In this document: piece by piece, positions 1 through 64,000 of the stretch
Layout of the letters: each line of letters starts with the position of its first letter
Position numbering within the stretch: position 1 is the first letter of the stretch
Origin: Thermodesulfovibrionia bacterium
Lineage (GTDB): Bacteria > Nitrospirota > Thermodesulfovibrionia > UBA6902 > BMS3Bbin08
Length of the DNA stretch: 64,000 nt
NCBI GenBank assembly: GCA_030694425.1
Contig: JAUXYI010000063.1
Span: 57,150-121,149, forward strand
Reading direction: 5' to 3'
Notes under the pieces: model-generated
What the model saw: only the letters and a program-made list of their open reading frames with translations
Databases searched by the model: none
What the model was told of the DNA's origin: nothing
Made by a program: the position numbers and the translations under genes

Positions 1-1037
1 CCGACAAAATAGTGTGTCCAGATATGTCCTCTATCAGGCCCGTTATCACACGCCTTGCCAGGATTGTCAGGTCTCTCGGTCTTTCCTGTTGAGGGGATTC
101 CGGGTCTTTGCCTCATATGGCAGTCCTGACAGTTGACAGTTGTCTCAGGATTTCCTGTGTTGTAGGGACTGTTTTTCCACTCATCATAGGTCCGTTCAAT
201 CGGCATTTTATTTGCTACATGAGAGACATTATGACAGAGTCCACAGAATTCGGACTTTGTATGCAACTCTGAGTATTTTGAAGGATGGAAATCTGAGGTT
301 GAATCTTTAAAAGGACCTAACATGGTTGATGGGTCATCAATTCCACCCCCTGGCTCCACTTCATATCCTGCATCTCCGATATGTTTTACCTCACTTATAT
401 TATGGCACCAGTTACAGAAAATTCCCTGAGCCGGAAGTTTCGCAAGTTTGTCATAATCATCCTTAGGCGAGGTTATTGAATGAGAGCGAAAACCAAGCGG
501 TGTATGGCATTTTACACACGCCTTCATCTCAAGGATTTGTTCACTTGTAACAGCCTCTTTGAAAAATAACTTTGTTGCTGCCCGCCAGAGCGGATCAACA
601 AATGCCTTACTGTGCATAGAGCCGCTCCATTGTTTATATATTTCAGAGTGACATTCACCACAAACAGAAGGCTCTATAAACTGATTAACCCTTACCTTTT
701 TGAAATTAAATATTTCACCTCTTTCAATTTTGGCAATCTCCTCACTCTCCTTATCAACTTCTTTTTCTATTTTCTCTGCTTTTCTTACCTCATACCTTCC
801 AGCCAGATATTCTGCTATCGTCTCTGCCTCCTTATCTGCAATAAATCCCTCAGAGTGTCTTACCATCCTCTTTGTTGTTCTTTTCCATTCCTCCAAGTCT
901 TTCACAGCACTTAATGAACGCTCAAGGGAATGACATGCATTGCACTTTCTTTCAAACAATCTTTCACCATCCCGCACTGAAGCAGAAGCAAACGAAGCAG
1001 CAAAAATTGCTGTTAAAAAAATTGATAACCCTTTCAA
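1..1037 (-). CDS. multiheme c-type cytochrome (partial; C-terminus lies beyond window start)
   Basis: Reverse-complement frame carries at least six CxxCH haem-binding motifs (CQDCH, CGLCH, CNWCH, CVKCH, CGECH, CNACH). Apparent TTG start at 1037 is followed by a signal-peptide-like LKGLSIFLTAIFAASFASA. Absent from ORF track because of non-ATG start and edge truncation. Confidence 0.55.
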   Translation of the reverse strand, partial: MKGLSIFLTAIFAASFASASVRDGERLFERKCNACHSLERSLSAVKDLEEWKRTTKRMVRHSEGFIADKEAETIAEYLAGRYEVRKAEKIEKEVDKESEEIAKIERGEIFNFKKVRVNQFIEPSVCGECHSEIYKQWSGSMHSKAFVDPLWRAATKLFFKEAVTSEQILEMKACVKCHTPLGFRSHSITSPKDDYDKLAKLPAQGIFCNWCHNISEVKHIGDAGYEVEPGGGIDDPSTMLGPFKDSTSDFHPSKYSELHTKSEFCGLCHNVSHVANKMPIERTYDEWKNSPYNTGNPETTVNCQDCHMRQRPGIPSTGKTERPDNPGKACDNGPDRGHIWTHYFV

Positions 1038-1279
1038 GAGATACTCTCCATATTCAGCTTTTAGCTTATTATTTTATGATTTCAATTTGAATCCTGCATC
1101 AATACTCAAAATGTTATAACACAAATTTCAGAATAACACAAATTTCAGGCATCTGAACGAGTGCAACCATTCTCTTATCCATAGAGATGCCTTTTTACGG
1201 TTGTGTTATAATAAATTTCTAATGAATAGCCTTGGTAAAAAAGGCCTTTTCTGGGATGTAGATAGAGAAAAACTTTCTC

Positions 1280-1900
1280 TTGAAAGGGAATAGTAGAATG
1301 TCAGATAACCAAAAGTCTAATCTTGATTTTGAAGAACTGCTTAATGAATCTGTGAAGATACACGGTCACCTTTGTCCTGGACAGGTTCTCGGAGTAAGAA
1401 TGAGCATGCTCGGACTCAGAAGGATAGGGATTGAGGATCCAAAGGGCAAAAACAGAAAAGATATCATGGTTTTTGTTGAAATAGACAGATGCGCAACTGA
1501 TGCGATTCAGTCTGTTACAGGCTGCAGCCTGGGAAAAAGGAGCCTGAAGTTTCTTGATTATGGAAAAATGGCTGCTACTTTTTTAAACCTCAAAACAGGA
1601 AATGCCGTAAGAATTCTTGCAAAAGAAGAAGCAAAAGACATGGCAAAAAACTATTTTCCTGATATTGCTGACAAATACCAGTGCCAGACTGCTGCTTATA
1701 AGGTAATGCCTGATGAAGAACTTTTTAGTCTGGAAGGTGTGAAGATTGAGATACCAGCGCAGGATATGCCGGGAAGACCATTAAAGAGAGTGAAATGTGA
1801 TAAATGCAGAGAATATGTCCAGGATAAAAGAGAAGTTACTATGGATGGAAAGCTCTTGTGCAAAGCCTGCGCGCAGGGTACTTATTACAGAGTTAAATAG
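1280..1900 (+). CDS. FmdE/FwdE family protein (formylmethanofuran dehydrogenase subunit E-like)
   Basis: HGHLCPG motif and C-terminal CxxC...CxxC pairs are typical of the FmdE family. Alternative start at 1298. Confidence 0.65.
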   Translation: MKGNSRMSDNQKSNLDFEELLNESVKIHGHLCPGQVLGVRMSMLGLRRIGIEDPKGKNRKDIMVFVEIDRCATDAIQSVTGCSLGKRSLKFLDYGKMAATFLNLKTGNAVRILAKEEAKDMAKNYFPDIADKYQCQTAAYKVMPDEELFSLEGVKIEIPAQDMPGRPLKRVKCDKCREYVQDKREVTMDGKLLCKACAQGTYYRVK

Positions 1901-1999
1901 GGCTTGCAGGGACTACCCGGTGGGTCGCCCTTTTTGTCAATTGATACTCCCGGTTTCACGGGCGAGACAGTGCCTCGACACTACAATTAAATTTTTTTC

Positions 2000-2028
2000 T
2001 TGACATCGTTATGCAAATTTGTTATAAC
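2000..2028 (+). promoter_or_regulatory. sigma70-like promoter (TTGACA-17-TATAAC) overlapping a GTTATAAC / TATAACAACG palindromic putative ModE-type operator
   Basis: Read directly. Palindromic CGTTAT...GTTATAACG...TATAACAACG lies just upstream of the ModE-like gene. Confidence 0.35.
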
Positions 2029-2042
2029 GTTAATATAACAAC

Positions 2043-2414
2043 GTGGAGATTCGGTCAAAAATATGGCTTGAAATTAATGGGGAACCTGTTTTTGGCAGTG
2101 GAAGAGACGCTCTGCTTCAGGGCATTGACAAATATGGCTCTATAAATAAGGCGGCAAAGGTAATTAACATCTCATACAGAAAGGCTTTAAGTTATATACA
2201 GATAATGGAAAAAAGGCTCAGGATTAAGCTCGTAGAAAGAAAAGCCGGTGGAAAGCACGGCGGCGGCGCAAAACTTACAAAAAAAGCAAAAGAATTTTTA
2301 AAAAAATATGAAGCGCTTGAAGAAGGGATAAACGAAATACTTGATAAGAGATTTTCAGAGGTATTTGGGAATAAAAAAGGATTCAAGGGGCAAAGGGTTC
2401 AAGGATTCAAGTGA
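2043..2414 (+). CDS. ModE-family N-terminal-domain transcriptional regulator (molybdate/tungstate responsive)
   Basis: Pattern IWLE..GE.VFG.GR..LL..I...GSI..AAK...ISYRKA...I..ME.....LVER..GG..GGGA.LT matches the ModE HTH domain. GTG start. Confidence 0.65.
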   Translation: MEIRSKIWLEINGEPVFGSGRDALLQGIDKYGSINKAAKVINISYRKALSYIQIMEKRLRIKLVERKAGGKHGGGAKLTKKAKEFLKKYEALEEGINEILDKRFSEVFGNKKGFKGQRVQGFK

Positions 2415-2541
2415 GAAAAACTGATACAGGATTCATGATAGTATGATTTATAATTTTTCTTGCATCGTGCATTTTGTATCTTGTATCGTGCAAACACTTG
2501 AACCCTAGAATCCTTGAGTCCTCGAACCCTATTAAACAAAT

Positions 2542-3732
2542 ATGTGTGAAATGCATAGCAATAATAATGGTGGTGTCGGAATAAAAACAGTGCCTGTAAC
2601 AGAGGCAGTTGGCATGGTTATCGCCCATGATATTACTGAAATAATACCGGGGAAATTCAAGGGCAGGGCATTTAAAAAAGGACATATTATAAGAGAAGAG
2701 GATGTCTGTCATCTTCAGATGATCGGGAAGGAAAATCTTTTTATCCTTGAGATGAAAGAAGATGAGATGCACGAAAACGACGCAGCCTATGCCATTGCAA
2801 ATGCACTCGCCGGCAGCGGAGTAAAACTGGATGGGGAACCACGGGAAGGCAGGATAAATCTTGTTGCGGAAATAGACGGGTTATTAAAGGTTGACCGTAA
2901 AGCCCTTTTTAAATTCAATATGCTTGGCGAGGTTATGTGCGCTACGGTTCACAATAACTCAGTTGTTAAAAAAGGACAGGTTGTTGCTGGAACAAGGGCA
3001 ATCCCTCTTGTTGTAAAGAAATCTGTAATAGAGGAGGCAATGAGAATTGCAAGGGGGTCATCCCGACTATTCGGGACGAATCCTGGAACCCTCGAATCCT
3101 GTCATTCCACTGGTGTTATTGAAGTAAAAGAAATGAGAAAGCCAAAAACAGGAATAGTTATAACAGGCAACGAGGTCTATTACGGCAGGGTAAAAGATGC
3201 TTTTGGACCAGTAATAACAAAAAAAATAATGAGCATGGATGGGGAAGTCGTTGGTGTATATTTTGCGCCTGATGATGCTAAATATATTGAAGACAGGATT
3301 AAAGAATTGATAGCTGCCGGCGCTGACCTGATTATCACAACAGGAGGAATGTCTGTTGACCCAGATGATGTTACGAGATTTGCAATCAGGAATATCGGTG
3401 TTGATGAACTCTCATATGGAACCCCTGTGCTTCCAGGCGCAATGTTTCTTATTGCATACCTTGAAGACAGTAACAAGTTATCAGTAACGAGTAACGAGAT
3501 AAAACATGAAAAAGAAAACCCGTCACTTGTCACTCGTCACTCTGAACTTATCCCCATCATTGGAATACCTGCCTGCGGCATGTACAGCAATATAACTGTA
3601 TTTGATATTATACTGCCGAGGGTTCTTGCTGGTGAAAGAATTGGCAGGGAGGAATTGGCGGAACTTGGGCATGGCGGGTTATGTCTAAAATGTAGTGAAT
3701 GCCGCTACCCTGTTTGTCCTTTTGGAAAATAA
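2542..3732 (+). CDS. MoeA-like molybdopterin-binding protein (MoeA_N plus MoCF-biosynthesis domain) with Cys-rich C-terminus
   Basis: GIVITGNEV...ITTGGMSVDPDDVT is a MoCF_biosynth-type motif. Carries two in-frame repeat insertions (3055-3110 and 3470-3545). Confidence 0.55.
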   Translation: MCEMHSNNNGGVGIKTVPVTEAVGMVIAHDITEIIPGKFKGRAFKKGHIIREEDVCHLQMIGKENLFILEMKEDEMHENDAAYAIANALAGSGVKLDGEPREGRINLVAEIDGLLKVDRKALFKFNMLGEVMCATVHNNSVVKKGQVVAGTRAIPLVVKKSVIEEAMRIARGSSRLFGTNPGTLESCHSTGVIEVKEMRKPKTGIVITGNEVYYGRVKDAFGPVITKKIMSMDGEVVGVYFAPDDAKYIEDRIKELIAAGADLIITTGGMSVDPDDVTRFAIRNIGVDELSYGTPVLPGAMFLIAYLEDSNKLSVTSNEIKHEKENPSLVTRHSELIPIIGIPACGMYSNITVFDIILPRVLAGERIGREELAELGHGGLCLKCSECRYPVCPFGK

Positions 3733-3752
3733 CAAGCCGCTACTTTAGACTT

Positions 3753-5270
3753 TTAATTTTCTATAAGGCTTTTCCCTCTCATCTCCTCAGGTTTTTTTAT
3801 TTCCATCAATTCAAGTATTGTCGGAGCAACGTCTGCAAGTATGCCATTTTCACGCAACTTTATTCCGTCTTTTAGCAGGATGAAAGGCACAAGATTTGTT
3901 GTATGAGCTGTGTAAGGGCTATCGCCTTCCATCATTTCCTCACAATTTCCATGGTCAGCAGTTATTATAGCTATACCCCCAATGCCCTGGACCTTAGACA
4001 CAATCCTTTCAAGACACCTGTCAATTGCCTCGCATGCCTTTATTGCTGCGTCCATAATTCCAGTATGTCCTACCATATCAGGGTTGGCAAAATTTAATAA
4101 TATAAAATCATATCTGCATTCATCTATTTTTCTTGTAACTTCGTCTGTTACTTCATAGGCGCTCATCTCTGGTTTTAAATCATAAGTTGGGACATCCCTT
4201 GGAGACTTGATAAGGCGCCTGTCCTCTCCGTCAAATGATATTTCCTCTCCGCCATTAAAGAAATATGTAACATGTGCATATTTCTCTGTCTCAGCAATCC
4301 TGAGCTGTTTTAACCCTTTTTTGCTTATAATCTCACCAAGGATATTTGTTAATTTCACTGGCGGGAATGCGACAGGCAGGGTAAAAGTCTCATCATATAG
4401 GGTCATTGTTACATAAGTGCGCAGCCCTGGGATTTTTGCTCTCTCAAAAAAAGTAAAATTCTTATCTGTCAAAGCGGTTGTAAGTTCTCTTGCCCGGTCA
4501 GCCCTGAAATTGAAAAATATTACTGAATTGCCATCCTGTATTTTTCCGTTCGGCTCTTTTCCGCTGCATATAACAGTAGGTTTTATGAATTCATCTGTCT
4601 CGTTAATCTCGTAACTCTGCCTGACGGCCTCTCCTGCTGATTGTGCCTTTTCTCCGTCTCCAAGCACAATGGCATTATATGCCCGTTTTATCCTCTCCCA
4701 TCGCTTATCTCTATCCATTGCCCAGTATCTTCCTGTTACCGTGGCAATCTTTACTTGAGGTTTGTTTTTTATAAAAGATTCAAGCTGTGTTATAAAATTG
4801 ATGCCGGAAGCAGGCAGGGTATCTCTTCCATCCATAAATGCATGGACAAATACTTTTTTGACTCCGTTTGCTATTGCCATGTCAATCAAAGCATAGAGGT
4901 GATTTAGATGGCTGTGCACACCTCCGTCTGAAACAAGACCGAGCAGATGTAAGGCGCCTTCACCAGAAAAATTCATCACGTTAAGAAGGACTGAATTTTT
5001 GATAAAATCGCCGGTTTTTACGGCTTTATTTATCCTTGTATAGTCCTGATAAACAATCCTGCCGGCACCCAAATTAAGATGTCCTACTTCGGAGTTGCCC
5101 ATCTGACCTTCAGGCAATCCCACAGCCCCTCCTGATGCATTAAGGGCTGTATGCGGATATTTCTTTAAAAGACTTTTATAGAAAGGAATATTTGCCTTTT
5201 CCGTGGCATCAACAGCAGGATTGCTTCCTATTCCCCAGCCGTCAAGGACTATAAGGATAAGGGGTCTCAT
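3753..5270 (-). CDS. gpmI: 2,3-bisphosphoglycerate-independent phosphoglycerate mutase
   Basis: Full-length iPGM signature: MRPLILIVLDGWGIG..., metal-binding motifs. Confidence 0.9.
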   Translation of the reverse strand: MRPLILIVLDGWGIGSNPAVDATEKANIPFYKSLLKKYPHTALNASGGAVGLPEGQMGNSEVGHLNLGAGRIVYQDYTRINKAVKTGDFIKNSVLLNVMNFSGEGALHLLGLVSDGGVHSHLNHLYALIDMAIANGVKKVFVHAFMDGRDTLPASGINFITQLESFIKNKPQVKIATVTGRYWAMDRDKRWERIKRAYNAIVLGDGEKAQSAGEAVRQSYEINETDEFIKPTVICSGKEPNGKIQDGNSVIFFNFRADRARELTTALTDKNFTFFERAKIPGLRTYVTMTLYDETFTLPVAFPPVKLTNILGEIISKKGLKQLRIAETEKYAHVTYFFNGGEEISFDGEDRRLIKSPRDVPTYDLKPEMSAYEVTDEVTRKIDECRYDFILLNFANPDMVGHTGIMDAAIKACEAIDRCLERIVSKVQGIGGIAIITADHGNCEEMMEGDSPYTAHTTNLVPFILLKDGIKLRENGILADVAPTILELMEIKKPEEMRGKSLIEN

Positions 5271-5438
5271 TAAAAATTTTACCAGCTACTATTATGCTTT
5301 GTCAAAAAATGTTTGTCCGAGGGTTTCGTAGTTGATTGCATTGTATGAAAAGTATTAAACTTAAAATCTAACCTGATTTTGGTTAGCATGACATAAATAT
5401 TACGTATGGAGAGCATATTCCCACTTTAGGAGATTTTT

Positions 5439-6473
5439 ATGATGGAACTGCATTTTACAAAAACTAACGGCCCTGCGGATGAGGCGATTGACGAATTAAT
5501 CAGGCTTGTTGGCGGCGTACATCACCAGGAACTTATCCGCGAAATGATTCTTGCTGCGCTAAAGGCAGGGCAGGAAGAAGATGACAGGGCAAACCTGAGA
5601 CTTATGAACACCACGATGAAAGAGATGCGGTTTACCGGAAAGATATTTGGAGCCTACCGCAATATACGAAAAGTTACTGTTTTTGGTTCCGCGCGGACAA
5701 AGCCCGATGAGTCAGTTTATGAAGTGGCGCGTCTTTTAGGGCAGAGGCTTGCCGAAGCCGGGTACATGGTTATTACTGGAGGCGGGGGCGGCATTATGCA
5801 GGCAGCCAATGAAGGCGCCGGACCCGGACATTCATTCGGAATTAACATTCAATTACCCTATGAACAGAGACCAAATCCTGTACTTATTGGAAATCCACGT
5901 CTTATTACATATAAATATTTTTTCATTAGAAAAGTGGCGTTTATTAAGGAAGCTGATGCAATCGCGCTTTTCCCCGGCGGCTTTGGCACCCTTGATGAAG
6001 CCATGGAAACGCTTACACTTTTGCAGACAGGGAAGCATAATTTAATTCCGCTCGTTCTTATTGACGAACCAGGCAGCGCCTACTGGCCGAGGTGGCTTAA
6101 GTTTCTTAAAGAAGAATTACTGGCGGATGGTTATATCAGTGAGTCTGATTTCAACCTGTTTGAGTGCGTTGATTCTGTAGACGCTGCAATTGAAAAAATT
6201 AACCGTTTCTACCGTCGTTACCACAGCCTGCGATATGTGAATAAAAAACTTGTAATACGGCTTATATCCAAGGTAGATACTCAATATATCGAGAAGCTTA
6301 ACAAACAATTTTCTGATATCTTAATCCCAGGCGGCAAAATTTATCTTTCTGAACGTTTACCAGAAGAATCTAATGAGATGGAAATTGCTGAACTGCCGAG
6401 ATTAGTAATTAATTTCAACTGCAAGGACTACGGAAGGCTGAGATGTCTTGTTGATGAAATTAATAATTACTGA
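5439..6473 (+). CDS. LOG family protein (Rossmann-fold nucleotide-binding, lysine-decarboxylase-like)
   Basis: TVFGSAR...GYMVITGGGGGIMQAANEGA motif. AGGAG ribosome-binding site upstream. Confidence 0.55.
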   Translation: MMELHFTKTNGPADEAIDELIRLVGGVHHQELIREMILAALKAGQEEDDRANLRLMNTTMKEMRFTGKIFGAYRNIRKVTVFGSARTKPDESVYEVARLLGQRLAEAGYMVITGGGGGIMQAANEGAGPGHSFGINIQLPYEQRPNPVLIGNPRLITYKYFFIRKVAFIKEADAIALFPGGFGTLDEAMETLTLLQTGKHNLIPLVLIDEPGSAYWPRWLKFLKEELLADGYISESDFNLFECVDSVDAAIEKINRFYRRYHSLRYVNKKLVIRLISKVDTQYIEKLNKQFSDILIPGGKIYLSERLPEESNEMEIAELPRLVINFNCKDYGRLRCLVDEINNY

Positions 6474-6576
6474 ACGGAGAAGATAAGAAGATTATCTTTG
6501 TCAAAGGTGAAAAAGCGACCCCTATAAATTTTATAATACAAAGAATTTTGACAAAAACATCTTCACTTTCATGAAA

Positions 6577-6744
6577 TTATAACACAGATTTGTAACAAAA
6601 AATACCGGAATGCATAAAAATTATGGAGTGATTAATTATTTGGGATATTCCCTTATCAGCCTTATCTCTAAATTCTTTAGATACAATATGGGCACAGCCA
6701 AAGATAAGAGATGTTATAGTAAAAAGAATGAGTAAACGTTTCAT
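6577..6744 (-). CDS. small hypothetical lipoprotein-like protein (55 aa)
   Basis: Minus-strand ORF MKRLLILFTITSLIFGCAHIVSKEF... with signal peptide and Cys. Below the ORF-track size cutoff. Confidence 0.25.
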   Translation of the reverse strand: MKRLLILFTITSLIFGCAHIVSKEFRDKADKGISQIINHSIIFMHSGIFCYKSVL

Positions 6745-6840
6745 ATATTTATTATAATAAAAGTTTAAAAGATATTCATTTGTAATTACAGCGTTTTCAG
6801 ATGGATTCCTTTGCTGTATAAATCATAAGCAGAAAAAATT

Positions 6841-8178
6841 ATGGAAACACATGACGATAAAATAAAAAAGAGCCTGAAATACTCCATAATAGACGGCATT
6901 TTTGCTGCATCCATGATTGGTTTCGGGGAATCTTTTTTTGCAGCCTTTGCAGTTTTTCTGAAGGCAAACAACATACAGCTTGGATTATTAAGTTCCCTAC
7001 CCCTTACCATAGGTTCATTATCACAGCTCCTGTCCAATAAATTGATTAAACTTTTCAATTCAAGAAAAAAATTTGTCTATATCATGGCGTTGTTTCAGGG
7101 GTTAATGTATATACCCATAGCCCTTGTATTTTTCTTTGGAGAATTGCGGGTATTTCATCTAATTTTCTTCACATGCCTGTACTGGATATTCGGGATGATT
7201 CTTGGGCCCGCATGGAATAGCTGGATGGGAGATTTAGTGGATGAGAAAGAGCGGGGCGCTTATTTTGGGAAAAGAGGCAAGATTACAGGATTTGCTGCTT
7301 TCGTGTCTTTTCTAATAGCAGGGTACATCCTTCAAAGATTCACCGGCTCAACCGCAACTCAATATATCGGTTTTGTTACAATCTTCTGCCTGGCGCTCAT
7401 ATCAAGAATTATCTCTTTCATTTACCTGACTAAAAAATATGAACCTGAATATAAGGTCGCACATGAAGCAGAATTCAGTTTTTTAGATTTTGTTAAACAG
7501 GCAAGGTTCAGAAATTTTGGTTTATTTGTCATCTATCTCTGCTCAATGAATTTTTCATTATATATATCCGCCCCATTTTTTACTCCTTACATGCTGACTG
7601 ATTTAAAATTAGATTACCTGACATTTACAATCATTAATGTAACAATGATAATCGTAAAACTATTCTTTATGCCTGTGTGGGGCAAGGCATCAGACAGGTT
7701 TGGCAGAAAAAAAGTGCTCAGCTTAACAGGGTTTTTAATGCCTATCACACCCCTTTTATGGCTTTTTTCGCAAAATATTTTTTACCTTATCATAATCCAG
7801 ATATATTCTGGTTTTATCTGGGCAGGGTTTGAAATCTCGTCATTTAATTTTATCTTTGACACAACAACCTCTCAAAAGAGGGCAACCTGCGTAGCATATT
7901 ATAATGTAATTAACGGAGTCTCTATATTAGCAGGCGCCATGACAGGCAGCCTTATTGTTAAATATAATTCTGTTTTCTGGTCAAAATACCTCCTTGTGTT
8001 TGTTGTAAGTTGTCTGCTTAGATACTTAGCCTCATTTATTTTTATCCCCCGGCTTAGAGAAGCAAGACCTGTTGAGGATATAGGATACCCAAGATTGTTT
8101 CTGGAGATTATAAGCACAATGCCGGCAAGCGGGCTTGTGTATAGTTTAATACCTTTCTGGAAAAAAACAGAAAAGTAG
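6841..8178 (+). CDS. MFS-type transporter
   Basis: About 12 predicted hydrophobic segments; MFS-like loop with GRKK. Confidence 0.5.
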   Translation: METHDDKIKKSLKYSIIDGIFAASMIGFGESFFAAFAVFLKANNIQLGLLSSLPLTIGSLSQLLSNKLIKLFNSRKKFVYIMALFQGLMYIPIALVFFFGELRVFHLIFFTCLYWIFGMILGPAWNSWMGDLVDEKERGAYFGKRGKITGFAAFVSFLIAGYILQRFTGSTATQYIGFVTIFCLALISRIISFIYLTKKYEPEYKVAHEAEFSFLDFVKQARFRNFGLFVIYLCSMNFSLYISAPFFTPYMLTDLKLDYLTFTIINVTMIIVKLFFMPVWGKASDRFGRKKVLSLTGFLMPITPLLWLFSQNIFYLIIIQIYSGFIWAGFEISSFNFIFDTTTSQKRATCVAYYNVINGVSILAGAMTGSLIVKYNSVFWSKYLLVFVVSCLLRYLASFIFIPRLREARPVEDIGYPRLFLEIISTMPASGLVYSLIPFWKKTEK

Positions 8179-8230
8179 AATAAAAGGCAAACGATGTTCA
8201 CTCTTAAAAATCGCATAGCAGTTCATCTAC

Positions 8231-8261
8231 TTGACTTTTTATGAAGCCGATAAGTTATAAT
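8231..8261 (+). promoter_or_regulatory. candidate sigma70 promoter (TTGACT ... TATAAT) driving riboswitch leader
   Basis: Hexamers read from sequence; 19-nt spacer. Confidence 0.4.
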
Positions 8262-8269
8262 CGTTCTGT

Positions 8270-8555
8270 CTTGTTCAGGTGCCCATTTTGGGCTTAAAGG
8301 GGAATCCCGTGAAAGACGGGAGCGGACCCGCCGCTGTAATCCTGATTCCGATTCATTCGGAATAAAAACTTCTATCAGTTAAAGCCACTTTTCCCGATGT
8401 ATCGGGGATGGGAAGGCAGATAGAAATCAGGAGAGCCAGAAGACCAACCTGGACAAAACCTCACATAAAAGCCTTCGTGGTATGAGGTTGTGAAGGTAAA
8501 AGTTATATAGCTTTTATCCCCAGCTTTCATAACGAGGGCTGGGGTTTTTATTTTT
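8270..8555 (+). promoter_or_regulatory. cobalamin (AdoCbl) riboswitch with terminator expression platform
   Basis: AAAGGGGAATCCCGTGAAAGACGGGAGCGGACCCGCCGCTGTAA core, GGGAAGGC, and B12 box AGCCAGAAGACC. Followed by a CCCCAGC...GCTGGGG hairpin plus T-run at 8517-8555. Confidence 0.7.
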
Positions 8556-9134
8556 ATGGCGCATTACATGCATATAAGAGACACTAAAAATATCAAAAAT
8601 GTCACCCTGAACTTGTTTCAGGGTCTAAAAAATGTAGCCGCAAACTTTAGTTTGCGTTTTATTTCGCAGGCTAAAGCCTGCGGCTACACAATTATTATAT
8701 TTTTGTTTCTGCTGTTCACTGTTCACTATTCACTGTTAACCGTCTCTTACGCTGAAACTCCTAACCGTATTATCTCCCTTGCCCGCAGTGTAACGGAGAT
8801 TCTTTTTGCCGCAGGGTTTGGAGATAGAGTCGTGGGCGTAACAAACTTCTGCGACTATCCTCCTGAAGCGAAGCAGAAACCAAAAATCGGGGGCATGTCA
8901 AATCCCTCGCTTGAAGCAGTAGTATCATTAAAACCGGACATCGTTGTATTGACCACTGATGGAAATCCAGAGGAGTTTGAACATAAGCTCCATTCAATGA
9001 AAATAAAAACTCATGTATTCGAAGCAGTTACGCTTCCTGAACTGGCGGATGGTATAAGAAAAATGGGCATTGCCCTTGATGCAAAGGAGAGTTTTAACTC
9101 CCTTGCATCAGGGCGCGGGGCTGTTGCTTCTTGA
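8556..9134 (+). pseudogene. btuF: btuF-like periplasmic B12-binding protein, 3'-truncated remnant
   Basis: Mature-protein homology (ETPNRIISLARSVTEILFAAGFGDRVVGV...) runs about 125 aa and then stops. The reading frame switches at about 9085 into an ABC ATPase C-terminus. Confidence 0.55.
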
Positions 9135-9408
9135 TGAGCCACTTGCAAATCTGGACATAAAATACCAGATAGAACTTCTAAAACTGCTTAAAGAATTGCA
9201 GGAGAAAAGAGAAATAGCGGTTTTGATGGCGCTTCATGATATAAATATTGCCTTGCAGTTTGAAAAGATAATACTAATCAAAGAAGGGAAAGTTCTCAGT
9301 ATTGGTAAGCCTGAAGCGGTGCTGACAGAAGATTTACTTAAGCAGGCATTTGATGTTGTGGTTGAAATTAAAAGACATGACTCAGGAGGAGCGTATATAA
9401 AGTATTAA
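9070..9408 (+). pseudogene. btuD: btuD/fecE-like ABC ATPase, C-terminal fragment only (post-signature, Walker B LLLLDEP, H-loop)
   Basis: Begins right after the ABC signature region. No Walker A and no permease gene. Consistent with a roughly 2 kb deletion fusing btuF to the end of btuD. Confidence 0.55.
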
Positions 9409-9515
9409 ATGCAAAATGTAAAATTAAAGAAAAGGCAGCAGGCACAGAGTTTTTGTCGTTCTTTGTGCCTTTGCCACTTTGTGCCTTTTGTAATTTTGAT
9501 TTTTGAGGTAACTTT

Positions 9516-10037
9516 GTGAGCAGCAAAATTATTTTCATTATAGGCGGGGCGCGAAGCGGAAAAAGTTCATTTGCCTTGAAGGAGGCTTCTAATATTTCAG
9601 GCAAAAAGGCATACATTGCAACTGCAGAGGCGCTTGACAGCGAAATGAAAGGCCGTATTGAGAAGCACAGAAAAGACAGAGGGAATAATTGGGACGTTTA
9701 TGAAGAACCATTAAAAATTTCTGATGTTCTGTCTGATATTAAGACGAAGTACGATGTTGTTGTTATTGATTGTCTGACGCTCTGGCTCTCAAATCTGATG
9801 CATAGTAATAAAGATATAAAAAGTGAAATTGAATCTTTTTGTAGTTCACTGTTCACTGTCCACTGTCCACTGTTCACTGTTTCCAACGAAGTAGGAATGG
9901 GCATTGTACCTGACAACAAACTGGCAAGAGAGTTCAGGGATCTGGCAGGGTTTTTGAACCAAAAAATTGCAGAAATAGCAGATGAAGTGTATGTAGTTAC
10001 AGCAGGGATACCTGTAAAAATTAAAAATGCAAAATGA
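9516..10037 (+). CDS. cobU: adenosylcobinamide kinase / adenosylcobinamide-phosphate guanylyltransferase
   Basis: P-loop GGARSGKS and the CobU family pattern. GTG start. In-frame (GTTCACT)n insertion at 9838-9880. Confidence 0.85.
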   Translation: MSSKIIFIIGGARSGKSSFALKEASNISGKKAYIATAEALDSEMKGRIEKHRKDRGNNWDVYEEPLKISDVLSDIKTKYDVVVIDCLTLWLSNLMHSNKDIKSEIESFCSSLFTVHCPLFTVSNEVGMGIVPDNKLAREFRDLAGFLNQKIAEIADEVYVVTAGIPVKIKNAK

Positions 10038-10044
10038 AAAATTC

Positions 10045-10178
10045 ATGTCTTGTCATTGCGAGGCGAAGCCGAAGCAATCTCTAAAGACGAGATTCCTCGC
10101 GGAGTTTACCCTGAGCGAAAAGGCGAGATTCTTCACTTCGTTCAGAATGACTGAGAGCGAAGGGCTCGGAATGACAAA
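10045..10178. repeat. GTCATTGCGAGG...CTCGGAATGAC palindromic intergenic element
   Basis: Shares termini with elements at 21588, 31043, 32869 and 63648. The ORF-track 10027..10212 is its spurious translation. Confidence 0.45.
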
Positions 10179-10190
10179 AGAGGAGGAATT

Positions 10191-11276
10191 ATGGAACTTA
10201 GTCTGGTTTTAAGGGAGATACCGGCAATAAATGAAAAATTCTATGAGACTGCTCAAAAACGTCTTGACAATTTAACCAAACCGCAGGGAAGTTTGGGAAG
10301 GCTTGAGGAATTTGCAAGGAGAATAGTTGCAATTACTGAAAACCCTCTGCCTGTGCTTGATAAGAAAGCAATTTTTACTTTTGCAGGAGACCACGGAGTT
10401 GCCCAAGAAGGCGTGTCTGCTTTTCCAAAAGAAGTCACCAGGCAGATGGTTCTTAATTTTCTGAATGGAGGAGCAGGAATAAATGTCCTCGCAAGGCATG
10501 GAGGAGCAGATGTTGTAGTGGTGGATATAGGAGTTGATTTTGATTTTGTTAATCCCCCTTCACCCCCCTTTGGTAAAGGGGGGATGGGATTTGTTTCAAA
10601 AAAGGTTGTGATGGGGACAAAAAATATAAGAAAAGGTTCTGCTATGACAAGAAATGAGGCAGAAAGGTGTATAGATGTCGGAATAGAATTAGCAAATGAA
10701 TATGCAGAGAGAGGTTATAAAATTTTTGGCACAGGAGACATGGGTATTGCGAATACAACACCCTCAAGCGCCATAGCAGCAGTGTTTACCGGAAAGTTCG
10801 TTGAGAAGGTTACTGGAAGAGGAACAGGAATAAACGATGACTTATGGATGAACAAGGTTCAGGTTATCAAAGACGCAATATCTATAAATAAACCTGATGT
10901 CTCAGACCCTATTGATGTACTTTCAAAAGTAGGCGGTGCGGAGATAGGCGGTATTGCTGGGTTGATTATAGGTGCTGCAGCAAACAGGATTCCAGTAGTT
11001 ATAGACGGTTTTATATCAACCGCAGGAGCGCTTATAGCGTATGCAATTGAACCAAAGACAAGAGACTATATGTTTGCAGCACATAATTCTCAGGAAATAG
11101 GACACAAGGCAATGCTTGATTACATAGGTCTAAAACCCATACTTGACCTTGAGTTAAGACTCGGCGAAGGGACAGGCGCTGCACTTGCGATGCTGATTAT
11201 TGAGGCAGGGGTAAAGATTTATAAGGAGATGGCAACTTTTGGAGAGGCAGGGGTAGCGACAAAAGATCATAAATAA
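10191..11276 (+). CDS. cobT: nicotinate-nucleotide--dimethylbenzimidazole phosphoribosyltransferase
   Basis: Full-length CobT pattern. In-frame C/G hairpin insertion at 10550-10595 ([12 protein letters not shown]). Confidence 0.9.
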
Positions 11277-11277
11277 G

Positions 11278-11300
11278 AACACAGAGCACAGAACACAGAC
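11278..11300. repeat. (CAGAACA)-type heptamer array, left inverted arm of IVS-protein cassette
   Basis: GAACACAGAGCACAGAACACAGAC. Its reverse complement is present at 11661-11693. Confidence 0.6.
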
Positions 11301-11313
11301 GAAGAGAATTAAA

Positions 11314-11661
11314 ATGCATAATTTTAGAAAACTTAAAATTTATCAAAAGGCAATTAATTTTGCTGTTGAGATATATAGACTTACAAAATCTTTTCCAAAA
11401 GACGAACTTTTTGGATTGACTAATCAACTTAGAAGAGCAGTAACATCTATCTCTTTAAATATTGCGGAGGGGAGTAGGAATAAATCAAGCAAAGAATTTA
11501 GACGATATTTAGAAATCTCTTTAAGATCAACTTATGAAGTAATGACATGTCTTGAGATTGCATTACGATTAAATTATTGCAAAGGGGAGGATTTTAAAAG
11601 ACTGATTGCAGAATCAGATGAAATAGCTGCAATGATAGTAGGTTTTTCTAAACAGCTTTAG
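11314..11661 (+). CDS. four-helix-bundle protein (23S rRNA intervening-sequence protein family)
   Basis: Sequence pattern ...KSFPKDELFGLTNQLRRAVTSISLNIAEG... is typical of the IVS four-helix-bundle family. Flanked by inverted heptamer arrays. Confidence 0.75.
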   Translation: MHNFRKLKIYQKAINFAVEIYRLTKSFPKDELFGLTNQLRRAVTSISLNIAEGSRNKSSKEFRRYLEISLRSTYEVMTCLEIALRLNYCKGEDFKRLIAESDEIAAMIVGFSKQL

Positions 11662-11693
11662 TCTGCATTCTGTATTCTGTGCTCTGTGTTCTG
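11661..11693. repeat. (TGTTCTG)-type heptamer array, right inverted arm of IVS-protein cassette
   Basis: GTCTGCATTCTGTATTCTGTGCTCTGTGTTCTG is the reverse complement of the 11278 arm. Confidence 0.6.
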
Positions 11694-12475
11694 ATGAGAA
11701 AGATTTTACTCGCATTCCAGTTTTTGACAATTATTCCTGTAAAGGAGATGAAAGATGTCTCTGAGAAAGAGATAGGGGGCGCTTCTGCTTTCTTTCCTTT
11801 AATAGGCTGGATTCAGGGGGCTTTATTTGTGGTATCAGCGGTTTTATTCTTAAAGATTTTCCCTCCAGAATTGGTAAATGGACTTCTTATCCTTGTAATT
11901 GTTACAACCAGCGGCGGTCTTCACCTTGACGGGCTTGCAGATACCTTTGATGCAGTTGCCTCAAAAGGAGATAGGGAAAAGAAGCTTTCTGTTATGAAAG
12001 ACAGCACAATCGGCCCTGTAGGTGTAATTGCGATAGTTCTGGCATTGCTTCTTAAATTCCTTGCCTTGAATAGTCTTTTTCACTATTCACTATTCACTAT
12101 TCACTATTTCTGATGCCTGTTTTTTCGCGATGGGTAATGGTTACAGCAATTTTTCACGGTAAATCAGCAAGACAGGACGGCATTGGAAAGATATTTATTG
12201 AAAATACAAAATTAAAGGAATTAGTGATAGCGACCCTGTTAGTTATTGGCTGCTGGTTATTAGTTGTTAGCTTCTTATTGTCTTCACTATTCACTATTCA
12301 CTATTCACTGTTTTTAGTGTCTATACCTGTACTTTACATCTTCAGTCTCGTATCAGTTTGGTTCTGCAATAAAAAATTTGGCGGTATGACAGGAGATACA
12401 TTCGGGGCGGTTTCCGAAATTTCAGAGATATTATTTTTGATAATGGCGGTAATATGCTCACAAGACTTTATTTAA
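11679..12475 (+). pseudogene. cobS: adenosylcobinamide-GDP ribazoletransferase (cobalamin synthase), split by a frameshift inside a (CACTATT)x4 tract at 12081-12108
   Basis: ORFs 11679..12113 and 12113..12475 together cover the full CobS homology (GLHLDGLADT...MKDS.IG then SRW...GGMTGD). The frame changes exactly within the heptamer array. A 5-copy or 2-copy array would restore the frame. Confidence 0.7.
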
Positions 12476-13209
12476 TAAGACACGGGGAAACAGAGGGCGG
12501 ACAACTAAACCGCTATAAAGGGCATATAGACGTGCCTCTTTCTGAGAATGGTATTAAGCAGATGGAACAGTTATCAGAATATATACGACAGAACACAGAA
12601 CATAGAACACAGAACATAGATAACCCCCCCATCCCCCCCTTAAATAAGGGGGGGCAAAGGGGGGTTACATCCGTTTACTGTTCTGATTTAAGCCGTGCTC
12701 TAAAAAGCGCTGAGATTATTGCTAAGCCGCATAAATTAAGGCCTATTGTTATGCCTGAGCTGAGAGAGCGTAATTTCGGCATATGGGAAGGCATGACATT
12801 TAATGAGATAAAGGAAAAATATCCGCAGGAATTTGATGCATGGGTGAGTAATCCTTTAAAATTCAGTCCCGTACAGGGAGAGAGCACTATTGAGGTAAGA
12901 GATAGGGTTTTAACTGCCTTAGATAAGATATTAAATAGTTTTAGGATTCAAGGGGTCAAGGAGTCAAGTGAAAAAATAAAAAATGCACTGGAACCCTCGA
13001 ACCCTCAAACCCTCGAACCCTTTTCTGTTGAAAATGTTGCCATCGTCTCCCACGGTGGAGTAAACAGAGTAATATTATGTCATTTCCTTGAAATACCTTT
13101 TGAGAATATATTCGGGATTGAGCAGGACTTTGGAGCGCTTAATATTGTTGAATTTCATGATAATTATCCGGTGGTGAAACTGATTAATTTTACTTGTCAC
13201 CCTGAGTGA
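12454..13209 (+). CDS. cobC: alpha-ribazole phosphatase (histidine phosphatase family)
   Basis: LYLIRHGETE motif. Two in-frame insertions (12590-12665 and 12985-13025). Confidence 0.8.
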   Translation: MLTRLYLIRHGETEGGQLNRYKGHIDVPLSENGIKQMEQLSEYIRQNTEHRTQNIDNPPIPPLNKGGQRGVTSVYCSDLSRALKSAEIIAKPHKLRPIVMPELRERNFGIWEGMTFNEIKEKYPQEFDAWVSNPLKFSPVQGESTIEVRDRVLTALDKILNSFRIQGVKESSEKIKNALEPSNPQTLEPFSVENVAIVSHGGVNRVILCHFLEIPFENIFGIEQDFGALNIVEFHDNYPVVKLINFTCHPE

Positions 13210-13268
13210 AACGAAGGGTCTCGTTTTCTTGAGATTCTTCCCCCGAACTGTCGGGGTCAGAATGACAA

Positions 13269-14903
13269 ATGGAGGCTTTATTGTCTAAGGCATTAATGAT
13301 ACAGGGAACAGGTTCTGGTGCTGGTAAAAGTGTCATTGTCGCGGGCATATGCAGGATATTCAGAGATATGGGAATTAAAGTAGCACCTTTTAAGGCACAG
13401 AATATGGCGCTGAATTCATTCATTACAAAAGAAGGCGGTGAAATAGGCCGGGCACAGGCATTCCAAGCAGAGGCCGCAGGCATTGAACCTTTTAATGACA
13501 TAAATCCGATATTGCTCAAGGCAACAGGAGAATCTGGATGTCAGGTGATTTTAAACGGCAAGGTTTATGGGAATATGACTGCAATTGATTATTACGCTTT
13601 TAAAGATACAGCTTGGAAGGCAGTCACATCTGCTTATGACAAACTTTCACAAAATTACGATGTTATTGTGATTGAAGGTGCTGGCAGTCCCGCAGAAATT
13701 AATCTGCAGAAAGAAGAAATAGTAAATATGAGTGTAGCACGTTATACAGGCGCGCCTGTTATCCTCGTCGGAGATATTGATAAAGGAGGTGTTTTTGCAT
13801 CTTTTTACGGGACCATAGGCCTACTTGATGGCGATGCTGATTACATAAAGGCATTCATTGTGAACAAATTCAGAGGGGATATAGGAATACTCCGCCCCGG
13901 TCTGAGGATGATAGAAAACAAAACAGGCAGGCCTGTTATAGGCGTGATTAATTATTTTGGAGACCTCGGACTCCATGAGGAAGATGCAATACCAATTGAA
14001 CGGCTTATCCCGAAACGTCGGGATGAACCGTTTAAAGCGATAAAGATTGTAGTTTTGAGATTAAGATATATAGCAAACTTCACAGATTTCGACCCTTTCA
14101 TGTATGAGCCTGGGGTTGAACTTAAATACTCATTAAGGGAAGAGGATATTAACAATGCAGACCTTATCATTATCCCTGGCTCAAAGAATACTGTAAGTGA
14201 TTTATTGTTCTTGAGACAAAATGGTATAGAAGAGTGTGTAAAGTTAGCGGTTAATAAAGGAATCCCCCTTATTGGAATTTGCGGTGGATATCAAATGCTC
14301 GGAAAGAAAATTTTTGATCCTTACAACATAGAAAGCAGTGAGAAAGAAGTAGAAGGCATGGGATTTCTTGATATTGTTACAAGCATTGAAAAGACAAAGA
14401 CTACGTATCAGGTAGAGGCAGAACTTATAAATGGTTCAAAATTGTTTAATGTTGTTCAAGATAGTTCAAACGATGGTTTTAAGAATTTAAAAGGCTACGA
14501 GATCCATATGGGAGTAACTACAGGTGATATTGGTTTATTTAGATTATATAGATACCAGAACACAGGACTCAGAGCACAGAGCACAGAAAATCCCCCCTCA
14601 CCCCCCTTTAACAAAGGGGAGCTGGGGGGATTTGAAGTCCTTGACGGATCAATGAAAGGCAATGTCTGGGGGATTTACATACATGGGCTGTTTGACAATG
14701 ATAGTTTCAGGACTGCGCTGCTTAACTCATTGAGATACAGAAAAGGATTACCGCCTATTAAGGGAACAATCAACTATTTTGAACTCAAAGAAAATGCAAT
14801 AGACAAATGGGCAGATGTTTTAAGAAGCAGTGTTGATATATGTTTTATTTTGAGGCTACTGGATATGGAATATTGCAAGGAGCATCTAATCAGAGGTATT
14901 TAA
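13269..14903 (+). CDS. cobQ: cobyric acid synthase
   Basis: N-terminal ATPase plus C-terminal GATase domain. In-frame insertions at about 13990 and 14555-14640. Confidence 0.9.
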   Translation: MEALLSKALMIQGTGSGAGKSVIVAGICRIFRDMGIKVAPFKAQNMALNSFITKEGGEIGRAQAFQAEAAGIEPFNDINPILLKATGESGCQVILNGKVYGNMTAIDYYAFKDTAWKAVTSAYDKLSQNYDVIVIEGAGSPAEINLQKEEIVNMSVARYTGAPVILVGDIDKGGVFASFYGTIGLLDGDADYIKAFIVNKFRGDIGILRPGLRMIENKTGRPVIGVINYFGDLGLHEEDAIPIERLIPKRRDEPFKAIKIVVLRLRYIANFTDFDPFMYEPGVELKYSLREEDINNADLIIIPGSKNTVSDLLFLRQNGIEECVKLAVNKGIPLIGICGGYQMLGKKIFDPYNIESSEKEVEGMGFLDIVTSIEKTKTTYQVEAELINGSKLFNVVQDSSNDGFKNLKGYEIHMGVTTGDIGLFRLYRYQNTGLRAQSTENPPSPPFNKGELGGFEVLDGSMKGNVWGIYIHGLFDNDSFRTALLNSLRYRKGLPPIKGTINYFELKENAIDKWADVLRSSVDICFILRLLDMEYCKEHLIRGI

Positions 14904-16018
14904 TGATAGAATCAGCCACACTTACATTAGCATATTTCTTAGATCTGGCAATAGGCGACCCGAGATGGCTTCCCCATCCCGTAAGGATTACGGGAAAGGC
15001 TATAACAAAAACTGAAAATTTCTTAAGACGCATAATACAGAATACAAAACACAGAACACAGCCTGCCCCGCTTTGCGGCCTGCCCTGCTTCGCCGAGCGA
15101 GGACAGGGAGCAAGGCCGGGGAACATAGATAACCCCCCAACCCCCCCCATAGCAAAGGGGGGTGAGGGGGGATTTGAAAAACTGGCTGGGATTTTCCTTG
15201 TTTTAATTATAGTAGGATCCACTTATGGATTATTTTTTGTTATTAATTTACTTCTCACTTCTCACTTCTCACTTCTCACTTTTATTTTCCTTGTCTATCT
15301 CATCTCCACTACGCTTGCAACGCATGAGCTTCTGAAATCAGCGCATTCAGTGATTAATGCCTTAAAAGCTGACCATATTGATAATGCAAGAAGAAATCTC
15401 AGTTTCATAGTTGGCAGAGATACTACTCAACTCAGCCGAAAAGACGTATTAAAGGCAACAGTTGAAACCCTTGCTGAAAATGCCTCTGATGGTATAATTG
15501 CCCCTCTTTTTTATTTCTCAATCGGCGGTTTGCCTCTTGCGATGGCGTATAAGGCAATAAACACCCTTGATTCAATGGTTGGATATAAAAATGAAAAATA
15601 TAAAGATTTTGGATGGGCATCAGCACGTCTTGATGACTCCGCAAATTATATACCGGCAAGGATAACAGGAATCCTTATTGTTATTTCATCTGCTATCGTA
15701 TCCCGTTCACTGTTCACTGTTCACTGTTCACTGTCTACAATGCTCCGTGATGGTAGAAATCACTTAAGCCCAAATAGCGGAGTTCCCGAGGCAGCAATGG
15801 CAGGCGCACTCGGCATAAGACTTGGAGGATCATCAAGGTATGGAGGAATAATCGTAGATAAACCATATATTGGGGAGAAAAGACAGATGGATAGAACACA
15901 GAGCACAGACGAAATACATTTAGAAGCTTCTATGAAAGCTGTTACGATTATAAAGGTCACATCTTTTCTTGGATTAGTTAGTGCATTGGCGATTTTATAT
16001 TTGAGGAATAATTTATGA
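14903..16018 (+). CDS. cbiB: adenosylcobinamide-phosphate synthase
   Basis: CbiB/CobD membrane-protein pattern. ATG at 14903 overlaps the cobQ stop (TAATG). Three in-frame insertions. Confidence 0.8.
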   Translation: MIESATLTLAYFLDLAIGDPRWLPHPVRITGKAITKTENFLRRIIQNTKHRTQPAPLCGLPCFAERGQGARPGNIDNPPTPPIAKGGEGGFEKLAGIFLVLIIVGSTYGLFFVINLLLTSHFSLLTFIFLVYLISTTLATHELLKSAHSVINALKADHIDNARRNLSFIVGRDTTQLSRKDVLKATVETLAENASDGIIAPLFYFSIGGLPLAMAYKAINTLDSMVGYKNEKYKDFGWASARLDDSANYIPARITGILIVISSAIVSRSLFTVHCSLSTMLRDGRNHLSPNSGVPEAAMAGALGIRLGGSSRYGGIIVDKPYIGEKRQMDRTQSTDEIHLEASMKAVTIIKVTSFLGLVSALAILYLRNNL

Positions 16019-17271
16019 AAGTACAGAACTCAGAATATAGAATTCAGAATATAGACAAAGCTCCCCTCCCCCTCGCCCCCTCCCGCAAGGGGAGGGGGGT
16101 TAATTTGACACCCTCCCCATTGAAGGGGGAGGGTAAGAGAGGGGGTGATAGTCTGGGTTCTGGGTTCTGTATTCTGAGTTCTGATACAAGTCATGGTGGT
16201 AATATTTACAGGCTTGCAGAGGAACTCGGGTTGCCTGAAAGTAAAATCATTGATTTCAGTGCCTCTATCAATCCCCTCGGTGTTTCAAAAAGAGTGGGGG
16301 ACAAGATTAAAAAAGGGCTGAAAGATTTGTCTCACTATCCAGACCCTGATACCAAAGAATTGAGAGGGAAAATCGCACAATACCATGATATAGAACCAGA
16401 GACGCTACTCTGCGGCAACGGAAGCACCGAATTAATCTATCTTGTACCGAGGGCATTCAAACCTGAAAAGGTTCTTATACCTTCACCTACATTTTCAGAA
16501 TATGAAAGGGCATGCAACTTCAGTAACGAGTTACGAGTTACGAGTTACGAGTTACGGGAAAAAAATAATTTTGATATAAACACAGATACATTTATTCAAA
16601 CTATGGACAAACTTGTCACTCGTCACTCGTCACTTGTCACTGCTGTTATGGCGTTTTTGTGTAATCCGAACAACCCTACAGGAAGGCTTATGAAGAAAGA
16701 AGAAGTATTAAAGATTGCAGAAGCTGCGAAGAAATTAAAATGTCTTTTGATAGTTGATGAGGCTTTTATTGATTTTCATCCAGAGGAATCTGTGATTAAA
16801 GACACTCATGATAATCCTTATTTGATAGTTTTACGGTCAATGACAAAGTTTTATGCACTCACAGGGTTAAGAGTCGGTTATGGGGTCTTCCCCTCTTACC
16901 TCATCAACAAACTAAAAGAATTTAAAGAGCCTTGGACCGTAAATACACTGGCTCAAAAAGCAGCAATGGCAGCACTCGGAGACAATGAATATATAGGTAA
17001 GACCCTCCGGTTAATTAAGAGTGAAAAAGATTTTCTTGAAGGAAGTTTCAGAAAAATAGGTATTGAGTTTTTTCCATCAGATGCCAATTTTTATCTTTTG
17101 AAATTCAATAATGCAAATGAGATAATTCTCTCTCTCCTCAAAAAGGGCATTCTTGTTAGGGATTGCTCAAACTTTAAGGGACTTAATGGGTCATATATCA
17201 GGATTGCAGTCAAATCAAGGGAAGACAATATGCAATTGCTGGAGGAGCTATCTTTATGGCAAAAGGCTTAG
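16015..17271 (+). CDS. cobD: L-threonine-O-3-phosphate decarboxylase (class I/II aminotransferase fold)
   Basis: HGGNIY start motif and PLP-lysine region. The true start may be downstream of the composite repeat. Confidence 0.8.
   Translation: MKVQNSEYRIQNIDKAPLPLAPSRKGRGVNLTPSPLKGEGKRGGDSLGSGFCILSSDTSHGGNIYRLAEELGLPESKIIDFSASINPLGVSKRVGDKIKKGLKDLSHYPDPDTKELRGKIAQYHDIEPETLLCGNGSTELIYLVPRAFKPEKVLIPSPTFSEYERACNFSNELRVTSYELREKNNFDINTDTFIQTMDKLVTRHSSLVTAVMAFLCNPNNPTGRLMKKEEVLKIAEAAKKLKCLLIVDEAFIDFHPEESVIKDTHDNPYLIVLRSMTKFYALTGLRVGYGVFPSYLINKLKEFKEPWTVNTLAQKAAMAALGDNEYIGKTLRLIKSEKDFLEGSFRKIGIEFFPSDANFYLLKFNNANEIILSLLKKGILVRDCSNFKGLNGSYIRIAVKSREDNMQLLEELSLWQKA
16024..16183. mobile_element. composite MITE-like element: inverted (CAGAAYA)n arms flanking two C-rich/G-rich hairpins
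   Basis: Left arm 16024-16056, right arm 16151-16183. Interior is CCCCTCCCCC...GGGGAGGGGGG. Lies in frame at the annotated N-terminus of cobD. Confidence 0.5.
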
Positions 17272-18701
17272 TCATAGCAGGCACACACAGCGGCTGCGGC
17301 AAAACAACCGTGACTCTCGGCATTCTCGCTGCCTTAAAGAAAAAGGGATTGCGTGTGCAGTCATTCAAGGCAGGCCCTGATTTTATAGACTCAGGTCTTC
17401 ACAGACTTATTACAGGCAGGCATTCAAGAAACCTTGATTTGTGGATGTGCGGAGAAGATTATGTCAGTGATTGTTTTTACAGGCATTCCATGGATGCCGA
17501 TATATCGGTGGTGGAAGGGGTTATGGGGCTGTATGACGGGGAATTCAGCACTGCAAGGCTTTCAAGCGTGTTAAACCTGCCTGTTATCCTTGTTGTTGAT
17601 GCCTATGGAATGGCAGAGAGCGCGGGCGCGGTGGTTAAAGGATTTGTCAAATACAGTGACCAGATACAAGTAACGAGTAACGAGTTAAAGAATAAAAAAT
17701 ATTCCGAAGACTCATCACTCGTCACTTGTCACTTATCACTTAATTGGTTAGGTGTTATCTTTAACCGCGTGGCATCTGAGAAACATTATAAACGTCTGAA
17801 AGATAGTGTTCATAACATTTCTGTGTTTGGCTATCTCCCGCGGGAGCTGGATTTTGAAATTCCTCACAGGCATCTCGGGTTAACCGTTGCAGAGGAAAAT
17901 CCCATCACGGTAGAGAACATAGAAAAACTTGCAGATACGGTTTTGAAGTATATAGATGTTGAGACCATAATTCAAAAGACAGGAGACAGGGCACAGAAAA
18001 CAGACAAAGGGGAAAATAGTCTGTCATCTGTGTTCTGTGCCCGGTCTCCTGAAGTTAAAATTGCCGTAGCCTGTGACAGGACATTCTGCTTTTATTACGA
18101 GGATAATCTGGATTTATTAAAAGATGCAGGGGCAGGGATAATAACATTCAGCCTTATTTCTGATACCAAAATTCCTGATAATGTTGATGCCTTATACATT
18201 GGAGGGGGATATCCAGAATTATATGCAAAGGAACTGTCTGAAAATGCATCAATGCTAAAATCCATTAGCGATTGGGCTAATTCATGGAAACCAATATACG
18301 CTGAATGCGGAGGGCTGATGTATCTCTCAAGAGGGATTTATGATTTTGAAGGAAACTTCCACAGAATGGCGCAGGTATTCCCTTTTGAGACGGTTATGAA
18401 AAAAGACAAGGTAAATCTCGGGTATAGAGAAATAAGACTGCTCACTGACTCTATTCTGGGGATACAAGGTGATGTTCTACGGGGCCACGAATTTCACTAT
18501 TCAGAGATAACAGACAGAGCACAGAACACAGAACACAGAACACAGACAAAAAAGATTTACTCAATGAAAGATAACAAGAACTATAATCTTTATAACGAAG
18601 GATACAGATTTAAAAACACTCTTGCAAGTTATGTGCACGTGCATTTCGGTTCAAACCTTAATATTGCCAAAAACTTCGTAAATTTTCTCAGGGAGGCATA
18701 A
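17256..18701 (+). CDS. cbiA: cobyrinic acid a,c-diamide synthase
   Basis: CbiA/CobB pattern. Two in-frame insertions. Confidence 0.9.
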   Translation: MAKGLVIAGTHSGCGKTTVTLGILAALKKKGLRVQSFKAGPDFIDSGLHRLITGRHSRNLDLWMCGEDYVSDCFYRHSMDADISVVEGVMGLYDGEFSTARLSSVLNLPVILVVDAYGMAESAGAVVKGFVKYSDQIQVTSNELKNKKYSEDSSLVTCHLSLNWLGVIFNRVASEKHYKRLKDSVHNISVFGYLPRELDFEIPHRHLGLTVAEENPITVENIEKLADTVLKYIDVETIIQKTGDRAQKTDKGENSLSSVFCARSPEVKIAVACDRTFCFYYEDNLDLLKDAGAGIITFSLISDTKIPDNVDALYIGGGYPELYAKELSENASMLKSISDWANSWKPIYAECGGLMYLSRGIYDFEGNFHRMAQVFPFETVMKKDKVNLGYREIRLLTDSILGIQGDVLRGHEFHYSEITDRAQNTEHRTQTKKIYSMKDNKNYNLYNEGYRFKNTLASYVHVHFGSNLNIAKNFVNFLREA

Positions 18702-19771
18702 TGGATGCAATACTTCTTATAGGACATGGAAGCAGGCTGTCAGAGGCAAACAATGCGCTTAAACAGGTTGCTTCTATGGTGAAAGATTTAGGAAACGTTC
18801 CTTTGGTTGAAACAGCATTTTTACAGTTTGCAAAGCCTGATTTTTTTGAGGCTGTCTCTACATGCGTTTCAAGCGGAGCCAGGAAGATAATTGTACACCC
18901 CTATTTCCTTTATAAAGGGAGGCACTTTGAGGAAGACCTTACTGAAATGGTTGGTAAAGCACGGAAAAGATATTCAGATATTGAGTTTATCCTTACAGAA
19001 CCCCTCGGTGTACACGAAAACATCGCAAAGGTTGTCCTTGAAAGGTCAATGAAAGACATCAAACCAGTGAAAATACTTAAACCGCATGAGATAGAGGAGA
19101 AGAGTTTTGAGATAATCACCAGAGAGATGGGGAAGACAGACTTCAGGGATATTGAGACGCCGATAGTAAAAAGGGTGATACATGCAACGGGAGATTTTGA
19201 CTTTGCCAAAAACATGCGTTTTCACTCTGATGCAGTGGAGGTAGGAATTAAAGCAATAAAAAAGGGAATGGATATTCTGGTGGACGTAAAAATGGTTGAG
19301 GCGGGGATAAACAAGAGATTACTTCAGAAATGGAGAGGGAAAGTCATATGTAAAATTCAGAACACAGAACACAGACTACAGACTACAGATAACCCCCCCA
19401 TCCCACCCTTAAATAAGGGGGGGATGGGGGGGGTTACAGAAAGGGGGGGTGAGGGGGAATTTGAGACCGATACCCAAACGAGAGCGGAACAGGGAATTGA
19501 ATCAGCAGTTAAAGAAAACAATAACATCGGCATTGTTGCAATAGGTAATGCACCTACAGCTCTCTACAGGACAATGAAGTTAATAAGAGATAATGGTTTT
19601 AACCCTGAGCTTGTGGTAGGCGTGCCTGTCGGTTTTGTCAAGGCAGTTGAATCAAAAGAGGTTCTTTTGCATATGGAATATCCTTTTATAACATCACTGG
19701 GAAGAAAGGGTGGAAGTACAGTTGCAGCGGCAATTGTAAATGCATTATTGAAAATAGCGGAAGGGGGGTGA
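18701..19771 (+). CDS. cbiXC: fusion of sirohydrochlorin cobaltochelatase (CbiX small type) with precorrin-8X methylmutase (CbiC)
   Basis: N-terminal 125 aa is CbiX-like (ILLIGHGSR). The remainder is CbiC (HATGDFDF...GNAPTALY). In-frame insertion at 19355-19470. Confidence 0.7.
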   Translation: MDAILLIGHGSRLSEANNALKQVASMVKDLGNVPLVETAFLQFAKPDFFEAVSTCVSSGARKIIVHPYFLYKGRHFEEDLTEMVGKARKRYSDIEFILTEPLGVHENIAKVVLERSMKDIKPVKILKPHEIEEKSFEIITREMGKTDFRDIETPIVKRVIHATGDFDFAKNMRFHSDAVEVGIKAIKKGMDILVDVKMVEAGINKRLLQKWRGKVICKIQNTEHRLQTTDNPPIPPLNKGGMGGVTERGGEGEFETDTQTRAEQGIESAVKENNNIGIVAIGNAPTALYRTMKLIRDNGFNPELVVGVPVGFVKAVESKEVLLHMEYPFITSLGRKGGSTVAAAIVNALLKIAEGG

Positions 19772-19829
19772 TAAATAAAAAGTTCAAAAATGGGAAGTAA
19801 GAAGCAGAAATAAAAAAATCAAGGGAATA

Positions 19830-19980
19830 AAAACGAGGAAAGGGGTGAGAATCCCCTGCTGTCCCGCAGCCGTAAAGGGAACGAAAACCCAACAGAAGTC
19901 ACTGTGCCGAATCTTCGACATGGGAAGACGGGTAAGTAGGCAGCCCTGAGCCGGAAGACCGTTTGTTCCCGCAACCTCGA
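19830..19980 (+). promoter_or_regulatory. cobalamin riboswitch (variant)
   Basis: GTGAGAATCC, CCCGCAGCCGTAAAGGGAA, GTCACTGTGCC, GGGAAGACGG, GCCGGAAGACCG. Upstream of the outer-membrane protein / cbiMNQO block. Confidence 0.55.
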
Positions 19981-19996
19981 CGGAAGGAGAAAAAAA

Positions 19997-20782
19997 ATGA
20001 TTAAGAAAGTTTTTACAATGATTGTAATCGTATTATGGTATGGAGCGGCGTTTGCTGCTCACCCGCTTATAACTGATGACACCGGGTCACAGGGCAAAGG
20101 GAAATTATTGATTGAGATGAATAGTGAATTCACACATAACAAAGAAACAGAAGAAGATGTAATCATCAAAGAGACCGGCGGTGAGGTGGCAGCAATACTG
20201 TCCTACGGAATTACAGACAATGCAGATATTGTTTTGGGACTTCCGTATCAATGGTCAAAAACTAAAGAAGATGGAGAAACGACCTCGGACGAGGACGGCG
20301 TATCAGATATGTCTTTGGAAATCAAATGGAGGTTTTTTGAAAAAGAAGGTTTAAGCCTCGCGTTAAAACCGGGGCTTACTCTGCCCACAGGCGATGAAGA
20401 AAAAGGATTAGGCAATGGAAGGGCGTCATACGGGCTTAATTTCATAACAACAAAAGAGGTTAAGCCGTGGGCATTTCATCTTAATGTTGCCTATACACAT
20501 AATGAATATAAATTGGAAGCAGACAAAGATGCCAATAGGAAAGACATATGGCATGTATCCCTTGCGACCGAAGTAGAGGTTGTAAAAAATCTCAGACTTG
20601 TTGCAAACGCCGGTATGGAAAGGAATGCCAATAAGGAATTACATACACATCCTGCATTTATTCTCGGAGGGTTTATATATTCTGTATCAGAAAGGCTTGA
20701 TGTGGATTTCGGCGTCAAAGCCGGAATTAATAAATCTGAAACAGACTATACAATTCTTGCAGGACTTGCGAGGAGGTTTTAA
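19997..20782 (+). CDS. outer-membrane beta-barrel protein (MetA-pathway/transporter-like family)
   Basis: Signal peptide and alternating amphipathic strands. Confidence 0.45.
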   Translation: MIKKVFTMIVIVLWYGAAFAAHPLITDDTGSQGKGKLLIEMNSEFTHNKETEEDVIIKETGGEVAAILSYGITDNADIVLGLPYQWSKTKEDGETTSDEDGVSDMSLEIKWRFFEKEGLSLALKPGLTLPTGDEEKGLGNGRASYGLNFITTKEVKPWAFHLNVAYTHNEYKLEADKDANRKDIWHVSLATEVEVVKNLRLVANAGMERNANKELHTHPAFILGGFIYSVSERLDVDFGVKAGINKSETDYTILAGLARRF

Positions 20783-21547
20783 ATGAAAAATGAAAAATCA
20801 TCCCGAATAAGTCGGGACAAAATTCTTTTACTTGTCACTTGTTACTTGTCACTTGTCACTGACGCGCATGCTATGCATATTTCAGAAGGCATTTTGCCGT
20901 TCAACTGGGCAGCCTTATGGTTTGCGGTTGCATTACCCTTTGTCGCTTATGGCTTATACAGGTTAAAAAAACTTTCTGCTGTTGACCTGTCGTTCAAGCC
21001 GCTCGTCGGCCTTATGGCTGCGATAGTGTTTGTAATATCCTGCATGCCGATTCCTGTGCCAACAGCAGGGACATGTTCCCATCCTGGAGGTACGGCAATT
21101 CCGGCAATATTGGTTGGTCCCTCTATTAGTGTTCTCGTTACAGCAGTTGCGCTTCTTATTCAGGCTCTTTTTCTTGCTCACGGCGGATTGAGCACCTGGG
21201 GAGCAGATATAGTCTCCATGGGAGTGATGGGAGCTTTTACAGGTTTTGCTGTCTTTAGGCTCCTGAGAAGATTTAATTTGAGCCTTGCAGTCTCAGGATT
21301 CTTTGCGGGTATCCTTTCTGACTGGGCTATATATCTCACAACCTCTGTTCAGCTCGCATCAGGCATAAGAGGTGATGAGCCTTTTACGCCGCTATTTACA
21401 AAGATAGTCATTGCCTTTGTTCCAACACAGCTTCCGCTTGGCATCCTTGAGGGAGCCATGACAGCAGGCATGGTCGTACTGCTTTACAAAAAGAGACCTG
21501 ACTTGCTTGTGAAGATGAAGGTATTAAAGCCAGAGGAGGCAATATGA
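20783..21547 (+). CDS. cbiM: cobalt ECF transporter S component
   Basis: AHA then MHISEGILP. The N-terminal leader is built from a minihairpin and a (CTTGTCA)n repeat. Confidence 0.85.
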   Translation: MKNEKSSRISRDKILLLVTCYLSLVTDAHAMHISEGILPFNWAALWFAVALPFVAYGLYRLKKLSAVDLSFKPLVGLMAAIVFVISCMPIPVPTAGTCSHPGGTAIPAILVGPSISVLVTAVALLIQALFLAHGGLSTWGADIVSMGVMGAFTGFAVFRLLRRFNLSLAVSGFFAGILSDWAIYLTTSVQLASGIRGDEPFTPLFTKIVIAFVPTQLPLGILEGAMTAGMVVLLYKKRPDLLVKMKVLKPEEAI

Positions 21548-21978
21548 AAAAACAGATTGGTTTGGCGGGATTTTTCAGACGCATTTTCGTCATTCCGCAC
21601 TTGATGCGGAATCCAGTCTTTTTTCTGGATTCCCGCTTTCGCGGGAATGACGCCTATCGGAACAGGATACACTATGGAATAACCATTTTAATTTTATCTG
21701 TTCTCGTCACTTGTCACTTCTCACTTGTCACTGCCGCCGAGTGGGGTGGTGTTGACGAATCAGTTGTGGAGAAATATGCAAAGGAGCACGGCAGGGAGGC
21801 AAGAGAGCCCTTGATAAACACTGATCAGGGAGACTTGCTTCTATTTGTGTTTTTGCTCGCAGGCGCCATCGGAGGATTTGCAGCGGGGTATTACTGGAGG
21901 GTGCTGACAGAGAACAGAGCAGAAAGCAGTAAAAACAGAACAAACACTTACGAGCCTTTAGCTCAAAAAAAGGAGTAG
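21544..21978 (+). CDS. cbiN: cobalt transport protein CbiN
   Basis: ATGA overlap with cbiM. C-terminal TDQGDLLLFVFLLAGAIGGFAAGYYW. A palindromic repeat is inserted in frame near the N-terminus. Confidence 0.7.
   Translation: MKKQIGLAGFFRRIFVIPHLMRNPVFFLDSRFRGNDAYRNRIHYGITILILSVLVTCHFSLVTAAEWGGVDESVVEKYAKEHGREAREPLINTDQGDLLLFVFLLAGAIGGFAAGYYWRVLTENRAESSKNRTNTYEPLAQKKE
21588..21650. repeat. GTCATTCCGC...GCGGGAATGAC palindromic element (RFRGND / VIPAKAGIQ-type), in frame in cbiN
   Basis: Read directly. Antisense spurious ORF at 21484..21672. Confidence 0.5.
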
Positions 21979-22055
21979 AAATATAATCCCCTTTCCCCCC
22001 TTTTCTAAAAGGGGGGAAAGGGGGGACTTGAAAACCGTTTTCGGAGCAAAGACAA

Positions 22056-22823
22056 ATGGAAATTTTTTCTGAGCATTTTAACAAAGACAACTTTCTCTCA
22101 AAAATCGACGTGAAGGTGAAGTTGCTCGTTGTACTCTCACTTTTGGTGATGGTGCTGAGTTGCACAAAAATCTTTTTCCCTATACTCATTGCTATGGGCT
22201 GTTTTTTGCTTTGCCTGAAAATGAAAATAGCGCCGCGTGTGCTGCTTCTGAGAATGGCACAGCCTTTATTTTTTGCGTTAGTGATTTTATTGCTGAAGCT
22301 CTTTTTTTCCGGCAAAGACACTATGTTTTCCATCTCACTTCCGACTTCTGACTTCTCACTTCTCACTTTGACAGGTCACAGAGACGGACTCATTGAAGGG
22401 TTAAAGATCACAAGCAGAATACTCGGCGGGGTATCGCTTGTAATGGCATTTGGATTTGCCACACCTTTTGCCGAAATCCTTGCAGGACTTTCATGGCTCA
22501 GGCTGCCGAAGCAGTTCATTGAAATAACAATGTTTGCCTACAGATATATTTTCATGTTTCTTGAAGATGCGCACACTATCTACAATGCGCAGAAAAATCG
22601 TCTTGGTTATTCGGGAATGAGAAAAGGCATGAAGTCCTTCGGCACACTTGCAGGTTCGCTCGTGATAAGGGGATTTGACCAGAGCCAGAAGACATCCGAG
22701 GCAATGATCCAACGCGGATACACAGGGGATATGCCTATGATAGATGGAAGACCATTGAGATTCGGTGAAGTCTTTTTTGCTGCGATATTCGTGTTTTTTG
22801 CAGGTGCAGTATGGATGATTTAA
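22056..22823 (+). CDS. cbiQ: cobalt ECF transporter T component
   Basis: CbiQ pattern. In-frame (CTTCTCA)n at 22340-22375. Confidence 0.8.
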   Translation: MEIFSEHFNKDNFLSKIDVKVKLLVVLSLLVMVLSCTKIFFPILIAMGCFLLCLKMKIAPRVLLLRMAQPLFFALVILLLKLFFSGKDTMFSISLPTSDFSLLTLTGHRDGLIEGLKITSRILGGVSLVMAFGFATPFAEILAGLSWLRLPKQFIEITMFAYRYIFMFLEDAHTIYNAQKNRLGYSGMRKGMKSFGTLAGSLVIRGFDQSQKTSEAMIQRGYTGDMPMIDGRPLRFGEVFFAAIFVFFAGAVWMI

Positions 22824-23788
22824 AAAGAACACAGAACACAGAACACAGACTAAAGACTAAAGATAACCCTCCCATCCCCTCCTTATTTAAGGGGGGGCAA
22901 AGGGGGGTTACCGCAAAGGGAAGTGAGGGGGGATTTAGGAATGCTTTGTCGGTTGAGAAACTCTCATACAAGTACCCTGACGGGACGTCTGCGTTGACTG
23001 ATATTACCTTTAATGTAAGGAAAGGTAAGTTTATCGGACTGCTTGGAGCAAACGGCTCCGGGAAAACAACGCTTCTTCGCGCGATGGATGGACTTATGAA
23101 GAACTTTGAAGGCGGTGTTTATCTGGAAGGGATTGATATAAGAAAGCTCACGCCGAAGCAGATTTACAAAAAGATCGGGCTTGTGTTTCAAAACCCCGAT
23201 GACCAGCTCTTTGCGCCCACTCTCTTTGAGGATGTTGCCTTCGGTCCTTTGAATATGGGTTTTGACGCAGGAGAAGTTAAGAAAAGGGTATTAAATGCCT
23301 TAAATGAAGTTGAGCTTACAGGTCTTGAAAAAAAATCCGTTCACAATCTGAGCTTTGGTCAGAGGAAGCGCGCGTGCATCGCAGGACTTCTTGCGATGGG
23401 ACATGAAATGCTTTTGCTTGATGAACCGACAGCGGGGCTTGACCCGATGGGCGAATACAGGATGATGAAGCTGCTTCAGAAATTGAACAAAGAAAACGGC
23501 GTGACAATTGTCATGGCGACTCACAGCGTGGACCTTGTGCCTCTTTTTCTTGATGAGCTTTACATCCTGAGTAAAGGCAGAATCACAAGAGGCGGCACAC
23601 CGGAGGAGGTGTTTAATGCGCCTGAAGATATGTCAAATGTTAAACTCAGGCTTCCCCACATCGCAGAGCTGATTTATAAACTGAAGCATGAAGATAAACT
23701 GGACTTTGAACGTATTCCCCTCACTATTGGTGAGGCAAGAAGGGAGATCCTGAAAATATATACATACAGAAAAGGTGATGGAAGATGA
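22811..23788 (+). CDS. cbiO: cobalt ECF transporter ATPase
   Basis: Walker A GANGSGKTT, signature LSFGQRKR, Walker B LLLDEP. N-terminal 40 aa derive from a heptamer array plus a C/G hairpin. Confidence 0.85.
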   Translation: MDDLKRTQNTEHRLKTKDNPPIPSLFKGGQRGVTAKGSEGGFRNALSVEKLSYKYPDGTSALTDITFNVRKGKFIGLLGANGSGKTTLLRAMDGLMKNFEGGVYLEGIDIRKLTPKQIYKKIGLVFQNPDDQLFAPTLFEDVAFGPLNMGFDAGEVKKRVLNALNEVELTGLEKKSVHNLSFGQRKRACIAGLLAMGHEMLLLDEPTAGLDPMGEYRMMKLLQKLNKENGVTIVMATHSVDLVPLFLDELYILSKGRITRGGTPEEVFNAPEDMSNVKLRLPHIAELIYKLKHEDKLDFERIPLTIGEARREILKIYTYRKGDGR

Positions 23789-24570
23789 AGAAAATATATC
23801 TTATTGGAATTGGGACTGGGAAGCTTGATTACTTGACTCTCCAGGCAATAGACACCATGAAAAAAGTAGACGTATTCTTTCTCCTTGAAAAAGAAGGAGA
23901 GAGGAAGAAAGAGTTTCTTAAGATAAGAAAGGAGATATTAGAAAGATGTCGGGATAGGGGGACATATAGGGTTGTAACTGCAAAGATTCCTAAAAGGAGA
24001 AAAAGCGGTAAGTCATATAAGGAAGGGGTTAAGACATGGCGTCAACAAAAAGCAGAAGTTATGACTGGATTGATTAAAGACAAGATGAAAGATAGTGAAA
24101 GCGGTGCCTTTCTTGTCTGGGGCGATCCCTCTCTGTATGATGGGCATTTAGAAATTTTACAGCATATTCTTAAAGAAGGAAGAATAAATTTTGAGTATGA
24201 GGTGATACCAGGAATTACTAGCGTTCAGGTGTTAACCGCCAAGCATAAAATCCCTTTAAACCGTATCGGGGAGACTATTGTGATTACAACAGGCAGAAGA
24301 CTGAAAGAATACTCCCCTGTCGAGATTAGAAATACTGTAGTATTGTTAGACTCTTATTCTACCTTTAAGCATTTTAAGGATGCAGATATTGACATCTATT
24401 GGGGGGGATATCTAGGGAGTAAGGATGAAATTCTCCTTTCAGGGAAGTTAAAGGACATAATTGAGGAGCTTAAAAAGATAAGAAGTGAGGCTAAAAAGAA
24501 AAAAGGTTGGCTCATGGATACATATATTTTAAGACGATCAGAATACTTGGGAAATAGCACAGAAGAATAG
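23785..24570 (+). CDS. tetrapyrrole methylase family protein, CobF (precorrin-6A synthase)-like
   Basis: IYLIGIGTG...VDVFFLLEKEG...GDPSLYDG. Family-level call only. Confidence 0.45.
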   Translation: MKKIYLIGIGTGKLDYLTLQAIDTMKKVDVFFLLEKEGERKKEFLKIRKEILERCRDRGTYRVVTAKIPKRRKSGKSYKEGVKTWRQQKAEVMTGLIKDKMKDSESGAFLVWGDPSLYDGHLEILQHILKEGRINFEYEVIPGITSVQVLTAKHKIPLNRIGETIVITTGRRLKEYSPVEIRNTVVLLDSYSTFKHFKDADIDIYWGGYLGSKDEILLSGKLKDIIEELKKIRSEAKKKKGWLMDTYILRRSEYLGNSTEE

Positions 24571-24586
24571 TTTGTGCTTATAAGTT

Positions 24587-25858
24587 GTGAGTATGACTAA
24601 AATTCATGTCATAGGCATTGGCTATAAACCACTTGATAAAGGTGCAAGGGAAGTTATCTTGAATTCATCAGTCATCCTTGCGTCCAACAGGCTTTTTGAA
24701 GTTTTTCAGGGATATAAGGAATATGAAAAAGTGAAAGATAAAGTAAAAGTGATAAACAATGTAGATGAGACAATAAAATTCATTCACTCGTCACTCGTTA
24801 CTCGTCACTCGTCACTCATCACACTTCTTGCCTCCGGAGACCCGCTTTTTTTTGGTATCGGTAGAAGGGCTGTGAGAGAATTTGGAAAAGACATCGTGAA
24901 AATACTGCCTGATCTATCATCTATTCAGATGGCATTTGCAAAGATAAAAGAACCGTGGGATGATGCATTCCTCATGAGCCTTCATGGCGGCCCTGACCCG
25001 ACAAAAAGAAGGAAGCTGAAATATGAACTAAGTGACATTTCTGAACTACTCGCTAAACATAATAAAATTGCTATCCTGACTGACAAAGAAAATAACCCTC
25101 AGAAGATTGCACAGGTTCTTAACTTGTCACTTGTCACTCGTCACTCGTCACTTATTATGTTTGTCTGTGAACGGCTCGGTTATCCTGATGAGAAAATAAC
25201 AGAAGGAACACCTGAGGAAATTACAAAGATAGAGTTTTCAGACCCAAATGTTGTGATAATTCAGAGCACAGAACACAGAACACTTAACACAGACTTAAAA
25301 TTTGGATTAACAGAAAGCGAAATTCTTCATTCTAAGGGACTCATAACAAAGGACGAGGTCAGAGCTGTAACAATTCAAAAATTAAGGCTCCCGCAAAAGG
25401 GCATATTCTGGGATATTGGTGCTGGCTCTGGATCAGTATCAATAGAAGTAGCAAGGCTTTATCCTGAATTAAAAGTTTTTGCCATCGAAAGAGACGAAGA
25501 ACAGGTTAATCATATCAAGGAAAACATGATTAGACGCAACACATCTAATATTGAAATAATAAAAGGTGATGCCCCTGAAACCCTGGCAAATCTTCCACAT
25601 CCGGACAGAGTATTTATAGGAGGAAGCGGTGGAAGGATTAAAGAGATAATAGAATTTGTGAGCAATAAGATATCGTCTGGAGTCATCGTAATAAATGCCA
25701 CTACAATAGAGACACTGAATGGGGCAGTTCAACATCTTGAGAACAATGCATTTAATGTGGGAGTCTCTGAAATTTCTGTTTCCAGAGCAAAAACCGTGGG
25801 TGGCAAAAGACACATGAGTGCTTTAAATCCTGTATTTATTATAACAGGAGAAAGATAG
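24587..25858 (+). CDS. cbiET: precorrin-6Y C5,15-methyltransferase (decarboxylating), CbiE-CbiT fusion
   Basis: N-terminal methylase domain plus C-terminal SAM methyltransferase (DIGAGSGS). Three in-frame insertions. Confidence 0.85.
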   Translation: MSMTKIHVIGIGYKPLDKGAREVILNSSVILASNRLFEVFQGYKEYEKVKDKVKVINNVDETIKFIHSSLVTRHSSLITLLASGDPLFFGIGRRAVREFGKDIVKILPDLSSIQMAFAKIKEPWDDAFLMSLHGGPDPTKRRKLKYELSDISELLAKHNKIAILTDKENNPQKIAQVLNLSLVTRHSSLIMFVCERLGYPDEKITEGTPEEITKIEFSDPNVVIIQSTEHRTLNTDLKFGLTESEILHSKGLITKDEVRAVTIQKLRLPQKGIFWDIGAGSGSVSIEVARLYPELKVFAIERDEEQVNHIKENMIRRNTSNIEIIKGDAPETLANLPHPDRVFIGGSGGRIKEIIEFVSNKISSGVIVINATTIETLNGAVQHLENNAFNVGVSEISVSRAKTVGGKRHMSALNPVFIITGER

Positions 25859-25860
25859 AA

Positions 25861-26685
25861 ATGACAGGCAAACTGTATGTGGTGGGCGTAGGTCCCGGAG
25901 ACCCCGAACTGCTGACACTAAAGGCAGTGCGGATTCTCAGGGAAGTTAAGTGCATCTGTGTTCCAAAGAGCAGGGAAGAAGGAAGCAGTCTTGCATTATC
26001 CATTGTTAAAAAAGCTATTAACATTGATGGCAAAGAGATCATAGAGGCATATTTTCCAATGAGAAAGACAAAAGACAGTAACAAGTCGCAAGTAACGAGT
26101 AACGAGTTAAAGAATAAAAAATATCCTGAAGACTTGTCACTCGTCACTGAGCCTGCCCTGAGCTTGTCGAAGGGTCACTCGTCACTGCCTTTGGATTGCG
26201 AACTGGATACGAAATGGCAGGAAACAATAGATGCCGTTTATAGCAGACTGGATAAAGGAATTGATACGGCTTTTATCACTATCGGAGATCCTACAATATA
26301 CAGCACCTTTTTTTATCTCCATGATGGACTCCTTGATCTCAATCCAGAATTAAATATAGAAATAATTCCAGGAGTATCTTCCATAAATGCCTCTGCCTCA
26401 AGGGCAAAAATATCCCTCAGTCTTGCTGATGAAAGGATTGCCATACTTCCAGCGAATTACACGACTGACTTAAAGAATGCATTAGAAAGGTTTGATACCG
26501 TTGTGCTTATGAAGGTTCATAAAGTGTTCAGAAATATATTAAATGTCTTAAATGAAACAGAACTCCTGAATAAAGCAGTCTATATTTCAAAGGTGGGTAT
26601 GGAAGATGAAAGGATAATCAAAAATATCAGAGATGTAAAAGAAGAAGACCTCAATTACTTTTCAATGGTGATAATAAGGAAATGA
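25861..26685 (+). CDS. cbiL: precorrin-2 C20-methyltransferase
   Basis: LYVVGVGPGDPELLTLKA...GDPTIYSTF. Insertion at 26080-26200. Confidence 0.8.
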   Translation: MTGKLYVVGVGPGDPELLTLKAVRILREVKCICVPKSREEGSSLALSIVKKAINIDGKEIIEAYFPMRKTKDSNKSQVTSNELKNKKYPEDLSLVTEPALSLSKGHSSLPLDCELDTKWQETIDAVYSRLDKGIDTAFITIGDPTIYSTFFYLHDGLLDLNPELNIEIIPGVSSINASASRAKISLSLADERIAILPANYTTDLKNALERFDTVVLMKVHKVFRNILNVLNETELLNKAVYISKVGMEDERIIKNIRDVKEEDLNYFSMVIIRK

Positions 26686-27437
26686 GCAAGGTCTATTTCA
26701 TAAGTGCAGGGCCTGGCGCCCCTGAGTTAATAACAATCAAGGGTAGAAAACTCCTTGATAATGCCAATGTAGTAATTTATGCAGGAAGCCTTGTGAATCC
26801 TGAACTCTTAAACAACATAAAGGCAGAAATATTTGATTCGTCAAAACTTACCCTCAATGAAATAATAAAGATTATAAAAGACTCAATAGATAAAGATAAG
26901 ATGGTTGTAAGGCTGCACACAGGTGACACCTCTTTATACAGTGCCATATCAGAGCAGATAGAAAGGCTCCGCGAATTGAACATAGATTATGAAGTCATTC
27001 CAGGGGTTTCTTCTGCAATGGCCGGTGCAGCAATACTGGGACAGGAACTCACCATTCCTGAGATAAGCCAGACTGTCATATTTACACGCCTTGAAGGAAG
27101 GACTCCTGTACCTGAAACCGAAAAGCTCAGTGAGTTGGCTAAACACAAAGCAACGATGGTGATATTTTTGAGTGCAGGAATGAGTGAAAAGTTAAGAGAC
27201 GAATTACTAAAAAGCTATCCAGAAGATACGCCTGTGGTGATAATTGAGAAGGTATCCTGGCCGGAACAGAAAATTATAAGAGGCAGACTAAAAAATATTG
27301 TTGAATTGATTAAAACTGCCAATATAAAAAGGACTGCACTTATATATGTTGGTGAGGCTTTAAGGGCATCGGAAGAATCGTTGGGCAAAAAATCAAAGCT
27401 CTACAACAAAGACTTTACACATGAATACAGAAAATAA
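26682..27437 (+). CDS. cbiF: precorrin-4 C11-methyltransferase
   Basis: VYFISAGPGAPELITIKG. No insertion. Confidence 0.85.
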   Translation: MSKVYFISAGPGAPELITIKGRKLLDNANVVIYAGSLVNPELLNNIKAEIFDSSKLTLNEIIKIIKDSIDKDKMVVRLHTGDTSLYSAISEQIERLRELNIDYEVIPGVSSAMAGAAILGQELTIPEISQTVIFTRLEGRTPVPETEKLSELAKHKATMVIFLSAGMSEKLRDELLKSYPEDTPVVIIEKVSWPEQKIIRGRLKNIVELIKTANIKRTALIYVGEALRASEESLGKKSKLYNKDFTHEYRK

Positions 27438-29301
27438 AGGCAACAAGACAGAAGTCAGAAGTCAGCCTTCAGCCTTATTTTACATAACAGACAAGGGACT
27501 TATGCTTGCCAAAAAGCTCAAAGAACTTTTCCCTAATTCACAGATGGTGAAATTTAAATCAGAGGCTGTTTCTGAGGTCTGGAGCGAGTGCAAAAATCTA
27601 ATATTCATCATGGCAGCAGGAATTGTTGTCAGGACTATCGCCCCCTTAATAAAAGGCAAAAGGACAGATCCTGCTGTTGTTGTGCTGGACGAGAAAGGGG
27701 AATATGCAATCAGCCTTTTAGGTGGACATCTTGGAGGTGCAAATAAGATTGCAAAGGAGATTGCTGATTTCTTAGGAGGCAGAGCGGTAATAACAACAGC
27801 ATCTGATGTAAATAATCTGCCAGCCATAGATTTATGGGCAAGAGAAAATAATTTAGTGGTAGAAAATTGGGATTTGCTGCCGAAAATTGGTACGCTGCTT
27901 TTAAACAAGGGTTTTTTGAAAGTCTATGCGGATATAGGTATTAAATTGACTGACAAATTACAAAAAACAGACAATCCTGAAACTGCTGACATCCTTATTA
28001 CAAACAAAAACAACCTGTTTGCTCATACACCCATTCATCTTTATTTAAGACCCAAAAATCTTATTATTGGTATTGGCTGTAACAGCGGAACATCAGCAGA
28101 TGAAATAGAAGACGCTGTTAAAAGTATACTGGCGGAAAACAATCTATCATTTCTATCGGTTTACTCCATAGCGACCATTGATAAAAAAAGCAGCGAGCCT
28201 GGTCTGATTGCATTCACTGAAAAGTATGGTTTTAAGGTTAAAACGTTCACATCCGACGAACTGAATAATGTCAAAGGTGTAGTGAAATCAGAAGCTGCAT
28301 TCAAAGCAACTGGAGCCAAAGCAGTAGCAGAGCCAGCAGCATTACTCGCATCAGGAGCAAAGAAACTGCTTGTGCCAAAACAAAGGATAGGAAATGTCAC
28401 GATAGCAATAGCACTCAAAGGCAGTAACGAGTTACAAGTAACAAGTAACAAGTTAAAAAATAAAGGCTCGTCACTCGTCACTCGTCACTCGTCACTTTAC
28501 ATCGTTGGCACTGGCCCGGGAAGCATTGAACATATTACGCCTTATGCCCAAAATGCAATAAGAAACTCCGATGTTATAGTTGGATACGGCACATATCTTG
28601 AACTAATACAGGAGTTAATTAAGGATAAAGAAGTCGTATCCACAGGCATGACGCAGGAGATAGACAGATGTAAAAGAGCAGTGGAACTGGCAATGTCAGG
28701 AAAAACCGTTTCTATCATAAGTGGTGGAGACCCTGGTATCTATGCCATGGCAGGATTGGTGTTTGAAATATTGAAAAACAGTAACGAGTTACAAGTAACA
28801 AGTAACAAGTCAGTAGAGAGTCGGGAGTCAAAAAACTCGTCACTCGTCACTCGTCACTCGTCACTTATTGATGTTGAGGTTATTCCCGGTATTTCTGCCT
28901 TAAATGCCTGTGCAGCAAGGCTCGGTGCGCCACTCATGCATGATTTTGCATGCATAAGTCTTTCTAACAGGCTTACGTCTTGGGATTTGATAGAAAAAAG
29001 ACTTGAGGCCGCTACAACGGCTGATTTTGTGATTGTGCTTTATAACCCAAAGAGCATGGGCAGGCAGGGGCATATCAATAAGGCAAGGGATATCATCTTG
29101 AGATATAGAACTCCTGAAACACCTGTGGGAATAGTAAAGTCTGCAATGAGGGAGAACGAAAAAATAATCATTACAAATCTTAAAGACATGCTTGACCACG
29201 ATATTGATATGCAGAGCACGGTAATTATCGGGAATTCGCAAACATTTTTATGGGAAGGGTGGATGATAACACCGAGGGGATATGCAAACAAAAAACAGTG
29301 A
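27421..29301 (+). CDS. cbiGH: CbiG fused in frame to precorrin-3B C17-methyltransferase CbiH
   Basis: CbiG homology to about aa 340. A repeat insertion at 28425-28500 replaces the cbiH start. Then LYIVGTGPG...GGDPGIY. Confidence 0.8.
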   Translation: MNTENKGNKTEVRSQPSALFYITDKGLMLAKKLKELFPNSQMVKFKSEAVSEVWSECKNLIFIMAAGIVVRTIAPLIKGKRTDPAVVVLDEKGEYAISLLGGHLGGANKIAKEIADFLGGRAVITTASDVNNLPAIDLWARENNLVVENWDLLPKIGTLLLNKGFLKVYADIGIKLTDKLQKTDNPETADILITNKNNLFAHTPIHLYLRPKNLIIGIGCNSGTSADEIEDAVKSILAENNLSFLSVYSIATIDKKSSEPGLIAFTEKYGFKVKTFTSDELNNVKGVVKSEAAFKATGAKAVAEPAALLASGAKKLLVPKQRIGNVTIAIALKGSNELQVTSNKLKNKGSSLVTRHSSLYIVGTGPGSIEHITPYAQNAIRNSDVIVGYGTYLELIQELIKDKEVVSTGMTQEIDRCKRAVELAMSGKTVSIISGGDPGIYAMAGLVFEILKNSNELQVTSNKSVESRESKNSSLVTRHSSLIDVEVIPGISALNACAARLGAPLMHDFACISLSNRLTSWDLIEKRLEAATTADFVIVLYNPKSMGRQGHINKARDIILRYRTPETPVGIVKSAMRENEKIIITNLKDMLDHDIDMQSTVIIGNSQTFLWEGWMITPRGYANKKQ

Positions 29302-30751
29302 CGAGTTACGAGTAACGAGTAACAAGTCAGTAAAGAGTCGGGAGTCAAAAAACTCGTCACTCGTCACTCGTCACTCGTCACTTAAAAATGATGTTGCCTT
29401 TTTGTGGGATGAGTCTCTTCTATGGGGATTAATGGCATATAAGGCATTGAAGTCACGTAACCTGCCTTTTAATATTATTCGTTCTGCTGATATTAAAAAC
29501 AGGCAACTCAAAAATTACAAAATGCTATTTGTCCCTGGTGGATGGGCATCAAATAAGCTAAAGGCTCTCGGTAAAAAGGGCATCACTGAGATAAAAAGAT
29601 TTGTCAGAGGCGGAGGCAATTACCTCGGTCTTTGCGGCGGTGCAGGGCTTGCAACTCAGGAGAGTGTAGGACTCTTAAATGTCAGGAGAAGACCTACAAA
29701 GAACCGCGTCCCGAGCTTCAGCGGGAAGATATATCTAAATATAAGTGAGCATCCTATCTGGAATGGTTTGGTTGGAGGAAACAGCAATGAAAATAGTGCA
29801 AATACGGTAATTCAAAATAACTCATCACTCATCACTCCCCGGCCTCGTCCCGAAGCGTCGGGACGGGGCGGGCATTACTCGTCACTGCCTTTTCATGCCT
29901 GGTGGCCATCGCAATTTTTAGTAGAGGATAAGGGTATAAAGGTACTTGCTATATTTGGAGGCGCCTTACCGGATTCTTTCAGCTCTGACCTAAATATCGG
30001 GGATGTAGAGGCAGATGGCAGTTGGGCTGAACTTGAAAAAATCTATAAGATAAATCTTAATCCTGAAAAACTTATAAACGAGCCTGCTGTTCTGGAAGGC
30101 AGTTATGGACTTGGTAAAGTAATTTTATCACTTATCCATTTTGATACCACTCAGGACAGGAATGGTGCTGAGGTTTTAAAAAATCTATGGGAATATCTCG
30201 CAGGACAGAAGACAGAAGTTAGGAAGATAAGAAATTGGGAAGATAAGAGCCTCTCAACTTCTCAACTTATAGGCTCCAAAACAAACCTGTCACTGCTCAA
30301 GGAACTTGAAATGTTAGTTGATGAGTTGATTTCCCTCGGCGAACGGAATTTCCTCTGGTTCTGGCGAAACCCAATGCTTCTTCAGTGGCGGAGGGGAGTA
30401 AGGGGGCTTGAATACTGCACGCTGTATGTGATGATAAAAGAGATTACCGCAATACTTAAAAATGGACAAGTAGCGAAAGCCAGGGGACAAAGAAACATTG
30501 AATTATTAATTGGAGATAGCTTGGGGAGAATCAGGAGATTGCTTATACCATTTATAGAAAAAACCAAACGCTTACTAATCATGGAAAGGTATGCCTTACA
30601 GAATGGACATATCACCTATGAGAGATGTGATAGTCCAGAGATTCAGAAATTAAGGTGTGAACTTTTCTCCACCTCAAAAAGCCATGGAGGATTGTTCAAA
30701 AAACTTATTGATGAAGTGGACAAAGTTTTGTATAGTTTGTTGATTAACTAA
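29282..30751 (+). CDS. class-I glutamine amidotransferase-like (BPL_N-type) domain protein
   Basis: LFVPGGWASN...GGGNYLGLCGGAGLA. N-terminus sits in a repeat element. Second insertion at 29815-29890. Confidence 0.35.
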   Translation: MQTKNSDELRVTSNKSVKSRESKNSSLVTRHSSLKNDVAFLWDESLLWGLMAYKALKSRNLPFNIIRSADIKNRQLKNYKMLFVPGGWASNKLKALGKKGITEIKRFVRGGGNYLGLCGGAGLATQESVGLLNVRRRPTKNRVPSFSGKIYLNISEHPIWNGLVGGNSNENSANTVIQNNSSLITPRPRPEASGRGGHYSSLPFHAWWPSQFLVEDKGIKVLAIFGGALPDSFSSDLNIGDVEADGSWAELEKIYKINLNPEKLINEPAVLEGSYGLGKVILSLIHFDTTQDRNGAEVLKNLWEYLAGQKTEVRKIRNWEDKSLSTSQLIGSKTNLSLLKELEMLVDELISLGERNFLWFWRNPMLLQWRRGVRGLEYCTLYVMIKEITAILKNGQVAKARGQRNIELLIGDSLGRIRRLLIPFIEKTKRLLIMERYALQNGHITYERCDSPEIQKLRCELFSTSKSHGGLFKKLIDEVDKVLYSLLIN

Positions 30752-30813
30752 GAGTTCTTTAAGTTTTTGAAGGATTTTGTAGCACAACTTAACAAAGGAA
30801 GGAGGTGAAAAAA

Positions 30814-30966
30814 ATGGAAAAGAAAAAAAATAAAACCACAAACAAGAAGGAGTCAAGGACAAAACCAGATGTTATTTCTTATCACCTGAAATGCGCAAAG
30901 ACAGCTAACGGATTAACTCATTTTGTAATGTACGGAGATGTGGCAAAGAAACAGATGCCATTGTAA
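30814..30966 (+). CDS. small Lys-rich peptide (50 aa), candidate precursor or partner of downstream radical SAM/SPASM enzyme
   Basis: Strong ribosome-binding site AGGAGGTG 7 nt upstream of the ATG. Sequence MEKKKNKTTNKKESRTKPDVISYHLKCAKTANGLTHFVMYGDVAKKQMPL. Confidence 0.35.
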   Translation: MEKKKNKTTNKKESRTKPDVISYHLKCAKTANGLTHFVMYGDVAKKQMPL

Positions 30967-31042
30967 GATGGGCTTAAAACCTGAACGGTTTGGATAGTTC
31001 AGGCTGTTCAAACCGTTCAAGCTATTTAAACAGATTAAGTCT

Positions 31043-31137
31043 GTCATTCCCGTGAAAACGGGAATCCAGAGAGGTTAAAGGTATTTCTGGATTCCTGCTG
31101 GAGTTTATCCCGTACTTAGATACGGGGCAGGAATGAC
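31043..31137. repeat. GTCATTCCCG...CAGGAATGAC palindromic element
   Basis: Same family as 21588 and 41715. Confidence 0.5.
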
Positions 31138-31165
31138 AATACAAATAAAAAGAAGGAGGAATATC

Positions 31166-32509
31166 ATGAGTAAAAACCACAGGGAGCTTTCGTTTTCTGA
31201 TATTGATGATAAGTGGAAGTTGGCACTTGATCCTGACAACATTTTTTGGGGAGTAATAACCAAAAATAATGGAAATTTTTTATTGCCTGATGACTTGATT
31301 GACCTTTACAAAAAAGAACGGAAACATCTTGATTCCGAGATTCATGATTTCAGATTTAATACTGATTTAAACTGCATATATATTGACCCCACTGACAGGT
31401 GTAATGCCAATTGTACTTACTGTTATATTCCCTCAAAAATAAGAAAACACGGCGTACAGATGGATAGTAAACAATTAGACTCTCTATTAAAAAAGATTGC
31501 CGCTTATTTTAAAAATTCAAAAAAGAAGCCGGTAATTGTTTTTCATGCGGCTGAGCCTTTACTGGTAAAAAATATCCTTTTTGATGCAATACATAGATTC
31601 CGCAGTCAATTTCTTTTTGGACTTCAGACTAACGCACTCTTGCTTGAAAAAACGGATGTGGAGTTTTTAAAGAAACACCGAGTAGGCGTTGGTATATCGC
31701 TTGATTCTCCGGATGCTGATATAAATAACCGACAGCGGGTAAGTGTAAGAGATGGAGGCAATTTTGAAAAAGCGGTACAGGCGATTAAGTGGTTCAATGG
31801 TTATGAGGGATTAAATGTAATCACAACTGTTACAAAACACAATGTCAGCCAGTTGTCAGATTTGGTGAAATTTTTTCATGCAAAAAAAGTTAGCTGCGTA
31901 CTTTTTAACCCGGTCAGATTAACCCAAAAACCTTCATTAAACCTGAAACCTGATGAAAAAGTGTTTGCTGAATATTTTATCACTGCTGTTGAAAAGGCAA
32001 TAGAGTTATCAAAAAAATCAGGTCGCCAGATTGTAATAGGTAATTTTGCAAATGTAATACTTGCAATAATATCACCGACTGCCAGACGGATGATGTGCGA
32101 TATATCCCCTTGCGGAGGAGGCCGCACTTTTATGACAGTTACTGCTAACGGCGATATGGTTCCGTGCGGAGAATTTATTGGTTTGAAAGAATTTGCAGGC
32201 GGAAATATTTTTGAGACATCAATTTCAGAGGCTATGAACTCCGAGTCGTTTAAGAAAATCAGGGCAAGGATTGTGGAAAAAATTGATGAATGCAATGTAT
32301 GTGATTTCAGAAATATATGCGGTGCGCCATGTCCTGCAGAATTACATGCACGAGGCAATATGTACCAAAAAGCAGAATTCTGCGAATTCTATAAAGAGAT
32401 AATAAGATATGCCTTTAAATTAATAGCTGAAGATAAGGTTAAATATCTTCTTCGGGAAGATGCGATACAGCAGCTTAAGTATGAGTATAAATATTCTGAT
32501 AGAAATTAA
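31166..32509 (+). CDS. radical SAM/SPASM domain protein (anSME or peptide-maturase-like)
   Basis: CNANCTYC (Cx3Cx2C). C-terminal SPASM cysteines CGGGRTF...CNVCDFRNICGAPCP. AGGAGG ribosome-binding site before the ATG at 31166. An 85-aa N-terminal extension precedes the radical SAM core. Confidence 0.8.
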   Translation: MSKNHRELSFSDIDDKWKLALDPDNIFWGVITKNNGNFLLPDDLIDLYKKERKHLDSEIHDFRFNTDLNCIYIDPTDRCNANCTYCYIPSKIRKHGVQMDSKQLDSLLKKIAAYFKNSKKKPVIVFHAAEPLLVKNILFDAIHRFRSQFLFGLQTNALLLEKTDVEFLKKHRVGVGISLDSPDADINNRQRVSVRDGGNFEKAVQAIKWFNGYEGLNVITTVTKHNVSQLSDLVKFFHAKKVSCVLFNPVRLTQKPSLNLKPDEKVFAEYFITAVEKAIELSKKSGRQIVIGNFANVILAIISPTARRMMCDISPCGGGRTFMTVTANGDMVPCGEFIGLKEFAGGNIFETSISEAMNSESFKKIRARIVEKIDECNVCDFRNICGAPCPAELHARGNMYQKAEFCEFYKEIIRYAFKLIAEDKVKYLLREDAIQQLKYEYKYSDRN

Positions 32510-32563
32510 TTGTAGCCGCAGACTTTAGTCGGCGTTCTTAAACTGTGATTGACAGTTCAAATA

Positions 32564-32778
32564 GGTATTCCAGAGGAATCTCGTGAAAAACGAGAACTGC
32601 CCCGCAACTGTAAAGGGAGCGAAAACCTAAAAAGGCAGTGAAGAGTAAACAGTGAATAGTTAAGAGTTACAGAATTCAAAAACTTTTAACTTTCAACTGC
32701 TTTTAAGTCACTGTCCCGAAGCGTCGGGACGGGAAGGCAGGTGAGTAGAGAGCCCTAAGTCAGGAGATTCCGAATACC
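32564..32778 (+). promoter_or_regulatory. cobalamin riboswitch with no downstream gene (orphan)
   Basis: P1 GGTATTC...GAATACC. GTGAAAAACGAG, CCCCGCAACTGTAAAGGGAGC, GGGAAGGC, AGTCAGGAGA. Next plus-strand product is only a 6-aa ORF. Confidence 0.6.
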
Positions 32779-32868
32779 TTTTAAAAACCAATACCCTTCG
32801 AGGGAAGAGGAGGCAACATGAGAAATAACACATCGTAAAATTAGTCAATCCAAACGCATAGATAAAGT

Positions 32869-32950
32869 GTCATTGCGAGGAGCAAAGTGGTTGCGAAGCG
32901 AAGCTGAAGCAAACTCGGAGATTCCTCTGGTATTCAGGCTGAATTGAATG
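32869..32950. repeat. GTCATTGCGAGGAGC... element
   Basis: Same family as 10045 and 63648. Confidence 0.4.
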
Positions 32951-32959
32951 ATGTTTTAC

Positions 32960-33343
32960 TTATTGTTTTGAGGAGTATTTCTTAAACCATTCAACGATAT
33001 TTTCCAATGAGACTTTGCATGTAGCCACCTTAATGGTAAATAGCTCAAGTTCGTTCTGTGTGGTTTTGAGATAATAACCATTTATCTGAAGAAAAATACC
33101 TGCAGATGTTATGGCAGTTCTCTTATTCCCATCAATGAAGGGGTGATTTTTTATGAGAGATTCCATCAAGGCAGCAGCTTTATGGCAGATATCGGGATAT
33201 AGATCTTCGCTCCCGAATGTTGCTTTTGGCCTTGAGACAGCAGATTGAAGAAGCCCCAAATCCCTGATGCCGTGAGAGCCGCCTGTTTCATCAATGAGCC
33301 TGCTGTGAATAAAGAGAACCTGCTCTGCAGTAAGGTATCTCAC
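32960..33343 (-). CDS. doc: Fic/Doc family toxin (death-on-curing)
   Basis: HPFIDGNKR motif. Confidence 0.8.
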   Translation of the reverse strand: MRYLTAEQVLFIHSRLIDETGGSHGIRDLGLLQSAVSRPKATFGSEDLYPDICHKAAALMESLIKNHPFIDGNKRTAITSAGIFLQINGYYLKTTQNELELFTIKVATCKVSLENIVEWFKKYSSKQ

Positions 33344-33588
33344 TTCTTTGCGAGTTCTTTGAGCGCCGGTTCGTATTTTGCAATAAAATCATTCACCTGA
33401 GCAACAAATTCCTTATCAATGTTCTTAGGGTATTTCTTCTTTCTCACTGGTTCAATAACTATTCTTGAACTCTTTTCGTCAAGTTTTACGTCAATTTCGG
33501 AACCGACTGACAGATTGAGCTTTTCAAGCACATCAAGCGGGATTGACACCCCTTGACTATTGCCTATAGAACATATCTTTCTATGCAT
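33340..33588 (-). CDS. AbrB/MazE-fold antitoxin (Phd-like partner of Doc)
   Basis: SpoVT/AbrB swapped-hairpin pattern. Overlaps the doc start. Confidence 0.6.
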   Translation of the reverse strand: MHRKICSIGNSQGVSIPLDVLEKLNLSVGSEIDVKLDEKSSRIVIEPVRKKKYPKNIDKEFVAQVNDFIAKYEPALKELAKK

Positions 33589-33604
33589 AATTGCCTCCGT
33601 ACCA

Positions 33605-33745
33605 ATGTTATAACATAATTATAACAGAAAGCAATATTTCCTTTTCCCTTAAACTCCAAGATTCCTTTGTCTCTGAGACTCTATCCGAATCGGACTGACG
33701 GATTGTGGGGCGAATGTGTTTGTTGTCGGGATGAAGCTTAAGGAT
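33605..33745. repeat. toxin-antitoxin island boundary repeat copy 1 (AATCCCTTTGTCT ... GGATTGTGGGGCGRATG family)
   Basis: Read directly. Six copies, all in the same orientation. Confidence 0.4.
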
Positions 33746-33755
33746 GATGTATAGT

Positions 33756-34112
33756 TCAAGGGAGCGGACTAATTCTGATTCTGCCAGGACTGATAACAGC
33801 TACTTTATTTTTGAGTCTGTGGAGTTCTATTTTTTTAAAAGATCCTTTAAAAATATTTGTAATAATCGGAGCTTTGAAATTTGCTGGAACACGAATTAAT
33901 ATTACTCCAAAAGGTGCAGGCCTTAATTTTGGTATGGGGTAATCAAGGTCTCTTGTAACAATAATGCTTTTCTCCTTTGCAGCCTTAGCCCAGAGGATTT
34001 TATCTGAAGACCCTCTAAGATTTGAAGCTGCGACATCAAAAACATCATGTTTTAATGATGAGAGAAATTCTACGATTCCGAATGGCAGGTTTTCGTCAAC
34101 GAGAAACCGCAA
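33756..34112 (-). CDS. DUF5615 (Mut7-C/PIN-like) putative toxin
   Basis: RFLVDENLP start motif. TTG start overlaps the upstream DUF433 gene. Confidence 0.55.
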   Translation of the reverse strand: MRFLVDENLPFGIVEFLSSLKHDVFDVAASNLRGSSDKILWAKAAKEKSIIVTRDLDYPIPKLRPAPFGVILIRVPANFKAPIITNIFKGSFKKIELHRLKNKVAVISPGRIRISPLP

Positions 34113-34329
34113 TAAGGTGTTCCTCGGAAAGAGTTTCTGCTGCATAAGCAAGTGCAGCCCTCACGTCTTCCTCTTTGATTCTATATTCCTTGCACACTTC
34201 TCCGATGGTCATACCGCCAGCCAGCCCGCCGACGATTACCTTAACAGGTACTCGTGTGCCTTTAATAACGGGTTTGCCGCCCATGATATCAGGATGGATT
34301 TCTATTCTCTTTTTCCAGTCTGTCTTCAT
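34096..34329 (-). CDS. DUF433 antitoxin-like protein
   Basis: GGKPVIKGTRVPV and EDVRAALAYA. Confidence 0.7.
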   Translation of the reverse strand: MKTDWKKRIEIHPDIMGGKPVIKGTRVPVKVIVGGLAGGMTIGEVCKEYRIKEEDVRAALAYAAETLSEEHLIAVSR

Positions 34330-34339
34330 GTTTTAAATC

Positions 34340-34500
34340 TAACATAAACAGGCATTCTTTTCAATTATCTTTTATCTTTGAAAATTTAAAACAGGATACT
34401 GTATTGCCCTTTCTCCCTGGACTCCAGAATCCCTTTATCTCCGAGAATCTGTAACTGCTTGCGGATTTTGGGGGCGGATGTGCGTTTTGTTTTAAAATAT
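34340..34500. repeat. toxin-antitoxin island boundary repeat copy 2
   Basis: ...AGAATCCCTTTATCTCCGAG...GCGGATTTTGGGGGCGGATG. Confidence 0.4.
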
Positions 34501-34516
34501 TGTAGAATGTTAATAA

Positions 34517-34765
<249 letters not shown>

Positions 34766-34779
34766 GCCTAAATAACAGG

Positions 34780-34932
34780 ATGAAATTCAAGCTTGATGAA
34801 AACTTTGGCACATTGCTTGAGCAATTGGTGAAGCAGTTTCTGAAAGCTCTGAGCACGATACCCATTGCAAAAAATTTATGGATTGTTGAAATAGGACGGA
34901 TCCGGATACATCAGTTGGATACAGAGGAATAG
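34780..34932 (+). pseudogene. DUF5615 toxin, truncated (50 aa: MKFKLDENF...)
   Basis: Only the N-terminal DUF5615 motif is retained. Confidence 0.35.
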
Positions 34933-34939
34933 ACTTCAG

Positions 34940-35205
34940 GATATAATCCCATACCTCCCATTTCCTTTAAATTCAAGAATCCCTTTGTCTCTTCTGCACT
35001 CATGCCTGCCGGTAGGCAGGTTGGAACTGTCGTGCTTTCTGTCCGGTACGGAGTGGCGGAACTTCTCCGAAGCCCCGGGGTCAGACAGTTTAGAATTTTT
35101 AACCCTCGCAGTTCTTTGCATATCTAAAACAATCAATGGGGTGCGGACCTGACTGCCCAGTGCGGAGTGGCAGATTTTTGGGATGGATGTGATTGTGGCC
35201 ATAAT
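34940..35205. repeat. toxin-antitoxin island boundary repeat copy 3 (extended)
   Basis: ...AAGAATCCCTTTGTCTCTTCTGCACTC...GATTTTTGGGATGGATG. Confidence 0.4.
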
Positions 35206-35207
35206 TA

Positions 35208-35236
35208 TTGACACATTTCAATAAGGCTGATATAAT
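35208..35236 (+). promoter_or_regulatory. sigma70 promoter TTGACA-17-TATAAT for the phd/vapC operon
   Basis: Perfect consensus hexamers with a 17-nt spacer. AGGAGG ribosome-binding site follows. Confidence 0.6.
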
Positions 35237-35251
35237 ATTTTAGGAGGAAAT

Positions 35252-35518
35252 ATGAAGGTAGCAACAGTAAGAGAATTCAGAGACAAAGCCACAAGATATT
35301 TTAAGAATGAAGAGCCTATTCTTGTTACAAGACATGGCAAAGTAACAGGTCTTTATCTGCCTATTGAACATCCGGAAAGTTTTCCGATTGAACTCAGAAA
35401 AGAATTGCTTATTCGCTTTGGTGAATCCATAAGCCGCTCGCTTGTGAAAAAAGGGATAACCGAGGAAAAACTTCTTGCAGACTTTAAAACCTTTAAAAAA
35501 ACTCGCCGCAGACGCTAA
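35252..35518 (+). CDS. Phd/YefM family antitoxin
   Basis: VREFRDKATRYF...PILVTRHGK. Confidence 0.75.
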   Translation: MKVATVREFRDKATRYFKNEEPILVTRHGKVTGLYLPIEHPESFPIELRKELLIRFGESISRSLVKKGITEEKLLADFKTFKKTRRRR

Positions 35519-35897
35519 TGTCATCCTGTCTGCCGCTGCCGGCAAGGCAGCTCTTCGCATATTCCTCAAAGAGGATATTGAAATCATAACCACACAGTTT
35601 AATGTTAATGAAGTCAGAGAATACCTTGGGGTTATTGCAGAACAATATGCTTTTAGCGAGGAAATTCTTGAATCTCAGTTAAGACTCCTTCCCCTGAAAA
35701 TTTATCCAAGACATTTATATGAAGACTTTATTAAGAAGGCGTCAAAAAAGTTGTCAGGCAGAGACGAAGACGACATAGAACTGCTTGCACTTGCAATGAA
35801 ATTAAATGTACCTGTCTGGAGCAATGACAGAGATTTTCAACATTCAGGCGTTGAAATATATACAACCGCAAAGCTCTTGAAAATTCTGAAAGCATGA
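35475..35897 (+). CDS. vapC: PIN-domain toxin (VapC-like)
   Basis: DANVILSA motif. TTG start overlaps the antitoxin gene. Confidence 0.7.
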   Translation: MQTLKPLKKLAADANVILSAAAGKAALRIFLKEDIEIITTQFNVNEVREYLGVIAEQYAFSEEILESQLRLLPLKIYPRHLYEDFIKKASKKLSGRDEDDIELLALAMKLNVPVWSNDRDFQHSGVEIYTTAKLLKILKA

Positions 35898-35904
35898 TGA
35901 TCAA

Positions 35905-36045
35905 TTCCTTTACTCTATAAAACTATACTCCCCAATTCCATAATCCCTTTGTCTTCTTGATTATTTTTACTGCTGTGCTATGGAACTTCTGCGCTCAGAG
36001 ACTTTGGAACTGTTGTCCCTAATGGATTTTGGGGGAGGAGTAGGT
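35905..36045. repeat. toxin-antitoxin island boundary repeat copy 4
   Basis: AACTATACTCCCCAATTCCATAATCCCTTTGTCTTCTTGATTATTTTTACTGCTGTGCTATGGAAC...GGATTTTGGGGGAGGAG. Confidence 0.4.
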
Positions 36046-36323
36046 TAGGGATAGTATCTGTAAATTTCTTTTCTGTGCAGTGCCCTGCAACACTCTATAA
36101 CTTTTGATTCAATATCAATCTCTATGCCGACGCAATAATCACCGAAACGTACTTTATAAGATTTCTCATAACCTACAAGTTTTTCTAATCCTTTAATATC
36201 CGCCAGATTATCAATTTCAGGGAGAATGTCAAAACATAAATGCTCGGTCTTTATGCGAATATTTTTGAGGAGTTTTTTCAGTTCTTTCAAAAATGTCTTT
36301 TTGTAGAGGATTTGAAATTTCAA
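36045..36323 (-). CDS. RelE/ParE family toxin
   Basis: Typical RelE/ParE length and C-terminal pattern. Confidence 0.65.
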   Translation of the reverse strand: MKFQILYKKTFLKELKKLLKNIRIKTEHLCFDILPEIDNLADIKGLEKLVGYEKSYKVRFGDYCVGIEIDIESKVIECCRALHRKEIYRYYP

Positions 36324-36568
36324 GAGCGGGTTCTTTTACCATAAAACTTTTTTGCTTCTGCTATTGTTAGAGATTTTTCATCTTTAACTTCAAGGACATA
36401 CTGCCCAAGAGCGTAGTCTTCCAATACTTCTTCTATCTTCTTATATGTTTCAATAGGTATCTGAACGGCGATCTTTTTATTTTTGTCATCAACGATATAC
36501 TTCTTAGCTAAAGTTAACATCATGCCTCCTATAGAAACATTATAACTATTATCTCCCTGAAGCTGCAA
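36320..36568 (-). CDS. cognate antitoxin (small, overlaps the toxin gene)
   Basis: Positional call with 4-nt overlap. Confidence 0.45.
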   Translation of the reverse strand: MQLQGDNSYNVSIGGMMLTLAKKYIVDDKNKKIAVQIPIETYKKIEEVLEDYALGQYVLEVKDEKSLTIAEAKKFYGKRTRS

Positions 36569-36569
36569 C

Positions 36570-36700
36570 TGCTTTCATACAGCTTCCACGCTATTGTTCT
36601 TTTGGCTAATTGCACTCCTGATTATTTTTACTGCTGTGCTATTGCACTCATGTACTTAGGACCTGTTGAAACTGGCGGGTTTTGTGGGCGGATGTTAAGA
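36570..36700. repeat. toxin-antitoxin island boundary repeat copy 5
   Basis: ...TGATTATTTTTACTGCTGTGCTATTGCACTC...GGCGGGTTTTGTGGGCGGATG. Confidence 0.4.
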
Positions 36701-36741
36701 AATATATTGTTAAACCAAGATATTTCATATAAAATAACTAC

Positions 36742-37005
36742 ATGAAAACAGTAACCATACCGTATCCCGAAGGACTTCCTCAAACATTAAAGTTATCAGA
36801 TTCTGAATTTACAAAAGAAGTAAGATTTCTTGCAGCCGCAAAGCTTTATGAACTGGGGAAAATATCCTCAGGAAAAGCAGCAAAAATGGCTGGTTTGGAC
36901 AGGGTGTCTTTTCTTAAGAAGCTCGGTCATTATAAAATGCCCGCAATAAACATACAGGCTGAAGAAATAGAAAAGGAAGCAGAAGCAGTAAGATCTCTTA
37001 GATGA
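36742..37005 (+). CDS. UPF0175 family antitoxin
   Basis: Pattern ...EVRFLAAAKLYELGKIS.GKAAKMAG. Confidence 0.7.
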   Translation: MKTVTIPYPEGLPQTLKLSDSEFTKEVRFLAAAKLYELGKISSGKAAKMAGLDRVSFLKKLGHYKMPAINIQAEEIEKEAEAVRSLR

Positions 37006-37484
37006 AGATTGTCGTCAATACCGGCCCGCTTGTATTCCTTTCAAAAATAGACAGACTACACATCCTGCAAAAATTCGGAAACATACTTGTCCCTAAAGGC
37101 ATTATATCTGAAATCAGGCACAAGAAGGATGATGTATCAGCGGCGGTCGGCAAGATTTCTAATGACTGGCTAAAAATCAACGCTATAAAAAATAAAAACC
37201 TGCTCAATGTGCTTACAAAAGAGCTTGACGGCGGTGAAGCCGAAGTAATTTGTCTTGCCATTGAACAAAAAGCTGATTGGGTTGTTCTTGACGATCAGGA
37301 TGCCCGCCGCTTTGCTCATAGATACGGGCTGAATGTTATCGGGACATTAGGTCTTCTTGCCTGGGCAAAGAAAAAGGGTTTTATAAAAAGTTTTAAGAAT
37401 GAGGTAGAAAAACTGCGGAAAGCCGGTTTTTATGCAACCATTGCCCTTATTGAGAAATTATTACAGGAAGTAGAAGAAGATTAA
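37002..37484 (+). CDS. DUF3368 (PIN-like) toxin
   Basis: 4-nt overlap with UPF0175. VVNTGPL...EAEVI pattern. Confidence 0.7.
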   Translation: MKIVVNTGPLVFLSKIDRLHILQKFGNILVPKGIISEIRHKKDDVSAAVGKISNDWLKINAIKNKNLLNVLTKELDGGEAEVICLAIEQKADWVVLDDQDARRFAHRYGLNVIGTLGLLAWAKKKGFIKSFKNEVEKLRKAGFYATIALIEKLLQEVEED

Positions 37485-37494
37485 CTAACCTGTC

Positions 37495-37665
37495 CTTATT
37501 AAAACTATACTGCCATTTTCCTTAAAATTCCTCTGCGAGTCATAGACAGAATCCCTTTGTCTTGTCTGCACTTCTGATTATCTTTACTACTGCGCTATTG
37601 CACTTCTGCGCTTTGGAACTGTTTGAAGCTGGCGGATTGTGGGGCGGATGAAATACGGGAAGTGT
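37495..37665. repeat. toxin-antitoxin island boundary repeat copy 6
   Basis: AACTATACTGCCATT...AGAATCCCTTTGTCTTGTCTGCACTTCTGATTATCTTTACTACTGCGCTATTGCAC...GGCGGATTGTGGGGCGGATG. Confidence 0.4.
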
Positions 37666-37793
37666 CTCTGCCTAGTTCCCAAAATATAATCATCAGGATT
37701 TTTATTCTCTATGTGCTTCATCAAGAGTTCCCATAGCTCAGGCGTGAGGCGTAAGGCCGGGGGATATCCACGGCCTTACTTATGGGATGTGAA

Positions 37794-38021
37794 TTAACTT
37801 CTTCCGTAAGTTCTTGTGTTCTTATGGCAGGTTGCACACATGGCGGTTAAATTACTCAAAGTGTCTGGACCTCCTGCTGTACGATGATGAGCGTCCCAAT
37901 ATCCTACAGATAGACTCCTGCTACATCTCCTGTCACCATGGTCACAATTTATCATGGTGCATTCACATCTCCCACCAGCTCTCTGATAGAGTGCCTTTTT
38001 GGTTTCTTCTGAAATTGCCAT
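37794..38021 (-). CDS. small HNH endonuclease
   Basis: CxxC...HH...N...CxxCH: an HNH zinc finger in 75 aa. Confidence 0.6.
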   Translation of the reverse strand: MAISEETKKALYQRAGGRCECTMINCDHGDRRCSRSLSVGYWDAHHRTAGGPDTLSNLTAMCATCHKNTRTYGRS

Positions 38022-38214
38022 AATACCTCCTGTCCCCTGACTCTTGACAGGCGATCGTAAGCATGTTAGGCTTAATTACACTACGACGCCTGAGCAATCA
38101 GGGGTTCTTTAGGGGTTAAAGAACTCAACTTTCTTTAACCCCTTTTGTTAATAATAGATACAAGCCCCATCCCATTACTACTGCAATTATTTATCATATA
38201 TCACCCCCTTTCTT

Positions 38215-39318
38215 TTAGATGTCAATTGCTTCTATGATTTGAGTTTTGATTTTCTCGATACTTCTCTCTGTTGAAACTTTAATATCGTCCCAAATTTTAT
38301 TGTCAAGAAGCATTTTTAATTTTTCTTCTACGGCCTCCCACTTAATCTTGTCTGTCTCACAATATGCTGCACCTAAAGAATTATCGCCGCCACCTGCTTG
38401 CATAAGTATCTTCCCAGCAAAATAACCCAATGTTTCAAAAGGATGGCGTTTACAAATATTTTTAACGTGCTCCTGTTTTGATTTATCCTCAGAAGTTTTC
38501 GGTTTATGCATCCAATTTGGTTTTATAAGAATGCTGGTAATCAAGTTTGTAATTTTATTGACGTTTTCAACTTCTTCTTCTCTCAGGCTTAAAGATTTTT
38601 CAACAGGCGTAGTTTTTATTAACTGTTGCAAAAAAAATCCTAAATTTATGCTTGTAATTGGGGCATCCTTGCTCTGCCTGTCACTAATAAATTTACTTAT
38701 TAGGCTTTGTTCATGATCAATTACTTGTTGAATCATTCTTGAGATCAGGTATTTCTTAATGTCTCCGGGACTATAAATTCCAAGATGTTCGAAAACTTTA
38801 ATTTCATTTATTTCTGTGTTTGGATCTGCATCTTCCAAGTCATCTTTAGTTGACAACAGAATATCCTTTACCTTTCTTGCTAAATCGCCACCACTCAATG
38901 CTTTAGCACGATCTTCTCTATTTGCCTCTATACCGCACAGTAAAGCCAACTGTTTATCCATATTGATATAGACAATGCAGGGGATTTTTTCCATTTTAAG
39001 AATATCTTTACAAGCTCGCCACCTATGTTGGCCTTCTGTGACTAGAATTTTATTTGTCTTTTCATCAAGCCTGCATAGAATTGGTTGCATAAGAATTTTT
39101 CTGTTAATGCTCCTAGCAATTTTTTTTGCTTGGTTTTCATTAAAAGTTCGGGGTTGAGCGTCTTCGTCACGTTCTAACTCATTCACATCTATACAGTCCA
39201 GAAAAAATTTATGCCCCTTCATTTCATATATGGGCACTTCGTAAGAACCGCGTCCATCCTGTCTATAATGCGGCTTGCCAGTATATGTGCAACTTGCTGT
39301 CATCTTCTTGTCGAGCAT
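38215..39318 (-). CDS. DGQHR-domain (DndB-like, ParB/Srx fold) protein
   Basis: TEGQHRW motif in an N-terminal ParB-like fold. 367 aa. Standalone, next to a restriction-modification system. Confidence 0.65.
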   Translation of the reverse strand: MLDKKMTASCTYTGKPHYRQDGRGSYEVPIYEMKGHKFFLDCIDVNELERDEDAQPRTFNENQAKKIARSINRKILMQPILCRLDEKTNKILVTEGQHRWRACKDILKMEKIPCIVYINMDKQLALLCGIEANREDRAKALSGGDLARKVKDILLSTKDDLEDADPNTEINEIKVFEHLGIYSPGDIKKYLISRMIQQVIDHEQSLISKFISDRQSKDAPITSINLGFFLQQLIKTTPVEKSLSLREEEVENVNKITNLITSILIKPNWMHKPKTSEDKSKQEHVKNICKRHPFETLGYFAGKILMQAGGGDNSLGAAYCETDKIKWEAVEEKLKMLLDNKIWDDIKVSTERSIEKIKTQIIEAIDI

Positions 39319-39505
39319 ATTAACCTCCTATCATTATTATCGCTAATCATTAATATTGTATATCATTGTTAATGACGTGTCAAGAAAAAAATATTGAATA
39401 TCAATGTGTTGGTTAAATGCTTAGGTTTATTTAGGCGGCTTACCTAAAAGAACTATCGACCAAAATTATAAACATTTTCAGGTCCATAGCATTGCGTAGC
39501 GGTTT

Positions 39506-40255
39506 TTATAGGTTATTTACAACAATATCCTCCAATAAACCTTCAGTCAGCATTTTCAAATTGAGAAGATATTCTATATGATTAAATGTTTCTTCTAACG
39601 GTCTGCTTGTCGATTGCCAACCGATTCCGTCAGTGATCCAGACAAATTTATGCCTATCCTTTGTAAGAAAATCATAAAGAGCCTTGTATTCCCCCGCAGT
39701 AGATTTAAGTTTTGAACCTCCACCGCCATAGTAGTTTGTTTCTATAAGATAAAGTGACTTGCCATTATATACGGCAAAATCGAATCGTCTGCTTGATTTA
39801 TCAACTCCGAGTTTTAGTCCCCACTGTTCTAAAACTTTTTCAGCAGTTGCTTCTTTAATATATTTAAAATCGTGACTGGTACAAATCTCTTTTACAAAAT
39901 TTTCTGTAACTTTTTCCATGGCTGTTCCGCCACGGTTTTTCCGTCCATTGCTATCGAGCCCGACTTCAATTCCTATTGTGTAATCAACAACATTTTTAAT
40001 AGTTTTGTCTTTGAATATTTTCAACAAACCACTTTTTTGAGCAAAACGGACAGCTTTTGAAATTTCGGGATCGGAAAGATTTTTCTTCTCCTCAAATGAA
40101 AAATCTTCATACTTAAGATTCCCCTCAGAAAGATCTGTGAGGATTTTAAACTTATTCTCTCTACATGCAAGAAGGACAGGAATTAATCTCACAATCTGTG
40201 GATGCTTTTTTAAGAGATAGCCAAACTCTTTTTGGATATTTTCTTTACCGATCAA
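39506..40255 (-). CDS. type II restriction endonuclease, DpnII/MboI family (GATC-type predicted)
   Basis: VDYTIGIEVGLDSNGRKNRGG...IETNYYGGGGSKL...FVWITDGIGW matches the DpnII family. The annotated TTG start lacks about 60 aa of family N-terminal homology. That homology continues in frame up to about 40430, with no ATG or GTG, and overlaps the methyltransferase 3' end. Confidence 0.7.
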   Translation of the reverse strand: MIGKENIQKEFGYLLKKHPQIVRLIPVLLACRENKFKILTDLSEGNLKYEDFSFEEKKNLSDPEISKAVRFAQKSGLLKIFKDKTIKNVVDYTIGIEVGLDSNGRKNRGGTAMEKVTENFVKEICTSHDFKYIKEATAEKVLEQWGLKLGVDKSSRRFDFAVYNGKSLYLIETNYYGGGGSKLKSTAGEYKALYDFLTKDRHKFVWITDGIGWQSTSRPLEETFNHIEYLLNLKMLTEGLLEDIVVNNL

Positions 40256-40449
40256 ATAGTTAAGAATATTTAAGTCTACCTCTAAGTCTTTAGTATTACC
40301 AATAACTTTTTTCCAATTTACAAAATAATCCCAATATCTTATAGAATCGTTGAGATTGTTTATGAGGTAAGCAAAAACTTCCGTTGTGTTATTACAGTCG
40401 ATTTTCTTTTTTAATATAGAATAATATTTAATCTGCTTTCGACCTTTTT

Positions 40450-41382
40450 TTAATCTGGTAAGTTGGTTACTTTATTTTCAATTGCTTCTTCCAATCTTTT
40501 CTTAGAAAGCTGAAGATATTCCTCCTCCAACTCAATCCCAACATATTTTCTATTAAGTAGAACTGCTGCTACGCCTGTTGTTGAACTGCCACAAAACGGG
40601 TCTAAAACCAAGTCGCCTTCTTTTGTAGAGGCTTGAATTATTCTTTTTAAAAGCTCTACTGGTTTTTGTGTTGGATGTTTCCCAAACTTTTTTTCCTCGG
40701 CTGGTGGAGCTGAAATTTCCCACACATTGCGCATTTGTTTACCGTTATTCATTTTTTTCATCAATTTATAATCAAAGTAATGTTTGCTCTTTTCATTCTT
40801 TGCTGCCCATAAAACTATCTCTGTGGAATGGGTAAAGTATCTGCATGAAAGATTTGGTGGAGCATTACGTTTATACCAGATGATATCATTGAGAATTTTG
40901 TATCCGAGTTCCTGCATGGCAAAACCAACTAAGTAAATAATGTGTGTTGTTCCAGATACCCAAATAGTGCCGTTAGGTTTTAAAACTCGTTGACAAGCCT
41001 TTAACCATTCAAGAGTAAATTTGTGATTTTCTTCTATGCCTTTTGACTTATCCCATTTTCCTTTATTAACAGACACCATTTTCCCTGCATGGCAAGTAAT
41101 ACCTCCGTTGGAAAGACAATAAGGCGGGTCGGCAAAGATCATGTCAACACTGTTTTCTCTTGCCTGATTAAGTATTTCTACACAGTCTCCTTTGAGGAGT
41201 CTTACCGAATGTTCAGGATTGTCATAATAACGGGTAAATAGTTTTTTCTTCCCATAGATTGCTGTTTCTTCGGAGATATAGAATTCAATAGGATTTACTT
41301 TATAGCTATGGATTAATTCCCTTTTTTTCTTTGCTGATAATACCGGGGACTTATTACTTTTTTTTCTTTTCATTAATTTCAT
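40450..41382 (-). CDS. beta-class DNA methyltransferase (N6-adenine/N4-cytosine; DpnA/MboIB-like)
   Basis: Motif IV DPPY (IFADPPYCLSNGG) precedes motif I (DPFCGSSTTG). Confidence 0.85.
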   Translation of the reverse strand: MKLMKRKKSNKSPVLSAKKKRELIHSYKVNPIEFYISEETAIYGKKKLFTRYYDNPEHSVRLLKGDCVEILNQARENSVDMIFADPPYCLSNGGITCHAGKMVSVNKGKWDKSKGIEENHKFTLEWLKACQRVLKPNGTIWVSGTTHIIYLVGFAMQELGYKILNDIIWYKRNAPPNLSCRYFTHSTEIVLWAAKNEKSKHYFDYKLMKKMNNGKQMRNVWEISAPPAEEKKFGKHPTQKPVELLKRIIQASTKEGDLVLDPFCGSSTTGVAAVLLNRKYVGIELEEEYLQLSKKRLEEAIENKVTNLPD

Positions 41383-41608
41383 TAAATAAATCGCTGATTT
41401 TTACGTTTAATGCCCGTGCTATCTTTGAAATATTCTCAAGGGAGATATTCCTTTCCCCGCGTTCAACACTTCCGATATATGTCCTGTGAAGTCCGCAAAG
41501 GTCAGAGAGCTTTTCTTGAGTCATATTCATGGATTCACGAATAAGACGTATGTTTTTCCCGAATATCTTCTTAATGTCAGACATATTGCTGATCAAATTG
41601 TTGATCAA
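41354..41608 (-). CDS. XRE-family HTH controller (C) protein of the restriction-modification system
   Basis: HTH_3 pattern. Sits immediately upstream of the methyltransferase with an overlap. Confidence 0.65.
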   Translation of the reverse strand: MINNLISNMSDIKKIFGKNIRLIRESMNMTQEKLSDLCGLHRTYIGSVERGERNISLENISKIARALNVKISDLFNEINEKKKK

Positions 41609-42083
41609 TTGATGCCTATAAGTCTACAGACTATAAGTATCATTTTAATCGGGGAATTCTCCACTTTCCTTAAGGGTATAATTTTTGTTCGTTATGCCTG
41701 CAACAGCCTGAATACAAAAGAAAAAAGATACTGGATTCCGCCTCAAGTGCGGAATGACAGGCTTATTATGATTTCACAAGAAAGAACAAATTCTATATCC
41801 CTCTTGCTTACAAAGTCATGGAACGGTTTTTAAAGGTCGGCTTTGTTTTGAGGGAGGACATTATCAAACTCCAGCATAACTGCAAGGCAACAGGTTTCTG
41901 GTCACAGACTCGTAGAGGTAAAAAAGTCTAAACTCTACAATTTTCTTTTAATAATGCATGAACATATTTTTGTATTTCAGAAAGTGCAGTAGCGCAGAAG
42001 AGCGGAAGTAAAATACCCCTCACCCTTACCCTCTCCCGCAAGGGGAGAGGGGTATTAGCTGAAAAACCTGCAAATTCGACAGT

Positions 42084-42122
42084 CTCGTCGCCAGAGAAAC
42101 AGGGAAAGCGGTTTATCTGTAA
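42084..42122. repeat. 35-bp cassette boundary repeat (TCGCCAGAGAA...GTTTATCTGTAA) copy 1
   Basis: Three copies precede or follow each toxin-antitoxin unit in 42.0-43.7 kb. Confidence 0.5.
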
Positions 42123-42145
42123 AATATAACTTCCATATTAGTAAT

Positions 42146-42412
42146 ATGCTAAAATATAAACACTCGGAGGTTATTATGCAAAAAACAATAGATGCAATAT
42201 ATGAAGATGGTGTTTTTAAGCCGACAAAAAAGGTTGCTATACGGGAGCATACTAAATTAAAACTTGTTGTACTTAAAGAGGATAAAGACGCCGGGATTGT
42301 TGCAAAGAAACAGTCCGGGGCGCTTCTTTCGCTCGCTGGTATCTGGGAAAGCGGGGTCATGAATGTAAGTGAAGAACATGACAAATACCTTTACGGAACT
42401 TCCCCAAAATAA
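42146..42412 (+). CDS. antitoxin, AF2212/DUF104-like (AIYEDGVFKP motif)
   Basis: N-terminal motif typical of VapB-type antitoxins of this family. Confidence 0.5.
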   Translation: MLKYKHSEVIMQKTIDAIYEDGVFKPTKKVAIREHTKLKLVVLKEDKDAGIVAKKQSGALLSLAGIWESGVMNVSEEHDKYLYGTSPK

Positions 42413-42600
42413 TTGATTTAATTCTTGTTGACACATCTGCCTATTACGCCATCTTTGATAAGTCTGATAAAAACCACAGTAAAGCAAAAAATTTTCTGAA
42501 AAAGAATGTATTCCCTTTAATTACAACCTTATCGCCAGAGAAGTCACCAAAGCAGTTTATCTGTAAAAAATCGCTTGATTTTTTGAGACAAGTGATATAA
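42409..42600 (+). pseudogene. PIN-domain VapC, lacks canonical start and is 3'-truncated by a boundary repeat
   Basis: IDLILVDTSAYYAIFDKSDKNHSKAKNFL is a PIN N-terminus. The rest is a translation of the 35-bp repeat, then a stop. Confidence 0.45.
42529..42566. repeat. 35-bp cassette boundary repeat copy 2
   Basis: ATCGCCAGAGAAGTCACCAAAGCAGTTTATCTGTAA. Confidence 0.5.
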
Positions 42601-42603
42601 TAT

Positions 42604-43161
42604 TTGATACAAATGTATCAGAAAATTATACAGCTTAAAGTGCTCTCTCTTTTTATGGATAACCCATACGAAAAATACTATCTCAGAGAAGCAGCGAGAC
42701 TCCTTAAAATCAGCCCAATGACACTTAAGCGTTCTCTTGATTTCCTCATAAAAAACAAGCTCATCCTGAAAGATACAGTAAAAAACCAGATTCTCTATTT
42801 CGCCAATGCGCAGAATCCCGCATTCAGATACCTTAAAATTTCCTATAACCTTTCATGGCTTGTGAATAAAAAATTAGTAGAGTTTATGAGGAAAGAAATA
42901 CCAGAGGCAAGCGCTATCGTACTTTATGGAAGTTTTGCAAAAGGCGAAAATGATGGTAATAGCGATATAGATATCCTTATCATCTCTACTGTAAAAAGGA
43001 GCATATCCAATGATGTCTCTGAACTGCTCGGTAAAGATGTTAATCTGTCTTCCTTCAGCCCTGCACAATGGAGCAAGCAAGCTAAAACCAACAGGGCGTT
43101 TTATCTTGACGTTATAACAGAAGGGATTGTTCTTTACGGTACGAGGCCGGTGGCTGAATGA
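42604..43161 (+). CDS. nucleotidyltransferase (MNT-type) with N-terminal wHTH
   Basis: LYGSFAKGENDGNSDIDILII (GS...D.D motif). Confidence 0.7.
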   Translation: MIQMYQKIIQLKVLSLFMDNPYEKYYLREAARLLKISPMTLKRSLDFLIKNKLILKDTVKNQILYFANAQNPAFRYLKISYNLSWLVNKKLVEFMRKEIPEASAIVLYGSFAKGENDGNSDIDILIISTVKRSISNDVSELLGKDVNLSSFSPAQWSKQAKTNRAFYLDVITEGIVLYGTRPVAE

Positions 43162-43592
43162 ATATAAAAGAATGTTTTGAAAAAAGGCTCTTAAGAAAAG
43201 GACGGCCTGATCGACTTAAAAGCGAAAAGGCACTTGAAATAGCAAAGAAAAATGTTGGAAAAGCAGAGCGTCTGCTAAAACATGGTTTTTATTCTGAGGC
43301 GATTATCACAGCCTATACTGCTATGTTTCAGTCTGCAAGGGCTTTGCTTTTTAAAGATGGTATTTTTGAGCGCAGCCATTATTGTGTTGTTGAATACCTT
43401 AAAGAGAATTATGTAAAAAAGTATCTTCTTTCACACGACTATCTTCACTCTATAGATGTTTATAGAACACAACGGCACGAGGCGCTTTATGGTCTTGAGG
43501 AGGTTTCTTACGAAAAGATTGAAGTGGAAGATGCAATTGAAAAAACAAAAAAGTTTATTAAGGCAATTTCAAAGATAATAAGTGAGAAGTAA
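43158..43592 (+). CDS. HEPN domain protein (partner of MNT)
   Basis: 4-nt overlap with the nucleotidyltransferase. HEPN-like helical pattern with the R...H region. Confidence 0.6.
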   Translation: MNIKECFEKRLLRKGRPDRLKSEKALEIAKKNVGKAERLLKHGFYSEAIITAYTAMFQSARALLFKDGIFERSHYCVVEYLKENYVKKYLLSHDYLHSIDVYRTQRHEALYGLEEVSYEKIEVEDAIEKTKKFIKAISKIISEK

Positions 43593-43627
43593 ATCCCTAT
43601 ATCTTAAAAGCTACAAATTCCACAATC

Positions 43628-43665
43628 TTGTCGCCAGAGAAGTCACCAAAGCAGTTTATCTGTAA
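43628..43665. repeat. 35-bp cassette boundary repeat copy 3
   Basis: TTGTCGCCAGAGAAGTCACCAAAGCAGTTTATCTGTAA. Confidence 0.5.
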
Positions 43666-43739
43666 GTCGTAGTTATTTATTTAAAAATCTATTGACGCGG
43701 TGTATTATAAGTGATACACTATTTGAGGAGGTAAACATT

Positions 43740-43964
43740 ATGCCAACAAAAAATCCAAGAATTAATGTTGTTCTGGAAGAACCTATTTATCATAACATTG
43801 AACGCCTTGCAAAGAGGGATGGAGTTTCTTTGTCTCTTAAGGTGCGTGACCTTGTAAGAGAGGCTCTGGAAATCGAGGAGGATATTGTACTGTCGCATTT
43901 CGCTGAAAAGAGGGAAAAAACCTTTGAAAAGAAAAAATCCTTAAAACATGATGAGGTTTGGTAG
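43740..43964 (+). CDS. ribbon-helix-helix (CopG/ParD-like) antitoxin
   Basis: GAGGAGGT ribosome-binding site before the ATG at 43740. The ORF-track start at 43692 lies inside the promoter. Confidence 0.6.
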   Translation: MPTKNPRINVVLEEPIYHNIERLAKRDGVSLSLKVRDLVREALEIEEDIVLSHFAEKREKTFEKKKSLKHDEVW

Positions 43965-44242
43965 ATTTGTCTTTTGAGCTAAGATACCACCCTGATGTTA
44001 AAGCGATTGATATACCACGCCTTAATGTAACCCTGAGAAAACGTATTAAAAACGCAATAGAAACCCGACTTATGACAGCTCCCCACCAATATGGGGAACC
44101 ATTAAGAAAGACACTTAAAGGATACTGGAAACTTAGAGTTGGAGACTATAGGGTTGTTTTTAAGATATCAGGGAATGAAGTCAGAATATACGGTATTATT
44201 AATCGAAAAGATGTATATGAAAAGATATTTAAAAGGTTGTGA
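43958..44242 (+). CDS. relE: RelE/ParE family toxin
   Basis: KLRVGDYRVVFKISGNEVRIYGIINRKDVY. Confidence 0.7.
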   Translation: MVDLSFELRYHPDVKAIDIPRLNVTLRKRIKNAIETRLMTAPHQYGEPLRKTLKGYWKLRVGDYRVVFKISGNEVRIYGIINRKDVYEKIFKRL

Positions 44243-44332
44243 TTACATTAAGCCCTGCAGGAGAATATAAGAAAGAGAGGCAGGTAGTTTAATTCAGTTG
44301 TTTTCAATTGCAAATTGCAGTAAAATTTCCTC

Positions 44333-46486
44333 ATGGAAAAAGTTCCCACAATATGTCCATACTGCGGCTGTGGCTGCGGTCTTTATCTCCATGTTGATAA
44401 AGGCATTATATGCGGTGTCTCTCCAAGCAGAAACCATCCGGTAAGCAAAGGCAGTCTCTGCGTTAAAGGCTGGAACTGCTATGAATTTATCCAGCACCCT
44501 GACAGGCTTACAAAACCACTTATTAGAATAAATTCTAAAGAACATACAACGTCAAAAAAAAATCCCCCCTTACCCCCCTTTAGCAAAGGGGGGCGTGGGG
44601 GGATTAACTCGTCACTCGTTACCCATAACTCATCACTATTCCGTGAGGCCTCATGGGATGAGGCTCTAAGTTATATCGCTAAAAAACTCACAAAGATAAA
44701 AAATACTTCTGGTCCGGATTCTATCGGGGTCCTGAGCTCCGCCAAATGCACGAACGAAGAAAATTACCTGATGATGAAATTTGCAAGGGCAGTATTAGGG
44801 ACAAATAACATTGACCACTGTGCAAGGCTCTGCCATTCATCCACATTAGGCGGCCTTGCAAGCACATTTGGTTCAGGAGCAATGACTAATTCAATAAGCG
44901 AGATAGCAGATGCCAGGGTTATTTTTGTCATAGGTTCAAATACCACTGAACAGCATCCAATGATAGGGATGCACATGCTTGATGCCGTGAACAGAGGTGC
45001 TATATTGATGGTTGCCGACCCCAGAAGGAACATGATTGCAGAGCTTGCGCATATTCACTTGAAGCATAAGAGCGGTACAGATGTGGCGCTGCTTAACAGC
45101 ATAATGAATGTCATTATTAATGAAGGGCTTGTTGATATCGCATTTATAAAAAGAAGAACAGAGAATTTTGACGAGTTTGAGAAGGTTATAAGCAAATATT
45201 CGCCAGACATAGGTGAGGCTATAACAGGTGTTTCAGCAGATGATATAAGAAAGGTTGCGAGGATGTATGCAGCAGAAACCAGGTCTATGCTGTTTTTTTC
45301 AATGGGGATAACACAGCACATTACCGGTGTTGATAATGTTCGTGCTTGTGCCAACCTTGCAATGCTTACTGCGCATGTTGGACATGCTATGACAGGGCTT
45401 AATCCTCTGAGGGGACAGAATAATGTGCAGGGTTCATGCGACATGGGGGCAATTCCAGAGGTATATTCAGGCTATCAGAATGTTAAGGACGCATCAGCAA
45501 GGAAAAAATTTGAGGCCGCGTGGGGAGTAAGCCTTCCCAAAAAGTCAGGACTTACGCTTATAGAAATGCTGAACGCCTCCCGAAGAAACAAGTTAAAGGC
45601 AATGTATATCATGGGCGAAAATCCCGTTATATCAGACCCGGATGTAAAGCACACTATTGAGGCGCTAAAAAAGCTTAATTTTTTAATTGTACAGGATATA
45701 TTTATGACAGAAACTGCTAAATTTGCACATGTTGTTCTTCCCGCGGCAAGTTTTGCCGAGAAGGAAGGGACTTTTACAAATACAGAAAGAAGGGTGCAGA
45801 AGATCAGGAAAGCAATTGAACCTGCCGGCAAAGCAATGCCCGACTGGCAGATAATATGCGAACTCTCAAAGAAGATGGGATATAACATGGATTATAAAGC
45901 GCCTTATGAGGTAATGGAGGAAATAGCGCTTCTTACCCCATCATACAGGGGCATACTGCATCACAGGCTTGATGACGGCTATGGTCTGCAGTGGCCATGC
46001 ACAGATGTTAATCATCCCGGCACCCAGTTTTTGCACAGAAAAAAATTTGCAAGAGGACTTGGCTCATTTATACCTGTTCATTACCTCCCTCCTGACGAGC
46101 AGCCTGATGAAAAATATCCATTTATTCTTACAACCGGAAGGAGTTACTTCCAGTACCATACAGGAACCATGACCAGAAGAACCACAACACTTGAGAGAGA
46201 ACAGCCAGAATGCACTGTGGAGATTAATGCTGAGGATGCAGAGCAGTTTGGCATTAAGAACAGGGCCAAGATAAAGGTTTCAACAAGGAGAGGCAGCATA
46301 GAGGCTGTTGCAGATGTCACTGATAAGATAATTCCGGGCACTATTTTTATCCCTTTTCATTTTCATGAAGCATCAGCGAATGTGCTTACAAATCCTGCCC
46401 TTGACCCTTATGCAAAAATCCCGGAATATAAAGTATGCGCTGCAAAGGTAGAAAGGATACATGAAGAAAGACCTTATATTAAATAA
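44333..46486 (+). CDS. fdhA: formate dehydrogenase alpha subunit (molybdopterin oxidoreductase), Cys-type
   Basis: N-terminal 4Fe-4S motif CPYCGCGCG. HCARLCHSS has Cys at the position of the selenocysteine/cysteine ligand. In-frame C/G hairpin insertion at 44555-44640. Confidence 0.85.
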   Translation: MEKVPTICPYCGCGCGLYLHVDKGIICGVSPSRNHPVSKGSLCVKGWNCYEFIQHPDRLTKPLIRINSKEHTTSKKNPPLPPFSKGGRGGINSSLVTHNSSLFREASWDEALSYIAKKLTKIKNTSGPDSIGVLSSAKCTNEENYLMMKFARAVLGTNNIDHCARLCHSSTLGGLASTFGSGAMTNSISEIADARVIFVIGSNTTEQHPMIGMHMLDAVNRGAILMVADPRRNMIAELAHIHLKHKSGTDVALLNSIMNVIINEGLVDIAFIKRRTENFDEFEKVISKYSPDIGEAITGVSADDIRKVARMYAAETRSMLFFSMGITQHITGVDNVRACANLAMLTAHVGHAMTGLNPLRGQNNVQGSCDMGAIPEVYSGYQNVKDASARKKFEAAWGVSLPKKSGLTLIEMLNASRRNKLKAMYIMGENPVISDPDVKHTIEALKKLNFLIVQDIFMTETAKFAHVVLPAASFAEKEGTFTNTERRVQKIRKAIEPAGKAMPDWQIICELSKKMGYNMDYKAPYEVMEEIALLTPSYRGILHHRLDDGYGLQWPCTDVNHPGTQFLHRKKFARGLGSFIPVHYLPPDEQPDEKYPFILTTGRSYFQYHTGTMTRRTTTLEREQPECTVEINAEDAEQFGIKNRAKIKVSTRRGSIEAVADVTDKIIPGTIFIPFHFHEASANVLTNPALDPYAKIPEYKVCAAKVERIHEERPYIK

Positions 46487-47588
46487 AAATTACCTCTCCT
46501 ATTGGCTCCGTCAGTTAAGGAAAGAAATGCAGCTCATAGGGCCGATGAGGGGCTTCAAAGGAGATTTTGTTTTCAAGAGCATTGGGCAGATTCATGAGAT
46601 TAGCCTTGACTGTCCCGCATCTGCGCCTTTGCCGAAGGAATTTGTATTCCCCCATGTTGAAGAAATGTTTGAAAAAGTTTTTTCAGAGCAAGAAATTAAA
46701 GACCTACAAAATAATGACAAGAGGATTATCTTCGGCATAAGACCGTGTGATATGTCAGCAATAAATCTGATTGATAGATTTTACAGCAGCAAGTTTGAAT
46801 CATCTTATGACCTCGCACATCCAAACAGGAAATCTGAAGACAGCTATTATATGGCAAGAAGGAGGAATACTGTATTTATTTCCATCGGGTGCAATAATCC
46901 TGACCCTACATGTTTTTGTAACAGTGTAGGCACAGGGCCGTTTCTTGAAAGCGGGTTTGATGTTCAGCTTACAGATTTAGGTGATAGATATTTTGTCCAG
47001 ACAGGTTCTAAGGCAGGTAAAACCATTACAAATTCTTACAGGTATTTATTTGAAGAGGCACAAAGACAGGACTACGATGATCAGTATGAAATTATGCTCA
47101 GCGCCCTGACAAAGTTTGAAAAAAGAATCAATCTTGAGGAGACAAGACAGAAAATCCTTGCGGGCAAAGTAAGAGATTCTTTCTGGGAGTGGGTCAGTAC
47201 AAGATGTTTTGAATGCGGAGGTTGTGTTTATGAATGCCCTGTGTGCACATGTTTTAATATTGTGGAAAGGACTGAGACAGATAAATCCCCCCGTCCTCCT
47301 CTACGAGCCATGGCATTTACTAAGGGGGGGCAAGGGGGGATTAAAGGGAAAAGAATCAGGATATGGGATACATGCTTTTTTAAGGGATTTACCCGAATGG
47401 CGGGAGGCAATATCCCTGCTGAGAAAAAAGTCATGAGGACAAAGAGGTGGTGGTTTCATAAGCTGCTTTATTATCCTGAGCAGTTTAAACGATTCGGATG
47501 TGTTGGCTGCGGCAGATGCACAATTACATGCCCCGGCAGGATTGATATTGCAACTATATCACAGAAGATAAAAGTGGAGATTAAATAA
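46461..47588 (+). CDS. 4Fe-4S cluster electron-transfer subunit (sulfhydrogenase beta / AsrA-like)
   Basis: CFECGGCVYECPVC and CVGCGRCTITCP. In-frame insertion at 47280-47350. Confidence 0.55.
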   Translation: MKKDLILNKNYLSYWLRQLRKEMQLIGPMRGFKGDFVFKSIGQIHEISLDCPASAPLPKEFVFPHVEEMFEKVFSEQEIKDLQNNDKRIIFGIRPCDMSAINLIDRFYSSKFESSYDLAHPNRKSEDSYYMARRRNTVFISIGCNNPDPTCFCNSVGTGPFLESGFDVQLTDLGDRYFVQTGSKAGKTITNSYRYLFEEAQRQDYDDQYEIMLSALTKFEKRINLEETRQKILAGKVRDSFWEWVSTRCFECGGCVYECPVCTCFNIVERTETDKSPRPPLRAMAFTKGGQGGIKGKRIRIWDTCFFKGFTRMAGGNIPAEKKVMRTKRWWFHKLLYYPEQFKRFGCVGCGRCTITCPGRIDIATISQKIKVEIK

Positions 47589-47743
47589 ATGCAAAAATTA
47601 AAAATCAAAAGTCAAAATTATGGAGAAAATATTTTAAGTTTAAAAAATAAAACTTCCTTAATTTTGATTTTTTATTTTTACATTTTAATTTTTATTTGGC
47701 ATTTGAGCTTTAACATTTGAAATTTATACAAGGGAACTATTAA

Positions 47744-48604
47744 ATGACCGGAAGCAATAACAATATATACATGCCTTTTAAGGCAGTAATAGAAGAAGCT
47801 ATTGACATGGGATGTAATGTAAAATTTTTTAAGGTAATCCCAATCCCCCCTCACCCCCCTTTGTCAAAGGGGGGCAGAGGGGGATTTATAGATTATATCC
47901 CCGGTCAGTTCTTTATGGTGTCTCAATGGGGTGCAGGCGAGGCGCCCATATCAGTAACATCTACCAGAGGACTCCAGAGGCATATTGAATTTGCCATAAA
48001 AAAAGTCGGCGCTGTTACAACTGTTCTGCATAAACTTAAGAAAAGCGACACTATATGGCTCAGGGGTCCGTATGGAAATGGATTTAATGCTGACGCAGCA
48101 AAGAAAAGGGATGTTGTTTTTATTGCGGGTGGTATTGGAATAGTTCCTTTACGCTCATTAATTAATTTTATCCAGATGCACAAAAAACAGTATGGAAAGA
48201 TATTTTTGCTCTACGGCGCAAAAAATCCCTCCGAGATACTTTTTAAAGAAGATTTGAAAGCATGGAATAAAAAAGGCATTGAGATTACCCTTACAGTTGA
48301 CGTAAAAGATGAATCATGGAAAGGCAATACAGGCGTTGTCACAGGCCATTTAGACAGGGTAAAGACTGATTTTAAAAACGCCTGCTCATATATCTGCGGC
48401 CCTGACATTATGATAGAAAAAACAATGAAAGAACTCACATCAAGAGGCATGCCCGACAGACAGATTATAACCACCCTTGAGGCACGCATGAAATGCGGCA
48501 TTGGCAAATGCGGACAGTGCTACCACGGCATAGAATACATCTGTACAAACGGACCTGTTTATACATACGAGGAAATAAAAAAGAGAAGGGTTTACGGGCC
48601 GTAA
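47744..48604 (+). CDS. FAD/NAD(P)-binding oxidoreductase with C-terminal 2Fe-2S (HydG/AsrB/PyrK-like)
   Basis: FNR-like fold with the pattern RGPYGNGF...FIAGGIGIVPL. C-terminal CGIGKCGQC. Insertion at 47830-47885. Confidence 0.6.
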   Translation: MTGSNNNIYMPFKAVIEEAIDMGCNVKFFKVIPIPPHPPLSKGGRGGFIDYIPGQFFMVSQWGAGEAPISVTSTRGLQRHIEFAIKKVGAVTTVLHKLKKSDTIWLRGPYGNGFNADAAKKRDVVFIAGGIGIVPLRSLINFIQMHKKQYGKIFLLYGAKNPSEILFKEDLKAWNKKGIEITLTVDVKDESWKGNTGVVTGHLDRVKTDFKNACSYICGPDIMIEKTMKELTSRGMPDRQIITTLEARMKCGIGKCGQCYHGIEYICTNGPVYTYEEIKKRRVYGP

Positions 48605-48634
48605 CCTGTTACCATTTTATATTAAAAAAGACTT

Positions 48635-48940
48635 CTACCACTTCTCTTCCTCTGTTAATGCCCCTGGTTTTAATAATATGTTGTCTGGAATGCCCATCTT
48701 GCCTATATCGTGTAAGAGAGCCCCCCTTCTTATGTGCATAAGTTCTTCCTCTTTTATTCCTAACTCACGAGCTATACGAAGGGTCATGTCTGTAACACGC
48801 TGGGAGTGACCTTCTGTCTCTTTGTCTTTCAGGTCCAGAGCATGAGACCAACCCTCTATGGTTGTGTCATAGGCAAGAGTAAGCTCAATATTAGAACGCT
48901 GAAAAGAGTCATTGCTATTAAGGAAATAGGGGAGATTCAT
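48635..48940 (-). pseudogene. HD-domain (HD-GYP-type) protein, truncated shortly after the HDIGK motif
   Basis: Only about 100 aa. Lacks the rest of the HD-GYP domain. Confidence 0.4.
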
Positions 48941-48962
48941 TTATGAGGATGCTTGAAAAGTG

Positions 48963-50216
48963 TCAGCAATTATTTATTTTTTTACGTATTGCCCTTACTC
49001 TCTGTACAACCGGCGGATGGGAATAATGGAATGCAGCATACAGCGGATGCGGATGGAGATTCGAGAGGTTGTCCTTTGAAAGTTTTATGAGTGAAGTTGC
49101 AAGGCTATCAGGATTACCCGTAAGTTCACAGGCAAAGCAGTCCGCCTGCCTTTCATGCCTCCTAAAAAGATAACTAACTAACGGTCCCAAGGGGAAGACA
49201 GCAATACTCCCAATAAATCCGAGAATAACTATTTTCGCAAAAAAAGAGTCTGCTTTAACGGAAAACATCTTTAATAAAAAATCAGTTTGAAGGATTTTAA
49301 AAGAAATATAAATTGCTATAAAGGCTATGACCTCTGAGACCATAATACGCTTTAACACGTGTTTTTTCTTCCAGTGGCCTATTTCGTGGGCAAGCACTGC
49401 AATAGTCTCATCAATGTCCATTTTCTCCAACAGCGTATCGTAAAGTATTATCCTTTTAACCTTGCCTATGCCGGTAAAATAGGCATTCGTATGCGTGCTC
49501 CTTTTTGATGCATCCATCTTAAGTATCCTGCTTACTTTTATACCGACCTTTTGCACAAGATTTTTAATCTTATCCTCAAGAGCTTTATCCTCAATGGGCG
49601 TGAATTTATTGAAAAGAGGTTCAATAACATAAGGCGATATATACATGATAAAAAGACTGAAGACAAGAAAAAATCCCCATACCCATACCCACCAGTAATC
49701 AGGACTTGCGCTAACCAGCCATAAACTAACAGAGATAATAATGCCCATGAGCATTGTAGAAAGCATGACGGATTTTAAAAAGTCAATTATCCAGAGCCTT
49801 GGTGTCATTGTGTTAAACCCATATTTATTCTCTATATTAAACGTGCTGTACAGGCTGAAGGGGATGGAGATAAATGTTTCAGCATAAGTTAAAAACAGGA
49901 AGAAGGCAAGACCAGAAAGGATAAAATTCCAGTTCAGGGACAGTATCCATGAATTATAAATATTCAGCAAGCCGCCGAATAAAAACACAAGCAGGATAAT
50001 ATTGTCAAAAACAGATTTGACAAATGAAAACCTGTTGTTCTCAACAGTATAGTCACGGGTTTTTTTCAGCAACTCGGCATTGATATAACCTTCAAATTCA
50101 GGCGGAATGTCTGCCCCGTATTTTTTTAGATGCCTGAGGTTTAGCGCCTTCAGATAATAGCCAAAAAACACAACAAGGAGATAACTCAAAAAAATTATTG
50201 ATAAATATATTTCCAT
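48963..50216 (-). CDS. M48 family zinc metalloprotease (Ste24/HtpX-like) with N-terminal membrane domain
   Basis: HEIGHWKKKH motif. Confidence 0.8.
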   Translation of the reverse strand: MEIYLSIIFLSYLLVVFFGYYLKALNLRHLKKYGADIPPEFEGYINAELLKKTRDYTVENNRFSFVKSVFDNIILLVFLFGGLLNIYNSWILSLNWNFILSGLAFFLFLTYAETFISIPFSLYSTFNIENKYGFNTMTPRLWIIDFLKSVMLSTMLMGIIISVSLWLVSASPDYWWVWVWGFFLVFSLFIMYISPYVIEPLFNKFTPIEDKALEDKIKNLVQKVGIKVSRILKMDASKRSTHTNAYFTGIGKVKRIILYDTLLEKMDIDETIAVLAHEIGHWKKKHVLKRIMVSEVIAFIAIYISFKILQTDFLLKMFSVKADSFFAKIVILGFIGSIAVFPLGPLVSYLFRRHERQADCFACELTGNPDSLATSLIKLSKDNLSNLHPHPLYAAFHYSHPPVVQRVRAIRKKINNC

Positions 50217-50363
50217 TTGTTTGATATGCTGCTATGCCGCTCTGCGAGTCTGCGACCGTCTGCTCAAAATAAAGACTGCTGTAAGACATGGTATCCGGCC
50301 GTAGGGATATTGTAGTATTTACAAGAAAACAGGTCAATAAAACTTATTTCCCCATAAATAAAA

Positions 50364-50921
50364 TTGCAGTTGATAGAAAAAAAGGTTTTTGATAATATGT
50401 GTTTATCATATAAACTTTCCCGGCTTATACGCTCCATGATTTTGAATAACCAAACAGAAAACACCACACAAAAGCAGGAACTTTCTAACAGGATAGAACA
50501 TAAAGAAATTTATACACTTGGCACAGGACTGCGGAGCATAGAAGATTTTATTGAAATAATTAGCGGTTACAATGTAGAAGCGGTTATTGATGTAAGGAGT
50601 TTTCCATCAAGCAAACTTGACCATTTCAAGAGAATAAATCTGGAAGCTTTCCTTAAAAAAGAGATGGTTGAGTATTATTACCTTGGTAAAGAGCTCGGAG
50701 GTTTTAGAAAAGAAGGGTATGAAAAATATACCCACACCGAGGAGTTTGCTCTTGGCCTAAATAAACTGGAAGGCATCGCATCTATAAAAACATCAGTAAT
50801 AATATGTGCAGAACACTTCCCATGGAAATGCCACAGAAGGTTTATAGCAAGGGCATTACAGAGAAGGGGATGGGCAGTTGAACATATAATAGATAAAGGA
50901 AAAGTCTGGACACCGAAATAA
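50364..50921 (+). CDS. DUF488 family protein
   Basis: YTLGTG...DVRSFPSS...GKELGG pattern. Confidence 0.6.
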   Translation: MQLIEKKVFDNMCLSYKLSRLIRSMILNNQTENTTQKQELSNRIEHKEIYTLGTGLRSIEDFIEIISGYNVEAVIDVRSFPSSKLDHFKRINLEAFLKKEMVEYYYLGKELGGFRKEGYEKYTHTEEFALGLNKLEGIASIKTSVIICAEHFPWKCHRRFIARALQRRGWAVEHIIDKGKVWTPK

Positions 50922-51002
50922 AGGATGTACAGTCTACGACTTGTAGAGCGGCAGGAGCAAATATTTTTATAAAAAGCATCCTGCCACTGTTTTTTAGAGA
51001 AA

Positions 51003-51425
51003 CTATTTCTTTGGTGCTGGTTCCGCTGCTGGCTTTGCAGGTTCTTCTTTAGCCTTTAGCGCCACTGCAATAGCAATAGATTTTGCTGTATTTTTGCCGC
51101 CTTCCTCTGTATACTTAGCTGTTACTTTCTCACCTGCCTTTAAATCAGCAATACCCTTTTTCTCTTTATCAAGGGTAATCTTGGTCTTGTCAGTAACAAC
51201 GAGGACTATTTCCTTCTTATCTTTCTTTACTGTAACTGTATTGGCTGCTGTGTCAACGGCTGCGACTTCGCCGGTAACTTGATGGGTTTTTACTTCAGCC
51301 TTTTTTTCAGCAGGGGCTGCCTCTTTCTTTTCAGCCGGAGCAGCTGCCTCTTGAGCCGCAAACACTACTGTGCCGAAGGCAACGACTAACAGCACGGATA
51401 TCAAAATAGCTATAGTTTTCTTCAT
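51003..51425 (-). CDS. secreted Ala/Lys/Pro-rich hypothetical protein
   Basis: Signal peptide. Repeats of AAPAEKK. Confidence 0.4.
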   Translation of the reverse strand: MKKTIAILISVLLVVAFGTVVFAAQEAAAPAEKKEAAPAEKKAEVKTHQVTGEVAAVDTAANTVTVKKDKKEIVLVVTDKTKITLDKEKKGIADLKAGEKVTAKYTEEGGKNTAKSIAIAVALKAKEEPAKPAAEPAPKK

Positions 51426-51608
51426 TGGTTAATCACCTCCTTTCTTATTATATTAGAGACTGTTATTGGTTAAAACCTATACTATAAAGTACAGGTAAAT
51501 ATAATTAGGCTTAACTATAGATTAAGTAAAATAGTTTGTCAATAGCTACCTCTCTTCTGGTGGTAGTGTGAATTGACAGCTAAATCACAGTAGAACTATA
51601 ATCTCCTT

Positions 51609-53963
51609 ATGATAAAGAAATTTATAGTTGGATTTTTTGTCTTTGCCGTTATTTTAGCCATTGGCGTTGGCATAGGCGCTTACCTTGCGCTTATTGAGGG
51701 GATTCCGCAAATAGAGGAGATTAAAAATTATAAGCCTTCTGAAGGGACAAAAGTATATGCAGACGATGATGTCTTTATAGGAGAATTCAGGGTTGAAAAG
51801 GGGCTGTATGTGCCAATCAAAAAAATCCCTGAACATCTTATACAGGCGGTTGTTGCTGTTGAAGACTCAAGGTTCTGGGTTCATAAGGGAGTGGACTACA
51901 TTGCTATTGTAAGAGCAGCATTCAAAGACATCCTTGCAGGCGGTATTAAAGAAGGTGCAAGCACAATAACACAGCAGCTTGCAAAAGTTGTCTTTCTCTC
52001 TCCTGAGAAGACCATTGTCAGAAAACTGAAAGAAGCCATACTCGCCTTCAGGCTTGAGAAAAATCTATCAAAAGAGGAAATTCTTGAGCTTTACCTTAAC
52101 AGAGTGTACTTTGGACACAGGGCATATGGAATTGAGATGGCATCAAGAAGGTATTTTGGCAAATCTGTTTCAGAGATAAAACTGGCTGAAGCTGCACTTT
52201 TAATCGGACTTATAAAGGCCCCAAACAATTATTCTCCTTATAACAATCTTGATAAAGCAAAAGAACGACAGTATATTGTGTTCAAAAGGATGCAGGAGGA
52301 AGGCTACATAACAAAAGAACAGGTAGATGAAGCATACAAACAGCCGCTTTATCTTGCAAGTGTAAGCCAGGGGCAGGATGCGCCAAAATATTTCCTTGAT
52401 TATGTACGGAAATACGTTGAAGAAAAATACGGTTTTGAGGTGGTGTACAAGGGAGATTTGAAGGTTTATACAACAATGAACAGAAAAATGCAGATAACTG
52501 CCGTAAAGTCTCTCCAGAAGGGTTTAAGAGATTTAGATAAGAGGCAGGGCTTCAGGGGGGTGCTCGGTCACAGGGATATAGACGCTGAAAAGGAAATGAG
52601 CGAAAAGGCGCTCTTTAAGAAAACAATCATGAATCCCGGAGATATTCTGACAGCCGCAGTGCTCAGTGTTTCTCCGGCAAAAGCAATAGTCAAAACAAGA
52701 GGGACTCTCGGCAGCCTTTTTCTTACAGACGCTATGTGGGCAGAAAAGCTCATAAATTCAAAAGGAAATGTAATTAAAAGATTTAAGCCTTTAAAACTTA
52801 CAGATATCTTGAAAACTGGAGATATTATCACAGTCGGGGTAAAGGATGTTACGGCTGGAGAGCCGGTCTTTATGCTTGAGCAGGAACCGCTTGTTCAGGG
52901 AGCTATGGTCGCCATAGAGCCGTCAACAGGCTATATTAGGGCATTGGTTGGAGGTTATGATTTCGGCAAGAGCGAGTTCAATAGGGCAATATATGCAAGA
53001 AGACAGGCGGGCTCTGCATTTAAGCCGATAATTTATTCTGCTGCTATGGACTATGGATTTACGCCTGCAAGCATAATTATAGACGAGCCCGTAGTATATC
53101 CAAATAGAACCTTTGAAGACTGGGCGCCTGAAAATTATGATAAGAAATTTCATGGACCAACAAGACTGAGAGAAGCCCTGGCATATTCAAGAAATATAGT
53201 TACAATAAAACTCCTTGAGAGGATTGGCGTTGAAAGAGCAATTAATTTTGCCAAGACGTTAGGCATTAAAGGTCCTTTCCAGCATAATCTTACCCTTGCC
53301 CTTGGAAGCCTTAGCGTAACCCCCCTTGAGATGGCGTCAACCTTTAGTGTGTTTGCCCATGATGGTGTCATGATGAATCCAATTGCAGTTAAATATATTA
53401 CAGACTCAAAAGGGAACATTCTTGAAAATAATGAGCCTAATGGCGCTAAAGCTATAAGTTCACAGACGGCTTTTCTTACAACATCTATGCTTGAAGATGT
53501 TGTTAACTATGGAACAGCCAAAAAAGCAAATGTGTTGAAAAGACATGTTGCAGGCAAGACAGGAACTACCAATGATTTCAAGGATGCATGGTTTATAGGT
53601 TATACACCTGAATTAACAGCGGCTGTCTGGGTGGGGTTTGATGACCTGCGGCAGCTTGGAAATAAAGAAACAGGGGCAAGGGCAGCGCTGCCGATATGGA
53701 TGTCTTTTATGGGAGAAACCCTCCCCGCTATTACGATTGACAGTAAGGGAAAGTCTTTCTCTGTTCCTGAAGAAATTGTAACCGCAGTAATTGACCCGTT
53801 AACAGGGCTGCTTGCTACAAACACATCAGACAAAATGATAGAGTTTTTTAAACAGGGAACGGTGCCGTCAAAATATTCCACTGAATCAGGAAGGGATTTA
53901 GCAAGAAAACAAAAAGAGAAATTTAAAGCGACAGAAGATACAGAGAGTACTGATATTGATTAA
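51609..53963 (+). CDS. mrcA: penicillin-binding protein 1A (bifunctional transglycosylase/transpeptidase)
   Basis: GT51 motifs EDSRFW and RKLKE. Transpeptidase SAFKP, SRN, KTGT. Confidence 0.9.
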   Translation: MIKKFIVGFFVFAVILAIGVGIGAYLALIEGIPQIEEIKNYKPSEGTKVYADDDVFIGEFRVEKGLYVPIKKIPEHLIQAVVAVEDSRFWVHKGVDYIAIVRAAFKDILAGGIKEGASTITQQLAKVVFLSPEKTIVRKLKEAILAFRLEKNLSKEEILELYLNRVYFGHRAYGIEMASRRYFGKSVSEIKLAEAALLIGLIKAPNNYSPYNNLDKAKERQYIVFKRMQEEGYITKEQVDEAYKQPLYLASVSQGQDAPKYFLDYVRKYVEEKYGFEVVYKGDLKVYTTMNRKMQITAVKSLQKGLRDLDKRQGFRGVLGHRDIDAEKEMSEKALFKKTIMNPGDILTAAVLSVSPAKAIVKTRGTLGSLFLTDAMWAEKLINSKGNVIKRFKPLKLTDILKTGDIITVGVKDVTAGEPVFMLEQEPLVQGAMVAIEPSTGYIRALVGGYDFGKSEFNRAIYARRQAGSAFKPIIYSAAMDYGFTPASIIIDEPVVYPNRTFEDWAPENYDKKFHGPTRLREALAYSRNIVTIKLLERIGVERAINFAKTLGIKGPFQHNLTLALGSLSVTPLEMASTFSVFAHDGVMMNPIAVKYITDSKGNILENNEPNGAKAISSQTAFLTTSMLEDVVNYGTAKKANVLKRHVAGKTGTTNDFKDAWFIGYTPELTAAVWVGFDDLRQLGNKETGARAALPIWMSFMGETLPAITIDSKGKSFSVPEEIVTAVIDPLTGLLATNTSDKMIEFFKQGTVPSKYSTESGRDLARKQKEKFKATEDTESTDID

Positions 53964-53980
53964 CCAGAATGTGTAATTGG

Positions 53981-54022
53981 ACACAGATAAATCTTTTAAA
54001 AATCTGTGTTCTATTGTTTTTT
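53981..54022 (+). terminator. rho-independent terminator after the PBP1A gene
   Basis: ACACAGAT...ATCTGTGT hairpin followed by TCTATTGTTTTTT. Confidence 0.5.
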
Positions 54023-54030
54023 GTATTTTT

Positions 54031-55575
54031 TCATAGGTCTTTCCGCACAACAACCCTCTGATAAAATTTACATTTTTTGCAGTCCCCTAATTTCTGGGCA
54101 ATAGCGCCGGTTACTCTTTTCCCGCAAAATGTCCCTGCCACAACCCAGCATATTCGTCCGTAATGAGGATAAGCAGCACATCTCATCTCCGCTGCTCCTT
54201 CTGCTTTTTCCACGTCGCATTTGTTGAATTCCCAGCATTTTATCTTTTTCTCCTCTTCTTCACACTGATAAGGAAAAAACAACTTAAAGGATGAACCCTT
54301 ACTTAGCTCACTTTCCACTGTTATCAATCCACAATGTTCATCTATAATTTTTTTGCATAGAGAAAGACCAAGCCCGCTGCCCTTTCCTATCTCTTTTGTA
54401 GTATAAAATGGTTCAAATATCATATCTAATTTTTCTTTAGGGATGCCAATGCCTGTGTCAGCAACCTCTACCACAATAAAATTGACATTATATAATTCTT
54501 TCATAAAGGTATTTATTTTCAGTATGCCTCCTTTAGGCATTACATCTACGGCATTGGATATAAGATTATTTACCGCCTGTCTCACTTGATCCTTTTCAAT
54601 TAAGATTAAAGGGAGTGATGTATCTAAATCTTCCTTAATCTCTATTGACTGTTCATTACATATATCGCCAAAAGTCTTAAGAGATTCTTTTACAACCCCA
54701 TTTATTTCTTGACGCTTCAAGTTGAATTTTGCTTCCCTTGAAAATGCGAGGACATCCCTGAGTATTCTTTCAAGTCTGTTAACCTCTGATATAATAAGCT
54801 CTGTGTACTCCCTTTCCTTCTCTTTTTCCTTTTCATCTTCTAATAGTTTTTTGTTAAGCCTCCTTGCAAAACCTCCTATGGAAGTCAATGGATTTCTTAT
54901 CTCATGGGCAACATCTGCAGTAAGCCGACCAACAGCAGCAAGCTTTTCCGCTTGAACAACTCTTCCCTGGAGAGACCTTAATGACTCCATAGATCCCTGT
55001 AACTCCTTATTAATATTTTCTAACTTCTCCTTACCCTTTTTTAGTTTCTCGGAAAGCATGCCAAGAGGCGCTGCCAACAGGAATAGAAATGCAGCCCTGA
55101 TGAAGAAATCAGTCCAGTGAAGAAGTTTGGCGAAATCAAAATTGCCGCCTACAAGATAAAGCATTATTGATAGAGTTGCCACAAGAATGCCCGTGAAAGC
55201 GCCATAGTAAAAAGAATATAGCGCTGTCATTAGATAAAACCCATTGGAAAACGGGCTCTCAAATCCGCCAGTCATATTTACAAGCAATGTCACAAAAGAA
55301 AGGTCAAAAAAAAGTGAAACGGCATAAATCGTTTTTTCTTTATGTGGGAAAAGGAACAACGAGATAAAAATACAGGCACTGCCTATAGCAAAGTAAATAA
55401 AAAGGCCACTGACATATCTGACAGTCTCTTCGGATATGTCCGAGAATATAATCCAGGCACATCCGCCTACAAGCACAACAATTCGCAAGATAACAAAAGC
55501 AATATCAGCAATCTCTATGTTGGTTTTAGCTATATTCCACTGTGTTTTTAGTTTTTTATAAATATTCTGGTTCAT
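54031..55575 (-). CDS. sensor histidine kinase with polytopic N-terminal domain and a Cys-rich C-terminal extension
   Basis: HEIRNPL (HisKA), HATPase_c G-boxes, and a C-terminal tail of about 70 aa with 8 Cys. Confidence 0.8.
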   Translation of the reverse strand: MNQNIYKKLKTQWNIAKTNIEIADIAFVILRIVVLVGGCAWIIFSDISEETVRYVSGLFIYFAIGSACIFISLFLFPHKEKTIYAVSLFFDLSFVTLLVNMTGGFESPFSNGFYLMTALYSFYYGAFTGILVATLSIMLYLVGGNFDFAKLLHWTDFFIRAAFLFLLAAPLGMLSEKLKKGKEKLENINKELQGSMESLRSLQGRVVQAEKLAAVGRLTADVAHEIRNPLTSIGGFARRLNKKLLEDEKEKEKEREYTELIISEVNRLERILRDVLAFSREAKFNLKRQEINGVVKESLKTFGDICNEQSIEIKEDLDTSLPLILIEKDQVRQAVNNLISNAVDVMPKGGILKINTFMKELYNVNFIVVEVADTGIGIPKEKLDMIFEPFYTTKEIGKGSGLGLSLCKKIIDEHCGLITVESELSKGSSFKLFFPYQCEEEEKKIKCWEFNKCDVEKAEGAAEMRCAAYPHYGRICWVVAGTFCGKRVTGAIAQKLGDCKKCKFYQRVVVRKDL

Positions 55576-55718
55576 TATTTATTATAACAAATGTAAATAA
55601 CAGGAACGTGAAAACAGAAATTTGAAAAAATTATAACAATTTTTTTACGGCGCGAAATATAAAATCATCTCACATCCTTTAGTTGAAGTTTTTCAGTATT
55701 ATCATACATAATAATACC

Positions 55719-56834
55719 ATGACTCTTATTTTTAATCAGGTTCATTCAGAGCTTGAGAAAGGCATAAGGCTTTCCAAGTGCAGGAAATGCGGCTGCATGA
55801 GGGGAACGCTGGAAAACCTGAAAGCATCACTTCCATCTATTAAAATCAAAGAAGCAAAGGATTTATTTAAGGGCGTAAATGAGTGCCAGGCGAAGCTTGA
55901 ACCTCTTGAGTACCCCTGTTTTGGGTGCAAATACTGCATACCAGCAGAGGCAATGACTAAACTTACATCAAAGTTTCCATCCCTTGCCTCTTCAACGCTA
56001 TCAAGTTGTGAGTTTGAGGTGAGTAAAAATTCATGGCCTCCTGTCTCGGGCGAATATACTGTGACAGATAAGTCGTCTCCTGTAGCGGTTTCTGTGCTTG
56101 CCAGCGCCAAACTCGAAGAAAAACTATCTAAATCCAGACCAGAAGGATTATGCATAATCGGCAAGACAGAAACAGAGAATATCGGCATTGATAAAATAGT
56201 TAAAAATGTTGTTACTAATCCTGCCATCAGCTTCCTAATTGTTGCTGGAAAGGACACTAAAGGGCACCAGAGCGGCAAGACCCTTTTAGCGTTGTGGGAG
56301 AACGGTGTGGACAAAAATATGCGGGTTATTGGCTCGACAGCCAGAAGGCCTATACTTAAAAATGTATCCCTATCAGAGGTGAATGCGTTCCGCAAGCAGA
56401 TACAGATTGATAACCTGATTGGCTGTGAAAACACAACAGCACTGTCTAAAAGAATTGAAGAACTTGCCCAGAAAGCGGTCCCGGCAAAAAGCACAGTAAG
56501 TTGCGGATGCCACAGCTGTTGTGATGAAGCAGAACCCATTGCTACGGTTCCTAAAATTAAAGCAGAAAAACCCAGGGCAATAAAACTTGACAAAGCAGGA
56601 TATTTTGTAATTATTCCATCAAAAAATGGTAAAATCATTACAGTTGAACATTATTCTTATGACAATAAACTGCTGAGAACTATAGAAGGTAAAAACAGCC
56701 GGGATATTTATTTTACAATCATTTCTAACCGCTGGATAACAGATTTAAGCCATGCTGCATATATCGGGAAAGAGCTTGAAAAAGCAGAACTCTCTATTAA
56801 AAAAGGGTTTAAATTTGTTCAGGACGGCGCATAA
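55719..56834 (+). CDS. MtrA-like (tetrahydromethanopterin S-methyltransferase subunit A homolog) protein with C-terminal DUF4346
   Basis: Central MtrA-like region (LCIIGKTETENIGIDKIV...) and a C-terminal DUF4346-like segment. Cys clusters CRKCGC and CGCHSCC. Start could also be at 55683. Confidence 0.45.
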   Translation: MTLIFNQVHSELEKGIRLSKCRKCGCMRGTLENLKASLPSIKIKEAKDLFKGVNECQAKLEPLEYPCFGCKYCIPAEAMTKLTSKFPSLASSTLSSCEFEVSKNSWPPVSGEYTVTDKSSPVAVSVLASAKLEEKLSKSRPEGLCIIGKTETENIGIDKIVKNVVTNPAISFLIVAGKDTKGHQSGKTLLALWENGVDKNMRVIGSTARRPILKNVSLSEVNAFRKQIQIDNLIGCENTTALSKRIEELAQKAVPAKSTVSCGCHSCCDEAEPIATVPKIKAEKPRAIKLDKAGYFVIIPSKNGKIITVEHYSYDNKLLRTIEGKNSRDIYFTIISNRWITDLSHAAYIGKELEKAELSIKKGFKFVQDGA

Positions 56835-56861
56835 AGAAAATTTAAAATTCAAAATGTAAAA

Positions 56862-56965
56862 TGCAAAATTGAGGAAGTTTATTAAATTTTTAAATTAATT
56901 TTTATTCCATAATTTTGTCCCGACTATTCGGGATGATATTTAATTTTTGATTTTTAAACATGAGC
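56862..56965. repeat. AT-rich intergenic repeat (AAAATGCAAAATTGAGGAAG...CCCGACTATTCGGGATGAT)
   Basis: Near-identical copy at 61908-62005. Related AT-rich motifs at 9405, 10015, 47585-47720 and 60480-60580. Confidence 0.45.
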
Positions 56966-57733
56966 AAGGTAATTGCAATAGCTAATCAAAAAGGCGGGGT
57001 TGGCAAAACCACCACTGCTATTAATATAGCCGCCTCTTTAGCTGCTGCTGAAAAACATATCCTTCTTATAGACACAGACCCGCAGGGGAATTCAACAAGC
57101 GGCATGGGAATAGGAAGGGAAAACCTTAACGGAAGCCTCTACAATATATATAATGGAACAAAAAACATAGAAGAGGTAATTCAAAACACAGAACTCAATC
57201 ATCTGAAAATTATCCCGTCAAACATTGACCTTATCGGCGCTGAATTGGAGCTTATTGCAAAAGAAGGCAGAGAAACAATTCTTAAGCGTGCAATCGAACC
57301 TGTTAAATCCCGGTTTGATTTTATTTTTATAGACTGTCCGCCTTCTCTAAGTCTTTTAACCCTCAATGCCCTTGTTGCGGCTGACAGCCTGCTAATTCCA
57401 ATGCAGTGCGAATATTACGCATTAGAGGGAATCAGTTCTTTAATTAAAACCCTTGAACTTGTAAGAGGGTCATTTAATTCGCATCTTGACATAGAAGGAA
57501 TTTTGCTTACAATGTTTGACGGAAGAAACACGCTTGCAAATCAGGTGGCTGCAGAACTGAAGAACCATTTTGGAGATAAGGTCTATAAGACAATGATTCC
57601 AAGAAATGTCACGCTTGCAGAGGCGCCAAGCCACGGGAAGCCGGTTATTTTATATGATATACATTCAAAAGGGGCACAGAGTTATCTTGAGCTTGCAAAG
57701 GAGATGATGGGGAATGAAAATGGCACTGGGTAA
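56960..57733 (+). CDS. parA: chromosome partitioning ATPase ParA/Soj
   Basis: KGGVGKTT deviant Walker A. Confidence 0.9.
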   Translation: MSKVIAIANQKGGVGKTTTAINIAASLAAAEKHILLIDTDPQGNSTSGMGIGRENLNGSLYNIYNGTKNIEEVIQNTELNHLKIIPSNIDLIGAELELIAKEGRETILKRAIEPVKSRFDFIFIDCPPSLSLLTLNALVAADSLLIPMQCEYYALEGISSLIKTLELVRGSFNSHLDIEGILLTMFDGRNTLANQVAAELKNHFGDKVYKTMIPRNVTLAEAPSHGKPVILYDIHSKGAQSYLELAKEMMGNENGTG

Positions 57734-58556
57734 AGGTCTTGGCGCCCTGATTCCTGAGAAAGAAAAAACATCAGGAATCCTTGAGCTTGACATAAACACA
57801 ATTGTCCCCAATGAAAACCAGCCAAGAAGGGTCTTCAATGATAACTCTTTAAATGAGCTTGCCTTATCAATCAAAGAAAAAGGCGTTATTCAGCCCGTTA
57901 TTGTAAGAAAAGGCTCTGACAATACTTACAGATTAATCGCAGGCGAAAGAAGATGGAGGGCTGCCAAAATAGCAGGCCTTACAAAACTTCCTGCCATTGT
58001 AAAAGATGCAACGCCGGCAGAGTCTCTTGAACTTGCGCTTATTGAAAATATTCAGAGAGAAGACCTGAATCCCATTGAAACAGCAGAGGCATTCAATAAG
58101 TTAATAACTGAATTTAACCTCACACACGATGAATTATCAAGAAAAGTAGGGAAAGACAGGGCAACCGTAACTAATTATCTTAGGCTGCTAAAACTTCATC
58201 CAGAAGTTAAGGCATGGCTTGCAGCAGGGTCTTTGAGCATAGGACATGCAAAAGCGCTTTTGCAGATAGAGAATACAAATATGCAGCTTGATGCTGCAAG
58301 AAGAATAATTCAGAAGAAATTAAGCGTACGCGAAGCAGAGGCTCTAAGCAAAAAATTGTCTTTGCCTCCTGCAACTTCAGGTAAGCTCCATACATGGAAA
58401 GACCCGCAGATAAGGTCGCTTGAGGAAAATCTCAAGCAAAGCCTTGGTACAAAAGTCTCTTTAATTCACAGGGGTAAAAAAGGCGGAAAGATAATAATAG
58501 AGTATTATTCACTTGATGAATTAGACAGACTTTTAGAAATCTTGACCCCTTCATAA
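57714..58556 (+). CDS. parB: chromosome partitioning protein ParB/Spo0J
   Basis: ParB box GERRWRA and HTH. Confidence 0.9.
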   Translation: MKMALGKGLGALIPEKEKTSGILELDINTIVPNENQPRRVFNDNSLNELALSIKEKGVIQPVIVRKGSDNTYRLIAGERRWRAAKIAGLTKLPAIVKDATPAESLELALIENIQREDLNPIETAEAFNKLITEFNLTHDELSRKVGKDRATVTNYLRLLKLHPEVKAWLAAGSLSIGHAKALLQIENTNMQLDAARRIIQKKLSVREAEALSKKLSLPPATSGKLHTWKDPQIRSLEENLKQSLGTKVSLIHRGKKGGKIIIEYYSLDELDRLLEILTPS

Positions 58557-58626
58557 CTTCTCTACGAGTCGTAGACAAGTATCCTTCTCTCTGCGATTTT
58601 TTTGAAAATATCCATAGGTTAAACTT

Positions 58627-58851
58627 TTATAGTTTTATATTCTTGTCAATCATTAGTTGGAAAGGTTTAGCAGCATGATTAATAAATTCATTAAACTGAG
58701 TTACGAATTCAATATAGGCATCCACATCAACCCTGCCATCTTTTAAAAACGGATTATGCCTGTTTGAAGCTATCTCTCTCATATCTCTCCTCAAAGAAGA
58801 GGATTGAGAAACCTCAAGGAGTTCTTTCTTCGCCTTTTTAGAGATTTTCAT
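58627..58851 (-). CDS. small hypothetical protein downstream of the nucleotidyltransferase (possible toxin-antitoxin partner)
   Basis: 4-nt overlap with the upstream gene. Confidence 0.3.
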   Translation of the reverse strand: MKISKKAKKELLEVSQSSSLRRDMREIASNRHNPFLKDGRVDVDAYIEFVTQFNEFINHAAKPFQLMIDKNIKL

Positions 58852-59390
58852 TTCATCTTTCCTTTAATTTTTTTATACTCTTTCTCCATATCAAAAAGTT
58901 TAAAATATATCTCTATCAATGACCAGTCAAAATTTTTCCCATGTAGTGATATAAGAGACTCTATATCCATCATATCAGTCTGTTTCCTTGAGGGGTCATT
59001 TTTTATAGCCTGAACTTTCAATCCAATCAAGTCTTCTGGTTTTACTATTTTAATCTTTAAAGAGCCGCCAAGAATATTCTTTTCTTCTGCCCTGTTAATC
59101 ATCTCAAGGCTTGCCTCTCTAAAGGCGTGCAAAAAATCAACCTCACCAAGAATATTTAAAGATGAAATATACTGGGATACATTTTCACTTCTATGTTTAC
59201 ATTCATAACTAAGTCCACGCATTATGTTGTCTACCTTATCCAAGTCATCACGATGAACTAAAAAGTCAATATCCACGGTAGCCCTTCCAACACCCCATAA
59301 TCCTAATGCATACCCACCCATAAGGGCATAACGAATATTTGCTTTTTTAAAGGCCGTTAAAAGCTTTTCTGTAACAACCTTGAAGTCCAT
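58848..59390 (-). CDS. nucleotidyltransferase-fold protein
   Basis: YALMGGYALGLWGVGRATVDIDFLV (GG...D.D-like). Confidence 0.45.
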   Translation of the reverse strand: MDFKVVTEKLLTAFKKANIRYALMGGYALGLWGVGRATVDIDFLVHRDDLDKVDNIMRGLSYECKHRSENVSQYISSLNILGEVDFLHAFREASLEMINRAEEKNILGGSLKIKIVKPEDLIGLKVQAIKNDPSRKQTDMMDIESLISLHGKNFDWSLIEIYFKLFDMEKEYKKIKGKMK

Positions 59391-59459
59391 ATCAATGATA
59401 TTCTACCCAATCCATATTTTTATTATCTACTTTGCCTATTTCACAGCCGCAACCATGAT

Positions 59460-59762
59460 TCACATCTTTCTGCCTTCAGTCCGTTTTATTATCTTTAGCG
59501 CCTCGTCAACTTTTTTCAATTCAATTTTTAATGCATTTCTTTCCTTTATCTGTTTTATAAGGTTTTCTGGTTTATTTTTCCCAAGATATTTTTGCATTAT
59601 TCTTTTGCCTGCTCGGTATTGCAAATAATGATATTTTTTACCGGCTATCTCTCTTTCTTTAACATTGCCTTTCGGAAGATTTGCCAGTTTCTTTTCTATT
59701 TTTTTCTTAATATCAAGATAATATTCTTTACTCTCCGATAAAATACCCTGTAAGACTTTCAT
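59460..59762 (-). CDS. hypothetical protein
   Basis: ORF only. Confidence 0.3.
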   Translation of the reverse strand: MKVLQGILSESKEYYLDIKKKIEKKLANLPKGNVKEREIAGKKYHYLQYRAGKRIMQKYLGKNKPENLIKQIKERNALKIELKKVDEALKIIKRTEGRKM

Positions 59763-59968
59763 GTTAATGACTCCTTTACACTACATTATACCTGAAATTA
59801 GAAAATGTAGTGTAAAATGTTAACGATGGGCTTTTTGTTTGGTTTAGAATGAGGTTTTGTCAAAGATAAAGAAACGACCCTCTATTTTCTCTTATATTTA
59901 ACGGATTCCTTGTTCAAATAAGAAAATAATTTTTTGAAAATTTCCATTTATTAACCTTTTATATATAT

Positions 59969-60463
59969 CTATTTCCTTTCAATCTTCCTTGCCTTTTTTA
60001 GCACTTCCTCTGCCATTTTTTTCTTATATGCCCTGAGGGTTTTTGTAAGCCCCGGATTTTTTGCCCTTAAAATCTGGGCTGCGAGTATGGCTGCATTTTT
60101 AGCGCCTGCTTTGCCGATTGCCATTGTGGCTACAGGGATGCCGGGCGGCATCTGGACTGTTGAAAACAGGGCATCAACGCCTTTAAGCGGAGAGGAATCA
60201 ATAGGCACTCCTATTACAGGCAGGATTGTATGCGCAGCTATTACGCCTGCAAGATGTGCAGCGCTGCCAGCGCCTGCAATTATTACCCCAATCCCTTTTT
60301 TTTCAGCTTCTGCTGTAAGCTTTACCGTCCTTTTCGGACTTCTGTGTGCAGAGGCAATGGTAATGTCATAAGGGATTTTAAATTCCTTTAAAACCTTTTC
60401 TGCCTCCTCCATTATCGGAAGGTCAGAATCACTGCCCATCACTATTAAAACTTTTGGTTTCAT
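59969..60463 (-). CDS. purE: N5-carboxyaminoimidazole ribonucleotide mutase
   Basis: VIMGSDSD...AGAGSAAHL pattern. Confidence 0.9.
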   Translation of the reverse strand: MKPKVLIVMGSDSDLPIMEEAEKVLKEFKIPYDITIASAHRSPKRTVKLTAEAEKKGIGVIIAGAGSAAHLAGVIAAHTILPVIGVPIDSSPLKGVDALFSTVQMPPGIPVATMAIGKAGAKNAAILAAQILRAKNPGLTKTLRAYKKKMAEEVLKKARKIERK

Positions 60464-60569
60464 ATATCACCTCTTGAAAATTAAAAATCAAATATCAAAA
60501 ATCAAAATTAAGGACAGAATAATATTTAAAAATTCTTATAAAAAATACCTTAATTTTACATTTTACACT

Positions 60570-61853
60570 TTAAATTTTAATTTTTCTTCTTATCGCTTTA
60601 TCACCAATATCTTTCCTGTAATGCATTCCATCAAAATGAATCTTTTTTATTGCTTGGTAGGCATTTTCTTTAGCGCTTCTTATGTCTTTGCCCAGGGCGG
60701 TTACTCCCAAAACCCTTCCGCCGGATGTAACAAACCCTTTATCATCCACGCTTGTTCCAGCGTGAAAGACCATTAAATCATCTCTGTTTTTTAATGAGTC
60801 AAGCCCTTTGATTACTTTGCCTTTTTCATAAGAGCCTGGATATCCTTTTGATGTAAGAACTACGCAAACAGATGCATCATTTTTCCACGAGAGTTTTATA
60901 TCTTTGAGTTTGCCTTCTGACGCTGCCTTTAATGCATCAAACAGGTCGCTATCAAGCCTCATCAGGACAGGCTGTGCCTCAGGGTCGCCGAACCTACAAT
61001 TAAATTCAAGCACATATGGCTTTCCATCACAAATCATAAGTCCCGCATAAATAATGCCTCTATAATTTATTCTCTCTTTTGCCAAACCTTTTATAACAGG
61101 TTTTATAATGTTCTTCATAATGTCGGCTTCAAGACTTTCTGTTATTATTGGGGCAGGGCTGTAGGCGCCCATCCCGCCTGTATTTGGTCCTTTATCATTG
61201 TCAAAAACCGTCTTATGGTCCTGAGATGTAGCAAGGGGAATAAATGTTTTCCCGTCTGTTAAAACCATAAAAGATGCCTCTTCTCCTTTTAAGCATTGCT
61301 CTACTATGACTTTATCACCGGCAGAACCAAATGCCCTTTCTTTTATTATTAATTTCAGGGCGTCTATTGACTCCTCAACACTTACTGCTACAAAAACCCC
61401 CTTGCCTGCTGCAAGCCCATCAGCTTTTATAACAATAGGTGCGCCTTTAAGCTGTATATATTCTTTTGCGTGTAAGTAAGATGTAAATGTTTTATATTCA
61501 GCAGTCGGGATTCCATATTTAAGCATGAATTCTTTTGCAAAGACTTTGCTGCCTTCAAGCTGCGCCCCTAATTTATCAGGACCAAAAATCCTGCGGTCTT
61601 CTTTTACAAATGCATCAACGATGCCTGCTGTGAGCGGGGCCTCGGGCCCAACAATTGTAAGGTCAATCCCTTCATATTTTGCAAAATTTACTAATGCGCC
61701 TATATCATCTGTTTTTATGTCAAGGCATTCCGCAATCTCAGAAATACCTGCATTTCCGGGGGTGCAGAAGATTTTATCTACTCTCTGGCTCTGACTTAAT
61801 TTCCATACAAGGGCGTGCTCCCTGCCCCCGCTGCCGATTACTAAGACCTTCAC
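60570..61853 (-). CDS. purD: phosphoribosylamine--glycine ligase
   Basis: Full-length ATP-grasp PurD. Confidence 0.9.
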   Translation of the reverse strand: MKVLVIGSGGREHALVWKLSQSQRVDKIFCTPGNAGISEIAECLDIKTDDIGALVNFAKYEGIDLTIVGPEAPLTAGIVDAFVKEDRRIFGPDKLGAQLEGSKVFAKEFMLKYGIPTAEYKTFTSYLHAKEYIQLKGAPIVIKADGLAAGKGVFVAVSVEESIDALKLIIKERAFGSAGDKVIVEQCLKGEEASFMVLTDGKTFIPLATSQDHKTVFDNDKGPNTGGMGAYSPAPIITESLEADIMKNIIKPVIKGLAKERINYRGIIYAGLMICDGKPYVLEFNCRFGDPEAQPVLMRLDSDLFDALKAASEGKLKDIKLSWKNDASVCVVLTSKGYPGSYEKGKVIKGLDSLKNRDDLMVFHAGTSVDDKGFVTSGGRVLGVTALGKDIRSAKENAYQAIKKIHFDGMHYRKDIGDKAIRRKIKI

Positions 61854-61907
61854 TTGTTACATCTCCTATTTTTAGCTTAGTTAGTAAGCTGGATTCGAGT
61901 ACTCGAG

Positions 61908-62005
61908 TATAATGTAAAAATCAAAATGCAAAATGCAAAATTAAGGAATTTTATTTTTAATCCCGAATAGTCGGGATGATTTTTGAGTTTTAATTTTTAA
62001 TTTTC
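61908..62005. repeat. AT-rich intergenic repeat, second copy
   Basis: Matches 56862-56965, including the ATCCCGAATAGTCGGGATGAT minihairpin. Confidence 0.45.
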
Positions 62006-62038
62006 CCACCTGAATCCTTGTCCACTTAACCCTTATTC

Positions 62039-63589
62039 TTAATGTTTAAAATGCCTCATCCCTGTAAATAGCATTGCCATATTGTATTCATCTGCAGCAG
62101 CTATGACATCGTTATCTTTGAGTGAGCCGCCGGGCTGGATTACTGCTGTTACACCAACTTTCGCAATAAAATCTATTCCATCCCTGTGAGGGAAAAAGGC
62201 ATCTGAAGCAACGACTGATTTTTCCAGCGGCTTGATTGCCTTCATCGCGCCTACTTTTGCTGCATCAACCCTGCTTGTCTGCCCAACGCCAATGCCGAGC
62301 GCCTGGTCTTTTGAGGTATAGATAATAGCATTTGACTTCACATGTTTGCAGACCTTCCACGCAAACTCAAGGGCAGTGAGCTCATCGTCTGTTGGTTTCC
62401 TTTTTGTAACTACTTTTAGAGATTCGAAATCATCTATCATCCCAGTATCTTTGTCCTGGACCAAAACGCCGCCTTGAATCTTTCTGATGTCAAAACTCAC
62501 AGCGTTTTTGGATAAATTTACTTCCAGCAGCCTTATATTAGGTTTTCGGCTTAAAATCTTCAATGCATCGGGTTCAAATCCAGGCGCAATAACCACCTCA
62601 ACAAAAAGTGTCATTATTTCATTTGCAGTAAGGACATCAACATCCCTGTTTAAGGCGATTACTCCCCCGAAGGCAGACACGGGGTCGGTCTCAAAAGATT
62701 TCTTATAAGCGGCGTTAATTGTTTCAGCTATTGCAACACCGCATGGATTATTATGCTTGACAATAACTGCTGCTGGTTCTTTAAATTCCTTTACAAGATC
62801 CAGCGCTGCGCCTGAATCAAGATAGTTATTAAAGGACATTTCTTTTCCCTGTAAGATTTTTGCATCAACAAGGGAAAAACCCCTGTAAAGAGGTTCTCTG
62901 TATAAAGCTGCTTTCTGGTGTGGATTTTCACCATACCTTAAATTACTCACCTTTAAGAAACTCAGGTTCAGATATTTAGGGAATTCCTCTGCAAGCCTTC
63001 CATGTCTTGCAAGATAATTGGCAATAAGCGTGTCATATCTGGCAGTATGGGCAAATACTTTTTGCGCAAGATAAAATTTCGTATCATAGCTGGCCTCGCC
63101 ATTAAGTGTTTTGAGTTCGTCAAGGACTTTTGAATAATCATCAGGGTCCACTATTACAACCATATCTTTAAAATTCTTTGATGCAGCCCTTAACATTGTA
63201 GGACCGCCTATATCAATATTTTCAATAGCCTCGTCAAAAGTAACATCAGGTTTTGATACAGTTGCCTCAAATGGATAAAGATTAACCACAACCATGTCTA
63301 TGGAATCTATCTGATTAACTTTCACCTCATCCCTATCTTGCGGGTCATCCCTTCTCCAGAGTATGCCGCCGTGAATCTTCGGGTGAAGAGTCTTGACCCT
63401 GCCTCCCAGAAGTTCTGGAAACTTTGTATATTCTGACACATCTTTTATCTTTAGCTTTGCTGCCCTTAATGTTTTTGCTGTTCCGCCGGTGGAGATTATC
63501 TCTATGCCGAGTTTGCTAATCTCCTGCGCGAACTCCTCGATACCCCTCTTATCTGAAACGCTTATAATTGCCCTTTTAACCTTTGCCAT
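62039..63589 (-). CDS. purH: bifunctional AICAR transformylase / IMP cyclohydrolase
   Basis: Full-length PurH. Confidence 0.9.
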
Positions 63590-63647
63590 CTTTCCTCCTT
63601 TTTATTTATCTCATATTAATAATAATTTATTGAAAAACTCCTTTGAT

Positions 63648-63737
63648 GTCATTGCGAGGAGCGATTTAAGCGACGAAGCAATCTCTAATTCATCGAGTTA
63701 TATGAAAGCAAGATTGCTTCGCTTTGCTCGCAATGAC
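63648..63737. repeat. GTCATTGCGAGGAGCG...CTCGCAATGAC palindromic element
   Basis: Near-perfect 90-bp palindrome between purH and radC. Confidence 0.55.
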
Positions 63738-63756
63738 TTCTTAACGGCTGACAAAT

Positions 63757-64000
63757 TTAAGCTTTTAAATAACCGCTTTCTATAAGGCTTAAATATCTGC
63801 CGTCCCCGATAATTATATGGTCTAACACATTAATACCGATGATTTTACCTGTTTCTATAAGTCTCTTTGTTATATCAATGTCATCCTTGCTCGGACTTGG
63901 ATCGCCGCTTGGGTGATTGTGAACAAACAACACAGATGCAGCAGCCTCCTTTATTGCGTATCTAAACACCTCCCGCGGATGAACAAGAGAAGATGTAAGC
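63757..64000 (-). CDS. radC: RadC/JAB-domain protein (UPF0758), partial; N-terminus beyond window end
   Basis: [21 protein letters not shown] is a JAMM motif. Confidence 0.75.

Follow-up and report, generated by a model that had tools for sequence, protein, structure and literature searches.

An ATT-start endonuclease in a controller-led restriction-modification operon beside a putative split ParB-like/HNH nuclease module in a Thermodesulfovibrionia MAG

A two-module defence island

The low-GC defence island analysed here, from a Thermodesulfovibrionia MAG, consists of two separately transcribed modules: a type II restriction-modification (R-M) operon, and a ParB-like gene accompanied by a small HNH nuclease gene. 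The joint reading favoured, with some reserve, is that of a controller-methyltransferase-endonuclease (C-M-R) operon with a hypomorphic ATT-start endonuclease and a split ParB-like/HNH nuclease module. Within it, the genes present, the changed start codon, the ParB/Srx fold and the patterns of neighbourhood and fusion are observed, whereas endonuclease output, the GATC specificity, gating by NTP and a role in defence are inferred. The island lies in a window of 64,000 nucleotides (the whole stretch of DNA that was analysed), where the ORF map and family profile matches place five minus-strand genes at the positions and in the order given by the initial annotation, with the HNH gene at the lowest coordinates, followed by the ParB-fold, endonuclease, methyltransferase and controller genes.

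A C-controlled restriction-modification operon

The first module is a PvuII-type, C-controlled type II R-M operon running from a canonical C-box through controller and methyltransferase to endonuclease, and Pfam and PADLOC profiles upheld the earlier assignment of a controller, a beta-class DPPY methyltransferase and a DpnII/MboI endonuclease, in that order. Its features are:

41614..41639, minus strand: C-box operator TACT-tat-AGTC-tgta-GACT-tat-AGGC (read from sequence)
41354..41584, minus strand: controller (C) protein gene, 76 aa, HRTY recognition helix (profile matches)
40450..41373, minus strand: beta-class N6_N4 DNA methyltransferase (DPPY), 307 aa per NCBI (profile matches)
40450..40452, minus strand: methyltransferase stop TAA, six codons earlier than in relatives (junction alignment)
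40442..40447, minus strand: AAAGGT, Shine-Dalgarno-like, lying 9 nt before the ATT and kept in relatives
40430..40432, minus strand: ATT in place of the ancestral endonuclease start codon (homologue and DNA-level alignments)
39506..40432, minus strand: type II restriction endonuclease of the DpnII/MboI family, 308 codons, intact apart from its start codon (profile and homologues)
40253..40255, minus strand: first canonical in-frame start, TTG, giving a 249-aa truncation with 59 conserved residues lost

The C-box, ~30 nt upstream of the controller gene, agrees with the PvuII-type consensus GACT-N3-AGTC-N4-GACT-N3-AGTC at 14/16 half-box positions, and its spacer is TGTA, as is usual where the controller has an HRTY helix (PMC2175313). 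The controller (PADLOC Control_protein, 2.7e-29; Pfam HTH_3, 5.4e-18) most likely starts at ATG 41584 rather than TTG 41608, giving a 76-aa product, as at NCBI (MDP3297657.1) and in relatives. The methyltransferase (NCBI MDP3297656.1; Pfam N6_N4_Mtase, 9.7e-65; PADLOC MTase_II, 2.6e-101), whose longest ORF starts at 41382 (40450-41382), carries DPPY ahead of FxGxG and shares 78-90% identity with its counterparts in sister loci, one of which has a MutH-like endonuclease as its partner. The endonuclease matches Pfam DpnII at 1.3e-97 over profile positions 2-277 of 278, shares 93% identity with its best homologue across 100% of its length, and deviates at 2 of 118 conserved columns in an alignment with 117 homologues. 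In relatives, the operon reads C(76 aa)-M(315-318 aa)-R(308 aa), with M and R joined by an ATGA overlap through which the endonuclease would be translationally coupled to the methyltransferase.

Likeness to DpnII/MboI-type systems (PF04556) extends from the full-length, high-scoring endonuclease match (326.9 bits) to an adjacent protective methyltransferase and a host sequence strongly depleted in GATC (observed/expected 0.26 in the window), and GATC is the most likely specificity of the system. In contrast to the DpnII system, which has a Dam-like and a second methyltransferase, the operon here contains a single beta-class N6_N4 methyltransferase, is headed by a C protein and has an endonuclease starting with ATT. 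The HTH controller with its HRTY helix and the C-box are PvuII-like, although PvuII itself has the order C-R with a separately transcribed methyltransferase (PMC2175313), whereas here the three genes are co-directional in the order C-M-R and the endonuclease is coupled to the methyltransferase.

The ATT start of the endonuclease

The ATT, which replaces an ancestral ATG, is the only start that yields the full-length enzyme. All 117 aligned homologues begin at the ATT column (M in 112, L in 3 and V in 2), and the N-terminal 59 residues hold 23 of the 118 columns with at least 90% conservation, so that this segment is an integral, conserved part of the endonuclease family, as the initial annotation had supposed, and the product of the TTG is therefore a truncation. 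Homology had been placed about 60 codons upstream of that TTG; the alignment gives 59 codons before TTG 40255, upstream of which no Shine-Dalgarno-like sequence is visible, and the stretch 40471-40256, described earlier as having neither ATG nor GTG in frame, has no in-frame TTG either, with the family N-terminus at ATT 40432-40430. Other parts of the initial description need correction. The TTG is not the annotated start, since the public record (MDP3297655.1) begins at the ATT and is 308 aa long, and the overlap with the methyltransferase 3' end holds for the open frame but not for the homologous region, which begins 17 nt after the methyltransferase stop. Either of the earlier alternatives, an attenuated start or a degraded enzyme, may apply, with any degradation located in the start codon and not in the N-terminal sequence.

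Two point changes at the junction would explain this arrangement, one moving the methyltransferase stop six codons upstream and the other converting the endonuclease ATG to ATT. Relatives have TTG or TTA at the position of the TAA and terminate the methyltransferase at the TGA of the ATGA overlap, while the motif aaaaaggt(c/t)g precedes the ATG in five of them (L001, L003, L008, L017 and L029). With the ancestral ribosome-binding site kept, full-length endonuclease would be made solely via rare AUU initiation. In E. coli, AUU initiates at 1-2% of the AUG level (range 0.02-3%; 10.1101/063800), which suggests that the endonuclease is strongly attenuated or at a first step of decay. By the E. coli figures, a ~50-100-fold drop in endonuclease is predicted, and the outcome would be a functional controller-methyltransferase pair with little or no restriction. 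The E. coli genes infC and pcnB similarly have AUU at the start position after a Shine-Dalgarno-like sequence, with low initiation expected, but the infC AUU is conserved and serves autoregulation, whereas the ATT here is unique among the relatives examined and thus looks like a recent mutation.

The ATT is accordingly taken to be a recent mutation, hypomorphic or knock-down in effect, such as is typical of endonuclease turnover in this lineage. For example, the endonuclease of sister locus L017 has an AAA to TAA nonsense change at codon 96, and in L007 an orthologous methyltransferase (83% identity) is paired with a GATC-family endonuclease of MutH/Sau3AI-like type in place of the DpnII type. 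It is rather unlikely that the ATT is instead a selected weak start in a low-nuclease but fully working R-M system, in which a single C-M-R transcript would yield a lowered endonuclease-to-methyltransferase ratio, with the stop 17 nt upstream allowing termination-reinitiation. The intact endonuclease ORF, the retained ribosome-binding site, the two linked changes at the junction, the choice of the ATT by the NCBI pipeline, the real AUU starts of infC and pcnB, and the GTG or TTG starts found in ~4% of the family all fit such a start. However, a non-canonical codon occurs at this site in none of the 117 proteins or 16 DNA loci of relatives (ATG or GTG in 16/16 of the latter), and a fall to 1-2% far exceeds that expected for GTG or TTG. 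At 0.05-0.10, pairwise dN/dS for the endonuclease matches the low values seen among intact relatives, making continued function possible, but the knocked-out L017 copy has the same low value, so function is not proven by it.

There is only a slight chance that assembly or sequencing error produced the ATT, and perhaps also the TAA, or that these are minority variants in a mixed population where an ATG genotype dominates. In favour of this, the sequence comes from a single MAG assembly, the TAA extends an A-run to 7, and independent Logan contigs from the same sample and run, 100% identical elsewhere, end at 41062 and at 39758 and so flank the junction (a hint of strain heterogeneity there). 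On the other hand, both changes are substitutions rather than homopolymer-length errors, no gaps occur in the alignment to relatives, and many other genuine substitutions lie nearby, consistent with ~87% nucleotide identity to the nearest relative.

A ParB-like protein with putative small nuclease partners

The second module has the following features:

39355..39383, minus strand: promoter-like TTGACA-17-TACAAT of the ParB-like gene (11/12 consensus matches, best in region)
38215..39318, minus strand: ParB/Srx-fold protein, 367 aa, with motifs QPR, EGQHRWRA and CGIEAN-EDRA and a helical C-terminal domain
38111..38143, no strand assigned: hairpin of 13 bp that separates the ParB-like gene from the HNH gene, terminator-like on the plus strand only
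37794..38021, minus strand: small HNH nuclease of 75 aa, encoded as a stand-alone gene that has an AGGAGG ribosome-binding site of its own (Pfam HNH)

The promoter-like site is followed by an AGGAGG ribosome-binding site. The ParB/Srx fold is supported by structural and sequence matches (Pfam ParB_N, 1e-9), with Noc and KorB among the best structural matches and the best sequence alignment to ParB/Noc CTPases; neither BrxU nor SspE occurs among the structural matches listed. The family is rare (34 clusters in 5.8 billion proteins), and three members carry fused EVE domains. Its signature is EGQHR, with the E invariant in 31/31 members, and not the DGQHR first reported. Membership of the DGQHR/DndB families was rejected, as scores fall under the model thresholds (NCBIfam DGQHR, 16.4 bits against a cut-off of 58.85; Pfam DndB, weak matches in 4/31 members). 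Like DndB/DGQHR (TIGR03187, PF14072) and DpdB proteins, the protein belongs to the ParB superfamily and has a GQHR core, and those families are tied to DNA-modification defence loci. In agreement with the initial annotation, the other ORFs of the window gave no strong Dnd, Ssp or Dpd match, and thus no partners of a known multi-gene system. The C-terminal domain had no match, and PADLOC models did not match the module. Relative to the chromosomal ParB, Noc and KorB CTPase clamps, QPR and the equivalent of GERRWRA align residue for residue, but QHR stands where those proteins have the arginine pair ERR, a ParA partner and an evident parS are lacking, the C-terminal helical domain differs, a three-stranded beta extension is present at the N-terminus, and the genomic context is one of nucleases and defence genes.

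The suggestion of a standalone, single-gene factor did not hold, and the ParB-like protein appears to act with a small nuclease. An adjacent small nuclease is present at 10 of the 14 ParB-like loci with flanks (HNH at seven and, in sister loci, GIY-YIG at three) and no recognisable nuclease at the other four, while HNH is fused N-terminally in 23/38 of the wider ParB-like relatives. GIY-YIG is not an obligate partner, since its family has 337 hits against 34 for the ParB-like family, a tenfold difference. The HNH protein of the window (Pfam HNH, 4.3e-5, 24 bits against a cut-off of 21.4) has Cys pairs and a DAHH...N...CxxCH motif; its gene is recorded solely from a Logan assembly and is absent from the NCBI annotation. 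Counting against the pairing, it lies downstream of the ParB-like gene, with the hairpin in between, and is of another HNH lineage than the one found upstream in other members, whose HMM it matches at 8 bits. As the hairpin has no T-run on the minus strand, the two genes may nevertheless be co-transcribed.

It is improbable that the ParB-like protein is instead an accessory or regulator of the adjacent N6_N4 methyltransferase or R-M system and that the HNH is an unrelated island gene. Such a role could be negative regulation in the manner of DndB, repression by a CTP-dependent clamp as with KorB, or loading, as for the ParB domains that some phage methyltransferases carry as fusions. In four related loci, including where the endonuclease is swapped, the ParB-like gene comes directly after a GATC-type R-M system, but these are syntenic islands of one lineage (81-86% identity) and therefore count as one observation. 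An independent homologue (L033, 40% identical) is divergently oriented to an N6_N4 methyltransferase, and the KorB and Noc matches would suit such a role. ParB_N-methyltransferase fusions are also common, and count in its favour. Against this, most other members have an HNH and no methyltransferase nearby, the wider family is fused to HNH rather than to methyltransferases, and the ParB-like gene has its own strong promoter-like site. Still less probable is a selfish mobile cassette, in which a homing-type nuclease is joined by a protein that binds DNA, or the remnant of a partition or packaging function from a plasmid or phage. Cassettes of just the HNH and ParB-like genes do sit among housekeeping genes (trpE/trpG in L005, acetyl-CoA carboxylase genes in L015), an arrangement that also speaks for the paired nuclease module, and the ParB_N domain is nearest to partition ParB proteins, but the loci read have neither ParA nor integrase nor phage structural genes adjacent, the neighbours are toxin-antitoxin, restriction-modification, BrxP, IetA-like and LmuB-like genes, and the EVE fusions point to modified-base recognition.

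By analogy, the pair is read as a GmrSD-like nuclease module, split and gated by nucleotide, for which PADLOC has no model. ParB-fold domains are joined with HNH nucleases in type IV restriction (PMC4619093, PMC3632139, PMC12839542), and GmrSD, BrxU and SspE combine a DUF262 ParB-like NTPase with a DUF1524 HNH-like nuclease. Shared with these are a ParB/Srx-fold domain bearing a G-Q-x-R signature together with a His-Me/HNH nuclease, split and fused forms (as in GmrS/GmrD), a defence-island context, and links to modified-base readers, here via the EVE fusions. In contrast, the HNH is N-terminal in the fusions, reversing the domain order, and is a classical PF01844 HNH rather than DUF1524; the motif is EGQHR (DGQHK in fusions) rather than DGQQR; and Pfam GmrSD_N matches weakly in 1/31 members, the sequence being nearer to ParB/Noc CTPases. 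The pair may thus be the split form of the HNH-ParB-like fusion proteins, in which the ParB-like subunit, with its apparently conserved nucleotide-pocket signature (QPR, EGQHRWRA and EAN-EDR), would sense or clamp DNA under NTP gating and license the nuclease in a putative defence role.

Gene content of the defence island

Five genes make up the island, all on the minus strand within 37794-41639; they can be read as two modules, a restriction-modification (R-M) operon that encodes a controller (C) protein, a methyltransferase and an endonuclease, and a pair formed by a ParB-fold protein and a small HNH nuclease.

Features of the island in order of transcription, with E values from profile searches
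41639-41614, minus strand: C-box, TACT-tat-AGTC-tgta-GACT-tat-AGGC (TACTtatAGTCtgtaGACTtatAGGC), upstream of the C gene (ATG at 41584)
Minus strand: C protein (HTH_3, 5.4e-18; PADLOC Control_protein, 2.7e-29)
Minus strand: N6_N4 methyltransferase (N6_N4_Mtase, 9.7e-65; MTase_II, 2.6e-101)
Minus strand: DpnII-family endonuclease (DpnII, 1.3e-97; PADLOC REase_II, 1.9e-95), with ATT at 40432-40430
Minus strand: 367-aa ParB-fold protein (ParB_N, 1e-9)
37794-38021, minus strand: 75-aa HNH nuclease (HNH, 4.3e-5, over the cut-off)

The block has a G+C content of 0.34-0.36, against approximately 0.40 for the window overall, and is flanked by toxin-antitoxin genes, namely the DUF3368, UPF0175 and RelB-like genes predicted on a Logan contig of identical sequence. 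An NCBI protein from a Thermodesulfovibrionia (Nitrospirota) MAG matches the ParB-fold protein at 100% identity, and the C protein (MDP3297657.1), methyltransferase (MDP3297656.1) and endonuclease (MDP3297655.1) are recorded on one 154.5-kb contig. The 75-aa HNH ORF is recorded in a Logan assembly only and is missing from the proteins that NCBI lists for the source MAG, and is thus probably without annotation in the public record.

Elsewhere in the window, a pooled PADLOC scan of 47 non-island ORFs returned single-ORF matches to PDC-S70 (1.5e-44), PDC-M45B and PDC-M05A, along with mad2/mad3/mad8, AriA/GajA-type ATPases and pVip. As ten ORFs at 48-64 kb gave no PADLOC match, these lie in other parts of the window, and some may be housekeeping paralogues.

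An ATT codon at the endonuclease start column

The first in-frame ATG, GTG or TTG past the upstream stop is a TTG at 40255, and the Pfam and PADLOC endonuclease profiles match from approximately 60 codons upstream of it. The DpnII match (PF04556) is full-length, spanning profile positions 2-277 of 278 with 326.9 bits (cut-off 23), and nearly all of the best 120 homologues are exactly 308 aa long and align along 100% of a query starting at the ATT at 40432-40430, where the homologues read MKYSSIF... and the window IKYYSIL.... All 117 homologues in the alignment begin at this column (M in 112, L in three, V in two). At the DNA level, 16 distinct relatives (loci L001/L016, L002, L003, L008, L017-L026, L028 and L029) have ATG at this position, except L026 with GTG, and the window has ATT. 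The 59 residues that would be lost with the TTG hold 23 of the 118 columns conserved at 90% or more, so this stretch belongs to the enzyme, which answers a question raised by the initial annotation. The window enzyme is a PF04556 member with a complete N-terminus and a non-canonical start codon, and ATT is the sole codon able to yield the full-length endonuclease, which is also where the NCBI pipeline already starts the gene. The ORF is otherwise fully intact: only two of the 118 conserved columns deviate in the window, the start itself and G260R, the latter shared with two other members.

In close relatives the methyltransferase gene ends and the endonuclease gene begins within an overlapping ATGA, where the window reads ATTA. 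The alignment is free of gaps; a TAA six codons earlier ends the window methyltransferase 17 nt before the ATT, and a Shine-Dalgarno-like AAAGGT is kept upstream of it. Two other routes to a product were rejected. Initiation at TTG 40255 would remove those highly conserved columns, no homologue begins there and the codon lacks a Shine-Dalgarno-like sequence upstream. A -1 frameshift that fuses the methyltransferase to the endonuclease was discarded because the endonuclease frame opens only at 40471, the 22 nt shared by the two open frames contain no X-XXY-YYZ slippery heptamer, and the A7 run starts within the methyltransferase stop codon.

Attenuation, decay or artefact

Initiation at AUU in E. 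coli proceeds at 1-2% of the AUG level, with a range of 0.02-3% over constructs (10.1101/063800). Since no relative shares the ATT, we lean towards a recent mutation that knocked expression down; the lesion itself is probably recent. Selection for a weak start is the strongest competing explanation, though an unlikely one. Pairwise dN/dS between the window endonuclease and its relatives is 0.05-0.10, equal to that among intact relatives (dS to the nearest relatives is 0.64-0.82, and three-point branch estimates are noisy), and the endonuclease of L017, a knocked-out relative, gives equally low values, so that dN/dS cannot separate attenuation from decay.

An assembly or minority-variant artefact is improbable. 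A check for independent contigs over the ATT found Logan assemblies of the source run (SRR13727538) that agree with the window at 100% identity on both sides, but end at 41062 and 39758, and none spans 39759-41061, the interval that holds the methyltransferase-endonuclease junction; exact look-up of the 249-aa, 310-aa and 307-aa products retrieved no contigs. The gap may point to heterogeneity between strains precisely in the variable endonuclease region.

Other changes to the endonuclease gene are seen in the clade. In L017:4001-4927 (Nitrospiraceae UBA8922, DOHC01000227.1), a 90%-identical endonuclease orthologue carries AAA to TAA at codon 96, an independent inactivation. In the syntenic sister island L007:4208-5793, the methyltransferase is an orthologue 83% identical to that of the window, as close as in DpnII-type loci, while a MutH/Sau3AI-like endonuclease (PF02976, 1.1e-11) replaces the DpnII-type enzyme and no C gene was recognised upstream. 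The clade thus shows endonuclease turnover about a stable methyltransferase.

Control and specificity of the R-M operon

The C-box agrees with GACT-N3-AGTC-N4-GACT-N3-AGTC at 14 of 16 half-box positions and has a TGTA spacer, and the recognition helix of the C protein HTH (...GLHRTYIGSVERG...) places it in the HRTY subgroup, for which this spacer is characteristic (PMC2175313). The operon therefore resembles PvuII-type systems in its HTH C protein with an HRTY helix and its C-box with a TGTA spacer, but differs in gene order, which in the window and in every close relative is C-M-R, so that the C gene is not directly followed by the endonuclease gene.

Both the DpnII-type and the MutH/Sau3AI-like endonucleases belong to GATC families. 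GATC occurs 52 times in the window against 198 expected (ratio 0.26), making it the second most depleted palindromic tetramer, with only CTAG lower (0.09). Taken together, family membership, the pairing of the orthologous methyltransferase with a MutH/Sau3AI-like enzyme in L007 and the depletion make GATC a reasonable prediction for the specificity of the R-M system. Of the 52 sites, 13 fall inside the ~5-kb island (37000-42200), a pattern that fits a genome long exposed to GATC restriction and an island that arrived recently.

The R-M system is not generally linked to the ParB-like gene. An AIPR gene follows the endonuclease in the relatives L001 and L002, and a DUF433 toxin-antitoxin pair is found in L003, which rules out a conserved linkage. 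In the window, a separate promoter-like site (TTGACA-17-TACAAT, matching at 11 of 12 positions) and an AGGAGG ribosome-binding site precede the ParB-like gene, which therefore lies outside the R-M operon.

A rare ParB/Noc-like family

The DGQHR domain is defined by a nearly invariant pentapeptide (PMC4619093). The initial annotation was right in its essentials, but its description of the 367-aa protein as a standalone DGQHR protein does not hold in either part. The motif is EGQHR, with E95 invariant in 31 sequences, and the NCBIfam DGQHR model (TIGR03187) gives 16.4 bits where its cut-off asks for 58.85. Pfam DndB (PF14072) does not match the window protein and gives weak matches (best E 0.00098) in four of the 31 members, and no PADLOC model matches it in profile searches; membership of the DndB/DGQHR, GmrSD_N and PADLOC families was rejected, with scores under threshold or absent. 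No dnd, ssp or dpd genes were found in close sister loci, or among the best 25 of 42 PADLOC families for the 47 other window ORFs.

The protein instead carries a ParB_N domain (38.7 bits against a cut-off of 26.3) with QPR and GxxRxxA motifs, and the family profile aligns best to ParB/Noc CTPases, QPR onto QPR and EGQHRWRA onto GERRWRA of M. xanthus ParB. Scores against full-length equivalog models fall below their cut-offs (TIGR00180, 38.3 versus 58.45; nucleoid_noc, 43.2 versus 315), nothing specific matches the helical C-terminal half, and no ParA gene was called in the neighbourhoods read. The family is rare, with 34 clusters at 90% identity in 5.8 billion proteins and, in 1.84 billion representatives, seven 50% clusters below E 1e-100 and 66 clusters below E 1e-10.

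Candidate nuclease partners of the ParB-like gene

Nor does the gene usually stand alone. Among 14 loci with usable flanks, a small HNH gene adjoins the ParB-like gene in seven, downstream in the window and immediately upstream in L005, L006, L011, L012, L015 and L031, and in the three closest sister loci a gene for a 116-aa protein occupies the position of the window HNH. The remaining four loci have no recognisable nuclease.

Genes for the 116-aa protein in sister loci
L008:3859-4209
L007:7293-7643
L029:3725-4075

Searches of Pfam, NCBIfam and PDB sequences with the 116-aa protein returned nothing. It was resolved as GIY-YIG by the fold search alone: its AF2 model (pLDDT 95.4) has the UvrC GIY-YIG domain as all nine of its best PDB matches, its invariant residues (GNY...YVGR...E...N) agree with the GIY-YIG catalytic set, and it ends in a C-terminal CxxC. 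With 337 database matches, all labelled 'hypothetical', it looks, on this model, like an unannotated small nuclease family.

Fusions extend the association. Many wider relatives of ~500 aa match the family profile over the whole length; in 23 of 38, a Pfam HNH domain precedes the ParB-like part, and the motif reads DGQHK. Three core members (P0136, P0137 and P0140) bear an N-terminal EVE domain, a PUA-like reader of modified bases. At L031:513-2310, the locus of an EVE member, a 71-aa HNH gene lies directly upstream and a gene for a 467-aa protein with a weak HATPase_c_3 match downstream.

In two loci the pair stands bare, at L005:5625-7101 between trpE and trpG and at L015:5592-7041 between carboxyltransferase and biotin carboxylase genes, suggesting that HNH and ParB-like genes form an autonomous, mobile cassette. 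Among distant homologues (L006:5796-12692, L012 and L014), the pair heads a cluster that encodes a 274-aa protein, an IetA-like AAA ATPase, a 119-aa protein and an LmuB-like SMC protein, with a convergent BrxP-like PAPS reductase gene (1.3e-83) downstream; the arrangement may represent a larger system that is as yet uncharacterised.

Several observations speak against partnership. The window HNH is of another lineage than the upstream HNHs (8 bits against their HMM), a hairpin separates the ParB-like and HNH genes in the window, and the GIY-YIG family is much larger than the ParB-like family. One independent locus, L033, again places the ParB-like gene beside an N6_N4 methyltransferase gene, which leaves room for a rival reading of the protein as a methyltransferase accessory or regulator.

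Relation to GmrSD-type systems and implications

ParB-fold DUF262/DGQHR domains are joined with HNH and other nucleases, often in linkage with R-M systems, and the studied cases of such pairings are GmrSD, BrxU and SspE (PMC4619093, PMC3632139, PMC12839542, PMC13251355). The ParB-like/nuclease pair is a variant of this known 'ParB-fold NTPase plus nuclease' theme that lies outside PADLOC 2.0. It shares with GmrSD-type systems (DUF262 + DUF1524) a ParB/Srx-fold domain, N-terminal in the ParB-like protein, and a His-Me/HNH-type nuclease, either separate (seven loci) or fused (23 of 38 wider relatives). It differs in that the HNH is of the classical PF01844 type and, in the fusions, is located N-terminally, and in that the motif is EGQHR rather than DGQQR; GmrSD_N matches one of 31 members, at E 0.0042.

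By analogy, the ParB-like protein and its swappable small nuclease could form an undescribed defence module, a reversed or split counterpart of GmrSD; we regard this as possible, short of probable. In such a module the clamp would be of the canonical ParB/Noc type, possibly CTP-binding, rather than DUF262, and its loading onto DNA under nucleotide control would be what permits the cutting of foreign or modified DNA. The nuclease would be interchangeable, as HNH in the window, GIY-YIG in sister loci or an N-terminally fused HNH in wider relatives, and an EVE reader domain would be added in some members. The EVE fusion in three members is the one hint that cleavage by the ParB-like module might be modification-dependent and NTP-regulated.

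The R-M system belongs to known kinds and is ordinary but for an unusual start-codon lesion that is already in the public annotation. Within one clade, the endonuclease gene has lost its start codon in the window, gained a nonsense codon in one relative and been replaced in another, offering a clean, datable case of a restriction gene turned down with its methyltransferase retained, and a warning that ORF finders will wrongly report genes of this kind as truncated at the N-terminus. The ParB-like part is the more useful lead, being a rare family with ParB/Noc-type nucleotide-pocket motifs that is tied to nucleases by both neighbourhood and fusion. Should it prove to be a defence module, the principle known from GmrSD, BrxU and SspE would reach the CTPase-like branch of the superfamily, in the form of a compact two-gene system.

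Follow-up and report, generated by a model that had tools for sequence, protein, structure and literature searches.

Toxin-antitoxin operons separated by 3'-end stubs of a small PF27350 gene: a probable cassette array in a Thermodesulfovibrionia bacterium

Integrative elements can accrete in tandem at an attachment (att) site located in the 3' end of a gene, as seen for genomic islands and for the integrase-less CIME-type elements of streptococci. The pdif (XerC/XerD) modules of Acinetobacter plasmids are discrete, often made of toxin-antitoxin (TA) pairs, delimited by 28-bp 11-6-11 imperfect palindromes of alternating orientation, and mobilised by recombinases whose genes lie elsewhere. Variable islands are known to collect TA and defence genes, the movement of single small operons being rarely visible outside integrons. 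Chromosomal integrons typically contain TA cassettes that carry promoters of their own, and in CALIN no intI lies nearby (PMC4889954). Here, we describe a locus from a Thermodesulfovibrionia bacterium, contained in a 64,000-nucleotide stretch of DNA (the window), where TA operons alternate with copies of the 3' end of a small gene, designated X below. We propose, with a probability of about 0.75, that TA cassettes integrate and excise by recombination between these copies.

The array is bordered on its left by a restriction-modification (R-M) system composed of a DpnII-type restriction enzyme, an N6/N4 methyltransferase and an HTH controller protein (39506-41608, minus strand, assigned by Pfam), which is also the left border in the related contigs L005-L007 and L018-L030. 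All the following features lie on the plus strand. An intact AF2212-like (formerly DUF104) antitoxin gene (42176-42412; PF01954, E = 1.8e-12), whose product is 96-100% identical in L005, L007, L013 and L020, precedes a vapC pseudogene (42412-42528). The second module associates an MNT nucleotidyltransferase, the antitoxin of the MNT/HEPN pair (42613-43161; Pfam NTP_transf_2 and Polbeta, and homologues), which has an HTH-like region at its N-terminus, with a HEPN toxin gene (43158-43592; Pfam HEPN, E = 7e-16). The third combines an RHH (CopG-like) antitoxin gene (43740-43964; weak matches to Pfam RHH_5/RHH_1, under the curated cut-off), whose protein is 100% identical in 44 blocks of the contig collection, and a ParE/RelE toxin gene (43958-44242; Pfam ParE_toxin, E = 1e-7). 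In the locus maps, ParE/RelE, where present, belongs to the final module of the array and always lies beside a formate-dehydrogenase-like (Fdh-like) gene, which starts at 44333 in the window. Pfam upheld the module assignments of the earlier note (AF2212-like/DUF104, MNT/HEPN and RHH/RelE), RHH staying below the cut-off. The adjacent small antitoxin and toxin genes with family domains that define type II TA systems are found, the domain pairs being AF2212-like with PIN (intact in relatives only), NTP_transf_2 with HEPN, and RHH with ParE_toxin.

The earlier note had described a 35-bp repeat present three times, at 42084, 42529 and 43628, positions that are 3-4 nt too low. Two exact copies of the 35-mer TCGCCAGAGAAGTCACCAAAGCAGTTTATCTGTAA occur in the window (42532-42566 and 43631-43665; chance expectation, none), and the copy at 42088-42122 differs at 7 of the 35 positions, having the hexamer ACAGGG for GTCACC and one A/G change. 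No further copy with at most 3 mismatches was found in the 64 kb, nor any other copy of the repeat beyond these three. The whole repeat unit is longer than 35 nt, about 55-85 nt, the full units spanning 42063-42122, 42523-42566 and 43582 or 43597 to 43665. As for the genome-wide count that had been suggested, two scans of the GTDB genomes, with exact and relaxed patterns, returned 0 matches, and the same type of scan on metagenomes returned 4 matches, every one at this locus. A single match in a viral contig lay inside a phage glycosyltransferase gene and was dismissed as chance. The repeat does not belong to the 150-bp family of the first island, with which a comparison had been proposed and which is a different sequence family; a search for population variation in that first island retrieved the same strain alone. 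An Rfam scan of 32-45 kb found nothing at the repeats, and its sole find was a cobalamin riboswitch.

Unnoticed in the earlier note, the repeat corresponds to the 3' end of a gene that codes for a protein. Each copy is a stub comprising the last 13-27 codons and the TAA stop of the same gene, X, a rare gene of about 78 aa which is intact in related strains and assigned to Pfam PF27350 ("AF_1447") in their precomputed annotation. The 19 homologues of X are 77-78 aa long with a C-terminus of the form YKFDxLVARE(V/T)GKA(V/F)YL, and used as tblastn queries they match all three copies in the window, where these C-terminal fragments of 13-27 codons are present and no full-length PF27350 match was found. 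Stub R0 (copy 1, 42063-42122) encodes the last 19 codons, KTCKFDSLVARETGKAVYL, followed by TAA; it is 79% identical to residues 59-77 of homologue P0126, its nucleotide sequence aligns without gaps with the 3' terminus of the intact gene in L043, 49 of 57 positions being identical, and its right half is of "type II" (ACAGGG..AAAGCGG). Stub R1 (copy 2, 42523-42566) retains only the last 13 codons, NLIAREVTKAVYL, and TAA, its left part having gone through the vapC deletion described below. Stub R2 (copy 3, 43582-43665) encodes the last 27 codons, VRSKSLYLKSYKFHNLVAREVTKAVYL, before TAA, overlaps the HEPN stop codon, is 63% identical to residues 52-78 of homologue P0131 and matches the intact L043 gene at 49 of 75 nt, again without gaps. 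The frame that ends in TAA is stop-free in 19 variants and its replacements are conservative (mean BLOSUM score -0.11, where the null gives -0.76 +/- 0.35; this value is reached by 23 of 500 shuffles). By counts of synonymous and non-synonymous changes, one other frame could not be told apart from the coding frame; the coding origin of the repeat is settled because the intact gene was found.

The intact X of relatives stands at the end of a restriction or defence operon with a TA module directly downstream. In L037, for example, it ends in WIKDYEFDRLVARKVEDAIYI and a stop codon which the MNT leader abuts. On the left of the first stub in the window, the place occupied in L043 by the body of the small gene is taken, as the comparison of L043 with L011 indicates, by a C-run/G-run hairpin element (42016-42053, repeat family D13, also examined in the alignment of all copies).

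We compared the locus in about 40 metagenome contigs from one groundwater population (probably Nitrospirota), which are about 97% identical in nucleotides in the Fdh body; all are short contigs, in which a 45-70-nt repeat could give chimeric joins, in L013 especially. At least nine arrangements of five TA modules were observed between the R-M system and the Fdh-like gene, several of them recovered from different samples and assemblers. Writing RM for the left border and R for the repeat, a single module follows in RM, R, RHH-ParE and in RM, R, MNT-HEPN, as it does in RM, part of R, MNT-HEPN, R, Fdh. The three modules of the window succeed each other with an intact toxin in RM, R, AF2212-VapC, R, MNT-HEPN, R, RHH-ParE, and the truncated vapC' is fused to a repeat in R, AF2212-vapC'::R, RHH-ParE. 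Two further modules take part in R, DUF433a-DUF5615a, R, RHH-ParE; in DUF433a-DUF5615a, R, MNT-HEPN, R, RHH-ParE; and in MNT-HEPN, R, DUF433b-DUF5615b, R, RHH-ParE. RHH-ParE has a stub on its left only, none being detectable between ParE and Fdh, and its presence or absence therefore requires another event. A fourth, degenerate copy proposed by eye in this interval (GCAGGAGAA-N6-AAAG) was supported neither by nhmmer nor by shuffled local alignment.

Empty and occupied sites can also be compared. L044 and L045 carry X directly against a C-box flank, and in L037 an MNT'-HEPN' module and a 50-nt stub lie between X and this flank, the direct repeats being 90% identical and 1099 nt apart. Similarly, the intact X of L043 is followed by a DUF433a module that is 99.3% identical to that of L011, where it stands behind a stub only. 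Within the repeat, the association between alignment columns is high among the left flank and left half and among the right half and right flank, and falls to about 0.02-0.07 across the stub centre, around the invariant GCCAGAGAA, a distribution that places breakpoints inside the stub. L013 has the structure expected from recombination between copies 2 and 3, and the internal mosaic patches of L003 and L019 are better explained by gene conversion than by one crossover at a fixed point. The suggestion of the earlier note that the repeat borders separately acquired modules and is a recombination site or a scar is thus borne out, since relatives vary in the number and order of modules and have breakpoints in the repeat.

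These observations are consistent with a mechanism acting on TA operons, presumably with promoters of their own, that sit between co-oriented stubs. Recombination between two stubs, or between the 3' end of X and the stub carried by a free circular cassette, would loop modules out or in by Campbell-type excision and integration. Double crossovers with the DNA of other strains would have an equal effect, and either route would yield the strain-to-strain differences seen in the array. Within each stub, the left half would move with the upstream module and the right half with the downstream module. A cassette landing beside an intact X would then supply its last ~9 codons, and the conserved protein sequence still legible in the stubs would be explained in this way. 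The window lacks the body of X, and its three stubs bracket AF2212-vapC', MNT-HEPN and RHH-ParE. The sequences show the identity of the stubs, the polymorphism of the modules, the breakpoints within the stub, a pair of empty and occupied sites and the vapC deletion; the circular intermediates and the enzyme are the parts of this scheme that we infer. We prefer RecA-type homologous recombination acting on 45-70 nt of near-identity, to which we give roughly even odds; a site-specific recombinase encoded at an unlinked position is a possible but clearly less probable enzyme. No recombinase gene (Phage_integrase or other) was found by scanning the ORFs of the window and the related contigs that were fetched, and no circular form of a cassette was seen. 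Both points count against the scheme, as do the mosaic patches of L003 and L019, the lack of a right-hand stub beside RHH-ParE, the possible chimeric joins in short contigs and the finding of the repeat at a single locus.

The strongest competing explanation, which we consider unlikely, is that the TA modules arrived as tandem units of X plus a TA operon and that the internal X genes decayed into 3' stubs, which would be passive relics and not recombination sites. A nearly full-length, frameshifted X pseudogene does exist inside the array of L008 and L014, where it separates DUF5615b from RHH and is matched over 33 residues (E about 1e-12), and three unrelated TA types directly follow an intact X in different genomes. 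Against such decay, L045 and L037 differ by one module and only about 50 nt of X, stubs behind different modules have common left boundaries, and exchange within stubs is shown by the hybrid stubs and by an association that drops sharply in the middle of the stub.

The decay of vapC is a separate matter. The earlier note attributed its truncation to the insertion of copy 2, an account that does not hold, as relatives keep an intact vapC with its own full repeat behind it. The pseudogene preserves the 39 N-terminal codons of the PIN domain, the 3' two-thirds being deleted; it has no Pfam match of its own and is 74% identical over 39 residues to the intact 133-aa PIN protein of L005 and L007 (PIN, E = 1.5e-15 for the intact VapC of relatives). 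The 322-nt deletion is accounted for by 9-nt direct repeats, CAATCTTGT, at positions 1508 and 1830 of L005, one in vapC and the other in the repeat behind it, and its junction is identical in the independent contigs L013 and L020. The absence of an ATG start codon, previously noticed, was confirmed, ATT being present where the relative has ATG. Loss of the start codon, and of 322 nt by slippage between the 9-nt repeats, has left an orphan antitoxin, a clean case of toxin loss with the antitoxin kept. An origin of the repeat as a relic of the PIN gene was rejected: an NLV..E motif is present in the vapC frame, yet only the 9-mer and one codon-sized match are common to both, which we take for chance microhomology.

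We regard two other explanations as very improbable. According to the first, the repeat is a small dispersed mobile element (MITE- or REP-like) inserted independently between operons and without a part in the arrival of the modules. The genome is indeed full of other repeat elements and, by comparison with the more distant L031, the repeat core resembles a clean ~57-nt indel next to TAA; L031, however, retains the first part of the stub (cctccctatctcaaa), which indicates a deletion and not an empty insertion site. Terminal inverted repeats and hairpins are also absent, all copies share one orientation and one locus, and blastn of the repeat against plasmid and phage collections gave no match or chance matches only (E = 0.2). 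In L031, a radical-SAM-like gene precedes MNT, and the resemblance of its 3' end to the repeat was marginal (reached by 3 of 300 shuffles) in AT-rich sequence and was set aside.

According to the second, the repeat serves the operons as a common regulatory sequence, for example an operator, a UP element or a 3' UTR, duplicated with promoters or kept by selection for co-regulation of the TA operons; such a role could still be a secondary one. Each copy does lie upstream of a TA operon and downstream of the preceding toxin gene, and the earlier note had placed a promoter-like site after every copy. This stands for copy 2 (TTGATT-15-TATAAT with an extended -10, 42575-42601, a promoter-like site for MNT) and copy 3 (TTGACG-17-TACACT), but the promoter scan gave no convincing site after copy 1, and the spacing between the end of the repeat and the -35-like hexamer ranges from 8 to 26 nt. 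Moreover, a solo copy precedes the Fdh-like gene in L021-L025, the operons are unrelated, and the repeat represents the end of a coding sequence found whole in other strains. The note had also named a duplicated promoter region of paralogous operons as the finding that would overturn its proposal; the repeat was indeed found at this locus only, yet this alternative fails because the three operons are not paralogous.

Least probable of all are attC sites of a CALIN whose cassettes would be moved by an IntI from elsewhere through folded single-stranded DNA, for although small co-oriented cassettes split by sites of 55-85 nt that resemble each other, promoter-bearing TA cassettes and the lack of a nearby intI match chromosomal integrons and CALIN (PMC4889954), the three copies form no hairpin in DNA or RNA folds of both strands (z-scores -1.2 to +1.25), RNAalifold on 15 variants gives 0 pairs, GTTRRRY and RYYYAAC boxes are absent from both strands of all three copies (regular expression search), the longest perfect inverted repeat is 5 nt and the site is a piece of coding sequence.

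We therefore return to recombination between copies of the 3' end of X, the best reading of which is a new variant of cassette arrays and of tandem site-specific accretion. One natural population here shows the gain, loss and reordering of single TA operons at a defined 55-85-nt site, and since this site is the tail of a small gene, the locus is a testable system for cassette-like traffic without attC or a linked integrase. PF27350, a rare uncharacterised family, is indicated as a landing pad beside restriction systems, a generality for which the basis is a small number of contexts where other genomes have the intact gene (L038), the repeat itself being found at this locus only. More tentatively, the locus may belong to a cassette platform not described before, integron-like in its working and built differently. 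Where a PF27350 gene closes a restriction or defence operon, a recombinase encoded elsewhere might then insert promoter-bearing cassettes, of TA and perhaps other defence genes, precisely at its stop codon, each cassette carrying a replacement C-terminus and the invariant GCCAGAGAA beside the hypervariable hexamer acting as crossover core. In practice, C-terminal stubs of one gene repeated between unrelated operons provide a search rule for more arrays.

Compared with tandem accretion, the likeness is close: the direct repeats flanking each unit reproduce the target gene's 3' end, an intact target gene stands at one end of the array, its last codons are replaced by the incoming unit, and empty and occupied sites differ by one unit and one repeat. 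Intact target genes and both types of allele are found in relatives (occupied in L043 and L037, empty in L044 and L045), the window itself having stubs alone, its target gene being lost. Here, by contrast, the units are single TA operons of 0.45-1.1 kb that carry no genes for an integrase, an excisionase or transfer, the sequence at hand revealed no helper element for them, and the target is a rare 78-aa gene, neither a tRNA nor a housekeeping gene. With integron arrays and CALIN (PMC4889954) the locus shares small co-oriented cassettes with similar short sites between them, an order and content that vary by strain, frequent TA cassettes with their own promoters and, for CALIN, an integrase that is not nearby. 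Its sites differ in being coding-sequence stubs without attC hairpin, R/L boxes or extrahelical bases, with a crossover zone in the middle of the site and not at its 3' edge. Like pdif modules, the units are discrete, often TA pairs, and bounded by short recombination sites, but these are direct repeats of 55-85 nt without dyad symmetry, and GCCAGAGAA and AAAGCAGTT, on either side of the variable hexamer, are not inverted copies of each other as 11-bp pdif arms would be. Finally, fixed-slot exchange systems also place different small modules, according to the strain, in a chromosomal slot between conserved genes, with homologous recombination as the presumed mechanism. In the array described here, unlike those systems, the slot itself contains the homology, which recurs between all modules and thereby allows them to move and be reordered singly.

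The toxin-antitoxin (TA) array lies between a DpnII-type restriction-modification (R-M) system with its controller protein (39506-41608, minus strand) and a molybdopterin oxidoreductase gene (formate-dehydrogenase-like, hereafter Fdh) starting at 44333. Pfam bore out the gene calls of the earlier note for this cluster: an AF2212-like antitoxin (42176-42412), MNT (42613-43161), HEPN (43158-43592) and ParE/RelE (43958-44242), with weak matches under the cut-off for RHH (43740-43964). Three copies of a 35-mer had been reported at the module borders. Two are exact (42532-42566 and 43631-43665, our copies c2 and c3), where none is expected by chance, and the window contains no further match at up to three mismatches; the first (c1, 42088-42122) deviates at 7 of 35 positions, through a central hexamer (ACAGGG vs GTCACC) and one A/G change. 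The unit exceeds 35 nt, as the repeat finder returned a 44-nt family at 42079, 42523 and 43622, and extends leftwards to 42063 in c1 and to about 43582-43597 in c3. No additional copies of this longer repeat were found elsewhere in the window.

The repeat is the 3'-terminal stub of a gene, here called X. Every copy terminates in TAA, and the frame ending there, [SN]YKF[DH]xLVARE[VT][TG]KA[VF]YL before the stop, is stop-free in 19 variants with conservative replacements; synonymous counts for that frame, taken alone, are not decisive. Among the related contigs compared with the window (L numbers), L037, whose MNT is 76% identical, contains a predicted gene, assigned to PF27350 (AF_1447) by precomputed Pfam annotation, that ends in ..WIKDYEFDRLVARKVEDAIYI. 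The MNT leader directly adjoins the stop codon of this gene, whose end recurs as a second copy of 50 nt behind HEPN. The 19 homologues of this gene are mostly 77-78 aa long and share the C-terminus ..ESPWLKNYKFDxLVAREVGKAxYL. With X homologues as tblastn queries, c1 corresponds to residues 59-77 (79% identity), c3 to residues 52-78 (63%) and c2 to residues 66-78, and a 33-residue pseudogene stretch is present in L008 and L014. In an ungapped DNA alignment, 49 of 57 nt of c1 are identical to the end of the intact L043 gene. The intact gene ends, the tblastn matches and this DNA match together identify the repeat as a gene remnant. No intact X was detected in the window by tblastn. Members of the family are rare, with 26 clusters in 1.84 billion representative proteins. 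In five contexts, X closes a restriction or defence operon, and a TA module or the C-box flank comes next; its operon partners include PLDc/DpnI_C, NmeDI_C with MazG-like, and DpnI_C with HATPase_c_3.

The repeat is devoid of secondary structure. DNA and RNA folds of either strand of three copies gave z-scores of -1.2 to +1.25; RNAalifold predicted zero pairs over 15 variants, the copies contain neither attC R boxes nor inverted repeats longer than 5 nt, and Rfam has no match at them.

Around 40 short contigs of the same locus, from groundwater and related metagenomes, were recovered by exact-protein look-up (HEPN, RHH, AF2212 and MNT-family) and one metagenome pattern scan. At the nucleotide level they match the window to 96-99% across the TA modules and to about 97% across the Fdh body, and they therefore represent strains of one species-level population, which the names on the closest homologues suggest to be Nitrospirota/Thermodesulfovibrionales. 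The R-M genes reach only 82-92%, methyltransferase and controller genes being the most diverged part of the locus. The restriction genes adjoining the array also differ by strain: DpnII in the window, beside a palindromic C-box (41612-41645), and DUF6996/6997, PLDc/DpnI_C or NmeDI_C elsewhere (L022, L043, L044). A frameshifted C-terminal DNA methyltransferase fragment (41790-41990, plus strand; ..VGFVLREDIIKLQHNCKATGFW.. / ..LYNFLLIMHEHIFVFQK) separates the R-M system of the window from its first stub, and similar fragments stand beside TA modules in L038 and L045.

A repeat-profile search found one stub before every TA module, on the plus strand each time. Between R-M genes and Fdh, the stub-preceded modules are AF2212-truncated vapC (fused to the next stub), MNT-HEPN and RHH-ParE in the window and L020; L005, L007 and L003 have the same order with an intact vapC, and L018 has RHH-ParE alone. 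MNT-HEPN follows R-M genes and a stub in L006. L013 passes from AF2212-truncated vapC, again fused to a stub, directly to RHH-ParE and Fdh. A DUF433a-DUF5615a module precedes RHH-ParE and Fdh in L011 and L017, and MNT-HEPN then RHH-ParE in L016; DUF433b-DUF5615b lies between MNT-HEPN and RHH-ParE in L002, L008 and L014. In L021-L025 and L030, R-M genes, part of a stub, MNT-HEPN and a stub lead to Fdh without RHH-ParE. A more distant relative (L031-L034, 84-85% nt identity) has MNT-HEPN alone between another gene and Fdh; since L031 retains the first few stub codons after HEPN, this stub-less state reflects deletion and not an uninserted site. Recurrence in independent samples and assemblers argues against assembly chimeras for several arrangements; a 45-70-nt repeat can cause chimeras, and single-contig variants such as L013 are to be treated cautiously. 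Downstream of Fdh, L021 bears a second HEPN/MNT pair between ferredoxin-like and NAD-binding genes (5866-6566), where L031 has a PDDEXK_3 gene; this site appears to be another small insertion hotspot.

Empty and occupied sites were both recovered. In L044 and L045, X is directly followed by the C-box flank; in L037, MNT'-HEPN' and the 50-nt stub stand between X and the same flank. The DUF433a-DUF5615a module follows intact X in L043 and a stub preceded by a GC hairpin in L011 (99.3% nt identity), the homology beginning 62 nt upstream of the X stop codon. When all copies are aligned, the left stub half tracks the upstream module, and the hexamer and right half track the downstream module: type I right halves (GTCACC..AAAGCAG) precede MNT and RHH, and type II (ACAGGG..AAAGCGK) AF2212 and both DUF433 modules. 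Column association is 0.2-0.4 within halves and flanks and drops to 0.02-0.07 over the central part, where the invariant GCCAGAGAA lies. L013 is the product expected of c2 x c3 recombination in a window-type array, and the stubs of L003 and L019 hold internal mosaic patches that look like gene conversion. In one stub copy (L015, 643-727), 16 nt have been inserted precisely at the hypervariable hexamer that lies between GCCAGAGAA and AAAGCAG. Module variation among strains and exchange within stubs support the proposal of the earlier note that modules were acquired one by one at the repeat.

Its suggestion that copy 2 cut vapC is not supported. L005, L007 and L003 encode a complete PIN protein of 133 aa (Pfam PIN, E 1.5e-15) downstream of AF2212; this vapC begins with ATG and is followed, past its stop codon, by a full repeat copy and then MNT-HEPN. 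L005 has the 9-mer CAATCTTGT at 1508, within vapC, and again at 1830, in the repeat that comes after it. A 322-nt deletion from one to the other yields the window fusion, from vapC codon 39 to mid-repeat, so the truncation does not stem from insertion of the repeat. The reported lack of an ATG is correct, the window having ATT at the relative's start codon. The vapC gene decayed, and the antitoxin remained intact.

The simplest account is that co-oriented copies of the X 3' end undergo Campbell-type recombination. Circular cassettes bearing a single copy would insert at any stub or behind the last codons of X, and recombination of two stubs would excise everything between them; double crossovers with DNA of other strains would have an equal effect. 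As crossovers fall mid-stub, a cassette beside intact X would supply its last ~9 codons, which may be why the stubs are conserved at the protein level. No recombinase gene was found in the window or on any fetched contig. The near-identity over 45-70 nt and the mosaic patches favour RecA-type recombination; a site-specific enzyme encoded elsewhere is still conceivable, given that breakpoints are concentrated in one zone and that a hypervariable hexamer adjoins an invariant 9-mer. Only the left side of RHH-ParE is marked by a stub, a fourth copy after ParE being without statistical support, so another event is needed to account for the lack of RHH-ParE in L021-L025.

The comparison proposed earlier, with the 150-bp family of the first island (another TA cluster), reveals a different family, likewise between TA modules: direct repeats of 85-150 nt (35955-36009, 36616-36694, 37567-37650), unrelated in sequence to the stub and without a stable fold. 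The translation DY(F/L)Y(C/Y)CA(I/M).. is shared by one frame of all three copies, and this repeat might also be a gene remnant. Downstream of a cobalamin riboswitch (32513-32788, plus strand, 49.5 bits) lie minus-strand TA genes in place of a regulated gene; the riboswitch may have been orphaned by island arrival. The cob genes of L031 have a TonB-dependent receptor gene behind them. CobS (cobalamin-5-phosphate synthase, 11679-12475) forms two ORFs matching the N- and C-terminal halves of the Pfam model, split exactly at a TTCACTA heptamer run (12079-12118). The Fdh-like ORF (44333-46486) contains a composite repeat (44508-44654) that leaves the frame unbroken, and its protein loop at residues ~70-100 differs in every strain (..KKNPPLPPFSKGGRGGINSSLVTHNSSL.. 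in the window). Further in-frame composite repeats occur in long ORFs (12612-12662, 14579-14629, 15121-15171, 19381-19431, 22855-22905, 47832-47882). In all of these elements, that of the Fdh-like ORF included, tandem heptamers (CAGAACA.., ACTCGTC..) surround a C-run/G-run hairpin; they resemble the in-frame palindromic elements of Rickettsia.

Among known systems, dispersed MITE or REP elements do not apply, because the repeat has a single locus, a single orientation and no terminal repeats, nor do pdif modules, because the sites lack dyad symmetry. The array works like an integron cassette array; its sites do not pass the attC tests, so it is neither an integron nor a CALIN as defined in PMC4889954. 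The closest anatomy is tandem accretion of integrative units at an att site in a gene 3' end, although here the units are single TA operons, recombination genes are lacking, and a rare small gene serves as the target. The array is a new variation on known cassette and accretion systems, in which natural variation exposes the cassette process and gives a simple rule for finding further cases.
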